From Eledone cirrhosa (lineage: Eukaryota): a stretch of 64,000 nt of DNA. The stretch is from contig OZ024742.1 in the NCBI GenBank assembly GCA_964016885.1, positions 4,464,001 through 4,528,000 of the forward strand, in the 5' to 3' direction. A program made the translations under genes and the position numbers. Shown here piece by piece: positions 1 to 64,000 of this stretch. Below the pieces are notes generated by a model. That model saw nothing but the letters and a program-made list of their open reading frames with translations, had not been told where the DNA came from and made no database searches. Numbering within the stretch: position 1 is the stretch's first letter; each line of letters opens with the position of its first letter.

Positions 1-4578
<4,578 letters not shown>

Positions 4579-4926
4579 TTTATTTTTATTTATTTATTTA
4601 TTTATTTATTCATTTATTTATTTATTTATTTATTTACTTTTTCTTTTTCTTTTTCTTTTTCTTTTTCTTTTTCTTTTTCTTTTTCTTTTACAAAAGGACT
4701 CCGGCTAATTGACCACTCCCCAAAGAAAAAACGGTATGTGCCATGTTATGGTCCTGTGTATCTAAATACCAACCTACCCAAAAAATCCCCCTCCCCCCAG
4801 CCACCATCCATCCCTCCCTTACCACTACCTAAATGTATAAATACCAGAACTTAATATGACACCCAGCTTCCTGAAGATTTCATCTGAATGAAACAGTTCT
4901 CGTCCTATAGAAGCTCCTTCTATACA

Positions 4927-4984
<58 letters not shown>

Positions 4985-4989
<5 letters not shown>

Positions 4990-5059
4990 TATGTACACGT
5001 ACATATTTAAGTAACAGCTATACTCAGAGTGAGAAATGAAATTTCATTTAATTTTTTCC

Positions 5060-5097
<38 letters not shown>

Positions 5098-5715
5098 GGA
5101 AAAGAATGAAACGAAATTTCATTTCTCACATTTAGTACGGCTGATACCTAAATATAAGTGTGTATACGCACATACATATATGTGTGCAGACGCACAGTAG
5201 TATGTATATATATACATACATGCACACATATATATATGTACGTATGGGTTTACCGAACATCTATTATAATGTTCGGTTTCTTTGTAAACAAACAGCCCAA
5301 ATTACGCCGTACAGTGCTCGGCAACCATCGTCGCTCTTTTGTTCAACACTGACACAGGAACGATGTACTAGTTTCCAGCCTATTAACTATCGTCAGCATC
5401 ATATACCTTTCTGTCATATGATTGAACGTCTGAAAGTATATACTTTCCTTATGCATATTAACGGCTGAGCAGCCTAATTTGCATATCGAGTGAGTCAGTC
5501 GGCCGAGCATACCGAAAACTGTAAATAAATGGAAAAGAATGAAACGAAATTTCATTTCTCATTCTTAGTACGGCTGATACCTAAATATAAGTATGTATAC
5601 GCACATACATATATGTGTACAGACGCACAATAGTATGTATATATATATACATACATGCACACATATATATATGTACGTATGGGTTTACCGAACATTTATG
5701 TATGTGCGTATACAT
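4985..5715 (-). mobile_element. Non-coding HHR-bearing repeat family A (partial tandem, ~430 bp period, short inverted piece), in (TA)n
   Basis: 5093-5270 is repeated at 5526-5697, and 4985-5062 is an inverted piece. Homologous to 59378-60530. Confidence 0.75.
5362..5400 (-). ncRNA. Minimal type I hammerhead ribozyme
   Basis: Minus strand reads gatg-CTGACGA-tagtt aata ggctg-GAAAC-ta-GTA-catc. Stem I is gatg/catc and stem III is the palindrome ACTAGT. Confidence 0.75.
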
Positions 5716-5734
5716 ACTTATATATATATATAAG

Positions 5735-5894
<160 letters not shown>

Positions 5895-6436
5895 TGTGTT
5901 TCTTTATTGGCCACAGGGGACAAAAGAAGGGGAGAAATACAAAGGGGGAAGTTGCATACAATAAAAACGTGTAAAATATATCTAGATAGACAGATAGATA
6001 GATATTAAACATTGAAGTATATTTAGTGTAAATTTTATCCCCAGTTTGCCCAATCGATTTTACCGAATTGCTAGCTTCGCGATATGGGTGCCATACATAC
6101 GTTGATTATTATAGTAGATCTAACTAGCCGATCTCTTGCCAAATCTATTAACAGGCTAGAGTAACTACATGCAACAGATTGATTAAGTTAGCGTAACATC
6201 TTCACGATGTTGCAGTCTAATGGTTTATCTAGTTTGAACGTCATATATTCTTAACTGAAATTGTGCAATTTATTCTTCGTATTTCTCGGTGTGTTACATA
6301 AATTGGTATGAATTGACTATATCATCTTGACTGCGCAATTAACGTTTGAATACAAACCTACAGGCATATACGGATCTTGCTAACTCAATGTCTGTATCTC
6401 TATATCTATCTATCTATCTATCTATCATTCTATCTA

Positions 6437-6534
<98 letters not shown>

Positions 6535-6623
6535 ATATATATATAATGAAGAAGTCAGTGTATTTGTATTTTACATCATTTTATTGATTATTTTGTTATT
6601 GTTATATATATTTCAGTGGTATT

Positions 6624-6720
<97 letters not shown>

Positions 6721-7276
6721 CCGCTCGACTGTTATCGAAACATTTTCGCGTCCTCCTTCAATCTAACCCTACAATTTTAATTTGCCCATACAAATTATGT
6801 AATTGAGACTTGTTTCCCTTCGTTGTGTTGATAAGGGAATTAGGGGGAGTCAGAAAGGGGTGGGATGATACTTTTAAAAATTCTAGAAATTTTAGTATAT
6901 GTAAATGTTTTCTTGTGTGTGTGTTGGTCAGATACACATGTGTAAATCACGAAGGAGCTCACCAAATAGTTTTATATTTATAGTACTGCTCCGCCACAAG
7001 TAAAACTAAAGGAGGGCTACGGTTGGCAATCTGCTTCTCATTTTAAAAAAGAATCATTCGAAATAATAGTTATTTGCAAATTCTGAATCTCTGATGTATA
7101 AGTTGTAAAACCGTTTAAGATTGTTTTTTTTTTAAAGTCATGATATACATTTTTGTGACATCCCATTCTTTCCCCTATTGAAACTAATTTACAATATTTT
7201 ATGCGTCTTTTGTTTTATACAATAAAACGTATCATTTGTTAACATTAGAATTTATTATCATATTTTACGTAAATCA

Positions 7277-7460
7277 TAGGATGGTGTATTGGTAGTATCG
7301 GTAGATCGATATTTAGTTAAGTCTTTCTACGTTCTGAGTTCAAATCTCACTGAAGTCACGTTTACCTTTCATCCTTCCGGGGTCAATGAAATAAAATACC
7401 AGATAAATGCTGAGAACCATATAATCACTTTCCTCTTCCCCAAACTTATTGGACATGTGA
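7277..7460 (+). mobile_element. tRNA-derived SINE (diverged)
   Basis: B-box-like GAGTTCAAATC followed by cctttcatccttccggggtcaatgaaataaaatacca, shared with many copies in the window. Confidence 0.7.
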
Positions 7461-8439
7461 CGATCTTAGAAAGAATTAATTTATTATACCTAAATCACAG
7501 AGTGGAGCAATTTGAAATCCGATTTAGGCTACCCACAGGAGTAATATAAAAGAGGTTTTATATTGCCAGGAGGTAACCTGGAATGCGTTGTGGTGTATTC
7601 TTGAACAAAACATTTCATTTCTTGTTGTTCCAGTATATTCAGCTGAAAAGAAATACCATCAGTAGCTAAAGGTTTAATCCTGAGATAGAGTAGCATCATG
7701 TCCAGGGAGAGGAGGTATTGTACTCTTAGTCGCTTTGCACCACGGAAACCAGGATAAGCACCGACCTGATTAGCCCCCGGGGCTCGAGACAAACTTTTTA
7801 GAGATGTGATACAATGAGAGGAAACCTGAAATCTCATGATTGAGAAGTGAACTTTTTTAATATTTATCAATGACGCGTCCACCTGATGTAATAGAATATT
7901 AACAAATGACAAAATATATTGAACTTCTCAATAGTGTCTATATGTATCAGAGGAAGCTGTTTGTGGTACGATAAAAATACCGACAGGAAAATGGAATAGA
8001 AAGTAATATATTGATGTATGTAAGGAAGAATGAAATTAAAAAAAATCATACACATAGACATCGTAAAATATTTACACGCTCCAGCAACTTTGTTTAATTA
8101 TAAAGTCTTGGTCATTGTAAAGAGACAGTGTGGTTTGTATCATATCTGTGGAACAAAGAGCTTTCTTATTTTGGAGAACGGCAATAATCAGTTGAGCATA
8201 CAGGCTGATGTTTCCGAATAGATGTGGATTATCACAGCCATATTTAGCAAGTGAAGCAGAGTGGAGAAGATATCAGGAAAGTTTGAATGTGGCATAATAA
8301 TAATAATAATGAAATTCATTGCATTTTTCAATCTCTCACTCTCTCTCTCTCTTTCTTTCTTTCATACATTCTGTCTCTATATCTCTATCCTTATATACAT
8401 ACATACATACATACATACATACATACATACATACATACA

Positions 8440-8485
<46 letters not shown>

Positions 8486-8529
8486 AACGCCTAAGTTTGA
8501 ACTATATATCAGTATATATATATATATAT

Positions 8530-9165
8530 ACTGATGATGGATAGTCTTGGCTTCTAGCTCTATTTTTTAATTCATATGTATCACATTCGCAACAACGCAG
8601 CACGCCATTTTTCATCCTATAATTTTTCCCTTCGCTGTGACCTGTCTTTTTCTCTTCCCTTACTGCTATCCTCTTTCTCTCTACCCCTTCTCTCTCCTTG
8701 TACCTCTTACTTTCATTCACCCCTTCTCGGTTAGTCTCTTCCTCACACTTTCACTCACTCTCTGCTACTCACCCTCTCTCACCTCTTCCCGCCTGACCCG
8801 TGTGAAATTCTTTTCTCGCTTACATTTCGCTTGGCTTAGACATGTCTGTTGTCTTCTCGTCAATGATTCGCTAGATCTTATGTTCACATGTATCACTGAC
8901 TTGTTTCTCATTTTTCCACTATTTACGTTGCCTCACCATTCTTGTTTGTTTACATGTCTCTCTTTCTCCACCCAATTCTTTTTATCCCAATAACTTATTT
9001 TAGTTATTGCTCGCGCTGACCTGAGGTATATGATCTTTAATGCGAAGAAATACCAGAAGAAATACCAGAAGATCACTGTGATGGATAGTCCTGGCTTCTA
9101 GGTCTATTTTTTTTATTCATATGTATCACATTCACAACAACGCAGCACGCCATTTTTCATTCCTA
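8530..9165 (+). mobile_element. Repeat family K (permuted-hammerhead family), partial tandem, degenerate motif
   Basis: 8530-8620 is repeated at 9075-9165. The pyrimidine-rich body is homologous to 11290-11942 and 58316-59345. Flanked by (TA)n. Confidence 0.7.
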
Positions 9166-9169
9166 TATA

Positions 9170-9626
9170 TATATATATACACAGAAATATCCACGGTTAG
9201 TTGTGGGGTCGAGTCTGCATGAAGAACTCAATGTAATCCATATGTTGAAAATGTTGTAGGTTAAAATAAATCCCGGAAAACAATAAAACATCAAAAGGAA
9301 AACAGAGTCACGATATAAGTTAAAACAATGAAATAAAAATTCATATCATTAGGAATATACTTCACTGCTTTAAGATCATTTCTAGGTGATTATAATACAT
9401 CATACGAATATTTCGTTATCGATCTATGTAAGGTTAGTTACAAAATATCAAATAAGGAATATATTTACCTACGTGTATATCATCAGCCGTTGTCAAAAGC
9501 AATGAATTTTTTATTCAAAATCAATAGATAGAGGTATAATTACATAGATACTCCATTAAAAACATACATACGCATACATAGATATATACATATACATATA
9601 CATACACATACATACATACATACACG

Positions 9627-9668
<42 letters not shown>

Positions 9669-11285
9669 CATATACATACATATATACATGTACACACACC
9701 TACATGTACATGCACATACATACACACATTCTCATATACACACATATATATACATATATATATATATATTCTCTTATCATACATACATAGATACATGTAT
9801 ACCCATGCAATTACAGGTGGTTATGTATCTTGATGCCCTTAGTCAGTAATGCATGAATCTATGGAAGCTAAACAATTATAAGGTTAAAAAATTAACAGGA
9901 AGGCGTATAATAAGAAGGGTATACTATCAAAGAGGTACGTCACGTAGAGCTATAGTGAGCTGCTATTTAGAATGTTTAATTAGGTTTATAGTATTTAAAT
10001 GTTTTTCATATACGATGATTACAAGCTATAATCAGTCTTGTCTTTTATTCAATAAATCATCCTTAGATTTAGTAATTCCAAGATCTCACCGGAACATAAT
10101 ATGCATTCTCTCCTGTTCCCAAGATATGGAGTTCTTTGTAGAATGGTATACCACGATAGCCTGAAATCTATTTTTTTCTTTTTATAGTTATTTACTGCTT
10201 CAGCTAAAGATCTGGTATTAGCTAGTTTAGTATTATTAAAGCTACTGGAGTGTGCGTAATATCTTTTCTTAAATGTGTTCGATGTAGATCCTATATACGA
10301 TTTGTTGGAGTCAGTAGTAGACACAGTGCATTTATATATTACATTATTAATCAAACCGTTGCCATTTAAGGGGAAAACGCTTTTATTTCTGCAATTACAA
10401 CCATACGTAAGATGGTTGTTGGAGGTACCTACATAATTCTCATTAATTCTGGAGCTATTTTTATTGTAATTAATGTTAGAGAGAGAATGAGTGCTGCTTT
10501 GTGGGTGATTTAGTGCTGGGGTTGTATTGTGATTTTGTGTTATGTTGTTTTTGTGTTGGTGATTTGGGTGGTTGTGTTTTCCAGGTTGAAGAATTGTATT
10601 ATTTGTCCTTTTAAAAGGTGCAGTCATATTTAAATTATGTGGTGGTGGTGTGGTCATATTATTTTAAAATTTATAAATATTGTAGTTGCTTATTTTCTGT
10701 TGGATATTGTTTGATGTAGAGTATGAGAATTTAACAGTATACCTGTTAAACATTTGGTGGTATCTGTGGTTTGGTGGAAAATGTTTATGTAGAATTTCGA
10801 AGAATTTTTGGGGGATTTGTCCAATAGTTTGCAGGTTGAAGGGTGCGTTGTACCATGTTATGTTTCTTTTGCGGTTTTTAGTTAAGTTCTTATTCTCACT
10901 TATATTAAATAGTAATTCTATTTTTAATACCATTCAACCATTCCTTTCAAAAGGTCATGACCTTAACTAAAGTGAGTTATATTTTGTTTTAACATCATAT
11001 GGCAAAACACCATTTGATTTGTTTGTTCTTCAACTACCTCCAAATAAGATCATAGAACTCAATTTACTATTGATTTTGAATAACATTTTCCTTGCTTTTG
11101 ACAACGGCTGATGATATACACGTAGGTAAATATATTCCTTATTTGATATTTTGTAACTAACCTTACATAGATCGATAACGAAATATGCGTACGATGTATT
11201 ATTATCACCTAGAAACGATCGTAAAGCAGTGAAGTATATTCCTAATGACTTGAATTTTTATTTCATTGTTTTAACTTATATATAT
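9170..11285 (-). mobile_element. 5'-truncated Naiad-like PLE (thumb + GIY-YIG remnant) with inverted terminal copy
   Basis: ORFs 10664-10933 (RNITWYNAPF...FNRYTVKFSYS) and 10049-10657 (CNCRNK..PL, NVIYKC, SYIGST..FKKRYYAH, CILC). ~9315-9520 is inverted at ~11075-11280. Confidence 0.85.
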
Positions 11286-11289
11286 ATAT

Positions 11290-11937
11290 TCTCTGTTAGC
11301 CTCCTCCTCAACTTTCACTCACTCATTCTCTGTCACTACCTCTCCTCCTCCTCTTTCCTCCTCCTCCTTCAAGTTTGACCTGTGTGTAATTCTTTTCTCG
11401 CGCGGTCTTGACCGAGCTGGTATGGAATTTTTTTCTCTCTCCCTTTCGTCTGCGACTTCACAAAACTTGCGTTTACCGAATTCGCAGACCAGACCCCTTT
11501 ATCTTCTTCTTCTTCTTCTTCTTCTTCTTCTTCTTCTTCTTCTTCTTCTTCCTCTTCTCTCCTTTTTTTCTCTCTCTCTCTCTCTCTCTTTTCCCCCCCG
11601 TCAAACTTGGGCGAAATTCTTTCCTTGCTCACATTTCAACCAGGTTTGATGGTCTTTTGTCTCTTGTTCACGATTTCACAGAGTTTATATTCATAGAGAT
11701 CTGGGACTTGTCTATTTCTACTCACTTTCCGTTGCTAAAACTTTTTTGTTGTTACTCTGGCGTCCCCCCTTTATTTACGTGTCCCAACGACTTTTTTTAG
11801 CCGTTGTTCGCACCAACCCGAGGCATATGGCCCTTAAAGCGATGAAATGCCCAGGACGGTTGGAGGGTCACTGATGAAGGACTCACTTTTTCATATGTAT
11901 CCCATTTGCAACGCCGCAGCTCCATTATTATCATATT

Positions 11938-11942
<5 letters not shown>
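11290..11942 (+). mobile_element. Repeat family K copy (non-coding, PLE pLTR/retrozyme-like)
   Basis: High similarity to the 58316-59345 units; (TA)n on both sides. Confidence 0.8.
11813..11878 (+). ncRNA. Candidate permuted/pseudoknotted hammerhead with kink-turn (family K)
   Basis: ccaacc-c-GA-ggcat-A-tggccct-taaagcgat-GAAAtgcc-cag-GA-c-ggttgg-agggtca-CTGATGA-a. Predicted cleavage after 11827. Confidence 0.6.
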
Positions 11943-11968
<26 letters not shown>

Positions 11969-11973
<5 letters not shown>

Positions 11974-13090
11974 GATAAGCAGAACAAGTAAAATTCAATC
12001 AATTTTTCAAAATACATTAAAAAATATAATATAAATATTTACCTCTTCTAGTGGCCCTTACTGATCAGTTTCGCTTTGTAAAACCTCATAAATCCGATGG
12101 ATTCATGATGGAAAACCAAAGCTCATCAGAGAAGCATTTTCCCATCCTAGGGCTAAACGTCCCAGGAACGACAAAATATACAACCTCCTGCCAGCTAATA
12201 AAGGTCTGAAAGGTCGTAAAAGTGACCCGTATGTAAACTGGACCGAAGTAAAAGCGGGAAAATCAAAGACTTGCTGTCTACAATTACTACTAAAGAAATA
12301 GCAGCCTAGTAAAGCAACAGATTTGTTCTCAACGGACGGAGAAAAAGGTATAAGTTAATATGTCCAGGGATACTAGGTACCCCTAGAAATACATAGGTTG
12401 TCTATGATTCAGGGTTGTTCAATGGTGTTAATTTGATACACCAGAACTTTAATATTAAGATAAGCAGAACAAGTAAAATTCAATCAATTTTTCAAAATAC
12501 ATTAAAAAATATAATATAAATATTTACCTCTTCTAGTGGCCCTTACTGATCAGTTTCGCTTTGTAAAACCTCATAAATCCGATGGATTCATGATGGAAAA
12601 CCAAAGCTCATCAGAGAAGCATTTTCCCATCCTAGGGCTAAACGTCCCAGGAACGACAAAATATACAACCTCCTGCCAGCTAATAAAGGTCTGAAAGGTC
12701 GTAAAAGTGACCCGTATGTAAACTGGACCGAAGTAAAAGCGGGAAAATCAAAGACTTGCTGTCTACAATTACTACTAAAGAAATAGCAGCCTAGTAAAGC
12801 AACAGATTTGTTCTCAACGGACGGAGAAAAAGGTATAAGTTAATATGTCCAGGGATAATCCATCGGATTTATGAGGTTTTACAAAGCGAAACTGATCAGT
12901 AAGGGCCACTAGAAGAGGTAAATATTTATATTATATTTTTTAATGTATTTTGAAAAATTGATTGAATTTTACTTGTTCTGCTTATCTTAATATTAAAGTT
13001 CTGGTGTATCAAATTAACACCATTGAACAACCCTGAATCATAGACAACCTATGTATTTCTAGGGGTACCTAGTATCCCTGGACATATTAA

Positions 13091-13095
<5 letters not shown>
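11969..13095 (-). mobile_element. Non-coding HHR repeat family B: 485 bp tandem (~1.8 units) plus inverted copy 12858-13095, in (TA)n
   Basis: 11971 recurs at 12456. 12858-13095 is the reverse complement of the unit junction region. Confidence 0.85.
12055..12133 (-). ncRNA. Type I hammerhead with long stem II insertion (second copy 12540-12618)
   Basis: ttct-CTGATGA-gctttg...caaagc-GAAAC-tgatca-GTA-aggg, with palindromic stem III ACTGATCAGT. Confidence 0.72.
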
Positions 13096-13181
<86 letters not shown>

Positions 13182-13379
13182 TTACTCGAATTAGTCATTG
13201 AACTATCCTTAAGTGTGTGTAACAGTGCGCCATGTTTATGTGGTGTGTCTGTATGTGTTGTAAAGTATCAGTTTGACAAATATAGCAAGATAAACATATT
13301 CCGAGGTCGATATGATAAACAAATGATTCAGGGCTCCTTCATGTTATTTCTATCTTGAATAGTTTCTGATTTTAATCAT

Positions 13380-13970
13380 GGTTTCTGATTTAGGCACAAG
13401 GCAAACCATTTTGGGGGAGGGAAAAGTCGATTAAATGGACCTCGGTGCGTTACGGATACTTCACTTTATTGACCCCGTAAAAATGAAAAGCAAAGCTAAC
13501 CTCGAAGGGATTTGAAATCAGAACATAAAGGGACGTAACTATATGCCATAAAGCATGGTGTACGACACTCTACCGATCCTGCCAATCCACCGTCCTTCAG
13601 CCTTGAATAATAATAATGGTTTTTTTATATAGGCACAAGGCCAGCAATTTTGGGGAAGGGGAAAGTCGATTAAATCGACCCCAGTGTGTGACGGGTACTT
13701 TATTTTATCGACCCCGTAAGGATGAAAGGCAAAGTTAACCTCGGTGGGATTTGAACTCAGATCATAAAGGGCCATAACTCTATGCTGCAAAGACTGGCGT
13801 CCGACGCTCTGCCGATACTGCTAATCCACCGCCCTTCAGCTTTGAATAATAATAATAATAATAATAATGCTTTCTGATTTAGACACAAGGTCAACATATT
13901 TGGGAGGAAGGGAAAGTAAATTAAATCGCCTCTCGTGCATTATTAGTGATTTATTTCATGGACCCGGTAT
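13380..13970 (-). mobile_element. Three tandem tRNA-derived SINE copies (13380-13605, 13630-13845, partial 13870-13970)
   Basis: Repeated ggcacaagg...atcgaccccgtaaggatgaaaggcaaag...gggatttgaactcag, with (AAT)n tails. Confidence 0.8.
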
Positions 13971-14279
13971 AAACAATAGTTATATTCTACTTACAGTACA
14001 ATACACTTTATTTTTTCATGGTTTTATGCTGAGGTCAAGGAATTCACTATAAAGCTGCTTGACTTGTTTGAACCAGTCGATAAATATCTCTCAAAACAAA
14101 CCCGCAGGCATTAAATAAAGACGTTCCTCTCGTGCCCACTCTGTTTGCTTATCATTTATTACTCTGTCTAATGAATCTTTCGTTATTCAAGACGGTTTGG
14201 TATGATTTGTAAGGAGTGATTACTATTGCTATAGAAAGTAGAAGGACCACCCAGATTTTGTGAAATACAAGGTAGATTC

Positions 14280-15400
14280 ATACACAAACGAGATTCTCGA
14301 TTCTTAGGTGTTTGTAAACGGTGAGAGTGGTAATCTCTTTTGCACATTGATAACTGTGAAGTTTAATATAAACTGACGAGCTCATTTCATTGTTTCTTGG
14401 ATATTTGTGAAATCTGTAACATACTCTGACACAAAGTAATGTGAAATATGAGGTATACGGACTCAAATTTGGTCATTTCACTGATTATTGAATATATGTG
14501 ATTTTTTTTTTACATTTGCATAATATAACATACTCCGATGGAAACAAGGCCGTTTCGTTTGTAAAATATTTGGGAAATGTGAAATAATCAGAAACCATAT
14601 TTTGTTGGTTCTTAAATATTTATGAATTATGAGATAAACGTTGACACAAACGAAGTTATGTCGTTATATATTTAATATTCGTGGAATGAGAGATAGACAG
14701 AACAACGAGACCCTTTCCTTGGACCTGAATGTTTGTGAAACCTGAGATAAACTCTAACTCATATGGTCATTATGTTAGTTGTTAAATATTTGTGAAATGT
14801 GAGATAGTGATACAAATGAAAATATTTCGTTTGCCCTTAAATATCTATAAAATATGGGACCTACTTTAACACAAATGTTGTGTAATACGTGTGAAATGTG
14901 AGATTGTCACAAACCATATATGTTACTTTGTTGGTTCTTAAATATTTGTGAAATATGGAAGAGACTGTCTTAAACGAGGCTGTTTCGTTATTACTTAAAT
15001 ATCTGTGTAGTGTGAGGCATTCAACCAAGGGTGAGGCTATTTTGTTGGTTCTGGAATATTTGTAAAATATGAGATAAGAGTCTGACATAATCGGGATTAT
15101 TGTAGGTTTTAGAATATTTACGAAATGTAAGACATACACCGTAATATATGAGGTAATTGCATAGGGTTTTATACTTGTAAAATGAGAGATAGACTGTCAC
15201 ACGATGTAATTTCGTTGATTCTGAAGTATTTGTGAAATAGGGGACACACACTGATACAAAAAGGAAGTCGGTTCCTTCTGAAATATTTGTTAGGTATGGG
15301 AAACGTAGTTGTTTCATTTTTCCTGAAGTATTTGTGAAAAGTGGGACCTCTTCTGACAGAAACGACTCTAATTCCTTGGTTCCTAAATGTTTGCATCAAA
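14280..15400. repeat. Degenerate ~60 bp tandem minisatellite
   Basis: Recurrent ttcttaaatatttgtgaaatgtgagata...acacaaacga about every 60 bp. Confidence 0.7.
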
Positions 15401-15759
15401 TTGAATAAATACGTTCTTGTCTCTGCTTAGTTGTTTATTCATCTCTATACTTGTATATTATTTGTCTACATACTAATTGGCATTCGATCAATATAAACCA
15501 TAGATCTATATGTTACACGCTTTTCGATGATCATCAAACAGATAACTATAATAAAAAATATCTAAGTTCCATTCTTGACAATGTTAAACAGATAGAGCGT
15601 AGAGTGGAGAGAAGGTTTCAAATTAGCAGACCTTTGATGTTAAGATCATCGAACTACATTAATACATAATATATTAACTACTTCAAGTCTACATTGTGTT
15701 TGATAATGGAAAACGTTTTATAGTAACCTAGCATATTTGGACAGAACATTTTCAGTAGG

Positions 15760-16500
15760 AATTGGATGGCTGGTTGGCTGGTTGGCAGGTTTGCTGGCTG
15801 GCAGGTTGGCTGGCTGGCTAGCTGGCTGGAAGGTTGGCTGGCTGGTTGGTCTGGCTGGATGGCTGGTTGGCTGGCTCGATGGCTGGTTGGCTGGTTGGTT
15901 GGTTAGCAGACTGGCTGACTGGTTGGTTAGTTGGCTGGCTGGTTGGTTGGCTGGCCGGCCGGTTGGTTGGCTGACTGGATGGTATGCTGGCTGGGTGGCA
16001 GGCTGGCTGGTTGGCTGGCTGGTTGGTTGGTTGGTTGGTTGGCTGGCTGTTTTTTTGGCCGGTTGGCTGGTTGATTGGCTGGCTAGCCGGTTTGGTTGGT
16101 TGGGTGGCTGGATGGCTGGACGGTTGGTTGGCTGGCTGGTTAGTTGGTTGGTTGGTTGGTTGGTTGGCTGGTTGGCTGGTTGGCTCGTTGGCTGGCTGGC
16201 CGGTTGGTTGGTTAGCTGGCTGGTTGACTGGCTGGTTGGCTGGCAGGTTGGCTTTCTGGCCGGTTGGCTGGTTGGCTGGCTGGTTGGTTGGTTGGCTGGC
16301 TGGTTGGCTGGTTGGTTGGTGAGCTGTCTGGTTGTTTGGCCGGTTGGCTGGATGGTTGGTTGGTTGGTTGGTTGGTTGGCTGGTTGGTTGGCTGGCTGGT
16401 TGATTGGATGGCTGGTTGGCTAGCTGCTTGGCTGGCTGGCTGGCTGGCTGGATGGATGGATGGATGGCTGACTGGCTGTCTGGTTAGATGGTTGATTGGT
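15760..16500. repeat. Compound (GGTT/GGCT/GGAT)n tetranucleotide satellite
   Basis: Seen directly. It explains the W/L/G/A-rich ORFs. Confidence 0.95.
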
Positions 16501-16880
16501 TCAAACTAATGTAATTTAAATAAAATCGCTCTGTTAAGATAGCAGACGATGTCTCAAATATGATATTGGTATCTGAAGAGTTCATTTCAATATGAAGCTT
16601 TACAAATTGTGAGATCAAATGTTGGTAAAACATGACAGCAGCCAGAGAGAAGTTTAATGAGAATCATTTGAATCAGAGAAACATTTCTATGAAAATATAT
16701 ATATTCACACACACTTACACACACACACATACACACACACACCAACGGACATACACATATATTTATATAGTGGTACATATATATACAATGACACGTGTCC
16801 ACACACATGTATATAAATATATATATACATTGATGAGTGTATGTATGTGTGTGCAAATACGTACTCACACACACACACAT

Positions 16881-16951
<71 letters not shown>

Positions 16952-17042
16952 CCAACATGAACGGACCTATTATTTTTGTCTAAAGACATGTTTTCCAATT
17001 CCATCCCGCCCGTCCCCCCAATCTATCTTATTTCTCATTCTT

Positions 17043-17078
17043 TCTTCTGATGAAGGACTAGCGTCCGAAACGTTAAGA
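17043..17078 (+). ncRNA. Ultra-minimal type I hammerhead in a pLTR-like fragment (~16960-17165)
   Basis: tctt-CTGATGA-a-ggac tagc gtcc-GAAAC-GTT-aaga. Stem III is the zero-loop palindrome AACGTT. Confidence 0.65.
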
Positions 17079-17162
17079 CCCTCTTCCTGCTATATCAAGC
17101 GTTAACCTAATATATACCTTCCATATACTGTACCAATTGTGTTGTTATTTCTGTTTACCTTT

Positions 17163-17200
<38 letters not shown>

Positions 17201-17505
17201 TTTTTTTTTGTCGTTTTGGAAGCCTCAACAATGCAGATGGGTAAATCTCCGGGTAAGAGAATCTGGTGGTGAGGAGAGAGAGATGTAAAGGAATGTAGAA
17301 TGAGAAGTATAGTGTGTAGAGGAACGTAGGAAAGAGCGTAAAAGAAAAAAATAATAACACGAGATAGAGTTACCTTGGGAGAGATTTAATTGTCCCTATA
17401 TTTAGGATTCGCATCCATCATCTGGGGGGGGGGGTTATCTGTCGGAGAGGAACGGTACGTGTCCTCTGCTGTCCGCTGTTTGTGTGTAAATATATATATA
17501 TATAC

Positions 17506-17596
<91 letters not shown>

Positions 17597-19052
17597 GTCA
17601 TATGTGGTTGAGTAAAACTATAAAACTGACTGTTCAGTTTTATAGTTGACAGTGGCATTGCGTTTTGTTTGGTCATTTGGCAGGAATTTGTATTTCAAAT
17701 TAAGTTGTTTTGGAACATAACAATGAAATTGTCTTTGTTTTAGTCAGTTCAATATATTGTTCTATGACAGAAAATATTACGACTCGTCAGAGAAATTAAT
17801 TTCTTGACGAATATCCAAAATCTCAAAATTACCTTTTCATTTATTATTTTCAGTTTTGGTTCTTGCCAACCAACACAAAGCGTTAAAATCTATGTTATAA
17901 TTATATTTAGTTTTATTCTGGCAACACTGACTTCCTGATGACATACAGGGTAGTCAAAATATAAGCCTGGATATTATTCCCGTTTAAAATATAGTAGGAG
18001 TGTTTCAGACAATTCCCTGGGAAGGTGTAGCATTGATAAAGCTTTGACAAATCCTAACATTTAATTGCTGCCTTACTTCAACTAGGTTCCAGTTCTATTG
18101 CAATCTATCTGGTGACAGGGGTTGGGATTTAGACTATGAACGTACAGAGCCACAATAGATACCGTAAAATAGCATACCGTCCGACTTTTTAATAACTCCA
18201 CCAATCCATCATCAACTGACATTATATTTATAAACTGCAAAACGATGAAAATCAATGTTGATCTCGGCGTGATTTGAACTCCAGGCGCAAAGAGTCGGAA
18301 CAAATGTCACTCTAACGATTCATTTATGAATACCCCATTAATAGAATTAATATCAGAATGCAAAGAACTCGTTAATATCATTGAATGCGGAGCTGAAAGA
18401 ACCGGAAGAGATGCCGCAAGGCGTTGATCGTTCTAACGATTCTTTCCAAGCGACTGCATTAATGTAGAACTTTCATACTTCTCCATGAAGAGATAGATGG
18501 CTTTGATCATAGATTGGCTCGATCAGAGTTCACCTGGGGAAAAACAACAACAGCAACACTACCAGACATCCTAATCAGATATGACTATAATCCTGCGGAC
18601 TTTTAACTCCTCTAATAGTGATGAAATATGTGTTATTATTTACACTTGCAACATTTTACGTTAAATCACACCTAGGGCTACTTTTCCATTAAACATACTG
18701 GGATCGATAATATATGTACGAGTTCATCATTACATTGATCTAATTAGTTGTACTTATTAGTTGTCCTCGTAAGTTGAATAAGTGCATTTATGTAAGCAAT
18801 AAATATTTACATCTACACTATGTATGAGCAAATTTGCACTGGGGTTTTAATCAGCCTCATTATTCCTCAATGTGTTCACCTTATCCGAGGCTATTCAACC
18901 TGGGAATTTATATTTCTAAACTTAAATATATTAATGTAAAGATCACAGATTCGTTGTAAAATGTTGTTATATATATGGTTTGTGGTATTTGTTCCGGCTC
19001 TCTACGTTCTGATTTCAAATCCTGCCGGGATCATTTATATTTGCCCTTGTCA

Positions 19053-19128
<76 letters not shown>

Positions 19129-19668
19129 CCGTTGAAGAATCTTTGCAAAAATACCTAAAAGTTCTAGATGCTATTTCTCTTCCATTCACCTGTTATCTAA
19201 AAACATTAGCATGTATTTCCTCCTTTTATCTCATGACACCTTACTTTTTATGTTTGCTTTGCACTTTCCATGCTGTCTTGCAACTGCTATATTTAGATTA
19301 ATTGTGTGAAGACAAGCCTACTATTTCTTCTATGTTTCTAGGTCGTTCAAATCATTTGCTTTCACCTTCTAATCAACCTAATTTTAGTATAACCTAATTT
19401 TAGACTATTATAAAGAAACCATTAAGCATTTAGTCTGAGCAATCAAATTATATATGAGGAGGGGAAGGTGGAGTGTTCCTTTCAATTAATAAATCTTATT
19501 GACTTCACAGTTTTATTTCAAACAACCATTCCTGTTTGGACTTTATTCATTTAACTGATCGCCATAATAACAGTAATTGTTGAAAAAGTTCTCCAATGGT
19601 AAAGAATGAAATATATTATTGAAATGTATATATTTATTGTATAGACATACAGACAGATACACAAACAC

Positions 19669-19709
<41 letters not shown>

Positions 19710-19809
19710 AGGAGAGGGAGAGAGAGAGAGAGATCTGAACATGTTCATATAGGAATAAATAAATATATACAGACATATGAACAGATGGATGGAGAGACGA
19801 CACATTTAT

Positions 19810-20037
19810 ATAATTGTTTCTACTTTTGGCACAAGGCCAGCAATTATCTCAGTGTATTACTGGTACTTTATTTTATCGACCCCGTAAGGATGAAAGGCAA
19901 AGTTAACCTCGGCGGGATTTGAACTCAGTCCGTAAAGGGACGTAACTGTGCTGCAAAGCATGGTGTCCAACCCTCTACTGATACTGGAAAAAAAATAGAT
20001 GACAAAGCTACACACATAGATTGTGTGTATATGTATA

Positions 20038-20132
<95 letters not shown>

Positions 20133-20360
20133 GCAAACAAATATAGGTGCATACACACAGATACAATACCAATAAAGGAACAAGTACATAACCTCGAACA
20201 CATAGACTCAGAGACAGGGAAACACTTAACTTCAAACGGACACAGAGGTCAGAGAGAGAATAATTGCTTCTACTTTTGGCACAAGGCCAGCAATTACTCA
20301 GTGCATTACTGGTACTTTATTTTATCGACCCCGTAAGGATGAAAGGCAAAGTAAACCTCA
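19810..20360 (-). mobile_element. tRNA-derived SINE copies (19810-19990; partial 20260-20360)
   Basis: Same core as the other SINE copies. Confidence 0.8.
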
Positions 20361-21721
20361 GAGAGAGAATAATGCATGTACATCATGAAGTGAAAAGTTA
20401 TGATACTAATTTTAATCTCAGAAATACGGTTTGCATTTGCAATATTTCTTTTTCTAAACAAATCCACGTGCACTTGATCTGTCCGCATATAGAAACACAT
20501 ACAGTTCTACACCTACGTGTATTCGTTCTTCAAAATATCTCAGCTCCATACACTATTGCCTTTCTTATGCACCTGCTGTTGTGTTGGCAGAACATAGCAG
20601 TTTTTTTAGTTATTGTTTCTATTCACTGTAGCTACAAAAGTGGATATAGTATCGGTGCAACTATAACAAACTTTTACGTTGCTTTTATCTAATACTTTGT
20701 GGAGTTTGCAGCTGTTGGTGTTGGTGGCAGTCGTGGTAATGGCGGGCAAAATGTTTGTTTGAAACTGTCAGCAAATTTCTAGTTATGTTGCATGCTTCGT
20801 TCATCCTAAAGATGTATTTCCTTTTATGTTTCTATTATTGCCGATCCGTATGTTATGTATTGTAACTTTTTTTTTTTTTTTGTGAATCCGTTTCTTTTTG
20901 TACATCGTTGTAGCTATGATCAACACGATTGAATTTTTCTTTGTTCTGTTAATGTTGTTGACGAGAATTTTACGATTGTAGAGGGGCTGTTTGGAATTTC
21001 TATTGATGAGAAATAGATGTTGTGTTTCTTTTTTATTATATCTGTGCGGGTGGTATTTATCAGTATTTAAACCTAATGTATTATCAAAGTTGTATACAGT
21101 GTGTATTTTGTTTATTTCTAAGATAAACATCTCTACTTTACCTTTCATCCGTCTGGAATCTATGAACAATATGATCTAATTGACTGTGTCTCCTACGTCG
21201 AGGGTATTTCTACCCTGGTGTGGCTTGCTATTTCGTCGGTTTGAATAAGTACCAGTAAGATACTGAGGTATATTTAGATTGTTTTCTCTGAGAATGTATA
21301 TTTTAATTATATTAAATCATACATCGTTCGCATTCATCCACGCGGTAGATTCTGTTGTCTACACAATCTTATCTGTCTTATATTGTGTATATCGAGTAGT
21401 ATCTATAGAGGTTTGTGTAGTATTTTGTTGTTGTTGTTCAGAGCAAGGTAAGCTATAGGGTGCTGAGTGGGAGAAGCTAGAATATGATAAAATAAAATAA
21501 ACGAGATAAAACCTATTTTAAGATGGTATATACATATATTATCGTATACATAGAGTAGCGTATATATATATGATAGCTTATACATATTGTACATTATACA
21601 TATACTTGCATATATATGTCGCCTTATACTTATTTTACTATATATATATGACAGCATTTACATAGTGTAGTATTTACATATAGTTGATATGTTAGTGTAT
21701 ACATATAATGAATTATATATG

Positions 21722-21912
21722 TAATTGTTTCTACTTTTGGCACAAGGCCAGCAATTATCCCAGTGTATTACTGGTACTTTATTTTATCGACCCTTTAAGG
21801 ATGAAAGGCAAAGTTAACCTCGGCGGGTTTTGAACTCAGTCCGTAAAACGACGTAACTGTGCTGCAAAGCATGCCGTCCGACCCTCTACTGATACTGCCA
21901 ATCCACCGCCCT
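21722..21912 (-). mobile_element. Near full-length tRNA-derived SINE
   Basis: Minus strand: gggcggtggattggcagtatcag...gagttcaaaacccgcc...gcctttcatcc...gtcgataaaataaagtaccag. Confidence 0.85.
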
Positions 21913-22581
21913 TATATATGTAATAGCATATAAATATCGATGGATCTCCATCAATTTCGACGGTGATCAGCTGAACGGCCTTCTCATGAAATAAACGTGT
22001 AAATAACTGAGCATTCCACATATGTGTGCCCAGAACGTAGTACCAAGGGAGATTCAGCGTGAGAGAAGACCCTTTGAATTACAGGTACAGTTCAAACGAC
22101 AGACTGGCAAACAGTTTCCATCTTGTCATTTCACTCACAAATCATGGGTTGTCTCGAGACTGTGGTAAATGATGTTTTCCCAAGATGCTACAAATGGAAT
22201 CAAATATGGCAGCTAATAACTGCGTAACGAGCGCTTTAACCATTCTGTAGTGCTACATCATATGGTAGTGAATACATATGGTAGTTTATATATACAGTAG
22301 TATGTACGTAGAACAGCGCGTATAAACAGCGCATGTTAGCATATATATATATATATAATATATATATATATATGAGATGTGAGAAAAATCACAGACCCTC
22401 CATCTCAACTCACCTTTTGAAAAGCAGAAGAATTGCGAAACCAGTAAAGGAACCAAATAAATATATATATTTTTAAAAAAAATAAGACTCCAGTTGCATT
22501 TTCGATTTCATCTCTTTTTCTTTATACTTTCACTCGTGTAGGACACCTCGGTTATTTTTCATTTTGTAAAAAAAAACTCAC

Positions 22582-22612
<31 letters not shown>

Positions 22613-22614
<2 letters not shown>

Positions 22615-22978
22615 CGATATAAAACAAATGGAAACTACATTTATAAAACCATATTTATTTCATTACATATATTTCAAGGATATCATATTAAAAATATGGT
22701 ATGCCCTCTTCAGATAAAATACAATATATAAACAGTTTTATAAATAAATTTGACATACCTTAGAATTTTTACAACTTCCATTTAAAAAGTTGTTATAACA
22801 ACTTTTTAAATGGAAGTTGTAAAAATTCTAAGGTATGTCAAATTTATTTATAAAACTGTTTATATATTGTATTTTATCTGAAGAGGGCATACCATATTTT
22901 TAATATGATATCCTTGAAATATATGTAATGAAATAAATATGGTTTTATAAATGTAGTTTCCATTTGTTTTATATCGTA
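22613..22978. repeat. 366 bp spacer-less palindrome of HHR repeat family C
   Basis: Centre tgtta|taaca at 22795/22796, arms reverse-complementary out to 22613/22978. Family also at ~38937-39075 and ~41960-42100. Confidence 0.9.
22870..22935 (+). ncRNA. Type I hammerhead (mirror copy on minus strand at 22656-22721)
   Basis: tattttat-CTGAAGA-[imperfect stem II with catatt/aatatg]-GAAA-tatat-GTA-atgaaata, with an 8 bp stem I. Confidence 0.65.
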
Positions 22979-23062
22979 AAATACTCCAAAACTTGTTGAG
23001 TGCTTTTATATCAGTTATAAAATATTTACTCGTTGTAACCCAACAATTTTAAATAAAACTTT

Positions 23063-23161
<99 letters not shown>

Positions 23162-23244
23162 GTATATATATATATTATATATATATATATAATATATAAC
23201 AAAGGAGAGGCACAAAAACAAAGAAAAGAATATATATATACAGT

Positions 23245-23345
23245 GAAGGCGCATGGCTGAGTGGTTGTGAGGTTGTGCGTTCGATTCCCGGACCGGGTGA
23301 TGCATTATGTCCTTGGGAAAGAGACTTTATTTCACGTTGGTACAT
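23245..23345 (+). mobile_element. Second tRNA-derived SINE type, 5' fragment
   Basis: A-box TGGCTGAGTGG and B-box GTTCGATTCC, followed by gtccttgggaaag. Confidence 0.55.
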
Positions 23346-24324
23346 CTACCAGGAGTTGCGACCGATAGATAGTATTAGCAATTAGAAAGACCAATAGAAA
23401 CATTGTTTCCTCGGTCCAATTTGACGAAAGTTGATCGAGTGTTTATATACATATATTGCTCTACGCGTATACATAAACTGGCATATTATGAATTCATGCA
23501 TTTCTTTTTTATTTTACATAGCTTTATGTAGTTTATTGTAATAAATCTCGTATTTTTGAGCTATTATCCTTCACCAACCTTTATCTGTTTTCGCATTTGA
23601 AACCGAATTACTATATATATATATATATATATATATAAGTAGAAGTTGTATTTAATATCATTATATTTATATATATATATATATTAAATAGATGATGGAT
23701 AAATCGGTATTTATGCTTTTGACATCAAATGAATATCTAGGATGAAATAAGAAAGTTTTCACCTTGTAATTTTGGTCTTCATTACGTATTGCACTTATAT
23801 AGACATTCTTGTTGCTATTCTGCTAGAGATGAAAGTATAATCCCATAAAGTTCAAGAATTCAATGATCTTACATATTTTAATATATTATACCTCAGTAGA
23901 TATATCTTACTAAGAGGCACGCTGTTGGGGAGGTATTCTCGCTTACATTTACATATAAAGATTGACATGGAATCGACTGACATCGGCTTCGATGAAGGCG
24001 AGTGTTCCAGCTGTTTGATAAACGGAATAGCCTACTCAAGAAATAATGGAATTAATGTGCAAGTGACAGAGCATTCCAAAGACTCTTCAAACATTAATGT
24101 AATCCTCGGGTATATTCAGCGTGACACTGACATTTGAATTACAGGAAGATTTTATCTGACGGGCTTGAAAACAGCTTGACTCAAAAATCTAGTGAATGAC
24201 ATTTGCGCAAAACGCCGCGCGGTAAATCAAGAAACCAAGGATCTTTATTTTGAGAACCGAAATCCTTAACTATCCAGCAAGGCTGCGACAATAATACACA
24301 CATACACACACAACGTTGATTTTA

Positions 24325-24530
24325 TGCTTTCTGATTTAGGCACAAAGCCAACAATTGTGGGGGGAGTCTATTAAATCTAGCCCAATATGTACTTTATTTT
24401 ATCGAACTTGTAGGGTTAAAGGCAAAGCTAACCGCGGCAGAATTTGAACTCATAATGTAATGGGTCGTAAATCTATGCCACGAAGCATGGTGTCCAACGC
24501 TTTACCTAGACTGCCAATCCACCACCATTG
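24325..24530 (-). mobile_element. tRNA-derived SINE (diverged)
   Basis: Same core as 21722-21912. Confidence 0.7.
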
Positions 24531-24740
24531 CCTTTCACATATATGAGAATTATTGCTTAACTTCCAGCATTTGCGAAGATTTTTCTAAAATATTTTTATA
24601 TCGGCTGCAGTTAAACAATTACAGTAAAAGAATAAAGGAATTAAATATATGAGTGTATTTCTTGCTACTATAAGTAGATAGATTGACATTAAATGGTTTT
24701 ATCGTGAAATACCTATGACAATTATCGTTCTTATTTCAAT

Positions 24741-24868
<128 letters not shown>

Positions 24869-25236
24869 AAATGTAAGTGTGTGTAAGTATTCCAGATTCA
24901 ATGAAATAAATATTACAGAGTTTAGCACTCGTTTCGGTTTCATGAAAGGAATACGTCGAAGTATCAGCTATAGGGTTAGAGAGAGAAAGAGAGGGGTATA
25001 GACAGAGAACATAAAGATAGATTTGTATATATATATATATAATATTATTTATGTCCCGTGTATGAACATAAATAATTGTTTCTACTTTAGGCACAAGGCC
25101 AGCAATTACTCAGTTCATTACTGGTACTTTATGTATGAACATAAATAATATAATAATATATCAGCTATCATCTCTGATTGAGCAATGTTTTCCTTTTTCC
25201 TTTTTCACACTTACAGATATTTACTACACACACACT

Positions 25237-25293
<57 letters not shown>

Positions 25294-25707
25294 ATCGTGA
25301 CATCTCAGCTATCTATTTATTTCAATTAAATAGATTTCAATTACGCTACCACACCACACTGCAGCGCTCCTTCTATTATTATACTATTTAATGGTAGTCT
25401 GGCTGCGTGACCGGAATTACACTTTTGTGATTGATTGCATTTCAAATGTTTTACACAAACAACGATAGGCTTTTTTCCTTTTTTCTGTTTTCTCGTTCTG
25501 TTGATGCTGACACCAATAAATTTATAATTCTAAAGTAACCAATATCTGTAGGCGCATCATGGCACAGTGTTTTGAGGTGTTCGCTAGGCAACCACGTGGT
25601 TTCGGATTCAGCCCTATTGTGAGACACCTTGGACAAGTAACTTCCGCTATAATCTTGGGTTGACCTATGTTGTATTGTGTGAGCGAAATTTGGTACAGAA
25701 ACCCATC

Positions 25708-25795
<88 letters not shown>

Positions 25796-25844
25796 CTGTG
25801 TATGTTTCTGTGAAGAAACTCAACTACTACTATCATGACTACAT

Positions 25845-26190
25845 ACCTATCTCTATATATACACAAGAATTCATTCTCCAATCCCCTTCTTAGCAAGGAA
25901 GATGGAAAAAACACTTACCCCAACGCTTAATTTTAAATCTTTAATTTTTAGTTTTTAAATCTTATTAATTCTTTTTAATTGTAATACCCAACATTTGATA
26001 AGATGAATTTTAATAATACATCGAAACCGGTAATACTTTATATACTTTATTTACTTTTTATACATGATAAAACTCTTTTTTAAAAGAAGTGTCCGTCTCA
26101 TTTTTCAATGTCATTTTGACGAATCAAAGACAGGATAAAAAAGAAAAACAGGCCCTAAAATATATTTTCCAACTTCACCTTATCTTTCTC
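25845..26190 (+). repeat. Dispersed repeat, second copy ~37960-38295
   Basis: Shared atacacaagaa.tcattct...aatacatcgaaaccggtaatactttatatacttt...ttgacgaatcaa. Confidence 0.7.
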
Positions 26191-26194
26191 TCTG

Positions 26195-26238
<44 letters not shown>

Positions 26239-27277
26239 GTGTCGATTGTCTCAAGAGTTCAGGTTTGTTTTTAGGGTTTGCAGATATAAGCAAGAATAAA
26301 TGAAAGAAGGAAAGTAAATAAAAATACAAATATAGGTATAAACAATACCTTCTATTTTCATCAAGTCACCCAAAACACGCGAAATCGAACATTCCGCTTA
26401 ACATGGCAAAAAGAACTATAATATCGGATCCGATTAAACGTAACCAAAGACTGAATGAACAGAAAAGTATCCGAAGAGCCTTCCTATTTTGGCATAATCA
26501 CCATCGGAATAAAAAAGGATAACATATAAATATCCAAGTGCCAGTGACAACAAAAAACAAAACTATAAAACATTTAAATGTTGTTTCAACACTTAACCAT
26601 GCCGTTCATCTGATAATGATAAAGAAGAAGAGAGTCACTTATTTTTACTTTCTATATCCAACAGTTACCCAAAGGTTTTTCTTATTTCATCAATAGCCTT
26701 TCTATTATTATAGGAACAACCAAGAAGCCCATTTTGAAATTACATATACATGGATTTCCAGAAATTCTAATAAAAAATGTCTAATCAAAAAAATGTATAT
26801 AAAGGATAACAGTTTCCATAACAACACAATGTGATATCTCTTTCAGAATATTATTGGCGGGTGTAAATGTTAAACACCCAGTTAAAATTATTATAGTTAT
26901 AACAATCTCTATTGTGGTTCTATTCAGAATTTCTGAGATAAATTCTTGTCATTTTTCTTTTGTTGATATTCGTGTTGTTCCTATTGCTACTGCTGCTGTT
27001 GTTGTTATTGTTGTCAATGATAATATAGCAACTGTTATTGAAGTCGTCCTTGTTGTTATTGTTATAAATGATAATGTAGTTTCTATTATTGTAGTAGTCC
27101 ATGTTGTGGTTGTTTTTGTTTTCGCCTATATCAGGAACTGTTATTTATGTACAAATTACACCACACTGTCAGAACAACTACAGAAATAATTTACTGCAGT
27201 AATGAAAACAAAGCATGATATTTCAGAAATACCCTCAAGCTGTATTTTTCTCCCATTTTCCTGCTTTCCCTTGTTAG

Positions 27278-27367
<90 letters not shown>

Positions 27368-28639
27368 ATTATTTCTATATTTCTCTGTCCTACTATTCAG
27401 TCTTCTACAAGATGGTAGCTTCTGTTTCTATCTTTCATCCCTAATATGCTACTCATTTCTCCCCGATTTTAAATATCTCTCTCCTAATTATGGAACATAA
27501 TTTAAACCCTTAAACATGTCATGTGATTGTCGTACTTGTTGACTCCTGTTGTTGTTGGTGGTGTTGTTCTTCTTCTTCTCCATCTCGGTGTTCTTGCCCC
27601 TCCCCTATCTTTAATATCTCCTCCTACTATTCCAAAGAGCCACCAAGGTGTCTCTACAGCTTCACTCATTTGTTATTAATCGCCATCAGATATCCTTCAA
27701 ATCTCACATTACCCTTTCAAAGAACAAACATGAAAGTACATATATATATATATCCAGGGAGTGTAACTTGGAGTTACTGTAGATTCACCCGGGTGAGCAC
27801 TCCATTTTTAGGTTCACTTCTGTGTCGAGGTGTAGAGCTAGACAGTGAAATAAGATAACAATGACGATTGCTTAATGTTAATGGAAAAATGAATATATGA
27901 ATGTATTCAGTTTCCCATTAACATTACAAGACAAAACCTATATATTTGTTAGCATAAGTATGCATCTGTGTATATATATGTTACTAGATATATTAATTCT
28001 TTATAATTATCTCCAAATTATTTTGTCGAGCAAAAATTGGCCAAAACTGCTACTATAGTAACGGTCCGGCTGCTGTCTTCTTAACAAACCACTCTTCACT
28101 GATTGACCTCGATGTCACGTGACTGATTCTTTTGAATTTGCCACCGACGCTGTAGGCAGTGATTTTTTCAATGGCTTGGAATTTAGTCCACGCTTTGCTT
28201 TTTCCCATCCACTGAATTATTTTTGTATAAGTTCCCTGTGTCCACGTATTGCCTGGAAACTTAGCTGAGAATAGACTTCCCTGATGACGAAAGGCTTCTC
28301 CGTACGTTTTTTCGGAAAATATGTTTATTCCCTTTCATAAACTAATTAGTTGGAGTCACATTTTAGTAAGTAAGTTAATTTTATAATTTTCTTATTTTAC
28401 GTCTCTCATATATATATATACTTAATACATTAACAGAGAAACCTTTTAGCGATACTCTGACCAACCCCCATCTCACTCAACAAACATTAGGATATACCTG
28501 AGTATAATCCCAATTATACGTTTGGGGTGCTAACTATATTCTATTTCGTGGATAGTCGGCTGTATTATTTTATATGAGACATAATAAATAAATCTCTCTT
28601 TCCATGCGATCGTTTCGTTATAAAATTTCTACAAGGTGG

Positions 28640-31600
28640 GAAAATAATGTCCAAGTTTATTGTGTTGTATCAGATGAAAGAATGGTATTTAACTAATGTA
28701 TTGGTACGCGATGGGGCCCACCCACAGCCCCGGCGGCAGAATGGAGAAGGCGTTTTCCGGAGGATGACAAGGGAGACGCGTTGGAAAAGCCACTCCAACT
28801 CGCGGGGCTCACACCTGCGGCTGGTCAGCTCAGCGCCTATGGTGGTGAGTAAGAAGGTAGCCCTGGGGCCGAGGACACCAGAAGTTTCCACTGCCAGGGG
28901 AACAACCGCAAACCTGTCGGAGAGTGACCGGTATTTGAGGAGTTTGGCCCTTCAGCCCGACGTGCAGCAGAACCTGGGTCAGTCGCAGACTGCACCAGGT
29001 TGCGGCTGCAGAAAGTGTCGGTGCAAGTGGAATCCCAGATGAGGGGTTTGCCACCGCGGAACGGGAAGATGGTCATGCCATCTGGCCTTTTGACGTCCCC
29101 TCGATCCAGCCCCACCGGCTCGAGCTGGGAAGGGAAGCCTGCAGCGTCCAAGCCATGCTTAATGACCTCGTTGAAGGCAGTATGGCGTGGAATGCGGCCG
29201 GCACTGTGGTGACAGGAAAGCGGGTGGAGGCTAAAAGCGTCCACGATGGAACCGCAGCGACATTGGTGTGGCTGGCAGATCCGGAGGCCGAGCCTCAGGG
29301 AAACGCCGATTCGCAGGCTATGGTTGTCTAGCTGCGTGCCAGTGGAGAAGGAGGGCAGAGCATTGAACCAGGCACCACTGTGGGGTTTGGAGGCCGCACG
29401 AAAACAAGCAAGGCGGTGCTGGTCGAGCTGGCGCGTGAGCCTGTCTGAGGCCAGGCTGCACTGGATGGCATCCCAAGTGCGTTGGGGGGACTTGACGTCA
29501 ACAGGGGGAGAAGGAGGAGGGACGTCTACTGGGCTAAGTCCCAGCCGGTCCCACGTCTCACAGGCGGCCTCACGTTCTCTGAACACAAAGAGTTCTGTTG
29601 TGTTTTTTGAAGAACCCTGCTGACGGGGACGCAGCACGAGGTTACCGATGAAAGATACGCCGGAAAAGCTAGTGAGATCGGGGACCGCAGGCCTAGGCCG
29701 CCATACCTGAGCGGTAAAGTTGCCTGTTGCCACCCTATGTCGTGAAACTTGACGTTTCATATCCCCTCGGCTGCGGCTCGGACACAAGTATCGAGGTCAG
29801 CGAGGAGAGATGTCTGGGTGTAGCATGGAGCGCTGCGGAGTGTATAGAGGAGATTCTGCATGGCGAAGCAGTTCCTCGGCAGAAAGAGAGCTGGGTGGCC
29901 GTCTATCAAGCCCAGTCGGCTCGTGAGAGTCTGTAGCTGTTAAAACCTGAACCTGATGGTGGAGCGGATGGCCGGCGGATGGATCGGTGACCCGAGGATG
30001 AGGATATCCTCTTTAGGGTCACCTGAACCTGGCGGAGAATGAACCGCACGTCAAAGACGGAGGCTGCAAAGCTCGCAGCATCGAGGCTGACGTTCACCAC
30101 CTCCGACTTGGCCGAGTTGACCTGGAGGCCGATTCCCGCCAGGGAAGGAATCACCGATTGAAGGTCTTGGCAGATCGTCCGTACGGGCCCGCCCAACGTA
30201 GCATCATTCAGATACCAAACATTGAGAGGGGCCGTGATACTCCGGGCGATATGGTCAATACCAAGGGCGAACAGGAGGGGTCCCAAACGGTCGCCCTGTT
30301 GGACCCCAGTAGCCGAGGGTATGAACGTAGCAGCTAGGAGCATTCTCGGGGTTCCATATCACAGGTAGGACAGCGGGTAGGCAGAGGGGGCTCGCCTCGA
30401 GCAGATGATCCCGGCAGGCCTCGAGCAGATGATCCCGGCGTAAAGAGTTAAAGGCATTCCTCATGTCAAGCTTGACAATGAGATGCCTGGAGTCCCTGGA
30501 TGCCGGTACCGATGGGCAGCTGCTGAAGAACTGCCTGATTGCATGAGAGGCTCCCTCACAGCCACCGGACACGCCGACACCCAGTTGCACCGGACTAAAC
30601 TCCTCAACCAGTTCGTGTGTGACGGACTTGCAGATCACCTTGGCCAGCCTCCGGAAGACATTGCCCAGAGCAATGGGGCGTATGCCACCCTCTTTCTTCC
30701 TGAGAGCGGTGAGGCTGGCCGAAAAAAAGGAGGCCTCGGGCGTAAGGGTCGAGGGCACCATGAATGAGCCTATTGGTGAGCGCTACAATTGCACTCAGAA
30801 GGCGGCGCCCGGCCTCAGCGGAGAGGGGGGATGTCAACTCCTTGAGGTGGCCTGGTCGGAGACCATCAACACCTCCGCAGCTGCTAGCTGGGAAGGACCT
30901 GATGGCCGACATGATATCTGCATCAGTAGCCACAAGGAGCAGGTGGGGGTCGAGTGGGGGTATGGGTCTGAGATCAGTGGGTGGCTCAGGGTGTTTGAGC
31001 CGCAGAGCAGCCAGGATCTCCTCGGTTGGTTGGAGGACAGTGTCCTGTGAGGCAACAACTCTGACTGCGTCCGAGACATCACCCATGATAAGCTTTGCGT
31101 TTACCCTGTCACGTATACGCTTGGCGCTGGCCTCGGGGTTGAGGATAGGGGGTGCCTGGCGTCCCTGGGCACGCTTGGAATCGGCGCTCGCCCAAATGAC
31201 GAGACATTGGCCTTGACGAAGGCTGCTGTTGACCGGCCGCCCCGGTCAGCGCCAGAGCTGGGGAGGCCGAGGGCGAGTGGGGCGAAATAGAACAGCCGCT
31301 CCCAGTCACTGGCTCGATTAGAGTCCAGGGCGCTCTCAATCGAGGAAGCGAGGGCATCGGCTACCGGCACCCGTGCCGCTCTCGGGATCCTGAGTGGGAT
31401 CTTCCGGAGCCGCCTGAGCCGAGCGATGTTGACCAGCGAGGCTCAGGCGTCAGGCAAGCTCGCTGTCCCATCTGGTGGTGTGCCAGACGGCTGTGGCTGG
31501 GAAGACGTGGGGAAGAGGCAGCTCCTGCACCTCCACGCTGCGAGGGCATTGGAAGCTCGACGAGTCAAGCCAACGCAGGTGAGGTGGTGGAAGCAGCCGC

Positions 31601-31900
31601 ACACCAAACAGTTCCGGCCCCTCTTCCGTTTGTTAGTGGTGCCGCAAGTGTTGCAGGTGTCGATTTGGAGGGGTGGTGGATGGGGCGTGGGGCCGGGGAC
31701 TGGGGCACCGAGTGGAATCAGGGGTGCGTGGCTGGTGTGTGTGGGTGGAAGGGAAAGTGCTGGTAAGAGGGCAGCATAGCTCACCTATATATATGGAGGT
31801 GCCAGAAAACGAGAGCGAAAAGGGGCTGCATGGAGGGGGAGACACAGGAAGGTAGAATGGCAGTAAAAGAATGAGTGAATGGATGTACACAAAAAAGGGG
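28640..31900 (-). mobile_element. CRE-like non-LTR retrotransposon (PHD finger, RT, restriction-like endonuclease), multiply frameshifted
   Basis: PHD: CNTC...CLVCGCFHHLTC...WRCRSC (31443-31784). RT: GGVDGLRP, GGIRPIALG, QLGVG, LDMRNAFNS, GVQQGDRLGPLLF, WYLND. C-terminus: CRCG..HPLSC...RH...RPDG...WDSTC. Confidence 0.88.
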
Positions 31901-32481
31901 GGGGGACTAGGAGTTGTTCCCAGCGGATACGCTGTGTGTGTGTTTATATGACAGACTAATATACACTTTATTTATCAACTTGGATGGTCCATGGTGGAAG
32001 GACACGGAAAAAATGGGAGATTTCCTTGATAATGGATAGAAATCCGAAACATTTTGTGACTAATAAATTGCTAAGGTAACTTGGAATGACTCTTCCATCC
32101 TCCGGGGAAACGCCTTCTTCATCCTGTCCGCTGGGCCCATGGGGGGGGGGGAGCAGTACGTGGGACCCATTTGCTCATAATAGAGAGAGATGGGGAGGCC
32201 GAGAGAGATGTAGCTGATGACATTGGGAGTTCGGTTCTTCTGTATTCGGACTTGGCGTGTAAGGATGAAATGATTCATAATTACTTATAACTAGTCTTAA
32301 AGTTGTCCTCGTTACAAACTACATACGGTTTTATTTGGACTTTCTTACTCGTTTCTTCTACTCTCACTTTTGGCTCATCTCTCTTTATCTATCTATCTAT
32401 CTATCTCCCCCTCTCTCTCTTACTATCTATCTATCTATCTATTTCCCTATCTATTTCCCTATCTATCTATCTATCTATCTT

Positions 32482-35400
32482 GATAGAGTGAGACACGCTT
32501 CACATCGGCTCTGCTATTCTATCGGAATTTACCCTTACTATAGTAAGTACCAGTGAATTTTTTCAGTGCAACACATTTGGAACTCTTACCCCTGTTATTT
32601 GGGGAAACATTTTTACATTTACCCTCTTTTTAGGGGGTAAAATAAATAACTATTTTTCTGTAAAACTTCTTTCTTGGACGCATGGCGGGAAAGATGGCAG
32701 ATATGTCTGCCATTAGCTCTGCCACGCCCCCTAAGTCTGAAGAACAAAAAATGGATACAACAAAACTAGACAACGAAACAAACAAGGAAAATGAAAAAAC
32801 AAATGTTACGGAAAATGAGCAAACGGAAAACAAACACACAGAAAATGAGAATACAAAAAACAACAAGGCAACTTTCGCCCAGACAACCAAAAAATCTATA
32901 ATATATACACCTATTGACTTGACTGCCGCCAGAGAAAAACTGGCAGAAGCAAAAAAGCACATAGTCTTGGGGGAGAACGGAATGTTTTCCATTAATTCCC
33001 CCCCCCCCCCCATAATTCAAGAAAACGAGACTAGAAAACACTGTTCTGTTTAGAACAATTCTAAACCACACGAGAAAGCCAGCACAGCCCAGCCAAATGG
33101 AGATAGAGTTAGTCATAAAAGACTATATGAAGAATATTCTCTTCATACGAAAGGACCGACTCTATGGCAGCATTTCTGTTTTAACAAAAGACAAGGAAAC
33201 AGCACAGAGGCTTTCCCTAAGCCCACTCTCAACAACAGCATACAGTTTCTATCCCTCCTACATGGGTAGAAGAACTCAGAGAGTCAAAATACAGACACTG
33301 CTGTCCACAATGGACTTCTGGTAGGCTATTGCTGGCTTCATAGACATGGGCGAGGACACAGTGTTGTCAATGGGGAAGGCATCTGGAGATGCGTTCCTGG
33401 GAATGGGCCTCGACCTACTAGTCCAAATGAGGCCCGAAAGAATAGCGCAAATCCCGGATCGCATCTGGCTGGATGACCTCACCCCAATATATATAATTGT
33501 AGAGGGGAGAAGACCAGCATGCTATTCATGCATGGAAAGGGGACACGTTAAGGCTAGCTGCCCGAATCGTATCCCCCAAAAAGGGGCAGTTAGCCTTAAC
33601 GTTACTCCATCGATTCGACCTGGTCGATAGATTTCGACTAGATTTTCCAACTGTGCCAACCTGGACCTGGGCAAACCGCAGTGGTCAATCTAGATCGTAC
33701 CTAGATAGGTTTTTGGTTAGGAGTAAGGATAGGGACGTATTTAGTTGTCCAGAATTGCTCATGGTTGGCTATTCAGATCACAAATTAGTGACCTGCGTGG
33801 TCAACCTTGATAGAACGCATAGACAGAGTCCCGGTTACTGGAAGATGAACTTGTCCTTGCCGGCAAAGGAAGCTTACACGAACCGGATTAGTAGCTTAGT
33901 TAAGATGCGGTTGATGGGAGCGATCGTATACAGCAGGTGGTGGGTATCTCTAAAGAGAGAGATTAAAGTAAGTTCGATAGGTTACAGTAAGGAACTAGCG
34001 GCGAATAGAAATAGGAGGGAAAGGGAGTTAACAGATAAACTAGAAGAGGCGATTAGGAGCGGAGACGTGGCCAGAATGTTAGCGTCGAGAACGGCGTTGA
34101 GCCAGTTCTTTGACGCGAAGCACGAAGGCTGCGTTTCCGAAGTAAAATACGTGCTTTAGGAAACGAGGGGACCAAAGCTGTTAGCTGGGCCCGCGTGACA
34201 GAAGCCAAGAGTGGGATTAAATCCACCATTCGGTCTTTGCGAGACCAGGATGGACGGGTGATCCTTGAACCTGAGCGGATGTGCGAGGCCTTTCAAAGGC
34301 ACTTTGCTCGACTGTTCGGAGGGGGCGGGGGGCCGGACGGGGATGTGGACTTCGGTCCATACCTCGACGGTCTACCGCGTCTTTCGAGCGGCGAAGCGGA
34401 GTGCTGCGAAAGGCCGATCACAGCCACTGAAATCGGTGAAGCGCTCAGCCAATGCAGCAGGCGCAAATCTCCGGGTCTCGATGGTCTACCATACGAACTT
34501 TATTTAGCTATGCCGGTCTTGTTCTCCGAACTCCTCGAGGCTGGCAACAGAACGGGAGAATTCCCTGTTCTGTGACCAAGGGCGTAGTTACGCTAGTGAG
34601 GAAGGACGAGAGCAAGGGGGACGACTTAAGTAACTTTAGGCCCATAACTCTGCTGAATGCAGAGTTACAGATTTTGCCAAGGTGTTGGCGAAGAGGTTGG
34701 CGCTTGTGGTGGGTGGTATGGTGGGAGACGCGCAGACATGCGCTATCCCGTCCAGATCCATTCACGACAACCTCCACCTCATGCGATACATCGTAGAGAG
34801 GGTTGGGAACGAACCCGGCTTTGGTGGGGCCCTGATCAACTTGGATCAATCTAAGGTTTTCGATAGGGTCGATCATGGTTACCTGGATGCGGTGCTAGCG
34901 GCGGCGGTCTTCGGACCCGTTTTCAGGGGCTGGATTTCTGCCATGCACAGTGGCAACGTCTGCTCTAGGGTTAAAGTAAACGGCTACCTCTCGGTGCCGT
35001 TTAAAATTACCCGGTCCATCAGGAAGGGGTGCCCCCTCTCCTCCCTTCTGTACGTATTGGCTCTCGAGCCACTGCTGCGGAAGTTGGAGTTGCTGCGGGG
35101 CATACCCCTGGAACCGGGATTGCACAAAGCGGTCTCGGCCTATGCCGACGACGTAACAGTAATGGTGGCGGACGCCTCGGAAATCGGGGTGATCGCCACC
35201 CTACTGGAGGAATACGAAAGGCTGACGGGGGCTAGGCTGAACCGGGACAAGTCAGTCGGTTTGCAACTCGGAACGTGGAGGGGCAAACCGATGCCGTTAG
35301 ACGGTTTCGTCGGGCGGTGGACGGAGGGCCCGGTGAAGCTGCTCGGGGTCTGGTTCGGACCGGACCTCCAGGTGGAGAAGAATTGGGGCGAGGTGACGAG

Positions 35401-36751
35401 CAGGGTGTTGGCGCTGACCCAGAAGTGGGCCAAGTGCAAACTATCACTGAAAGGTCGGGCGGAGGTGACGAACGCTTACATAGCGTCCGTCATCTACTAC
35501 CGCCTGACCGTCGTGCCTTGCCCAAAGGAAACGCTCACCATCATGGAGCGCATGCTCTTCCAGTTCCTCTGGAAGAAGCGGCCTCCCATGGTGAGGAGAT
35601 CCATCTGCTGCCAGCACCCTTCGAAAGGAGGGCTGGGTATGCCGTGGCTGTTGATGCGTAGGCACGCATTGAGGCTACGGCATCTACAGGTATTCCTCAC
35701 CGGTCAGCCGGTGTGGGCCCCGTTTGTGAGGCGAGCCTTCCCACAGCTCGTCTCGCTCACCGAGCTGCAATCGTGGGTGAAGCAAAGACCGAGAAAACTG
35801 GGCAACTGGCACACCGAGTGTACCCAGGCGCTCATGGCTCTCTGGCAAGCGGACCCGACTATCAGTGGAGAATCCACCTCGACATTCTATAGAGGGCTGG
35901 TGGCTAGCAGGGGCGACGACACCCTTGGAGAGTCGCTAGGCATGGAGGAGGACGAACTGGCCAGCCTGTTCGGTAGAACTTTCGGCCCGGGACCCATGGA
36001 CAACTTCCAGAGGTCCCTAGCCTGGCAGTGATACCGGGGGGCTCTGCCCGTTCGAGAAAAGCTCTACAGACGCGGGCGCCCGGGCAGGGATCCCGCGAAA
36101 AAGATCTGTCCCAGATGCGTGCGCGACGATGAAACCGTTGCGCACGAACTAGTACACTGCCCGGGCGTTGCCGATCTGTGGGGCTACGTCGAACGATTGC
36201 TATCGCGTGTGGCGCCGATTCGATTGGCCGCCGAGTCTGTGGTGAACATCAAGCCGCCTCCTCCCTTCAGAAATGAAGCAGAGGCGGTCTTTCTGTGCGT
36301 AATAGCCATGATGAAAGAGGTTGTGTGGTGGACGCGCCTGAAAGGTCTGAGGTTGGGTGACTTTGTCTTCGGCCAACACCTTGTTTACTTCTTCCGATAC
36401 CACTTCGGAAGAAGGATCAGGATGGAGAGAGAAGTGCTTGGCCCCAGACAGTTTTATGAAAGGTGGGTGAAAGAAGCGAGAATGGCTCGTGTAAATGGGC
36501 CTTCTCTCTACATTGTTCTGTAGGTGAAGAAGTGAAGAGGAAAGGGGGAGCGCCTCCTCTCTGGGCTTCCCCCGCGAAAAGGGTTGCACACTTTTCGGGG
36601 TATGTGCAATCCCCAACACGCCCCCTCCCTTTTGAGGACTTTTTATTATTATATTATTCTTATTGTTATGCCTTTTTCTTTACTCGCATTTATGTAAACT
36701 CCCCCCTGTGTATTTGTCCCTTTCTCTTGTGCCCTAGTGGCAAATAAAGAA
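32482..36751 (+). mobile_element. Tx1/L1-clade LINE, degenerate, with internal deletion, flanked by (TATC)n
   Basis: ORF1 remnant with CYSCMERGHVKASC knuckle (33346-33630); APE C-terminus TW..N...SYLDRFLV...SDH; RT SPGLDG, FRPITLLN, LDQSKVFDRV, GCPLS, YADD; C-terminal CPRC...ET..H..HC; AATAAA just before the 3' microsatellite. Confidence 0.9.
33653..36523 (+). pseudogene. LINE ORF2 (partial APE endonuclease, RT, CCHC) with frameshifts and a stop
   Basis: ORFs 33653-34159, 34195-34575, 34452-34796, 34682-36031 and 36119-36523. Confidence 0.88.
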
Positions 36752-36815
<64 letters not shown>

Positions 36816-37049
36816 CAATTTATCTATCTCAATTCTCTTCCGATTGGTAATTCTAACCTATTTGCATTGTACGACTTTCTAAACTTACAAACTTTTCATT
36901 TTCATATTCAAACAAACTATCACAATCTATATATATAATATATATAATATATATATATGTGCGTGTGTGTGTGTGGGGGTGGTGTCTGTGTGTCTGTGTT
37001 ACTCCGTTGCTTCATTTAATATATATATCTATCTATATATATATATATA

Positions 37050-37253
37050 TTGACCATCCATCGCCAACAAATCCGAGACGTAAACACAAGAAAAATCCCC
37101 TTAATTAGCCACATTGCAGATTGTGCAGGTATGACCCTACCCAACTTTAAAATCTCCCCCCTTTACAAGTGCCCCGATTCTTTCACTCAACAACAAAGAA
37201 TAAAGAAAGAAAAACTATTTATTAACAAATTTAAACTAAAATTAAATATGTAA
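37050..37253 (+). pseudogene. C-terminal GIY-YIG fragment of a 5'-truncated PLE
   Basis: H.QQIR...SHIADC...R..KE..FI.K....LN-stop pattern typical of PLE endonuclease ends. Starts directly after (TA)n. Confidence 0.6.
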
Positions 37254-37679
37254 TCGCTCCCATTAGATCCTCCCACCACATACACACCACGAAATAAGAG
37301 AGAAAGAATTGCTCATTCACATATTTTACAAAATTTCCTGATTGAAAACCACCACTGATGCTCTGCTCTGTTTTTTTTTAAATATCCCTCCACAAAGGGT
37401 CCTGTGACACACAATCTGAGACCCCCCCCCCCTCACACACACGCACATGTGTGTATTTTTATATGTACACTCTCACATTCTACACACTCCCTAAATCCAT
37501 ATTCCAAAAATAGAATTTCTTTTACAACCCTACTGTTGCCATAGAATTTGTCTCTAACTTACAATCCCCCACTCGCCACCCACATCTCAACTCTTGACCA
37601 GTCAACACAATTGAGATACATATTTACAGAATATTTCCTTTGTCCCTAAAAACAATTTTGTCCTGTGAAGAAACACACC

Positions 37680-37950
37680 TACCACCACTGCTGTTACTAC
37701 TACTACCACTGCTGTTACTACTACTATCACTGCTGCTGCTACTACCACTGCTGCTGCGGCTGCTACTACTACCACTACTGCTGCTACTACTACTACTACT
37801 ACTACTACTGCTGTTACTCTACTACTACCACTGTTGCTACTACTACCACTGCTGCTGCTACTACCACCACTGCTGCTGCTACTACCAACACTGCTGTTAC
37901 TACAACCACCACTGCTGCTGCTACTACCACCACTGCTGCTGCCACTATCA
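37680..37950. repeat. Compound (CTA/CTG/CCA)n trinucleotide repeat
   Basis: Seen directly. Confidence 0.9.
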
Positions 37951-38294
37951 TGACAACACACCTCTCTCTATATACACAAGAACTCATTCTTCAGTCTCCT
38001 TCACAGCAAGGAAGTTGAAAAATAAATTCCCTCTTAATTTTAAATCTTTAATTTTTAGTTTTTAATTCTTATTACTTATTTGATAAGAGGAATTTTAATA
38101 ATACATCGAAACCGGTAATACTTTATATACTTTATATACATTATAAAACTTTTTTTTTTAAAGATTTGTCCCTCTCATTTTTTCCATAATCTCATCTTTT
38201 CAGTAATGTCACTTTGACGAATCAAAGAAAGGAAAAAATAGAAAAAACAAACCCTCAAATATATTTTTCGTGCTATTTCTTTCCAACTTCACCC

Positions 38295-38359
<65 letters not shown>

Positions 38360-38367
<8 letters not shown>

Positions 38368-38928
38368 AGAAAAAATGGGGAGAAGAATACTGCAGGTTGC
38401 ACATGGATAACATGTAATAAAATAAGTCCCTCATCAGTGATTTGCCGACGATCATAGATATTTCATTGCATTAAAAATCATATACCTCACGTCGGTGCAA
38501 TAATAACTAAATTAAGTTATTAGGACAATTAAAACGCGTAAAGCGAGTGAGACAAGATAACAACAAGGATAGCTAACCGTGGAAAGAAGGAGACAAGCTT
38601 CATAGTTATTCTGTTAGCATAAGCTAGGTGAATATATGAGCGCTTAGAAAAAAGACCTTTCAGCAGCGAATTCAAATGTGAGAGAGAGAAAATGATTTCG
38701 TCGCGAACGGGGTGAAGTGAGAAGAGGAGAAACAGTGACTGAGTGAGGAAGAGTTAACGGACGTGACAGAGGGGGCGAAAGAAAGTAGGAGAAACAGAGA
38801 GAGCGAGGGAGCAGTAAGAGAGAGAGAGAGAGAGAAAAAAACAGAATCGCAGTATAGGTAAATATATGTGTGAAAAAATGGGGAGAAGAATACTGCTGGT
38901 TGCACATGGATAACATGTAATAAAATAA
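38360..38928 (-). mobile_element. Repeat family K copy, partial tandem (38360-38425 repeated at 38865-38928)
   Basis: Terminal direct repeat; body similar to 8530-9165 in reverse orientation; (TA)n flanks. Confidence 0.75.
38430..38495 (-). ncRNA. Candidate permuted k-turn hammerhead (family K)
   Basis: Minus strand: ccgacg-t-GA-ggtat-A-tgattt-ttaatgcaat-GAAAtatc-tat-GA-t-cgtcgg-c-aaatca-CTGATGA-g. Confidence 0.6.
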
Positions 38929-39117
38929 TATATATACAATGATATTAAATAAATGGAAACTATATTTATAAAACCATATTTATTCTATTACATATATTTC
39001 AAGGGTACCAAAAACTTTGGTACGCTTTCATCAAATAAAATACAAAGTGTGTTTTATAAATTTTGACATAGCCAAGGAACAAACCTTAACGGTTGAAATT
39101 TTCCTTAGATGGTGGAC

Positions 39118-39609
39118 TTACTTTAATTTTCAGCAAACAGGAGGAGATAAAGCTGACAAGGCCTTGTTTCGCATTTATTGATGCTTTGCTGAAAATTAAA
39201 GTAAGTGAGTGTGTCACTACTCTAAAACAATAGCATAAGGTCTTTTAATTAAGCATACAGTGTATTGCAAAATACACTATATATACATTCATATATATAT
39301 ATAGCTATTTCAGAGCACCAATTCTAATTTTCAATTTCTGCTTGACCGGCAACCGCTCTGTATAATCAGTTCCTGATTATTTACTAGAATTCTATAAGAA
39401 CCAAACATCCATGATTTCAGAAATCAGGAGGAGTAGTTGGCTTTGATAAGCATCAATAAATTCGAAACAAGGCCTTGTCAGCTTTATCTCCCCCTGTTTG
39501 CTGAAAATTAAAATAAGTGAGCCTGTCACTACTCTAAAACAATAGCATAAGGTCTTCGAAATGCTTTTAATTAAGCATACAGTGTATTGCAAAATACACT
39601 ATATATACA

Positions 39610-39612
<3 letters not shown>
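39118..39612 (+). mobile_element. HHR repeat family D (inverted piece + partial tandem); another copy at 47028-47290
   Basis: 39118-39186 is inverted relative to 39448-39520; 39186-39300 repeats 39498-39612; homology to 47028-47290. Confidence 0.75.
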
Positions 39613-39667
<55 letters not shown>

Positions 39668-39669
<2 letters not shown>

Positions 39670-40994
39670 AGTTAATATATATTAATATATGATAAACACA
39701 TACGTGTTTGTATTGTAAGAGACAAAGTTAGCTAGAATGAAATAAACTAATTAAAATGAATACAATTTGTCTGTCTCGATATAAGTCAATAAAGACAAGC
39801 AAAAGCCGTGATTCCTGGACAAATTTAAATTTAAAAATCCAAACCTGCTCCGTAGATGAATTTGAACCTCGAAACCTAAATATGTTTCGCAACGATGGTA
39901 TAAAAATTGAAATATAAAAAAATTGAAATATACAAAGTGAAATATTCAAATCTTCCGGGAGTATGGGATGGCTAGTATAGCTGGTTATACCACGTGTGAA
40001 TCAGTCCTGCAAAATTTTTGGAGGTGACATGTACTAATTTTACTGGATTCCTGTTGATAAGCACAGATTTGAATATTTCACTTTGCATATTTCAATTTTT
40101 TTATATTTCAATTTTTATACCATCGTTGCGAAACATATTTAGGTTTTGAGGTTCAAATTCATCTACGGAGCAGGTTTGGATTTTTAAATTTAAATTTGTC
40201 CAGGAATCACGGCTTTTGCCAATATAAGCTTGTCTTTATTGACTTATATCGAGACAGACAAATTGTATTCATTTTAATTAGTTTATTTCATTCTAGCTAA
40301 CTTTGTCTCTTACAATACAAACACGTATGTGTTTATCATATATAAATATATATTAACTTGTATTTCACTGCTCGGAAATGCTTCTTTCTTTGAGCTGATT
40401 AATTGTAAATGACTTTGAGTTTAAACTCTAAATATAATATAATATTATTGCTCCTTCACTGTAGAGCTAATTTTTAATCCCATATAAACGGCTGTTATTT
40501 CTAGCACCGGGAGTATGGGATGGCTAGTATAGCTGGTTATACCACGTGTGAATCAGTCCTGTAAAATTTTTGGAGGTGAAATGTACTAATTTTACTGGAT
40601 TCCTGTTGATAAGCACAGAAGATTTGAATATTTCACTTTGTATATTTCAATTTTTTAATATTTCAATTTGTATACCATCGTTGCGAAAGATATTTAGGTT
40701 TCGAGGTTCAAATTCATCTACGGAGCAGGTTTGGATTTTTAAATTTAAATTTGTCCAGGAATCACGGCTTTTGCCAATATAAGCTTGTCTTTATTGACTT
40801 ATATCGAGACAGACAAATTGTATTCATTTTAATTAGTTTATTTCATTCTAGCTAACTTTGTCTCTTACAATACAAACACGTATATGTTTATCATATATTA
40901 ATATATATTAACTTGTATTTCACTGCTCGGAAATGCTTCTTTCTTTGAGCTGATTAATTGTAAATTACTTTGAGTTTAAACTCTAAATATAATA

Positions 40995-41000
<6 letters not shown>
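39668..41000. mobile_element. Non-coding repeat family E: inverted piece 39668-39955 + 552 bp period tandem 39955-41000, between (TA)n tracts
   Basis: ccgggagtatggg at 39955 and 40507. The left block is the reverse complement of part of the unit. Confidence 0.8.
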
Positions 41001-41059
<59 letters not shown>

Positions 41060-41064
<5 letters not shown>

Positions 41065-41813
41065 CAAATAACGAAACGAAATTAAATTTCGTTTCGTTTG
41101 TAACTCACTTTTGTATGACTGACGCTTAAACAATTAAGTTAAAAATGTACATCTACATATGCATACTGAAATACTAGTGTGTATATGAATACACACACGT
41201 ATACATATGTAGGTGTACCAAGTCTTTCACTGGTCGCTTTACAGTGAGCGGCCCAGCTATTCTGTATGTAAACACACAGACAAACCGGTTTTTAGAGTCA
41301 TACTGGTTTTCGGGGGAACACCTTCCCTCTATTCTCCAGAAATTGTTTAAGCGTCAGTCATACAAAAGTGAGTTACAAACGAAACGAAATTTAATTTCGT
41401 TTCGTTATTTGTTTTTATCGTCTCCGCTGAACCGGTGCGTACTCACACTCTATGCAAATTAGTCTGCCCACTACTAATTTTCATAGAAAAAGCATATAAC
41501 GATATGTGCTTTTACAATTCTCCAGAAAGGCCGGTAGATAGGTAAATATTGCTGATGAGTTGTAACAACAACGAAACTAGTTCAATATTCCTTGTCTGGC
41601 TTTCTGGAGAATAGAGGGAAGGTGTTCCCCCGAAAACCAGTATGACTCTAAAAACCGGTTTGTCTGTGTGTTTACATACAGAATAGCTGGGCCGCTCACT
41701 GTAAAGCGACCAGTGAAAGACTTGGTACACCTACATATGTATACGTGTGTGTATTCATATACACACTAGTATTTCAGTATGCATATGTAGATGTACATTT
41801 TTAACTTAATTGT
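41060..41813 (+). mobile_element. HHR repeat family F: inverted block 41060-41340 + forward unit 41341-41813, in (TA)n
   Basis: 41130-41340 is the reverse complement of 41603-41813. Homologous to 60559-61404. Confidence 0.82.
41545..41589 (+). ncRNA. Minimal type I hammerhead
   Basis: aatattg-CTGATGA-gttgt aaca acaac-GAAAC-ta-GTT-caatatt. Confidence 0.85.
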
Positions 41814-41845
<32 letters not shown>

Positions 41846-43014
41846 ATATATATATATATATATATAAGTAGAAGTGGTATATAATTTGTTGGAAGTCCGA
41901 CAAACATAAATGTTTATAACTGATTTAGAGCACTCAACAGTTTACTGGAGTAAATATTCAATGATATTAAATAAATGGAAGCTATATTTATAAAACCATA
42001 TTTATTTTATTATATATATTCCAAGGGTAACCAAAACAACATTGGTACGCTTTCATCAGATAAAATACAAAGTTTGTTTTATAAATAGAGACATACCAAT
42101 GAAAATCATACCTTATCGGTTGGAAATTCACTGGATAGTGGAAATATATTAGGGATTATTCAAACTTATGTGTGAATATGCAAATGAATATGTAAATAAT
42201 TGAAAAACAACCGTTTATTTAAATGACACTGGTGAAAGAGAGAGAGAAAAAATATTAGTGGATAAAGATAAAAAATATTACGAGAGAGATAGAAAGAAGA
42301 AATTAACAAGAGGATGAATAAAACTCATATAACGTTAATTTGGGGTAAATATATTCTAAGTATATATCTAATAGTACGTGTATTTACGATTAATTAGTTG
42401 TTTAAAATTATTTTCTAATATAATATTTTCTGTTATAAGTAGATAGAAAAATAAATAGATAGAAAAATAGATAGAAAATAACTAAATAAATAAATAAATA
42501 GATAAATAAATAAATAAATAAATAGATAATAGATAAATAGATAAATAAATGAATAGATGGGTATATCGTGTTATAGATAATTGTTTTAATGAGTTATGAG
42601 GGATATTGGTTTTGTATTTAATATAAGTAAATATTAAGTTAAATTAAATTAAGTTAACTGAATTAATAAGAATATTTATATTTATATATTTTAAAATGGG
42701 AAGATACGGAAAAAACTCCAGCATTGTTTATTTATTCGTTAGTATGAGACTATTTTGTCAAAATAAGTCTAAATGTTAAAGATATATTTAGCAGAATTAG
42801 TTAGTGTTTATAAATCTAATAAAAGATATTGAAAAAATATTAAAATTTGGAGAACATTTTTTTAAAATAATTTATAAGAGATAAGTAATTTTTAAAAAAT
42901 AAGTAATTTTTAAAGATAGATAAAAAATTAAAGAAATAAAAAATAAAAAATAAATAATTAAAAATTATTAAGATTAAAATTACAATTAAAATTAAAATTT
43001 AAAGTATGAAAATA

Positions 43015-43690
43015 ATTTCCTCAACACACAATTTGCAGAATCTAGATAAAGCTGTGTTTCGGTATGTGGGTGCTCACGAAATTATTTCCCAAGTTAAAGA
43101 ATAGTCCATATTTTTGCATTTTAAGTTCCATATCAGGTTTGAAAGAGAAGTTGAAGATTTTTTATCAATTCTTTGGAAAGAGCATTTGTGATTATTCCAG
43201 CGACTTTTAAATTCTGTAGAACTTACACCTACATAGTTAAATATATTATCACTGGTTTTAACTGTACATTTATAGACCACGTCCTTATCTAAACACTTAT
43301 TTTGTAAAGGACAGTTTAATTTAAGTCTACAGTTACATTTTGCGGAGTTGTTCTTATTCAGAACGGTACTATTATGTTGGATATTGCTAGAGATATTACT
43401 GCTATTTTGGTTATTTTGGTTAGGGTTTAAATTTCTATTATTGATTCTATTTATATTTTGTGCTATGTTCATAGTTGTAGAGTAGGATAGTTTTATAGTA
43501 TGTCTGTTAAAGATTGAGTGGTATATGTGGGCTTTAGGAAAACATTTATCTAGTGCTTTAAAGAATAGTTTTGCTAAAGGTGTTTTAACGCTTAATGAGA
43601 ATGGTGGTGATGCCAAATAATATTTCTAGTTCTATTTCTTCTGTTAGTTTTAGAGTTTAAGTTAGATTTTTTAGTGTAATTGTGATTAAT
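43015..43690 (-). pseudogene. Naiad-like PLE thumb + GIY-YIG fragment (AT-rich 3' region probably extends toward ~42 kb)
   Basis: RNIIW..PPFS, FNRHTIKLSYS, CNCRLKLNCPLQNKCL, VVYKC, NYVGVS..FKSRWNNH. Confidence 0.85.
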
Positions 43691-43702
43691 AGTAGGGTTA
43701 TT

Positions 43703-43721
43703 TGCCTTATCACTGTTGTCG

Positions 43722-43756
<35 letters not shown>

Positions 43757-45596
43757 CGTGTGTGTGCGTGTGTGTGGGATGGGGTGTAAATATGGGGCTA
43801 GATGCTCTATCAAGTTATAAATTGGGTGTTGAGTTCTAGTCTATTATTGATTGGTGGTTGTTTTTTGTCTATAATTAGTGCTTCCTTAATTCTAAGATTG
43901 CCGAGGTTTCTTTCCTTAGTTTCTATCCTAACTGTTATGGTTTTTTCGGTGTTTTTGTATTTAACTATATACAAAGATCCCGGACATGACTGCAGCCCAG
44001 ATCGAAAAAACAGACCAACTCTATCTGGTTCGACATCTGTAAGAGAAGACAACTCCCAAATAAAGTTAAGCTCAACTACACCACTAGAAATAGCAGACTG
44101 CCCACTTTCTACCACCTCATCAAGACCCACAAGAATAGTAATAAGACACAAATAAGACCCATCGTCTCTAGCATAGAAGGACCTTTATACAAAATTTCCT
44201 GGCTCCTCTCCCAGGCCCTCAAGCGTCTACCCTCCACCTTTCCCGGGCACGTCAGTAGCTCCGACGAAGTCATACGTAGACTACACCAACTCCAACCAGA
44301 ACAACTTAAACTAAATAGATACGCTTTTAGCATCGACATTGTCTCCCTCTACACTACAGTCCCCGCTCATCCAGCTGTCGATTTATTGACAGACTGCGTG
44401 GTCGCAGAGGACATCCACTGCTACGGCCTCCTTCCGACGGACATACACCAGTGGACAACACGTACTTCACCTTCCACCACCACACATACAGACAGACAAC
44501 AGGATTACCCATGGGATCCAGCCTATCGGGCCTGTTGGCCATCACCTATATGAACCAGCTAGAATGCCGAGCCCTCAACACCTGCCATCCCCATACCTTC
44601 TTCACCCGATATGTAGATGACATACTCATCCTTACATCATCCCGTGAGGAGGCGGATAAAATATGCACAACATTCTCCAGCATGGATGCCAGTATAAAGT
44701 TCAGCATGGAACACCCCGATGACCGCGGATCCCTATCCCTACTGGACTTCCAACTCAGGGTAACAGAGGAAGGCAACATCCATGCTTGCCACTATAAAAA
44801 AGCCGCCATCAGGGACCTGTTCGTACATTTCAGATCTACCCTCCCAGCCAGCGCTAAGTTCGGATACATAAGGAACGAATTACACGTATCCGGAACAAAT
44901 GCACCGACGCTAGAGACCGAGACACACACACCACACATTTCCTGGAAGTACTCTAACTGAACGGATACACGACATCCACCACAAACCGTGCCAGAAAGAA
45001 CAGAGGACACCACACCCGAGGCACTAACACTTGCTTCCTGAAGCTCCCACACTTCAGTGACGAAACAACAACAGCCATCCGCAGAGCTAGCAGACGAGAG
45101 GGACTAGATATCCAACTGGCTCACGCAGTTCCTTCTCTACGCGGAGAGCTAACCAAAAGACACTCCACCAGACATGACAACCGTTGCGGGCTAGCCAACT
45201 GCCCCATCAACGACACAGACCTATGCCACCAGGCTTACGTCGTATAGAGACTAGAGTGCGACAAATGCAGCAACTTCTACGTAGGTAGCACCACCAGACC
45301 ACTCCACATAAGAATAAAAGAACACCTCAATACTAACGCTTCCTCATTTAAGAAACACCTAGTTAAATGTAAAAACACCGAAAAAACCATAACAGTTAGG
45401 ATAGAAACTAAGTAAAGAAACCTCGGCAATATTAGAATTAAGGAAGCACTAATTATAGACAAAACAAAACCACCAATCAATAATAGACTAGAACTCAACA
45501 CCCAATTTATAACTTGATAGAGCATCTAGCCCCATATTTACACCGCATCCCACACACACGCACACACACACGCACGCACACACGCACGCACACACA

Positions 45597-45627
<31 letters not shown>

Positions 45628-46080
45628 GCTTACACCTCCTCTTATTCTCTCTCACACACACACATACACACACAAAGACCAGTTGTAACACGAGATAACA
45701 TCTATTCCCCACATTTACGTATAGACACTCACACTCTTCTCACAGTCACACACACACACACATACTTACACCTCACACATTCTCCCACACACTTAAACAG
45801 GCATGTACAAAAAAAACCTTTAAAGGGAGACGACTCTTTATCCACCTAACCGTAACTCTTTGACATTAGAGATAGAACAGATTCTCTATACCATTTCCTG
45901 TCAGCATGACTTGGCAAGGTATTTAGAACACTGGTTTAACCGCTTAACTTCCCTCCGAAGAAGAGATATTATCTCGAAAATTAAGGACATTTAAGTAAAT
46001 CTAAGGTAAAAGACTAATTGTCAACAATATCTTTTGCATTTGCATTCTTTATTCTGCATTGTTTTGGCTTTATTATATAT
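43703..46080 (+). mobile_element. Penelope/Poseidon-type PLE (YVDD RT + CCHH GIY-YIG), 5'-truncated, with inverted terminal copy 43703-43967 of 45360-45610
   Basis: IRPIVS, SIDIVSLYT, GLPMGSSLSG, TRYVDD, LSLLDF; VYRLECDKCSNFYVGSTTRPLHIRIKEH...H...IKEALII...PPIN. Ends at (TA)n. Confidence 0.9.
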
Positions 46081-46088
46081 ATACAAAC

Positions 46089-46123
<35 letters not shown>

Positions 46124-46783
46124 GGAAACAGTGTCTCTTAGGGTATTTCCGTTAGTTAAAGTATTTACCGGTCGCAGATCTTCGCTGAAGGAGGAGGGAT
46201 TTGAAACAACCCTAACCGCAAGCCAAACTGGAACCCTAGAAAATATAGCACAAAGCAACTCATTCGGCACTCTAACAATTACGACAATCTATGGCTCGTG
46301 GTTAAATATTTATCGATCCTAATAGGATAAAAAGCGAAGTCACCTTCTGCGGAATTTGAACGCAGAATGCAATGAGCCAAACACCAACTACTCAACCAAT
46401 ACGAGAACGTGACTAATCAAAGTGGAAGATATGACGTCATTAATAAAGCGATAAATGCAATAATGATCTTCTACGGATTCAATAATTGTAAATTGATTCT
46501 AAGTTTGTTTAGTGAGGGTCTTCTTATCGATAACTCTATGGTAAATCTTTATATCGAGAATTGATAATCCATCAAACATTGTAACGGCAAGATTTTGTGT
46601 GTGTGTGTATGCAAGTGTTTGTGTGTGTGTGTGTCTGTTTTGTGCAAGTGGGTGTGTATGTGTGTACATCGTTTTATTCATTTTATGTGCTTATACATAA
46701 ATATATATACAGACATATGTATACATACACATATAGGTAAAAGCTTTGAGAATTGTGTTTATATATATATATACATATATATA

Positions 46784-46857
<74 letters not shown>

Positions 46858-47082
46858 AACACAATTCTAAAAGCTTTTAGAGGTGTACATTATAGAGCTT
46901 CTCTTGTCATAGTTAGCTTGCAGGAGAAAACTTGCTGCGCATCTCTTCTAAGGAAATGGCGGTTCAATTTTCACTATAGACCCGGCTAAAAGCTGGGATC
47001 GTTCTACACACACACACATATATATATACTAGAATTCTATAAGAATATAACATCAGTAATCTCAGTAGACAGGAGGGTAGTT

Positions 47083-47127
47083 AGCCTTGATAAGCTTCAA
47101 CAAAAGCGAAACAAGGCCTTGTCGGCT
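47083..47127 (+). ncRNA. Type I hammerhead with U3-A8 variant core (also 39439-39483)
   Basis: agcc-TTGATAA-gctt caacaa aagc-GAAAC-aaggcctt-GTC-ggct. Confidence 0.7.
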
Positions 47128-47402
47128 TATCTCCCCTGTTTGCTGAGATTAAAGTAAGTGAATTTGTCACTACTCTAAAACAATAGCATACGGTCTTCAA
47201 AATGCTTTTAATTAAGCATAAAGTGTATTGCAAAATACATTATATATACATCCATATATATATTGCTATTTCAGAGCTCCAATTCTAATTTATATATATA
47301 CATATATATACACTTGTGCATGTAGGTGTCTATTATATACATATGTGTGTGTATATATACATATATATACACACACAGATTTGTGTATGTATATATAAAT
47401 AC

Positions 47403-47434
<32 letters not shown>

Positions 47435-47440
47435 TGAGAG

Positions 47441-47519
<79 letters not shown>

Positions 47520-48033
47520 GTCCCCAAAAAATGTATACACACTTCAACATGTATATACAATTCAAATGTATAAACACTTCAAATAAGTGCATACATTTTG
47601 GGGGGACACCCTGTATGTATATATCGTTGAATAAGTATTCCATAAATATAACTGTCACATATGTTACCGGAGTGAAATAATATCACAATGTCGCAGCCTT
47701 CCAGCAATCCTCTAACCCAATCCAATATAATTCCTTCGTATATTGTAATATTTAAGTAAATTGAAAAATCGCTGGAATGAAAATAATATATTTCTAGTGG
47801 TTTAGCTGAGAAATTAGGTTAATGATTTTCGTTTCAGGTTTTGTGGTTGTGTTGGAGCTGTTCAAACTTTAATTTAAAGAAAAATATTTCGATTTTTAAG
47901 AAATATTTTAGTTTCATATTATTTAGGTGTGTACTATATGGAATTTGCCTTGGAACCTGCAGTGTGCAGGGTATTAAGATATGTTCACTCAATGTCACTA
48001 TCACCCGTCGAGAAAGAGAGAAACTGATGCGAC

Positions 48034-48409
48034 TTTCTTCTTCTTCTTCTTCTTCTTCTTCTTCTTCTTCTTCTTCTTCTTCTTCTTCTTCTTCTTCTTC
48101 TTCTTCTTCTTCTTCTTCTTCTTTATTTATTTATTTTTCTTCCTTTTCTTCTTTTTCTTTTTTTTATATCTTTTCTTTTTCTTTCTCTTGTTCTTTTTAT
48201 TTTTATTTTTATTTTTATTTTTATTTTTATTTTTATTTTTATTTTTATTTTTATTTTTATTTTTATTTTTATTTTTATTTTTATTTTTATTTTTATTTTT
48301 ATTTTTATTTTTATTTTTATTTTTATTTTTATTTTTATTTTTATTTTTATTTTTATTTTTATTTTTATTTTTATTTTTATTTTTATTTTTATTTTTATTT
48401 TTATTTTTA

Positions 48410-48440
<31 letters not shown>

Positions 48441-48565
48441 TTTATTTTTATTTTTATTTTTATTTTTATTTTTCCTTTTCTTTTTCCTTTCCTTTTTCTT
48501 TTTTCTTTTTCTAATTTTTCTTTTAATTTTCTTTTTCTTTCTTTTTCTTTTTTTCTTTTTCTTCT
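48034..48565. repeat. (TTC)n, (TTTTTA)n and pyrimidine tracts
   Basis: Seen directly. Confidence 0.95.
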
Positions 48566-49814
48566 TCACCCACATATTCCTGGGAGGGTCGCGGGAGGAG
48601 AGCCCTCAAACTCTCCTTCTAACGATACTTGTCAGAAGCAACCCTTTCCATTTCGACCAGCTGGATTCCCAAGCGAGAAGAAGTGAGTTCATAGATGTAT
48701 TCTAACCATCTTGCTTGAGGTCTAACCCTGGGTCTCCTGTCGTTTGGTTTTGTCTGTAAAATATGTCCAGAGATTCTTTCCTGATACATTCTAACCACAT
48801 ATCCGTAATATCGGAGCTGTGATCTCTTAATTCAGAGACGTGATGGCCCTACCTGGATCGACTCTCTGCTCTCCGAGCTACGCAATCTATCGAGTAACGT
48901 GACCTTCTCTGAAAATAATTGTACAGCAAGCTGGGTATTGGTAAAAAAATTTAGTATCTTTTGAAACATAACTTTTACTTTGCTAGTATTGTGCAGAATC
49001 AATATAGATCATTTGGTTAGTGTATAGATCAAGTTTATTAGATTTTTGACTGGTTTATCGAAATATATTTTAGATACACCATAGTAGTTACTAAAATAAT
49101 ATGTTTTAGATTGACATAAGGCCATTGATTTTGGTTGTGATTCTAGTTGATTAAATTAACACAGAACTTGTCTGCTTCGTATTTTATAGAAACAATGAAT
49201 ATGAAAGATGAACAAGATAAACATCGACCTCGTCTGTATTTATAAACAAAAAAGGTTAAAGATTACATAAATAAATGTCTGAAAGTCTCTTCCTTACACA
49301 TCCACATTTACAACACCGTGTCAATAACTGTGTAAATAGTCGCTGAAACTCCTGGAAATACGACACAAATCGTTCACAAATCCCAACCTAAAATCTTTAT
49401 AATGTTGTCAAGGAACATTGTTTGAAGAAACTACGAGATGGCCATAGCTGGAATGAGTTTTATCTTAAATTTGATTTATCTTGGAAGTAAACAACAACAG
49501 CTATTCCAATTATTAAAGTGTATTCTCTAGTGAGGGTGAAACTAGTGTACTCTATACATTATGGGACATGGGTGGTGGCTCAGAGATGATTTCATCATTA
49601 TTTGATACATATCTAGGGATGAAGGTATGGATGGATGGATGGTCCTGTAACTTCCGAGGGAGTCGTAGGGGAACCGTACCAACGTATGGCGTTTCTAGGG
49701 CATTTTTAAAAATCTGGCGGAGCTCCTCTCCTCTCCTCTCCGGGTCTTAATACAGCAGATTTCTTCCAGAGAAAGATAGAGAGTGAGAGAATGAAAGTGA
49801 GAAAGAGAAATTGA

Positions 49815-52072
49815 AGAATCGACACCCAGTACTTGACTAGGATTTTTTATGGACCTCGAATGGATGAAAGACATAGTTGATTTTGGCAGGATTTGAGCTC
49901 AGAAAGCAAAGGGCCAAAACGAATTCCGCAAAGCATTCTATCTGAATTTCTAACGACTGACAATTCGCTGCCAACAGGGAAGTAAGTATTATAGATTTCA
50001 ATCCTCTTGAAAATATAGGTACGGAGGAAATGAAACTCTGCACTTCAATCTATAAAGTAACACCCAATTCTACCTTAATTCACAGCCTACATTCCTAAAA
50101 GACATATTGGAGCCTTAATTTACAGTTAACACTCCTAAAAAAAAACAGATTGGATACTGGTGTCCAAGGATCACTATTCGTAATATCACACAAAAAACAT
50201 AATTACTCCCAACACACTCGTCTCTCCTCCGCTCATCACTCATGCTGTGGTCAGCCCAACATCGAGGCCTCACACTACACATCGTCTTTCTCACCAGAAT
50301 TTCCGGCATCTGTAACTCTCTCCTCACTCGTGTATTACGCAAAGAAGTGGATTTAGACAACAATGCTATCAGTCTCTCCGATCTTGGAGGAGAAGTTAGG
50401 AAAGCCATGAGCCCTGTCCTTTCTATCAAGCAAACCCCTTCAGTCCTTCACTCCCAGAACCTTGGCTATCTGGAACTGCATTCATACCCATACCGTTCCT
50501 AAAAGACTGGACCTGCAACAGGACATCAACAACATGGATCGCTCTGTTGTCGGTGGGGGTCTGTGAAATACGACTTTTTCCAGATCTACCAAATAATAAT
50601 ACTGCATGCACACACTTTTCAATTCAGCAGTGATACAGAACAAGTGCAAGTAAAGAAATCCCTGGATACAATTTAACCAGCTACATTGATATGTGTGATT
50701 GTTGATAACTAAATGTCTTATGAGCTTAAAAATGTACAATTTCCCAACATCTCTTGCAATATATATGCCACATCTACTTCGATTTTGTCACATCTGTCTA
50801 TTTCTTTTGTTATTGGGGGTATGTTCTAGGCTATTAGAACCTATAAATGTAGAATAATAGGATATATTTACGAACTGACAGAATGAACTAGGAATATCAT
50901 TTAAGATGTCTGTAATATAAAAATGGTTGTGTTAATTAATACCTAGAGTCTAATTAAATATATACGATAATTCTTTTGATATAAGAAACATTTTTCAATT
51001 GTAAGATTTCAAAGTCATATATTATTGAATTATGTCAACAACAATTCTGAACTTTAGTATAATATAATCAGAGAAACATTAGTAATATTCAGGTTTTAAA
51101 CTACGGGGGGGGGGGGGGGGTACTGTGCTTAATATCGGGTATAGACTAAGAAAAACATAATTTCTTTAGTCTGTATTATTTTCTTTCAACTAAATATAAT
51201 TCAACATTGTCTTGTCTTACCTTGTCTTACCTTACCTTGCTCCCCCAAGGCAAGGTAAGGAGTCATATGGGTACCATACTCACCTACACTATATTTTGGC
51301 TGTTTTTAAATTTGGTGGAGCCCAAACCTTTCGCGTTTAACCATAGTTGGTTTCTTCCAGAGAGAGACAAACAAGCACCATAAATATTGAGCAAACAATC
51401 AACCCCACCATTAAACTGGTACTTTATTTATCGACAAAATTATGAAAGCTAAGTTGATCTCGGTAAAATTATAATTCAGAGTTCAATATGCCGGAACGAA
51501 TGCGATAAGGCATTCTAACCGACGCTTTAACGATTCTGCCAATGGCTGCCTATAATATATAAATATGGCTTTATTTTAACTATTTCATATTATATTAAAT
51601 ATTTGTATTGTAATTATGTATGAACCTGTGCCCCATGAAGTTATAGGGCCATCGTCATGGTATTCGATATCTCTGGCATTTTAAATCTGGTGGAGTCTCT
51701 AGGTGACATATGACATTTCATTTCAAGCTTGGTGGAGCCTATCCCCTCTCCAGGTCTGAACAGATTCGATTTATTCCAGAGAAGGACAGAATGTGAGAAA
51801 AACATATAGACGATGAATCAATTCCCAGTACTTGACTGGTACTTTTTATTGACCTAGAAAAGTAAAGTTAACCTTAGCAGGATTTAAACTCAGAGCGCAG
51901 AGGGCCGAATACAACAAAGCATTCTATCCGACGGTCTAACCACTGCCAATTTGCCGTCTCAGTATTTGTATTGATATGACCCTGTAACTCCTGATGGGAT
52001 CGTGGAGGAACCATATTGACCAGGTTTGAACACAGTAGATTTCTTCCAGAGAAAGATAGAAAGTGTGTGTGC

Positions 52073-52135
<63 letters not shown>

Positions 52136-52205
52136 GACCCAGTACTTGACTGGTGCTGAATTTATCTACTTCGAAAGGATGAAAGGCAAAGTTGACCTCG
52201 GAGTA
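49815..52205 (-). mobile_element. Cluster of diverged SINE copies (~49815-49975, 51405-51550, 51815-51960, 52130-52205)
   Basis: ccagtacttgactgg...gatgaaag..aaagttgacct...gatttgaactcaga cores. Confidence 0.6.
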
Positions 52206-52813
52206 TTTGTATTACGAATAAATAACTAAGCTGAAACGTTGCTAAAATCGCTCTGTTAAATCACAATCTGCAATCTCAGAAATAAACATAATATTACATA
52301 ATATTTCCTTGTCACACACACACCTTTAGATCTGTGGATTTTAACGACTGGAATGTTATTCATTGCAGGTTTGTTTCAATAGAGCATATCTGGAGATTAA
52401 CAACGACAGAGTTAATGTATGTGACGTGAGGAAGGGTTAACATTATATTGCATCCATCATTGTTTACTAACATGGCAACATGTTTCATGCGATAATATTT
52501 AAAGAAAATCCTTACATCAAACCTGTTGCTGTAAAACACACTTGAAATCCATTATCTACTTTAAATAAGAAGTTTTCTCGTATTGAGCCATTGGTTGGTG
52601 GAGCATTCCATCAATTCTACTTTCCTACTCACCACTCACCACTACACTATACATAAACAGAATATAAGGTTGGTATATATATAAATAAGTATATATAAAT
52701 ATATATATATATGTGTGTCTGTCTGTGTGTATATATATATATATATATAAAACATGAGAAGAAAGAAGAATACTGCGTGGTTGCACATGGGTTACATATG
52801 ATAAAAATAGTTC

Positions 52814-52879
52814 TTCGTCAGTGATTTGCCAACCATCATTGATATTTCATCGCTTTAAAAATCATAAACCTCCGGTTGG
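52814..52879 (-). ncRNA. Candidate permuted k-turn hammerhead (family K; host fragment ~52760-52948)
   Basis: Minus strand: ccaacc-g-GA-ggttt-A-tgattt-ttaaagcgat-GAAAtatc-aat-GA-t-ggttgg-c-aaatca-CTGACGA-a. One mismatch in proximal stem III. Confidence 0.5.
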
Positions 52880-52945
52880 TGCGAGCATTTACTATAAAAA
52901 GCTATTGGGACAAGTAAATCGCGTAAAGCGAGTGGGACAAGTAAA

Positions 52946-53002
<57 letters not shown>

Positions 53003-53078
53003 CGAAGGAAATGTGGTAAGGAAACAGGTGGACCATAACGCACCAAAGTACTCAATACTTAGGGTAGTAGAGTGGGTA

Positions 53079-53194
53079 ATAGGAACCAGTAAGACCCCGA
53101 CAGCTGAGCTCAAGCCGTTTCGACGGCTAATTCAGGACTGAATTAGCCGTCGAAACGGCTTGAGCTCAGCTGTCGGGGTCTTACTGGTTCCTAT
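53079..53194. repeat. 57 bp-arm hairpin with 2 nt spacer (HHR 3'-half family)
   Basis: Arms 53079-53135 and 53138-53194 are reverse complements. Homologous to 5735-5795. Confidence 0.9.
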
Positions 53195-53294
53195 ATATAT
53201 ATATATATAGTAATAATAATAAAATTGAAGACTAAAATCCAAAGAGGGCTCGATAAGGAAAATATATATCAAATATATAAGAACCGAAGAGCAA

Positions 53295-53742
53295 ATATTT
53301 ATTAATATAACAGATTAAAGTTTAAGCAAAGAATCGCTGCTTTCACCCTTAACGGGATCTTCTGAAACTAACAAAGTCAATCTGTAAACGCAGAACTGGA
53401 TATTTCAAAAAACGTTGCAACCGGAGGAAGACAGGAAGACGATACTTTGGTTCATGGTGACGTTCGCTGGCAAAGAACGGGAAAAAACGAATAATACGTC
53501 ATTAATAGGAGCGGTGAAAAACAATTACGCGCAAAGACAGAACCACGTTTATGGTATAAAAGAGGTCGTAGATTAATGTTAACGTCACCATGAACCAAAG
53601 TATCGTCTTCCTGTCTTCCTCCGGTTGCAACGTTTTTTGAAATATCCAGTTCTGCGTTTACAGATTGACTTTGTTAGTTTCAGAAGATCCCGTTAAGGGT
53701 GAAAGCAGCGATTCTTTGCTTAAACTTTAATCTGTTATATTA

Positions 53743-53750
<8 letters not shown>
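53295..53750. repeat. 170 bp inverted repeat (53295-53464 / 53581-53750), pLTR-like, in (TA)n
   Basis: Direct reverse-complement match. Confidence 0.85.
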
Positions 53751-53789
<39 letters not shown>

Positions 53790-54614
53790 TGTGTGTGTGT
53801 GTATAATATATATTATATATATATATTATATATGTTCGTGCCTATGTCTATGTGTGTGTACATATATAGATATGGGTGCATATATGTATGTGGGTGTGCG
53901 TGTATATATATATATATATATATGAGTAGGCTTCGATATGTGCCTGTGTACGCGCGGGCATATGTATATGTATGTATGCGTGTATATATGTGTATATATA
54001 TATATTTACATATATATGTGTACATGTGGGTGTATATATGTGTTTGCATGTGCCCATGTATGAGGGTGTGAATATATGTATGTGTACGTGTATGCGCACG
54101 CGTGTGCGCGTACGTGCGGGTGTGTGTGTACATGTCCGCAGAAATACGTGTGTGATCAGGAGTTATGAGTGTCTGTGTGTGAGCACACGTATGTGTGGGT
54201 GTGTGTATGTCGAGGTACGGGCAAACTCGGGACAGGCAAGGCAGATTACAACCCCCTGCCCACGTAGCAGTAATTCTGGCGACAGAATTAAGGTGAGAGA
54301 CAGCTGAATGGAAATAGACAGTGGGCAGTTTTGAATGGTCAAACATACAGATGATGACTCGAACTCTTGACCAATGGATGGGCCACGTAAACAGGATGAT
54401 GACAGATGGAGGAAACTCAAAGGGACAGAATACATCAGACAGAAGATTTGCTTCGAAGTAACTAGACGTATCTGAGGAACTTGCGAATCCAGAGTGAGGT
54501 TCGATCCACGAATAGATCGCACCTCGAACTGTTCGCCGGAGAAACAATTCTAGTACGTTAATACATTGTGTTTCGATGCATCACTGATTTTTCGTTTTCT
54601 ATATTATTATTATT

Positions 54615-55040
54615 TGGATTAGCAGTATCGGTAGAGGGTTGGACGCCATACTTTGAAGCATAGAGTTACTTCCCTTTATGATCTGAGTTCAAATCCCGCC
54701 GAGGTTGACTTTGCCTTTCATCCTTACAGGGTCGATAAAATAAAGTACCAGTAATGCACTGGAATAATTGCTGGCCTAGTGCCAAAAGTAGAAACAATTA
54801 TTATTATTATTATATATATATATAATAAATGTAATCTGAGTTTTTTCGGATATTAATAATTGTTTTTATTTTAGGCACAAGGCCAGCAAATTACCCAGTA
54901 CATTACTGATACTTTATTTTATCGACCCCGTAAGGATGAAAGGCAAAGTCAACCTCGGCGGGATTTGAACTCAGATCTTAAAGGGACGTAACTATGCTGG
55001 AAAGCATGGCGTCCGACCCTCTACCGATACTGCCAAACCT
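54615..55040. mobile_element. Two oppositely oriented SINE copies (54615-54800 plus; ~54860-55040 minus)
   Basis: The two copies are near reverse complements and both carry the tRNA-like head and core. Confidence 0.85.
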
Positions 55041-55523
55041 CAATAACATTCAATTCGTTTGCAATTTTGCAAACAAGCCTCAATTTTATAGCCATGTCAG
55101 TAGAATGAACATTTCATTCTTGCTTTTGTGTTGGCACGCGATCAGGACTGCAGACACTAATGTTCTGGGTATCACCCTTCATCAGTACAGCTCACTGTTC
55201 ACCTGCCAAACTGTCAGGGTAGTGGAAATATATGCTATTTTCAAAAATACGCAGTGACTGATCGGCCCGATTTGCATATTAGCGACTGGCAGATCAGTAA
55301 GATCTGCATATTAGCAGATCCACTGATCAGCCAGATTTGCATATCAGCAGACTGGCCAGTCAGTTTCCTGTATAAGAGCGATAAATGGCCGGCTTTGCCA
55401 ACACATTTAGCAAGAATGAAGTGTTCATTCTACTGACATGGCTATAAAATTGAGGCTTGTTTGCAAAATTGCAAACCAATTGAATGTTATTATTAATATT
55501 CGAAAAAAACTCAGATTACATTT
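54827..55523. mobile_element. Fold-back/MITE-like element with long TIRs; left TIR interrupted by a SINE
   Basis: 54827-54859 plus 55042-55135 are the reverse complement of ~55395-55523. Confidence 0.65.
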
Positions 55524-56399
55524 CTTGTATTCAGTCATGTAGAGCGAAATGTTCTTTTATATGTATATATATATATATATAAAATTTCAGGTTATCAATA
55601 ATGTAGTGATAATATATCGTTACGTTAGAGATGAACAGCGTACGTGTAGGTTTGCTCAACGAGTATAAATTATTTTCCGGAGAAAATGTAGAAAAGATGA
55701 ATATAAAATGAAAGTGCTTTTTTTTTAAAAGGAATTTATTAGGTATTGACATATGTTTCTGTAACAGACGGAATACCTATGTATCGCTGCTTGCGTAACC
55801 ATATAATGTTAGCAAGTATTCGATAGCAAATGTATAATCAGTTGTCACTTCTTCAGAGATATTGGATAAATTGGATAAAATCAGAAAAATTGAAGTATTT
55901 ATATTAGTAATAGAGGAAGAAGAGAGGGGATAGTATATGACAGATGGTAATTCAATTTACTGCTAAACAAGTATATAAAGGGTTTCTAATGAGAATACCA
56001 TGAGTAAATGGTTCATTTTATCTAAATAAGAATTTTTGGGAGTGCCAATTTTAATCTCTACTTGACCAACTGGACAGTGGACAGGGCTGGTCATTTGGTG
56101 TAGTAGTACTAATTATAAAGTGTCAATTGGGGAAGGGGGAGATTTCGATTGCTACTGAATAACATCACTGCTAGTAGCCAGATGGTATGTGCATTAGGGA
56201 ATTGAATTAAGAAATCAGAAATCTCATTTTATCTATAGCAGTTTATATTAAATGGTAAATAATAGAAGAGTTGATAGAATTAAGACTAATAGAGAATGTT
56301 AATATCTATTTTGACAACCAAACGGAGATAGAGACGGGCGTTCAATCCTGGTGGTATTTATAATATGAAAATGTAGATTTTAAACGATGGTTACAGTAT

Positions 56400-57150
56400 A
56401 ACGATCGCTCTATTCTGTTATTTAATAAAATGTTTTTGGATTTCATAATACAAAATAATTCTACATTACATAATTTACAAAATTCCTGTCCGTGGGATTA
56501 TGGGGGGGGGGGGGGGGGGCAGCCGCTATTATATCCCATTTAAGGTGAAATTGTTGGTTATTTTCACGCAGCTGCCAAGCCTTGTCTGCGAGTGTTGTTA
56601 CATAACGCTGGTTTTCATGTTTTATCGAGTAACGATGTCTATAAAGGCGTGATTTGAAGGAGGTGGCTGTAGATCCCACATAGTACCACTTCTGTCTATC
56701 CGATTCGATAGTACATTTGTATACGATGTTGCGTTCAAGACACTGATTGTTCAACGGACACATTCCTGGTTGGGCACAGTTGCAATTATAATTTTGCGTT
56801 GTTGTATTGTCATGGATGGGTTGATGAGGTTGCTTAGGTAGGACAGGATGTTGTTTGTTGTTTTGTGATGTTATAGCTAATGTTTTACGTGTATTGTTAT
56901 GTGTTGGAAGGCGTTTATACAACCGTTTTGCGTTAAGCTTTTTTATATGTTGTTCAATATTAGGGGCGGTTGAATATGAAAGTCGAATAGTGTTAGGGTT
57001 TAAGATTTTATTATATTTATGTGATGTTGGAAAGTGTTTTTAACTAATCGAAAGAATTGTGAGGGTAGATTGGTTTTAATAGTGTTGTTTTAGACCGGGT
57101 TGTACCAAATATACTCTTTACATCGCCTTCTGTTTGGTGGTGTGCGACTA
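56400..57150 (-). pseudogene. Naiad-like PLE thumb + GIY-YIG fragment
   Basis: CNCAQPGMCPLNNQCL, IVYKC, YYVGST..FKSRLYRH, LKWDII. Confidence 0.85.
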
Positions 57151-57155
57151 TTATT

Positions 57156-58315
57156 GTGTCAGCATACGCCTCTAAAATGGAAAGGCACCAATTGGATATG
57201 TCGTTAAAAAACATACCTATTCAGGCAAAAAGGGAATATATTCTAGGTATGATACGAAGGACCAATGATTTTATTCGACGAATCAGATGGAAAACATTCC
57301 ATTTTGACAAAAGCCGTATAAACCAAACATCGGATCTTAACAAGGATAAATTTGGATTTAAATCTTACAAGAACCCACCCTCAAACCCACTTTTGGATGC
57401 ATTTGAACAAGACCTAATGGATATGATCATGGAGATCAAATTTACAAAACGGAAGAACAATAAACTACAGAATGACATCACGGCACTGCTCAATAATCTA
57501 AAAAACGCCAATGGAATTATTGTTAGAGCAGACAAAACATCAAATGTATATACCATGGATGTGGACACTTACAATAACTTCATCCGTAAGGAATTGCATA
57601 AAAAATACAAGAAAACTAATGAAGCTACACTTAAAAACATCAACAACTCGGCATGTGAAATTGTTAAAAAACTTTGTATTGACGATAGAACGCAACCCTT
57701 AAAACCAGCTATACCATCCTTCAACCTGAAGGACCACAAGGTAAACTTCGATACTAACCCTAATATTAGACTTATATGCCCCTCTAAATCTGATATAGGC
57801 AAAATTAGCAAATATATACTAGACAGAATTATCCCCCAAGTTAAGGTTAAAGTAGAAATTAAACTATGGGGTAACACTCATGAAGCAATAAGATGGTTTA
57901 ATAACATTACTGATAAGAAAAAAATCAAAATTTATTCAGTTTGATATTGATGAATATTATTCCTCAATTTCACCTGATACTCTACATGAAGCTCTTTCGT
58001 TCGCTAAGGCTAATTCCGACCTTACGGATGCTGAAATTAAAATTATTATGGAAGCGAGGAAAACTATAGTTAAATTCGATGATAGCTACTGGGTTCGCAA
58101 AGTTAGACCTTCTAATTTTGATATTACTATGGGTTCTAATGATTCGGCGGAAGTAACAGATCTTGTGGGAACTTATATCACCCACAGACTACAAGGAAAA
58201 TTCAAGGATCTCCACGGTGGAATCTACCGTGATGATGCGCTCCTATTAGTTAAGCATATGAATAACCAGAATTTAGAAAGGATGCGTAAAAATATCAGAA
58301 AGCTTTTTAAGGAAC
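57156..58315 (+). pseudogene. Naiad-like PLE ORF N-terminus and RT core, one frameshift near 57925, truncated at 58315
   Basis: SLKNIP, FIRRIRWK, ADKTSN.Y, LKDHKVNF...RLICPSKSDIGKISK, FDITMGSNDSAEVTDLVG, GGIYRDDAL. Confidence 0.9.
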
Positions 58316-58642
58316 CTTTTCTCGCGGGCATTTGGCCAAGCCGGTATGAATTTTTTTCTCTCTCTCTCGTCTGCGACTTCACAGAACTTATGTTTACCGA
58401 ATTCGCAGACCAGACACCTTCTTCCTCCCGTTAGACCTGTGCGAAATTCCTTCCTTGCTCACATTTCAACCAGGTTTGATGGTCTTTATTCTCTCGTTCA
58501 CGATTCCACCGAATTTATATTCATAGAAATCTGGGACTTGTTTCTTCTTCATCACTTTCTGTTGCTTAAACCATTTTGTTTGTTTACCCTAGCGTCCCCC
58601 TTATTTACGTGTCCCAACGACTTTTTTTAGCCGTTGCTCGCA

Positions 58643-58708
58643 CCAACCTGAGGTATATGGCCTTTAATGCGACGAAATGCCTACGACTGTTGGAAGGCCA
58701 CTGATGAG
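58643..58708 (+). ncRNA. Candidate permuted k-turn hammerhead (family K)
   Basis: ccaacc-t-GA-ggtat-A-tggcctt-taatgcgac-GAAAtgcc-tac-GA-c-tgttgg-aaggcca-CTGATGA-g. Predicted cleavage after 58657. Confidence 0.6.
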
Positions 58709-59265
58709 GACAAACTTTTCATATGTAACCCATTTGCAGCGCCGCAGCTCCATTATTATCATATTTACACATATATTTTTTTCCTCCGCTGCCACCAGTC
58801 TGTTTCGTTCTTTGTGTCTTTACCCTTTCTAGCAGTCTCTCTCTCTCTCTGTTAGCCTCTTCATCACCTTTCACTCACTCACTCTCTGTCACTACCTCTC
58901 CTCCTCCCCTTTCTTCCCGTTTGACCTGTCCGTAATCCTTTTCTCGCGGGTACTTTGCCTAGCCGGTATGAATTTTTTTTCTCTCTCTCTCGTCTGCGAC
59001 TTCACAGAACTTATGTTTACCGAATTCGCAGACCAGACCCCTTCTTCCTCCCGTTAGACCTGTGCGAAATTCCTTCCTTGCTCACATTTCAACCAGGTTT
59101 GATGGTCTTTATTCTCTCGTTCACGATTCCACCGAATTTATATTCATAGAAATCTGGGACTTGTTTCTTCTTCATCACTTTCTGTTGCTTAAACCATTTT
59201 GTTTGTTTACCCTAGCGTCCTCCTTATTTACGTGTCCCAACGACTTCTTTTAGCCATTGTTCGCA

Positions 59266-59331
59266 CCATCCTGAGGTATATGGCCTTTAATGCGACGAAA
59301 TGCCTACGACGGTTGGAAGGCCACTGATGAG
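59266..59331 (+). ncRNA. Candidate permuted k-turn hammerhead (family K)
   Basis: ccatcc-t-GA-ggtat-A-tggcctt-taatgcgac-GAAAtgcc-tac-GA-c-ggttgg-aaggcca-CTGATGA-g. Predicted cleavage after 59280. Confidence 0.6.
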
Positions 59332-59344
59332 GACAAACTTTTTC

Positions 59345-59377
<33 letters not shown>

Positions 59378-60530
59378 AACGGAAAAAATGAAACGAAATT
59401 TCATTTCCCACTCTTAGTACGGCTGTTACTTAAATATAAGTATGTACACGTACATACATATATGTATACAGACGCACAGTAGTATGTATATATATATACA
59501 TACATGCACACATATATATATATGTACGTATGGATTCACCGAACATTTATTATAATGCTCGGTGTGTTTGTAAACAAACATCCCGTATTAAGCCGTAGTG
59601 TCCAGCAACCATCGTTGCTCGTTTGTTCAACACTGACAAAGGAACGCTGTACTAGTTTCAAGCTTATTAGCTATCGTCAGCAACGTATACCTTCCTGCCA
59701 GATTGTTGAACGTATATACTTACCTTATGCATATTAACAGCTGAGAAGCCCAATTTGCATATCGAGTGGGTTAATCGGCCGGGTGCACCGAGATGTTTGT
59801 TTACAAACACACCGAGCATTATAATAAATGTTCGGTGAATCCATACGTACATATATATATGTGTGCATGTATGTATATATATATACATACTACTGTGCGT
59901 CTGTATACATATATGTATGTACGTGTACATACTCATATTTAAGTAACAGCCGTACTAAGAGTGGGAAATGAAATTTCGTTTCATTTTTTCCGTTTATCGT
60001 TTTCGGTGCACCCGGCCGATTAACCCACTCGATGTACGCGTACATACATATATGTATACAGACGTACAGTAGTATGTATATATACATACATACACACATA
60101 TATATGTACGTATGGATTCAGCGAACATCTATTATAATACTCGGTGTGTTTGTAAACAAACATCCCGTAATAAGCCGTAGTGTCTAGCAACCATCGTTGC
60201 TCGTTTGTTCAACAGTGACAAAGGAACGCTGTACTAGTTTCAAGCTTATTAGCTATCGTCAGCAACGTATACCTTCCTGCCAGATTGTTGAACGTATATA
60301 TTTACCTTATGCATATTAACGGCTGAGTAGCCCAATTTGCATATCGAGTGGGTTAATCGGCCGGGTGCACCGAAAACGATAAACGGAAAAAATGAAACGA
60401 AATTTCATTTCCCACTCTTAGTACGGCTGTTACTTAAATATATGTATGTACACGTACATACATATATGTATACAGACGTACAGTAGTATGTATATATACA
60501 TACATACACACATATATATGTACGTATGGA
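59378..60530 (-). mobile_element. HHR repeat family A: forward block, inverted block 59791-60032, forward block; HHRs at 59645-59685 and 60227-60267
   Basis: Minus strand: cgttg-CTGACGA-tagctaataagctt-GAAAC-ta-GTA-cagcg. Homologous to 5093-5697. Confidence 0.8.
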
Positions 60531-60558
60531 TAATTATATATATATATATATATATATA

Positions 60559-61399
60559 ATTAAGTTAAAAATGTACATCCACATATGTATACTGAAATAC
60601 TAGTATGCATATGAATACACACACGTGTACATATGTAGATGTACCGAGTTTTTCACTGGACACTTTACTGTGAGTGTCCAGCTCCTCGAAAACCAGTATG
60701 ACTCTAAAAACCGGTTTGTCTGTGTGTTTACATACAGAATAGCTGGACACTCACAGTAAAGTGTCCAGTGAAAAACTCGGTACATCTACATATGTACACG
60801 TGTGTGTATTCATATGCATACTAGTATTTCAGTATACATATGTGGATGTACATTTTTAACTTAATTGTTTAAGCGTCAGTCATACAAAAGTGAGTTACAA
60901 ACGAAACGAAATTTAATTTCGTTTCGTTATTTGTTTTTATCGTCTCCGCTGAACCGGTACGTACTCACGCTCTATGCAAATTAGTCTGCCCACTACTAAT
61001 TTTCATAGAAAAAGCATATAACGATATGTGCTTTTACGATTCTCTAGAAAGGCCGGAAGATAGGTAAATATTGCTGATGAGATGTAACAACATCGAAACT
61101 AGTCCAATATTCCTTGTCTGGCTTTCTGGAGAATAGAGGAAAGGTGTTTCCTCGAAAACCAGTATGACTCTAAAAACCGGTTTGTCTGTGTGTTTACATA
61201 CAGAATAGCTGGACACTCACAGTAAAGTGTCCAGTGAAAAACTCGGTACATCTACATATGTACACGTGTGTGTATTCATATGCATACTAGTATTTCAGTA
61301 TACATATGTGGATGTACATTTTTAACTTAATTGTTTAAGCGTCAGTCATACAAAAGTGAGTTACAAACGAAACGAAATTTAATTTCGTTTCGTTATTTG

Positions 61400-61404
<5 letters not shown>
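60559..61404 (+). mobile_element. HHR repeat family F: inverted piece 60559-60685 + 465 bp period tandem
   Basis: tcgaaaaccagtatgactc at 60687 and 61152; (TA)n flanks. Confidence 0.85.
61067..61111 (+). ncRNA. Minimal type I hammerhead, canonical GUC site
   Basis: aatattg-CTGATGA-gatgt aaca acatc-GAAAC-ta-GTC-caatatt. Confidence 0.88.
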
Positions 61405-61498
<94 letters not shown>

Positions 61499-62428
61499 AC
61501 AGGGAGAAAATGACGATTATTAGGAAGAAAAATATTTTTTTTCCCTTTTTATTTCTTTCTCTCTTTTTTCTGGGTTAGGAAATGATTAAAACGAAATATT
61601 TTACTTTGTGTGAAGTGTGAAGGTATTAGCTGATTTATTTATTAATTAACAATGGCATTTATTTATTTCTTTATATAATTAATAATTGTCTATTACTGGT
61701 TTCAGAATTTTTATGCATTATCAAATGATAATAATATGTATTGGTGTAGAATGTTGGTGTTGGACATGTTAAAGAAATGATGCAGAAAGAATAAAGTTAT
61801 TTACAAACAAGGTTTATGAAGTGAAAAGAAAAAAAGGGTCGTAATGTGGAGCATAATAAGTCAATGTGAAAGAAAAATAATGTTATTTACAGGCATAGTT
61901 CTTGAAGATAAGCAGATCAAAATGTGTTAATATAGCAAGAGTGCTTAGTTGATTCATGATGGAGGCAAATGGTGGATATATATATATATGGTGTATATAT
62001 ATATATATGACAATCTCCAACGTGTACGAGAGAAAGGAATGTAAATAATCTCTCAGTCGTCTTGTTCTATCTAAGAATATTTCAAACGATTACTTATATT
62101 TTCTAATTAGTCACTTTCTCAAACCAGTTCTATGTTTTCCTCGTAAAAATGGCTGATTAACTTACAAGGACTTTCATCTGTAAAACTAAAACCATCTTAT
62201 ATTCATAATCTAACATAATCTAATGATATAACTCCTAAACCATTTAAGATTTACTTTATGCTGCTGTTGTTGTTACTATTGCTTTTTATTTTATTTTTTC
62301 CAGTCTCCTTTCGTTTTTTGTTTGTTTGTTGTTGTTTTTTTTTTTATTTGCTTGTGTTTAGCTTTTTAGTCTTAAATCTGAAGAAACATCTGTTATCAGA
62401 TTTGTGGTTATATTAACACTAGATACAG

Positions 62429-63234
62429 CTATATATATAAAACTGAGGTTGTCTGTCTGTCTAATAAAAAGGTCGGCACCCATCTCCTCCTAAACCGTAC
62501 GTTCAAATTTCGGTGAAATTGCTACACTTATAGATGAAGGTCTGGCGGAGACATCGGTCCAAGAAAATTTCAAATCGACCCCCACCAAGTGCAAAAATCG
62601 AATTTGTAATGTATTGATTTTTCAGTTCAAATGTATAAAACATTTTTGACCGATAATCTCCGCCGGACCTTCATCTATAAGTGTAGCAACTTCACCGAAA
62701 TTTGAACGTACGGTTTAAGAGGGGATGTGTGCCGACCGTTTTTGTAGACAGACAGACAGACAACCTCAGTTTTATATATATAGATGTTACGAATATACGA
62801 CGCGTGCAAAAGTATAAAAATACATACATGAGATTTTCATTTAGAAGCAACGATTTTAAACGACAGACAGATAACGCATTTATTTTTTTTTTTCATGTCC
62901 ATCCAATTTCTTTCTTTCAAAATAACTGATAGTTTGGTTACGCTGATGTTTTTCTCGGAGGCAAGTGTTGCAATGTTTAAATTTTCGATTTTTGTTAATA
63001 GATTACCAGAGCAGTTTTTATCCCCAGCATCCTCTTTTGTTTTAACATTCGGGTTATGGTTATGTTTTCATAACTTAATAAGGCTTACTGTTGGTTGAGG
63101 GAATATTAATCAAAAGTACCACATTAAAGTCTACACTGTAGACTCTACAGTTTTTAAGCCAAGAAAGGAACTTTAGATTGTAACTTTAACACAGCTACTG
63201 AGCAGCCCCGAGCAACGCCGGGCTTTACTGTTAA
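62429..63234 (+). mobile_element. Non-autonomous Helitron-like element with internal ~140 bp inverted repeat (62429-62570 / 62640-62783)
   Basis: 5' ctatatatataaaa..(GTCT)n; 3' GC hairpin cccg-agcaacgc-cggg (63205-63223) about 10 nt before a degenerate end (ttaat rather than CTRR). Confidence 0.55.
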
Positions 63235-63404
63235 TATATGATATATTTATTCCCATGAGCTCCGCATACTTTCGCTATCCTAATTGACACACATATGTAA
63301 TTGTGCAACGTTTCGATCAAACTTGAATCCTCGGAATTTCGATGTAACCTTCCTAGCTATTCGTCTTTGCTATCTACATCATAATACTGTTATGTTTCCC
63401 ATAA

Positions 63405-63582
63405 TAGTTTCTGACTTAGGGACAAGCCCAACAATTTACGGTAAAGGGAAAGTCGATTAAATCGACACCAGTGAGTTACTGGTACTATTTTATCGAAAGG
63501 CAAAGCTAAGCTCGGGGGGTTTTGAACTCAGAATGTCAAGGGCTGTAACTATATGCCGCGAAGCACGCTGTCCGGCGCTCTC
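63405..63582 (-). mobile_element. tRNA-derived SINE (diverged)
   Basis: Same core as the other copies. Confidence 0.7.
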
Positions 63583-64000
63583 TGCAAGCTTTAGACTTGT
63601 CCACTATCAATTAGAATGTTAAATTATATCAGGGACTTTAGATAGGTAACTGCAGGATACTTTATAGTAAAATACATTGAGATTACATTTTAGTCATATT
63701 CCTACGAACAACACTTCCCCCAGAAAACATATTTCAACAAGATTTAACTATTTGTTCAATGCCCATTGTATCAAGTTACATTATATAAAATCATATATGT
63801 AAATATATTATTAATATCAACCTGTGTTTGCAGATGTTGTGCAATGAAAAGTATAATCTTCCTAAATAATTAATCTACTTTTTTATTCGTTCCTGTTAAA
63901 CAAAAATAAGAAAAATAACAATGTTGAAAATATATCGTGTCTCATGGACTTATCAAATTATCAATGAGGTAGTTCCGTTGTTTCTCGAGAAAAACTGCTA

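Follow-up and report, generated by a model that had tools for sequence, protein, structure and literature searches.

The first report of non-circular RNA permutations dates only from 2023 (Eckert et al. 2023, PMC10085705), and the examples of the type-SGC hammerhead ribozyme come from metatranscriptomes only, with none from the genomes of known organisms (PMC10085705). In animals, retrozymes yield abundant circles (PMC7229834). Among Penelope-like elements (PLEs), whose insertions, for the most part 5'-truncated, build partial tandems (PMC8557442), the Naiads target (TA)n (PMC8557442) and were reported without a canonical hammerhead, with 'core' and 'half core' matches only (Craig et al. 2021, PMC8557442). 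This absence has been used as an argument that the ribozymes are dispensable to PLEs or parasitic on them (PMC8557442). For a Poseidon PLE, the one PLE tested in vitro, initiation was found to be internal and on unprocessed RNA (PMC11167929).

Here we describe family K, found in a 64-kb stretch of Eledone cirrhosa DNA (the window). K is probably a non-coding 503-623-bp repeat inserted in (TA)n whose 71-nt motif is a predicted pseudoknotted self-cleaving hammerhead, and which would have been copied in trans by the reverse transcriptase (RT) and endonuclease of a Naiad-clade element from an uncut tandem transcript, starting 70-140 nt past the cut.

Family K consists of non-coding, partially tandem units

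Family K occupies five loci in the window (Table 1), with units of 545, 503 and 623 bp, in agreement with the ~505, ~545 and ~622 bp given in a preliminary description of this DNA; the shared motif spans 71 nt and not the 66 nt given there. A search of the window with a model of the motif returned six matches at E<1e-10, followed by a next-best match at E=2, and the K pattern had no matches in prokaryotic genomes. Three of the five copies exceed one unit, as the proposed 1.x-mer tandems require, while K11 and K52 fall short of one, and a full dimer is present at none of the five loci. In K8, positions 8530-8621 recur at 9075-9167 (87/91 identical). K58, whose overlap is 401/413 identical, is the sole copy with two ribozymes and thus the one locus of five with two consecutive intact ones; K11 starts at +189 of the K58 unit.

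Table 1. Features of family K and of the neighbouring Penelope-like fragment (positions within the window)
Feature	Position	Strand	Remarks
K8 copy	8530..9167	+	1.17-mer of 545-bp unit; flanked by (TA)n runs
K8b, decayed SGC-order hammerhead of K8	9011..9082	+	predicted cut after 9030
Hydra-clade Penelope-like fragment	9313..11281	-	neighbour of K, not part of it
K11 copy	11290..11942	+	<1 unit, K58 subfamily; flanked by (TA)n runs
K11 SGC-order hammerhead	11808..11878	+	intact core, leader-completed stem II (modelled); predicted cut after 11827
K38 copy	38357..38928	-	1.14-mer of 503-bp unit; flanked by (TA)n runs
K38 SGC-order hammerhead	38430..38500	-	intact core; predicted cut between 38481 and 38480
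K52 copy	52743..52944	-	202 bp, 5'-truncated; flanked by (TA)n runs
K52 SGC-order hammerhead	52814..52884	-	CUGACGA core; predicted cut between 52865 and 52864
K58 copy	58315..59348	+	1.66-mer of 623-bp unit; 5' end fused to Hydra RT frame, 3' end in (TA)n
K58 first SGC-order hammerhead	58638..58708	+	predicted cut after 58657
K58 second SGC-order hammerhead	59261..59331	+	predicted cut after 59280

Inspection of the alignments reveals that the three units are collinear, including across the junction, at about 67-75% identity. Pairwise identity over aligned columns is 68-88% for the bodies and 70-85% for the motifs, and in a three-way alignment the bodies reach about 45-70% per 60-column bin versus about 70% in the motif bin. 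The earlier picture of a conserved motif in diverged bodies is thus to be softened, the bodies being homologous and collinear; conservation in the motif is mainly that of core bases and pairing. The longest ATG frame is 62 aa, in the K58 unit read as a circle (the one unit of three tested this way), and only low-complexity frames lie over K8 and K11.

The motif carries hammerhead core blocks in S-G-C order

In all six full motif copies the core blocks run in the order cleavage site, GAAA, CUGAnGA, that is to say S-G-C. All core bases (CUGAnGA, GAAA, UH) are kept in five of the six; the remaining copy, K8b, carries a 12-bp duplication and has lost one base from CUGAUGA. Read from the 5' end, the motif consists of a leader (UYGCA), a helix strand (CCRACS), 2 nt, the 5' strand of stem III ending in U16.1, A17, the 5' strand of stem I, UAA, the 3' strand of stem II, GAAA, the 3' strand of stem III, 5 nt, the helix partner, the 3' strand of stem I and CUGAUGA, after which a single base pairs with 11.1. 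The linkers are short and fixed (2, 3 and 5 nt). This arrangement suggests that the 5' leader supplies stem II past its first pair, and that the extra helix ties stems I and II to each other at their outer ends, like the 'I' helix of published type-SGC ribozymes. The K fold is accordingly modelled as an SGC fold opened within stem II, pseudoknotted and predicted to be self-cleaving.

Pairing was counted in the five intact copies, K8b being left out because its apparent extra-helix compensations may stem from the 12-bp duplication. In these copies 116 of 125 cells are paired, compared with 34-43% in slid controls, and 9 of 25 pairs have changed on both sides, including four of seven in stem I and one of six in stem III. 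Including K8b gives 93.0% of 142 cells paired and 10 of 24 pairs changed on both sides. The extra I/II helix (6 bp, with its partner 5' and not 3') is 93% paired, with two pairs changed on both sides. Since the six copies amount to about three lineages and themselves served to derive the structure, the shuffle counts (0 of 500 shuffles for intact-copy pairing; four SGC matches in a descriptor scan, where 300 shuffles gave 0.007 matches on average and at most 1) overstate the significance.

In the model, stem II has one pair after CUGAUGA and takes the other five from the 5' leader; this leader helix superseded, after the Naiad comparison described below, an earlier model of one pair, non-canonical pairs and a distal G:C. 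Pair 10.1:11.1 is G-C, A-U, G-U or U-A across copies. Several features count against the main reading: the leader helix shows only one compensatory change, stem II could also adopt another register in which a G:C is conserved, G10.1-C11.1 occurs in just two of the six copies, and stem III of K52 has one U-U mismatch beside the core.

A scan of the window found no type I, II or III arrangement at any K locus, and attempts to fit K to these types failed; the same scan recovered type I hammerheads in other repeats of the window. No second ribozyme was found by hammerhead scan on the opposite strand of K. A lone CSG-order match at 55185 on the minus strand reads better as a decayed type I. With Rfam, K was unmatched among the 150 of 183 matches listed for the whole window at E up to 1, and a search with K58 by itself at E up to 10 produced four chance matches, none of them a hammerhead. 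A search 3' of the ribozyme for two small hairpins gave just one 3-bp consensus hairpin, with none of its three pairs covarying.

Comparison of K with described systems

K shares with type-SGC ribozymes and HRIMA-1 (PMC10085705) the S-G-C order, a short stem I-to-II linker, an I/II helix and all core bases. In type-SGC, CUGAUGA precedes both stem II and the I/II helix, whereas in K both are moved to the 5' leader, and a stem II strand in that position breaks the assumption of an indivisible block C (PMC10085705). K has a single pair directly after CUGAnGA, where the type-SGC criterion specifies G10.1-C11.1 plus at least two pairs, and the published type-SGC descriptors had no matches in the window.

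Metazoan non-LTR retrozymes (PMC7229834; Li et al. 2026, 10.64898/2026.07.22.740005) resemble K in being non-coding and low in GC with one hammerhead per unit, and a tandem tendency and a proposed PLE partner are common to both. K departs from them in its SGC-order ribozyme, its weakly paired 503-623-nt units and the lack of a full dimer in the window. The earlier assignment to a retrozyme family overlooked the non-circularly permuted order of the hammerhead, which is not type I and places K outside the non-LTR retrozyme definition in this respect. Chlamys elements such as MRC1 are, as proposed for K, non-autonomous partners of a PLE with an N-terminal EN (PMC8557442); they form pseudo-LTRs and share 3' ends with their PLE (PMC8557442), and they are green algal, with no ribozyme reported.

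Most K ends abut (TA)n, in a window with Hydra-clade fragments

Nine of the ten K junctions have a (TA)4+ run no more than 6 nt away, and such runs make up 6.5% of the window. On the 3' side all five copies pass into (TA)n, as first described, with their ends at +68, +112, +122, +124 and +137 from the predicted cut. The 5' stops of K8 and K38, at +45 and +56, coincide with the 3' edge of the upstream ribozyme. Different start points are thus borne out at the 5' end, while the clustering of 3' ends 68-137 nt past the cut means that K copies are not freely permuted. Every one of the five copies spans an intact predicted cut site, so the template would have been a circle closed again by ligation or else a tandem transcript left uncut; the circular monomer proposed earlier is one of these two fitting templates.

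The fragment between K8 and K11 (9170-11285), previously called Naiad-like, contains an RT thumb remnant (10742-10879), a GIY-YIG frame (10049-10663) and its own inverted repeats (9313-9527 and 11067-11281, 95% identical). Its RT-thumb remnants precede a C-terminal GIY-YIG that has a CxC linker, an arrangement that by eye matches the definition and the alignments of the Hydra clade, so its position between two K copies is incidental. K8 and K11 were ruled out as its LTR-like ends because they belong to different subfamilies, sharing 229 of 329 aligned body positions. The window holds at least four Hydra fragments, and its PLEs comprise Hydra plus one canonical type. Pfam detected RVT_1 in three of eight PLE/LINE frames and a weak GIY-YIG in one, and cannot assign clades. 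Counting against the main reading, the Naiad ORF motif (N-terminal GIY-YIG and an RT ORF with DKA) was found neither in K nor elsewhere in the window.

Several Naiad 3' ends appear by eye to share the K strand order

Published Naiad consensus 3' ends, read by eye, show a K-like fold in two octopus, three Acropora and two other records, and type CSG in five. The 3' ends of Naiad_Obim and Naiad_Ovul have the K strand order, with helices that read by eye as leader GACACC:GGUGUC, helix CGGAU:AUCCG, stem III AUGGU:ACCAU and stem I CUGCCC:GGGCAG, and the flank upstream of their ribozyme resembles that of K (CCCAA...ACTTATTTTAG, also by eye). Reading by eye gave no parse for Naiad_Esco, five CUGACGA places (supplement parts 17-19) and the record before Naiad-1_Pfla, and several further Naiad 3' ends have no CUGAnGA.

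Naiad 3' ends thus share with K the (TA)n target, partial tandems and, in seven records by eye, a leader-type SGC fold. In contrast, Naiads measure 3.4-4.4 kb and encode an RT and an N-terminal GIY-YIG, while K has no ORF, and the K body is pyrimidine-rich, unlike the Obim and Ovul 3' UTR. Cephalopod Naiads have been described as long inactive (PMC8557442), which counts against the main reading. Of the readings considered, a non-autonomous hammerhead element moved by a Penelope-like RT, as first proposed, fits best; the link to Naiad draws on the ribozyme fold and the upstream flank, and K is likely a non-autonomous Naiad-type retrozyme.

Discussion

In the proposed cycle, a multimeric K locus would be transcribed and a GIY-YIG endonuclease would nick (TA)n, the target end likely annealing to an AUAU/UAUA word just 3' of the ribozyme, AUAU words being present at +64 to +137. 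This would differ from PAc, which initiated without homology to the target (PMC11167929). With an uncut tandem transcript as template, RT would likely start 70-140 nt past the cut, read through the uncut site and halt at variable points, giving 0.3-1.7 units. Cleavage would likely affect surplus transcripts, or come at a late stage of the cycle, and may supply a circle. The K58 copy continues through both of its ribozymes, and a cycle with linear templates alone would not regenerate multimers; these points, like the contrast with PAc, count against the main reading.

The strongest competitor, which we regard as possible if tentative, places a religated circular K monomer at the start, made by two cuts and ligation and then copied by internal priming for more than one round. 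Such a circle would explain the spanned cut sites, would regenerate multimers, has a parallel in the abundant circles of animal retrozymes, and suits K58, where both intact ribozymes, 623 nt apart, were read through. However, the units folded as circles are 40-46% paired (z = -2.8, -1.7 and -0.1, 25 shuffles each), whereas retrozyme circles are highly self-paired, two of the three multimers halt at the 3' boundary of the upstream ribozyme, and PAc insertion in vitro did not need hammerhead cleavage (PMC11167929). That the surrounding Hydra-clade PLEs and not Naiad moved K is unlikely. Hydra elements likewise target (TA)n, at least four of their fragments lie in the window, and at 58314/58315 K58 joins a Hydra RT with no (TA)n at the fusion point, the remainder of that RT not being found downstream; yet Hydra elements have canonical type I hammerheads, K units and Hydra fragments share just short matches (E 0.09 or more), and the K ribozyme and flank resemble octopus Naiads by eye. 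We give still less credence to K copies as left-over pseudo-LTRs, the sometimes duplicated 3' ends of an autonomous Naiad family: truncated insertions with partial tandems are typical of PLEs (PMC8557442) and two of the five copies fall below one unit, but the ribozyme-to-ribozyme distance is 503-623 bp without an ORF in all three multimers, and the collinearity across the junction points to an inherited short unit.

The ribozyme itself may be read differently. Pairing between two copies as a domain-swapped dimer, with ordinary connectivity per core and no SGC fold in cis, seems improbable to about the same degree. Covariation is blind to cis versus trans pairing, small PLE hammerheads are reported to cleave as dimers, with dimers also in axolotl, and nested MFE folds of the motif give stem III plus the extra helix only, or stem I alone. 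Against a dimer, the short fixed linkers are similar to the linkers of type-SGC ribozymes with cleavage in vitro, and stem III is not palindromic. Least probable, in our judgement, is a folded protein-binding signal or dead ribozyme; pair 10.1:11.1 is not G-C in four of six copies and eight of nine Xenopus retrozyme dimers stayed uncleaved in vitro, but the catalytic core bases are all kept across subfamilies whose stems have turned over.

Under the favoured reading, K would be a hammerhead of type-SGC order from the genome of an animal, with its strand broken at a new place, within stem II. We are fairly confident of a wider pattern, in which many Naiads carry reverse-cycle hammerheads (CSG in nematodes; undescribed split-stem-II SGC in cnidarians, octopus and others), a large class of non-circularly permuted hammerheads has gone unrecognised in animal genomes, and K is the first non-autonomous retrozyme with the split-stem-II form. 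Type I descriptors in retrozyme and PLE surveys would overlook this SGC/CSG-order class, and K offers a possible answer to why Naiads, dominant in many invertebrate genomes, seem to be without hammerheads. The form of the ribozyme could also tag non-autonomous elements to a PLE clade, with type I pointing to Hydra and reverse-cycle forms to Naiad.

A predicted SGC-order hammerhead in family K

Hammerheads of types I-III retain the cyclic order CUGAUGA (block C), GAAA (G), cleavage site (S). The order in the conserved motif of family K, a (TA)n-flanked repeat, is site, GAAA, CUGAUGA, and a scan of all six block orders in the window assigns SGC to the K loci and type I to other repeats. An SGC descriptor with stems I and III of ≥5 bp returned four window hits versus a mean of 0.007 in shuffled sequence (at most 1 in any of 300 shuffles); with related copies and thresholds picked post hoc, the per-shuffle rate is the useful figure. 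A covariance model of the motif yielded six matches with E<1e-10 in the window and no others below E=2.

Inspection of the predicted fold places cleavage at A17, with a stem I of 6-7 bp and a stem III of 5-6 bp closing at U16.1-A15.1. A leader, UYGCA, pairs with the UGCRA or AGCGA preceding position 11.1, an extra helix joins CCRACS to SGUYGG, and the 10.1:11.1 pair is G-C, A-U, G-U or U-A. Across five intact copies, 116/125 cells are paired and 9/25 pairs are altered on both sides (93.0% of 142 cells and 10/24 pairs when the decayed copy in K8 is included), statistics that represent ~3 independent lineages and a structure derived from the same sequences. None of 500 shuffles matched this pairing, and slid structures were 34-43% paired. 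In the leader helix a single pair shows a compensatory change, and stem II can also be drawn in another register.

Types SGC, CSG and GCS were defined, with cleavage demonstrated, by Eckert et al. 2023 (PMC10085705), CSG from two metagenome sequences only. In the available text of that paper, SGC descriptors demand G10.1-C11.1 plus at least two further pairs after CUGAUGA; re-implemented, they gave zero hits in the window. The K ribozyme shares the block order of type SGC but departs from it at the intact block C. Published SGC ribozymes carry stem II and the I/II helix 3' of CUGAUGA. Shifting this tail to the 5' end gives the K strand order; judged from sequence, the K motif would be an SGC fold opened after position 10.1. 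Family K would work like non-LTR retrozymes, but its hammerhead is not type I. A literature search confined to accessible journals, mostly at listing level, yielded no animal genome and no Naiad (Naiads being a clade of Penelope-like elements, PLEs) with a hammerhead of non-circular order. As late as November 2026, a paper (PMC13725137, available part) cites for other variants only Eckert et al. 2023 and a single study of a fungal virus.

Coordinates of family K and other repeats in the window
Feature	Position	Strand	Basis
K8 locus	8530-9167	+	masked-window self-comparison, profile searches
K11 locus	11290-11942	+	masked-window self-comparison, profile searches
K38 locus	38357-38928	-	masked-window self-comparison, profile searches
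K52 locus	52743-52944	-	masked-window self-comparison, profile searches
K58 locus	58315-59348	+	masked-window self-comparison, profile searches
PLE fragment fitting Hydra clade	9313-11281	-	RT-thumb remnants, then GIY-YIG frame with CxC linker
Type I-order hammerhead cores	5367-5396, 59680, 60262	-	block-order scan
Type I-order hammerhead cores	41552, 61074	+	block-order scan
Type I-order hammerhead cores	12129, 12614	-	block-order scan
Type I-order hammerhead cores	22713 (-), 22878 (+), 42059 (-)		block-order scan
Type I-order hammerhead core	55185	-	CSG order in block-order scan, better taken as decayed type I
Further PLE fragments	1-4579, 43026-43625, 43990-45300, 56461-58314
Broken non-LTR retrotransposon	32664-36523	+	RVT_1 match; upstream ORF, endonuclease-like frames
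Broken non-LTR retrotransposon	28837-31245	-	RVT_1 match
SINE-like dispersed family, ~180-240 bp, many copies	13367-13973, 19804-19986, 21715-21913, 24317-24529, 54615-55039, 63401-63581

Related motifs at Naiad 3' ends

Naiads reportedly insert at (TA)n and have no canonical hammerheads, eight "half core" cases, Naiad_Ovul among them, being described (Craig et al. 2021, PMC8557442). From consensus ends displayed in excerpts of its supplement, 12 Naiad records were parsed by eye. Seven present the leader-type SGC order of K: the octopus Naiad_Obim and Naiad_Ovul, three records that precede Naiad_Aacu, Naiad_Anas and Naiad-1_Movir (leader GGCUCC:GGAGCC, stem I UAGGAU:AUCCUA), and one record each in parts 12 and 19. 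The other five are type CSG (those preceding Naiad-3_Nbra, Naiad_Hcon, Naiad_Hpol and Naiad_Lpol, plus a part 13 record); the 3' ends that read as full CSG hammerheads come from nematode Naiads and one further Naiad (parts 13-16). One further record (part 8) fits weakly, with a 2-bp stem I, and at least seven CUGAnGA places in the excerpted 3' regions failed to parse (Naiad_Esco, five in parts 17-19, and the record before Naiad-1_Pfla). Hydra-clade hammerheads tabulated in the supplement are type I.

By eye and unscored, the flank just 5' of the Naiad_Obim/Ovul motif resembles K (CCCAA...ACTTATTTTAG), and both elements end ~75 nt past CUGAUGA, within the range of K. Together with the repeat landscape, this resemblance suggests an octopus as the probable host. 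A conserved word, CCYAA...YTTTTAG, lies ~10-25 nt 5' of each K ribozyme (e.g. 8985-9003; 38503-38522, -) and also 5' of the Naiad_Obim/Ovul motif; in K it resembles a branch point plus 3' splice site.

K units, ends and neighbors

The preliminary description gave units of ~505, ~545 and ~622 bp as 1.x-mers. These sizes hold (K38 503 bp, K8 545 bp, K58 623 bp), while only 3/5 copies exceed one unit (K8 1.17, K38 1.14, K58 1.66), with repeated parts identical at 87/91, 72/76 and 401/413 positions for K8, K38 and K58. Units are collinear from end to end and non-coding (longest ATG frame 62 aa, K58); the larger K58 unit has an internal insertion of ~100 bp containing a short duplication. Different start points with (TA)n endings were also described, and indeed 5' ends vary (-966, -538, -80, -448 and -501 from the predicted cut), but 3' ends cluster (+68, +112, +122, +124 and +137). 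A (TA)4+ run lies within 6 nt of 9/10 junctions, such runs covering 6.5% of the window; ends were placed by eye, with the TA run marking the boundary on the 3' side. The multimers K8, K38 and K58 each terminate 3' on an ATAT/TATA word that belongs to the unit, and no target-site duplication is visible within (TA)n at K ends.

The fragment between K8 and K11, formerly called Naiad-like, is Hydra-type instead. RT precedes endonuclease (EN) in Hydra elements, and Naiads have EN first with a DKA motif (available text of PMC8557442). Domain order, together with the RWK, DKT and CxCX5C motifs of related fragments in the window, fits the Hydra clade as that paper defines it, as do its alignments viewed by eye; no Naiad-type motif was found in six frames of the window. 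The fragment bears inverted repeats of its own. K8 and K11, both on the + strand and each set apart by (TA)n, share 229/329 aligned body positions and are independent insertions into a (TA)n hot spot.

K58 is joined without (TA)n to a truncated Hydra RT frame at 58314/58315. This Hydra copy is inverted (EN 56461-57039, -; RT 57069-58314, +), the remainder of its RT was not found downstream, and the fusion may reflect a switch of template or a subsequent deletion. Several other families carry conventional type I-order cores, often inverted or in tandem pseudo-LTR-like arrangement, with Rfam HH9 hits under gathering score at 41534-41605 and 61056-61127. The further PLE fragments are Hydra-clade pieces, one of them arranged as an inverted duplication of 1.95 kb, apart from a single canonical element with RT and GIY-YIG.

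Template for K copying

Every K copy spans an intact cut site, and therefore a cut linear monomer cannot be the template. An uncut tandem transcript is slightly favored: K8 and K38 break off at +45 and +56, where the upstream ribozyme has its 3' edge, and the units show weak self-pairing. A circular RNA may instead be the template: K58 reads through two ribozymes, and type I retrozymes give documented circles (PMC7229834). Animal retrozymes have been linked to PLE pseudo-LTRs by Li et al. 2026 in a search limited to type I (10.64898/2026.07.22.740005, available text).

A block conserved between ribozyme and 3' end, CATATGT...CCATKTGCAAC...GCAG (11893-11925 and equivalents), shows no covariation support and is a candidate RT-binding signal. 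A Naiad-type RT/EN would act on K in trans, the EN nicking (TA)n and the RT starting internally, 3' of the ribozyme. A Poseidon PLE initiates internally on unprocessed RNA, its hammerhead cut being dispensable and protein-assisted (PMC11167929, available text); this element initiated without target homology, whereas for K annealing of AUAU to the target may be involved.

Follow-up and report, generated by a model that had tools for sequence, protein, structure and literature searches.

Standard simple k-turns such as Kt-7, U4 and the SAM-I riboswitch combine a 3-nt loop with the G1b-A1n and A2b-G2n pairs between a C and an NC helix (PMC5061560, PMC4382518, PMC5689011). The motif described here shares all of these features, together with C-G at position -1, a purine at L2, and replacement by other kinks in relatives. 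Unlike the standard k-turns, it lies in stem III of a mobile-element ribozyme motif and occurs with at least eight forms of the 3b-3n pair. In RNase P and the lysine riboswitch other kinks can take the place of a k-turn, and an impaired k-turn can be folded by tertiary contacts alone (PMC5061560).

Type-SGC hammerheads, represented by HRIMA-1 and its variants, share with the present motif the S-G-C block order, the full core and a short linker from stem I to stem II (PMC10085705). They came from metatranscriptomes, and that paper reports none in genomes of known organisms. In hammerhead geometry stem III is stacked beneath stem II, directed away from stem I, and the crystal structure places distal stem III far from the I-II side (Eckert 2023, PMC10085705). 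For the environmental permutations, that paper leaves open how distal stem III gets to the side of stems I and II. In HRIMA-1 a helix joins the distal strands of stems I and II, whereas the present repeat has a four-way junction and a stem III that is extended and kinked; its motif is genomic and high-copy, in contrast to the environmental RNA of HRIMA-1 (PMC10085705). Because the distal stem III helix and 1 nt precede the stem I strand, the repeat is of type SGC but is not HRIMA-1. The terms 'kink' and 'k-turn' have no occurrence in the text and supplement of PMC10085705.

Like the repeat, Naiad elements occur as 5'-truncated copies in tandem or inverted arrangement, with a tail at one end, and target (TA)n (Craig 2021, PMC8557442); unlike them, the repeat has no ORF. 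That source reports no canonical hammerhead in Naiads, only 'HHR_core' or 'half core' labels. Non-LTR retrozymes share non-coding tandem units, a Penelope-like origin and one ribozyme per unit (Li 2026, 10.64898/2026.07.22.740005), but they are defined by type I hammerheads, and a type I descriptor would miss the repeat's family. Searches of openly licensed PMC papers and bioRxiv brought up no description of either a natural hammerhead with a k-turn or an SGC hammerhead in Naiads, and an earlier description elsewhere is possible.

Architecture of the motif and its copies in the window

The window is the whole 64,000-nt stretch of Eledone cirrhosa DNA that was analysed. The SGC motif carrying the k-turn lies towards the 3' end of a non-coding, high-copy repeat, here inserted on the minus strand, and comprises the following features.

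38361..38928, minus strand: non-coding repeat unit, 503 nt plus terminal direct repeat, Penelope/Naiad-like, non-autonomous
38523..38526, minus strand: GUCC strand pairing with 38429-38426 and extending the 5' side of stem II (88% of cells paired)
38501..38522, minus strand: 7-bp hairpin, an arm of the four-way junction capping stem II (double changes in 4/7 pairs)
38497..38500, minus strand: UUGC strand pairing with GCAA at 38469-38466 (96% paired)
38490..38495, minus strand: k-turn NC (distal) helix, non-bulged strand CCGACG (double changes in 5/6 pairs)
38487..38489, minus strand: k-turn U3n, G2n and A1n (conservation counted across copies)
38481..38486, minus strand: block S, stem III 5' strand GGUAU (k-turn C helix), H17 = A
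38475..38480, minus strand: stem I strand UGAUUU, 3' of the predicted cut (double changes in 5/6 pairs)
38457..38469, minus strand: block G, comprising GCAA, U11.1, GAAA and the stem III 3' strand AUAUC
38451..38456, minus strand: k-turn 3-nt loop UAU, G1b, A2b and U3b
38445..38450, minus strand: k-turn NC helix, bulged strand CGUCGG, joined to stem I by the single nucleotide 38444
38426..38443, minus strand: block C, comprising stem I strand AAAUCA, core CUGAUGA at 38437-38431, G10.1 and GGAC
11774..11883, plus strand: second SGC hammerhead copy with k-turn, loop CAG, 3b-3n C-C
52809..52918, minus strand: third SGC hammerhead copy with k-turn, loop AAU, 3b-3n U-G
58604..58713, plus strand: fourth SGC hammerhead copy with k-turn, loop UAC, 3b-3n C-U, in tandem with the fifth
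59227..59336, plus strand: fifth SGC hammerhead copy with k-turn, loop UAC, 3b-3n C-U

The k-turn motif occupies the minus strand from 38495 to 38430, with CCGACG-U-GA-GGUAU opposite AUAUC-UAU-GA-U-CGUCGG. Read along this strand, CCGACG (38495-90), U, GA (38488-87), GGUAU (38486-82), A (38481) and UGAUUU (38480-75) are followed by a 5-nt linker, GCAAU, GAA, AUAUC (38461-57), UAU, GA (38453-52), U and CGUCGG (38450-45), and finally by C, AAAUCA (38443-38), CUGAUGA (38437-31), G and GGAC. A plus-strand motif was rejected, the core and the GA pairs being readable solely on the minus strand.

The order of the blocks, namely the cut-site block (S), the GAAA block (G) and the CUGAUGA block (C), is type SGC in the scheme of Eckert 2023, and a canonical type I, II or III hammerhead inside one unit was rejected on this order. 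The core is complete in the family (CUGANGA, GAAA, U16.1 and an H17 other than G); among 98 copies H17 was A in 76, C in 21 and U in 1, with G excluded by the descriptor itself. The predicted cut lies in block S between 38481 and 38480 of the minus strand. Stem III consists of 5 bp running into the k-turn consensus, and stem II is one covarying pair, 10.1-11.1 (U-A, U-G, A-U, C-G), seated on a four-way junction with upstream sequence. Such an SGC hammerhead, with a k-turn consensus in stem III, departs in architecture from the SGC ribozymes described previously.

The five window copies have their cores at 11871+, 58701+, 59324+, 52821- and 38437-, and together contain every k-turn string quoted in the original prediction; copy 58701 has a single mismatch in the distal helix. 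The SGC descriptor returned five sites in the window, exactly these copies, all with the k-turn consensus, against a background from 300 dinucleotide resamplings of 0.027 SGC sites and 0 SGC-plus-k-turn sites per window. The five copies are not independent, because all belong to one repeat family. Rfam at gathering thresholds gave no match in the whole window.

Covariation of the fold

Covariation was assessed on 53 rows hand-picked from the main family, of which 101 copies with 78 haplotypes were at hand; most of the truncated copies and the five singletons with mutated GA were excluded, and since the latter are absent, GA invariance in this alignment is no test. The 33-pair structure paired 94.0% of cells, compared with 86.2% in shuffles, 0/500 of which were as high, and with 26-46% when the structure was slid along the alignment. 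Double changes occurred in 18 of the 33 pairs, distributed over the distal helix (5/6), stem I (5/6) and stem III (1/5), although such counts overstate independent events because the copies are related. Further pair types were no more numerous than in shuffles of these rows (443/500). The C helix had 96.5% of cells paired and the NC helix 94.2%. The distal helix covaries, as the original prediction had noted.

None of the helices is palindromic, and all of them close within a span of about 100 nt. A single nucleotide connects each strand of the distal helix with helices of the stem I/II side. The minimum-energy fold of the 38361..38928 copy, in which no pseudoknots are represented, kept the distal helix with stem III slipped (z = -1.85). 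In addition, the linker UAA between stem I and stem II (window 38473-38471, minus strand) is kept in 97-98 of 98 main-family copies and, having no assigned pairing partner, is a candidate tertiary contact.

Conservation of the k-turn in the main family

Genome-wide, the core pattern gave 12,904 matches against 0 in the control and a looser pattern 15,655 against 5, and the main family exceeds 13,000 copies. The non-bulged GA (G2n, A1n) was present in 13,064/13,483 cases (96.9%), and the bulged GA stood exactly 7 nt after GAAA, with a 21-nt spacer, in at least 11,874/12,904 (at least 92.0%). Among the 100 core matches listed, eight fail the bulged-GA spacing as judged by eye, five through a longer distal strand and three through a changed GA. 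A further pattern with 425 matches (control 30) already contained both GA and so gives no measure of their conservation. The genome-wide conservation of both GA positions and of the bulge length, one of the points on which the original prediction rested, is seen in the main family.

Finer resolution was obtained from 98 main-family copies, 8 of 106 having been dropped for a cut or changed 5' anchor. The non-bulged GA is present in 95/98, and a 3-nt bulge followed by G1b and A2b in 96/98; without loci L051-L070, which were chosen with a GA-containing pattern, these counts are 73/76 and 74/76, in a subset that retains a few copies from the GA-requiring pattern. The claim that both GA are invariant holds as near-invariance within the main family and does not extend to the sister families of the same genome. 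The bulge varies in sequence at a constant 3 nt, as had been proposed, with 11 loop sequences among the 98 copies, all of 3 nt by the anchoring used. L2 is a purine in 98/98, L3 is U in 68/98, and -1b:-1n is C-G in 91/98.

The 3b-3n position takes eight pair types: U-U 38, C-U 24, U-G 13, A-A 8, A-G 7, C-C 5, G-A 2 and C-A 1. Watson-Crick pairs were observed in 0/98 against 21 expected if the columns were independent, a contrast weakened by relatedness. Genome-wide, A-U at 3b-3n occurs in 70 copies, one tandem array included, and is rare rather than absent. Judged by its sequence, the k-turn consensus in stem III is real and conserved. Contigs of four sequencing runs from one study showed no joint and no common variant at the four GA positions; being of unknown kind, they were excluded from evidence on expression.

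Sister families and the history of the bend

Sister SGC families were found by patterns that leave the k-turn unfixed. Families with stem III GAUGU/ACAUC, AUGGU/ACCAU and AUAGU/ACUAU gave 274, 139 and 43 matches, with 0, 2 and 0 in the controls. In the ACAUC family, position 2n-1n among 100 matches listed was, by eye, UC in 49, UA in 39, GA in 5 and other in 7, and by script over 46 rows UC 23, UA 14, GA 6 and others 3. Both GA were found in 5/46 rows of GAUGU/ACAUC, 10/27 of AUGGU/ACCAU and 3/30 of AUAGU/ACUAU, these rows representing older copies, some of them picked with a GA-containing pattern.

The UC form has a Watson-Crick helix with a plain 3-nt bulge, and its 3b-3n has turned Watson-Crick (U-A in 11/18), while the UA form resembles the non-standard Kt-23 (PMC5061560). 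Some forms of the AUGGU/ACCAU and AUAGU/ACUAU families have the bulge, of about 5 nt, on the opposite strand. In each main family the stem III arm measures 13-15 nt along the shorter of its strands, the other strand having 3-5 nucleotides more, and the arm is interrupted 5-8 bp from the core in every family examined.

A tree was built from 45 chosen copies after masking of the k-turn columns. On it GA/GA appears in four separated groups, and UA, then UC, is nested within one starred branch; the tree is unrooted, with long branches and 218 columns. A single clade of GA/GA rows was rejected (p-AU 5e-6), and the tree has five changes. From these alignments the k-turn is likely ancestral and lost at least twice. 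The conserved feature is the bend, with the k-turn as one solution to it, probably the ancestral one. A 50-degree kink is not strictly needed, because the UC family still spread with its Watson-Crick helix and 3-nt bulge.

Two variations were observed in passing. In the copy at L108:1500-1560 (plus strand), nested in the UC branch, the 3-nt bulge has switched to the opposite strand with the arm length unchanged. In L112, L114, L117, L122 and their relatives (ACAUC-UC), 10.1 is A and 11.1 is C in 18/18 clustered copies; since these positions appear to pair upstream, the core may sit directly on the four-way junction without the stem II pair.

Inverted junctions at the predicted cut site

Head-to-head junctions were found near the core in 31 cases (control 3). 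Arms begin at the base after H17 in 18/62, one chance base being allowed, compared with null expectations of 6.9 (uniform, P 0.0001) and 8.4 (geometric, P 0.001), in a test chosen after three such junctions had been seen, one of which is in the test set. Another 10 arms begin one base further in, at 4-nt near-palindromes possibly favouring fold-back. These counts suggest the existence of templates whose 5' end lies at the predicted cut site, which is no proof of catalysis. An ad hoc 5'-boundary scan, confounded by divergent families, was discarded and the junction-arm test used instead.

Proposed role of the k-turn and alternative explanations

The stem III k-turn is likely, on balance, to be the bend that lets a single RNA close the permuted core and cut itself. 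Because stem III points away from stem I, a monomer would need a sharp bend in the arm. A tandem or read-through transcript would fold the SGC core, with the k-turn folding the 14-bp stem III arm back to stems I/II; Mg2+, together with the pull exerted by the helices of the ribozyme itself, would bring about the kinked fold, and 15.5K/L7Ae would be able to bind without being required. Cleavage after 38481 would yield a unit-length RNA, perhaps circularised, which a Naiad-type RT/endonuclease would copy in trans into (TA)n. The one unit plus overlap of the window copy and the long tandems elsewhere would fit a template that is circular or multimeric. The proposal that the bend brings stem III back to stem I agrees with the 1-nt ties of both distal strands and with an arm interrupted in every family. 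Counting against this reading are the form of stem II, a single pair on a four-way junction, the spread of the UC family, the slipped stem III of the minimum-energy fold and the failure to find an autonomous partner.

The repeat family offers a genomic, high-copy case with a concrete candidate answer, the k-turn, to how distal stem III reaches stems I and II, and the natural series of GA/GA, UA, UC and opposite-strand bulge makes the geometry directly testable.

Box C is RUGAUGA and box D is CUGA. U-U at 3b-3n is present in the 38495-38430 copy and in 38/98 main-family copies, and the original prediction took it to mark a box C/D type. This assignment is weak for the window copy, which has nothing but U-U in common with box C/D; it is Kt-7-like with C-G at both -1b:-1n and 4b:4n, and the box C/D G-C at 4b-4n is absent. 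RUGAUG/CUGA occurs in 14/98 copies and full RUGAUGA in 0/98, and a box C/D snoRNA was rejected on these counts.

C-G at -1 and at 4 is ion-folding (PMC5689011), and C-G at -1 with a non-Watson-Crick 3b-3n favours folding in Mg2+ alone (PMC4382518, PMC5689011, PMC8191799). Under the published folding rules, 50 of the 98 copies fall in the good class (3b = C or 3n = G) and 0 in the poor class. L7Ae-family proteins bind standard k-turns, and binding is hence expected in the main family (PMC8191799); L7Ae/15.5K would probably bind in vitro. An in vivo need for such a protein is unsupported, and a host protein is probably not required, because sister repeats use other bends.

The alternative that survives best, though we consider it unlikely, is a host-gated ribozyme whose k-turn stays open until 15.5K/Snu13 (L7Ae family) binds, making cleavage and retrotransposition host-dependent. 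Most standard k-turns do fold upon L7Ae binding (PMC8191799), the L7Ae-contacted G1b and G2n (PMC5061560) are kept in the main family, L3 is often U and RUGAUG/CUGA recurs at the frequencies given above, and U-U is merely 'middle-folding' (PMC5689011). Against this, C-G at -1 is the rule (91/98), 3b = C or 3n = G in half of the copies or more (50/98), and the Watson-Crick 3b-3n of the protein-dependent U4 type (PMC4382518) is found in 0/98. The intact k-turn family also outnumbers the exact matches of the three sister patterns (more than 13,000 copies vs 274, 139 and 43), but this gap can reflect age, exact patterns missing old copies, and sister families without G2n or without any k-turn spread too. 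If true, 15.5K gating would constitute a natural protein-gated self-cleaving RNA tying retrotransposition to a host factor. Independently of any such use by the host, a natural hammerhead k-turn is a ready scaffold for L7Ae-responsive switches.

It is improbable, to a somewhat greater degree, that any flexible bulge of 3-5 nt would be enough and that GA/GA is simply inherited with no k-turn formed. The UC, UA and opposite-strand bulge families speak for this, as do the Naiad 3' ends read by eye, most of which are without GA/GA (PMC8557442). Yet GA/GA persists in four separated clades with different stems, and the purine at L2, C-G at -1 and non-Watson-Crick 3b-3n are k-turn signatures that would otherwise have no reason to persist; in the UC family, which lost the motif, 3b-3n became Watson-Crick (U-A, 11/18). 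Least probable is a domain-swapped dimer, in which two tandem units or RNAs exchange blocks into circularly permuted cores and the k-turn sets the dimer's shape: many copies are in tandem and dimeric cleavage is reported for small Penelope hammerheads, but the helices are all non-palindromic and closed within about 100 nt, the window insertion carries one ribozyme, and SGC monomers cleave in vitro (PMC10085705).

The repeat element and its relation to Naiads

In the unit at 38361..38928 (minus strand) the 3' end bears (TA)n and the 5' end a short TA run, and this insertion holds one ribozyme. Elsewhere in the genome the units measure about 500-750 nt and form tandem arrays, which hold many of the copies, as well as inverted truncated pairs. 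The truncated copies in tandem and inverted arrangement, the tail at one end and the (TA)n target are all Naiad traits, and on these sequence features the repeat is classed as a Naiad-like non-autonomous unit. No ORF with an N-terminal GIY-YIG plus RT was found up to 4.5 kb upstream of 212 repeat copies, nor any autonomous partner (a Naiad-like ORF upstream) among them, and a metagenome scan with the main-family pattern gave 0 matches. At 57069-58430 (plus strand) of the window, broken Penelope-type RT fragments run into an SGC repeat unit; the fragments before 58669 look like an insertion site, with the repeat inside another element.

Published Naiad 3' ends were read by eye, covering part of the 54 consensus ends. 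The ends of Naiad_Obim and Naiad_Ovul (Octopus) show the same SGC fold with a GA/GA k-turn, a 5-bp stem III, a 3-nt loop and U-U, in different stems, and their upstream hairpin loop is similar to that of the repeat (PMC8557442). The Acropora, Morbakka, Euprymna, one Clytia and one spider Naiad read as SGC with other interruptions and no clear GA/GA (PMC8557442). Nematode Naiad 3' ends read as type-CSG hammerheads (PMC8557442 supplement), a type represented by just two metagenomic sequences in PMC10085705. Six bivalve Naiad 3' ends showed no hammerhead core in the stretch viewed (PMC8557442). The oyster, ark-clam, pearl-oyster and razor-clam Naiads have a different conserved GC-rich 3' motif in common (PMC8557442), possibly another structured or self-cleaving RNA.

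It is likely that the hammerheads of Naiads in animals at large are permuted non-circularly, with the order SGC in molluscs, cnidarians and arthropods and CSG in nematodes. These readings suggest permuted hammerheads that escape type I descriptors, and the SGC fold with k-turn read in the Octopus Naiads may account for the published absence of hammerheads from Naiads. The joint proposition, that permuted Naiad hammerheads are animal-wide and that in this lineage a k-turn makes the SGC ribozyme switchable by the host spliceosomal/snoRNP protein 15.5K and so ties retrotransposition to a host factor, is unlikely.

Additional hammerheads in the window

Canonical type I minimal hammerheads are also present in the window at 41552+, 61074+, 60262-, 59680-, 5396- and 17047+. 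Most have a short self-complementary stem III, being of Penelope type and probably dimeric, and none reaches the Rfam threshold. At 12129- and 12614-, two repeat copies 485 nt apart carry, as read by eye, CUGAUGA, a long stem II and GAAA in type I order.
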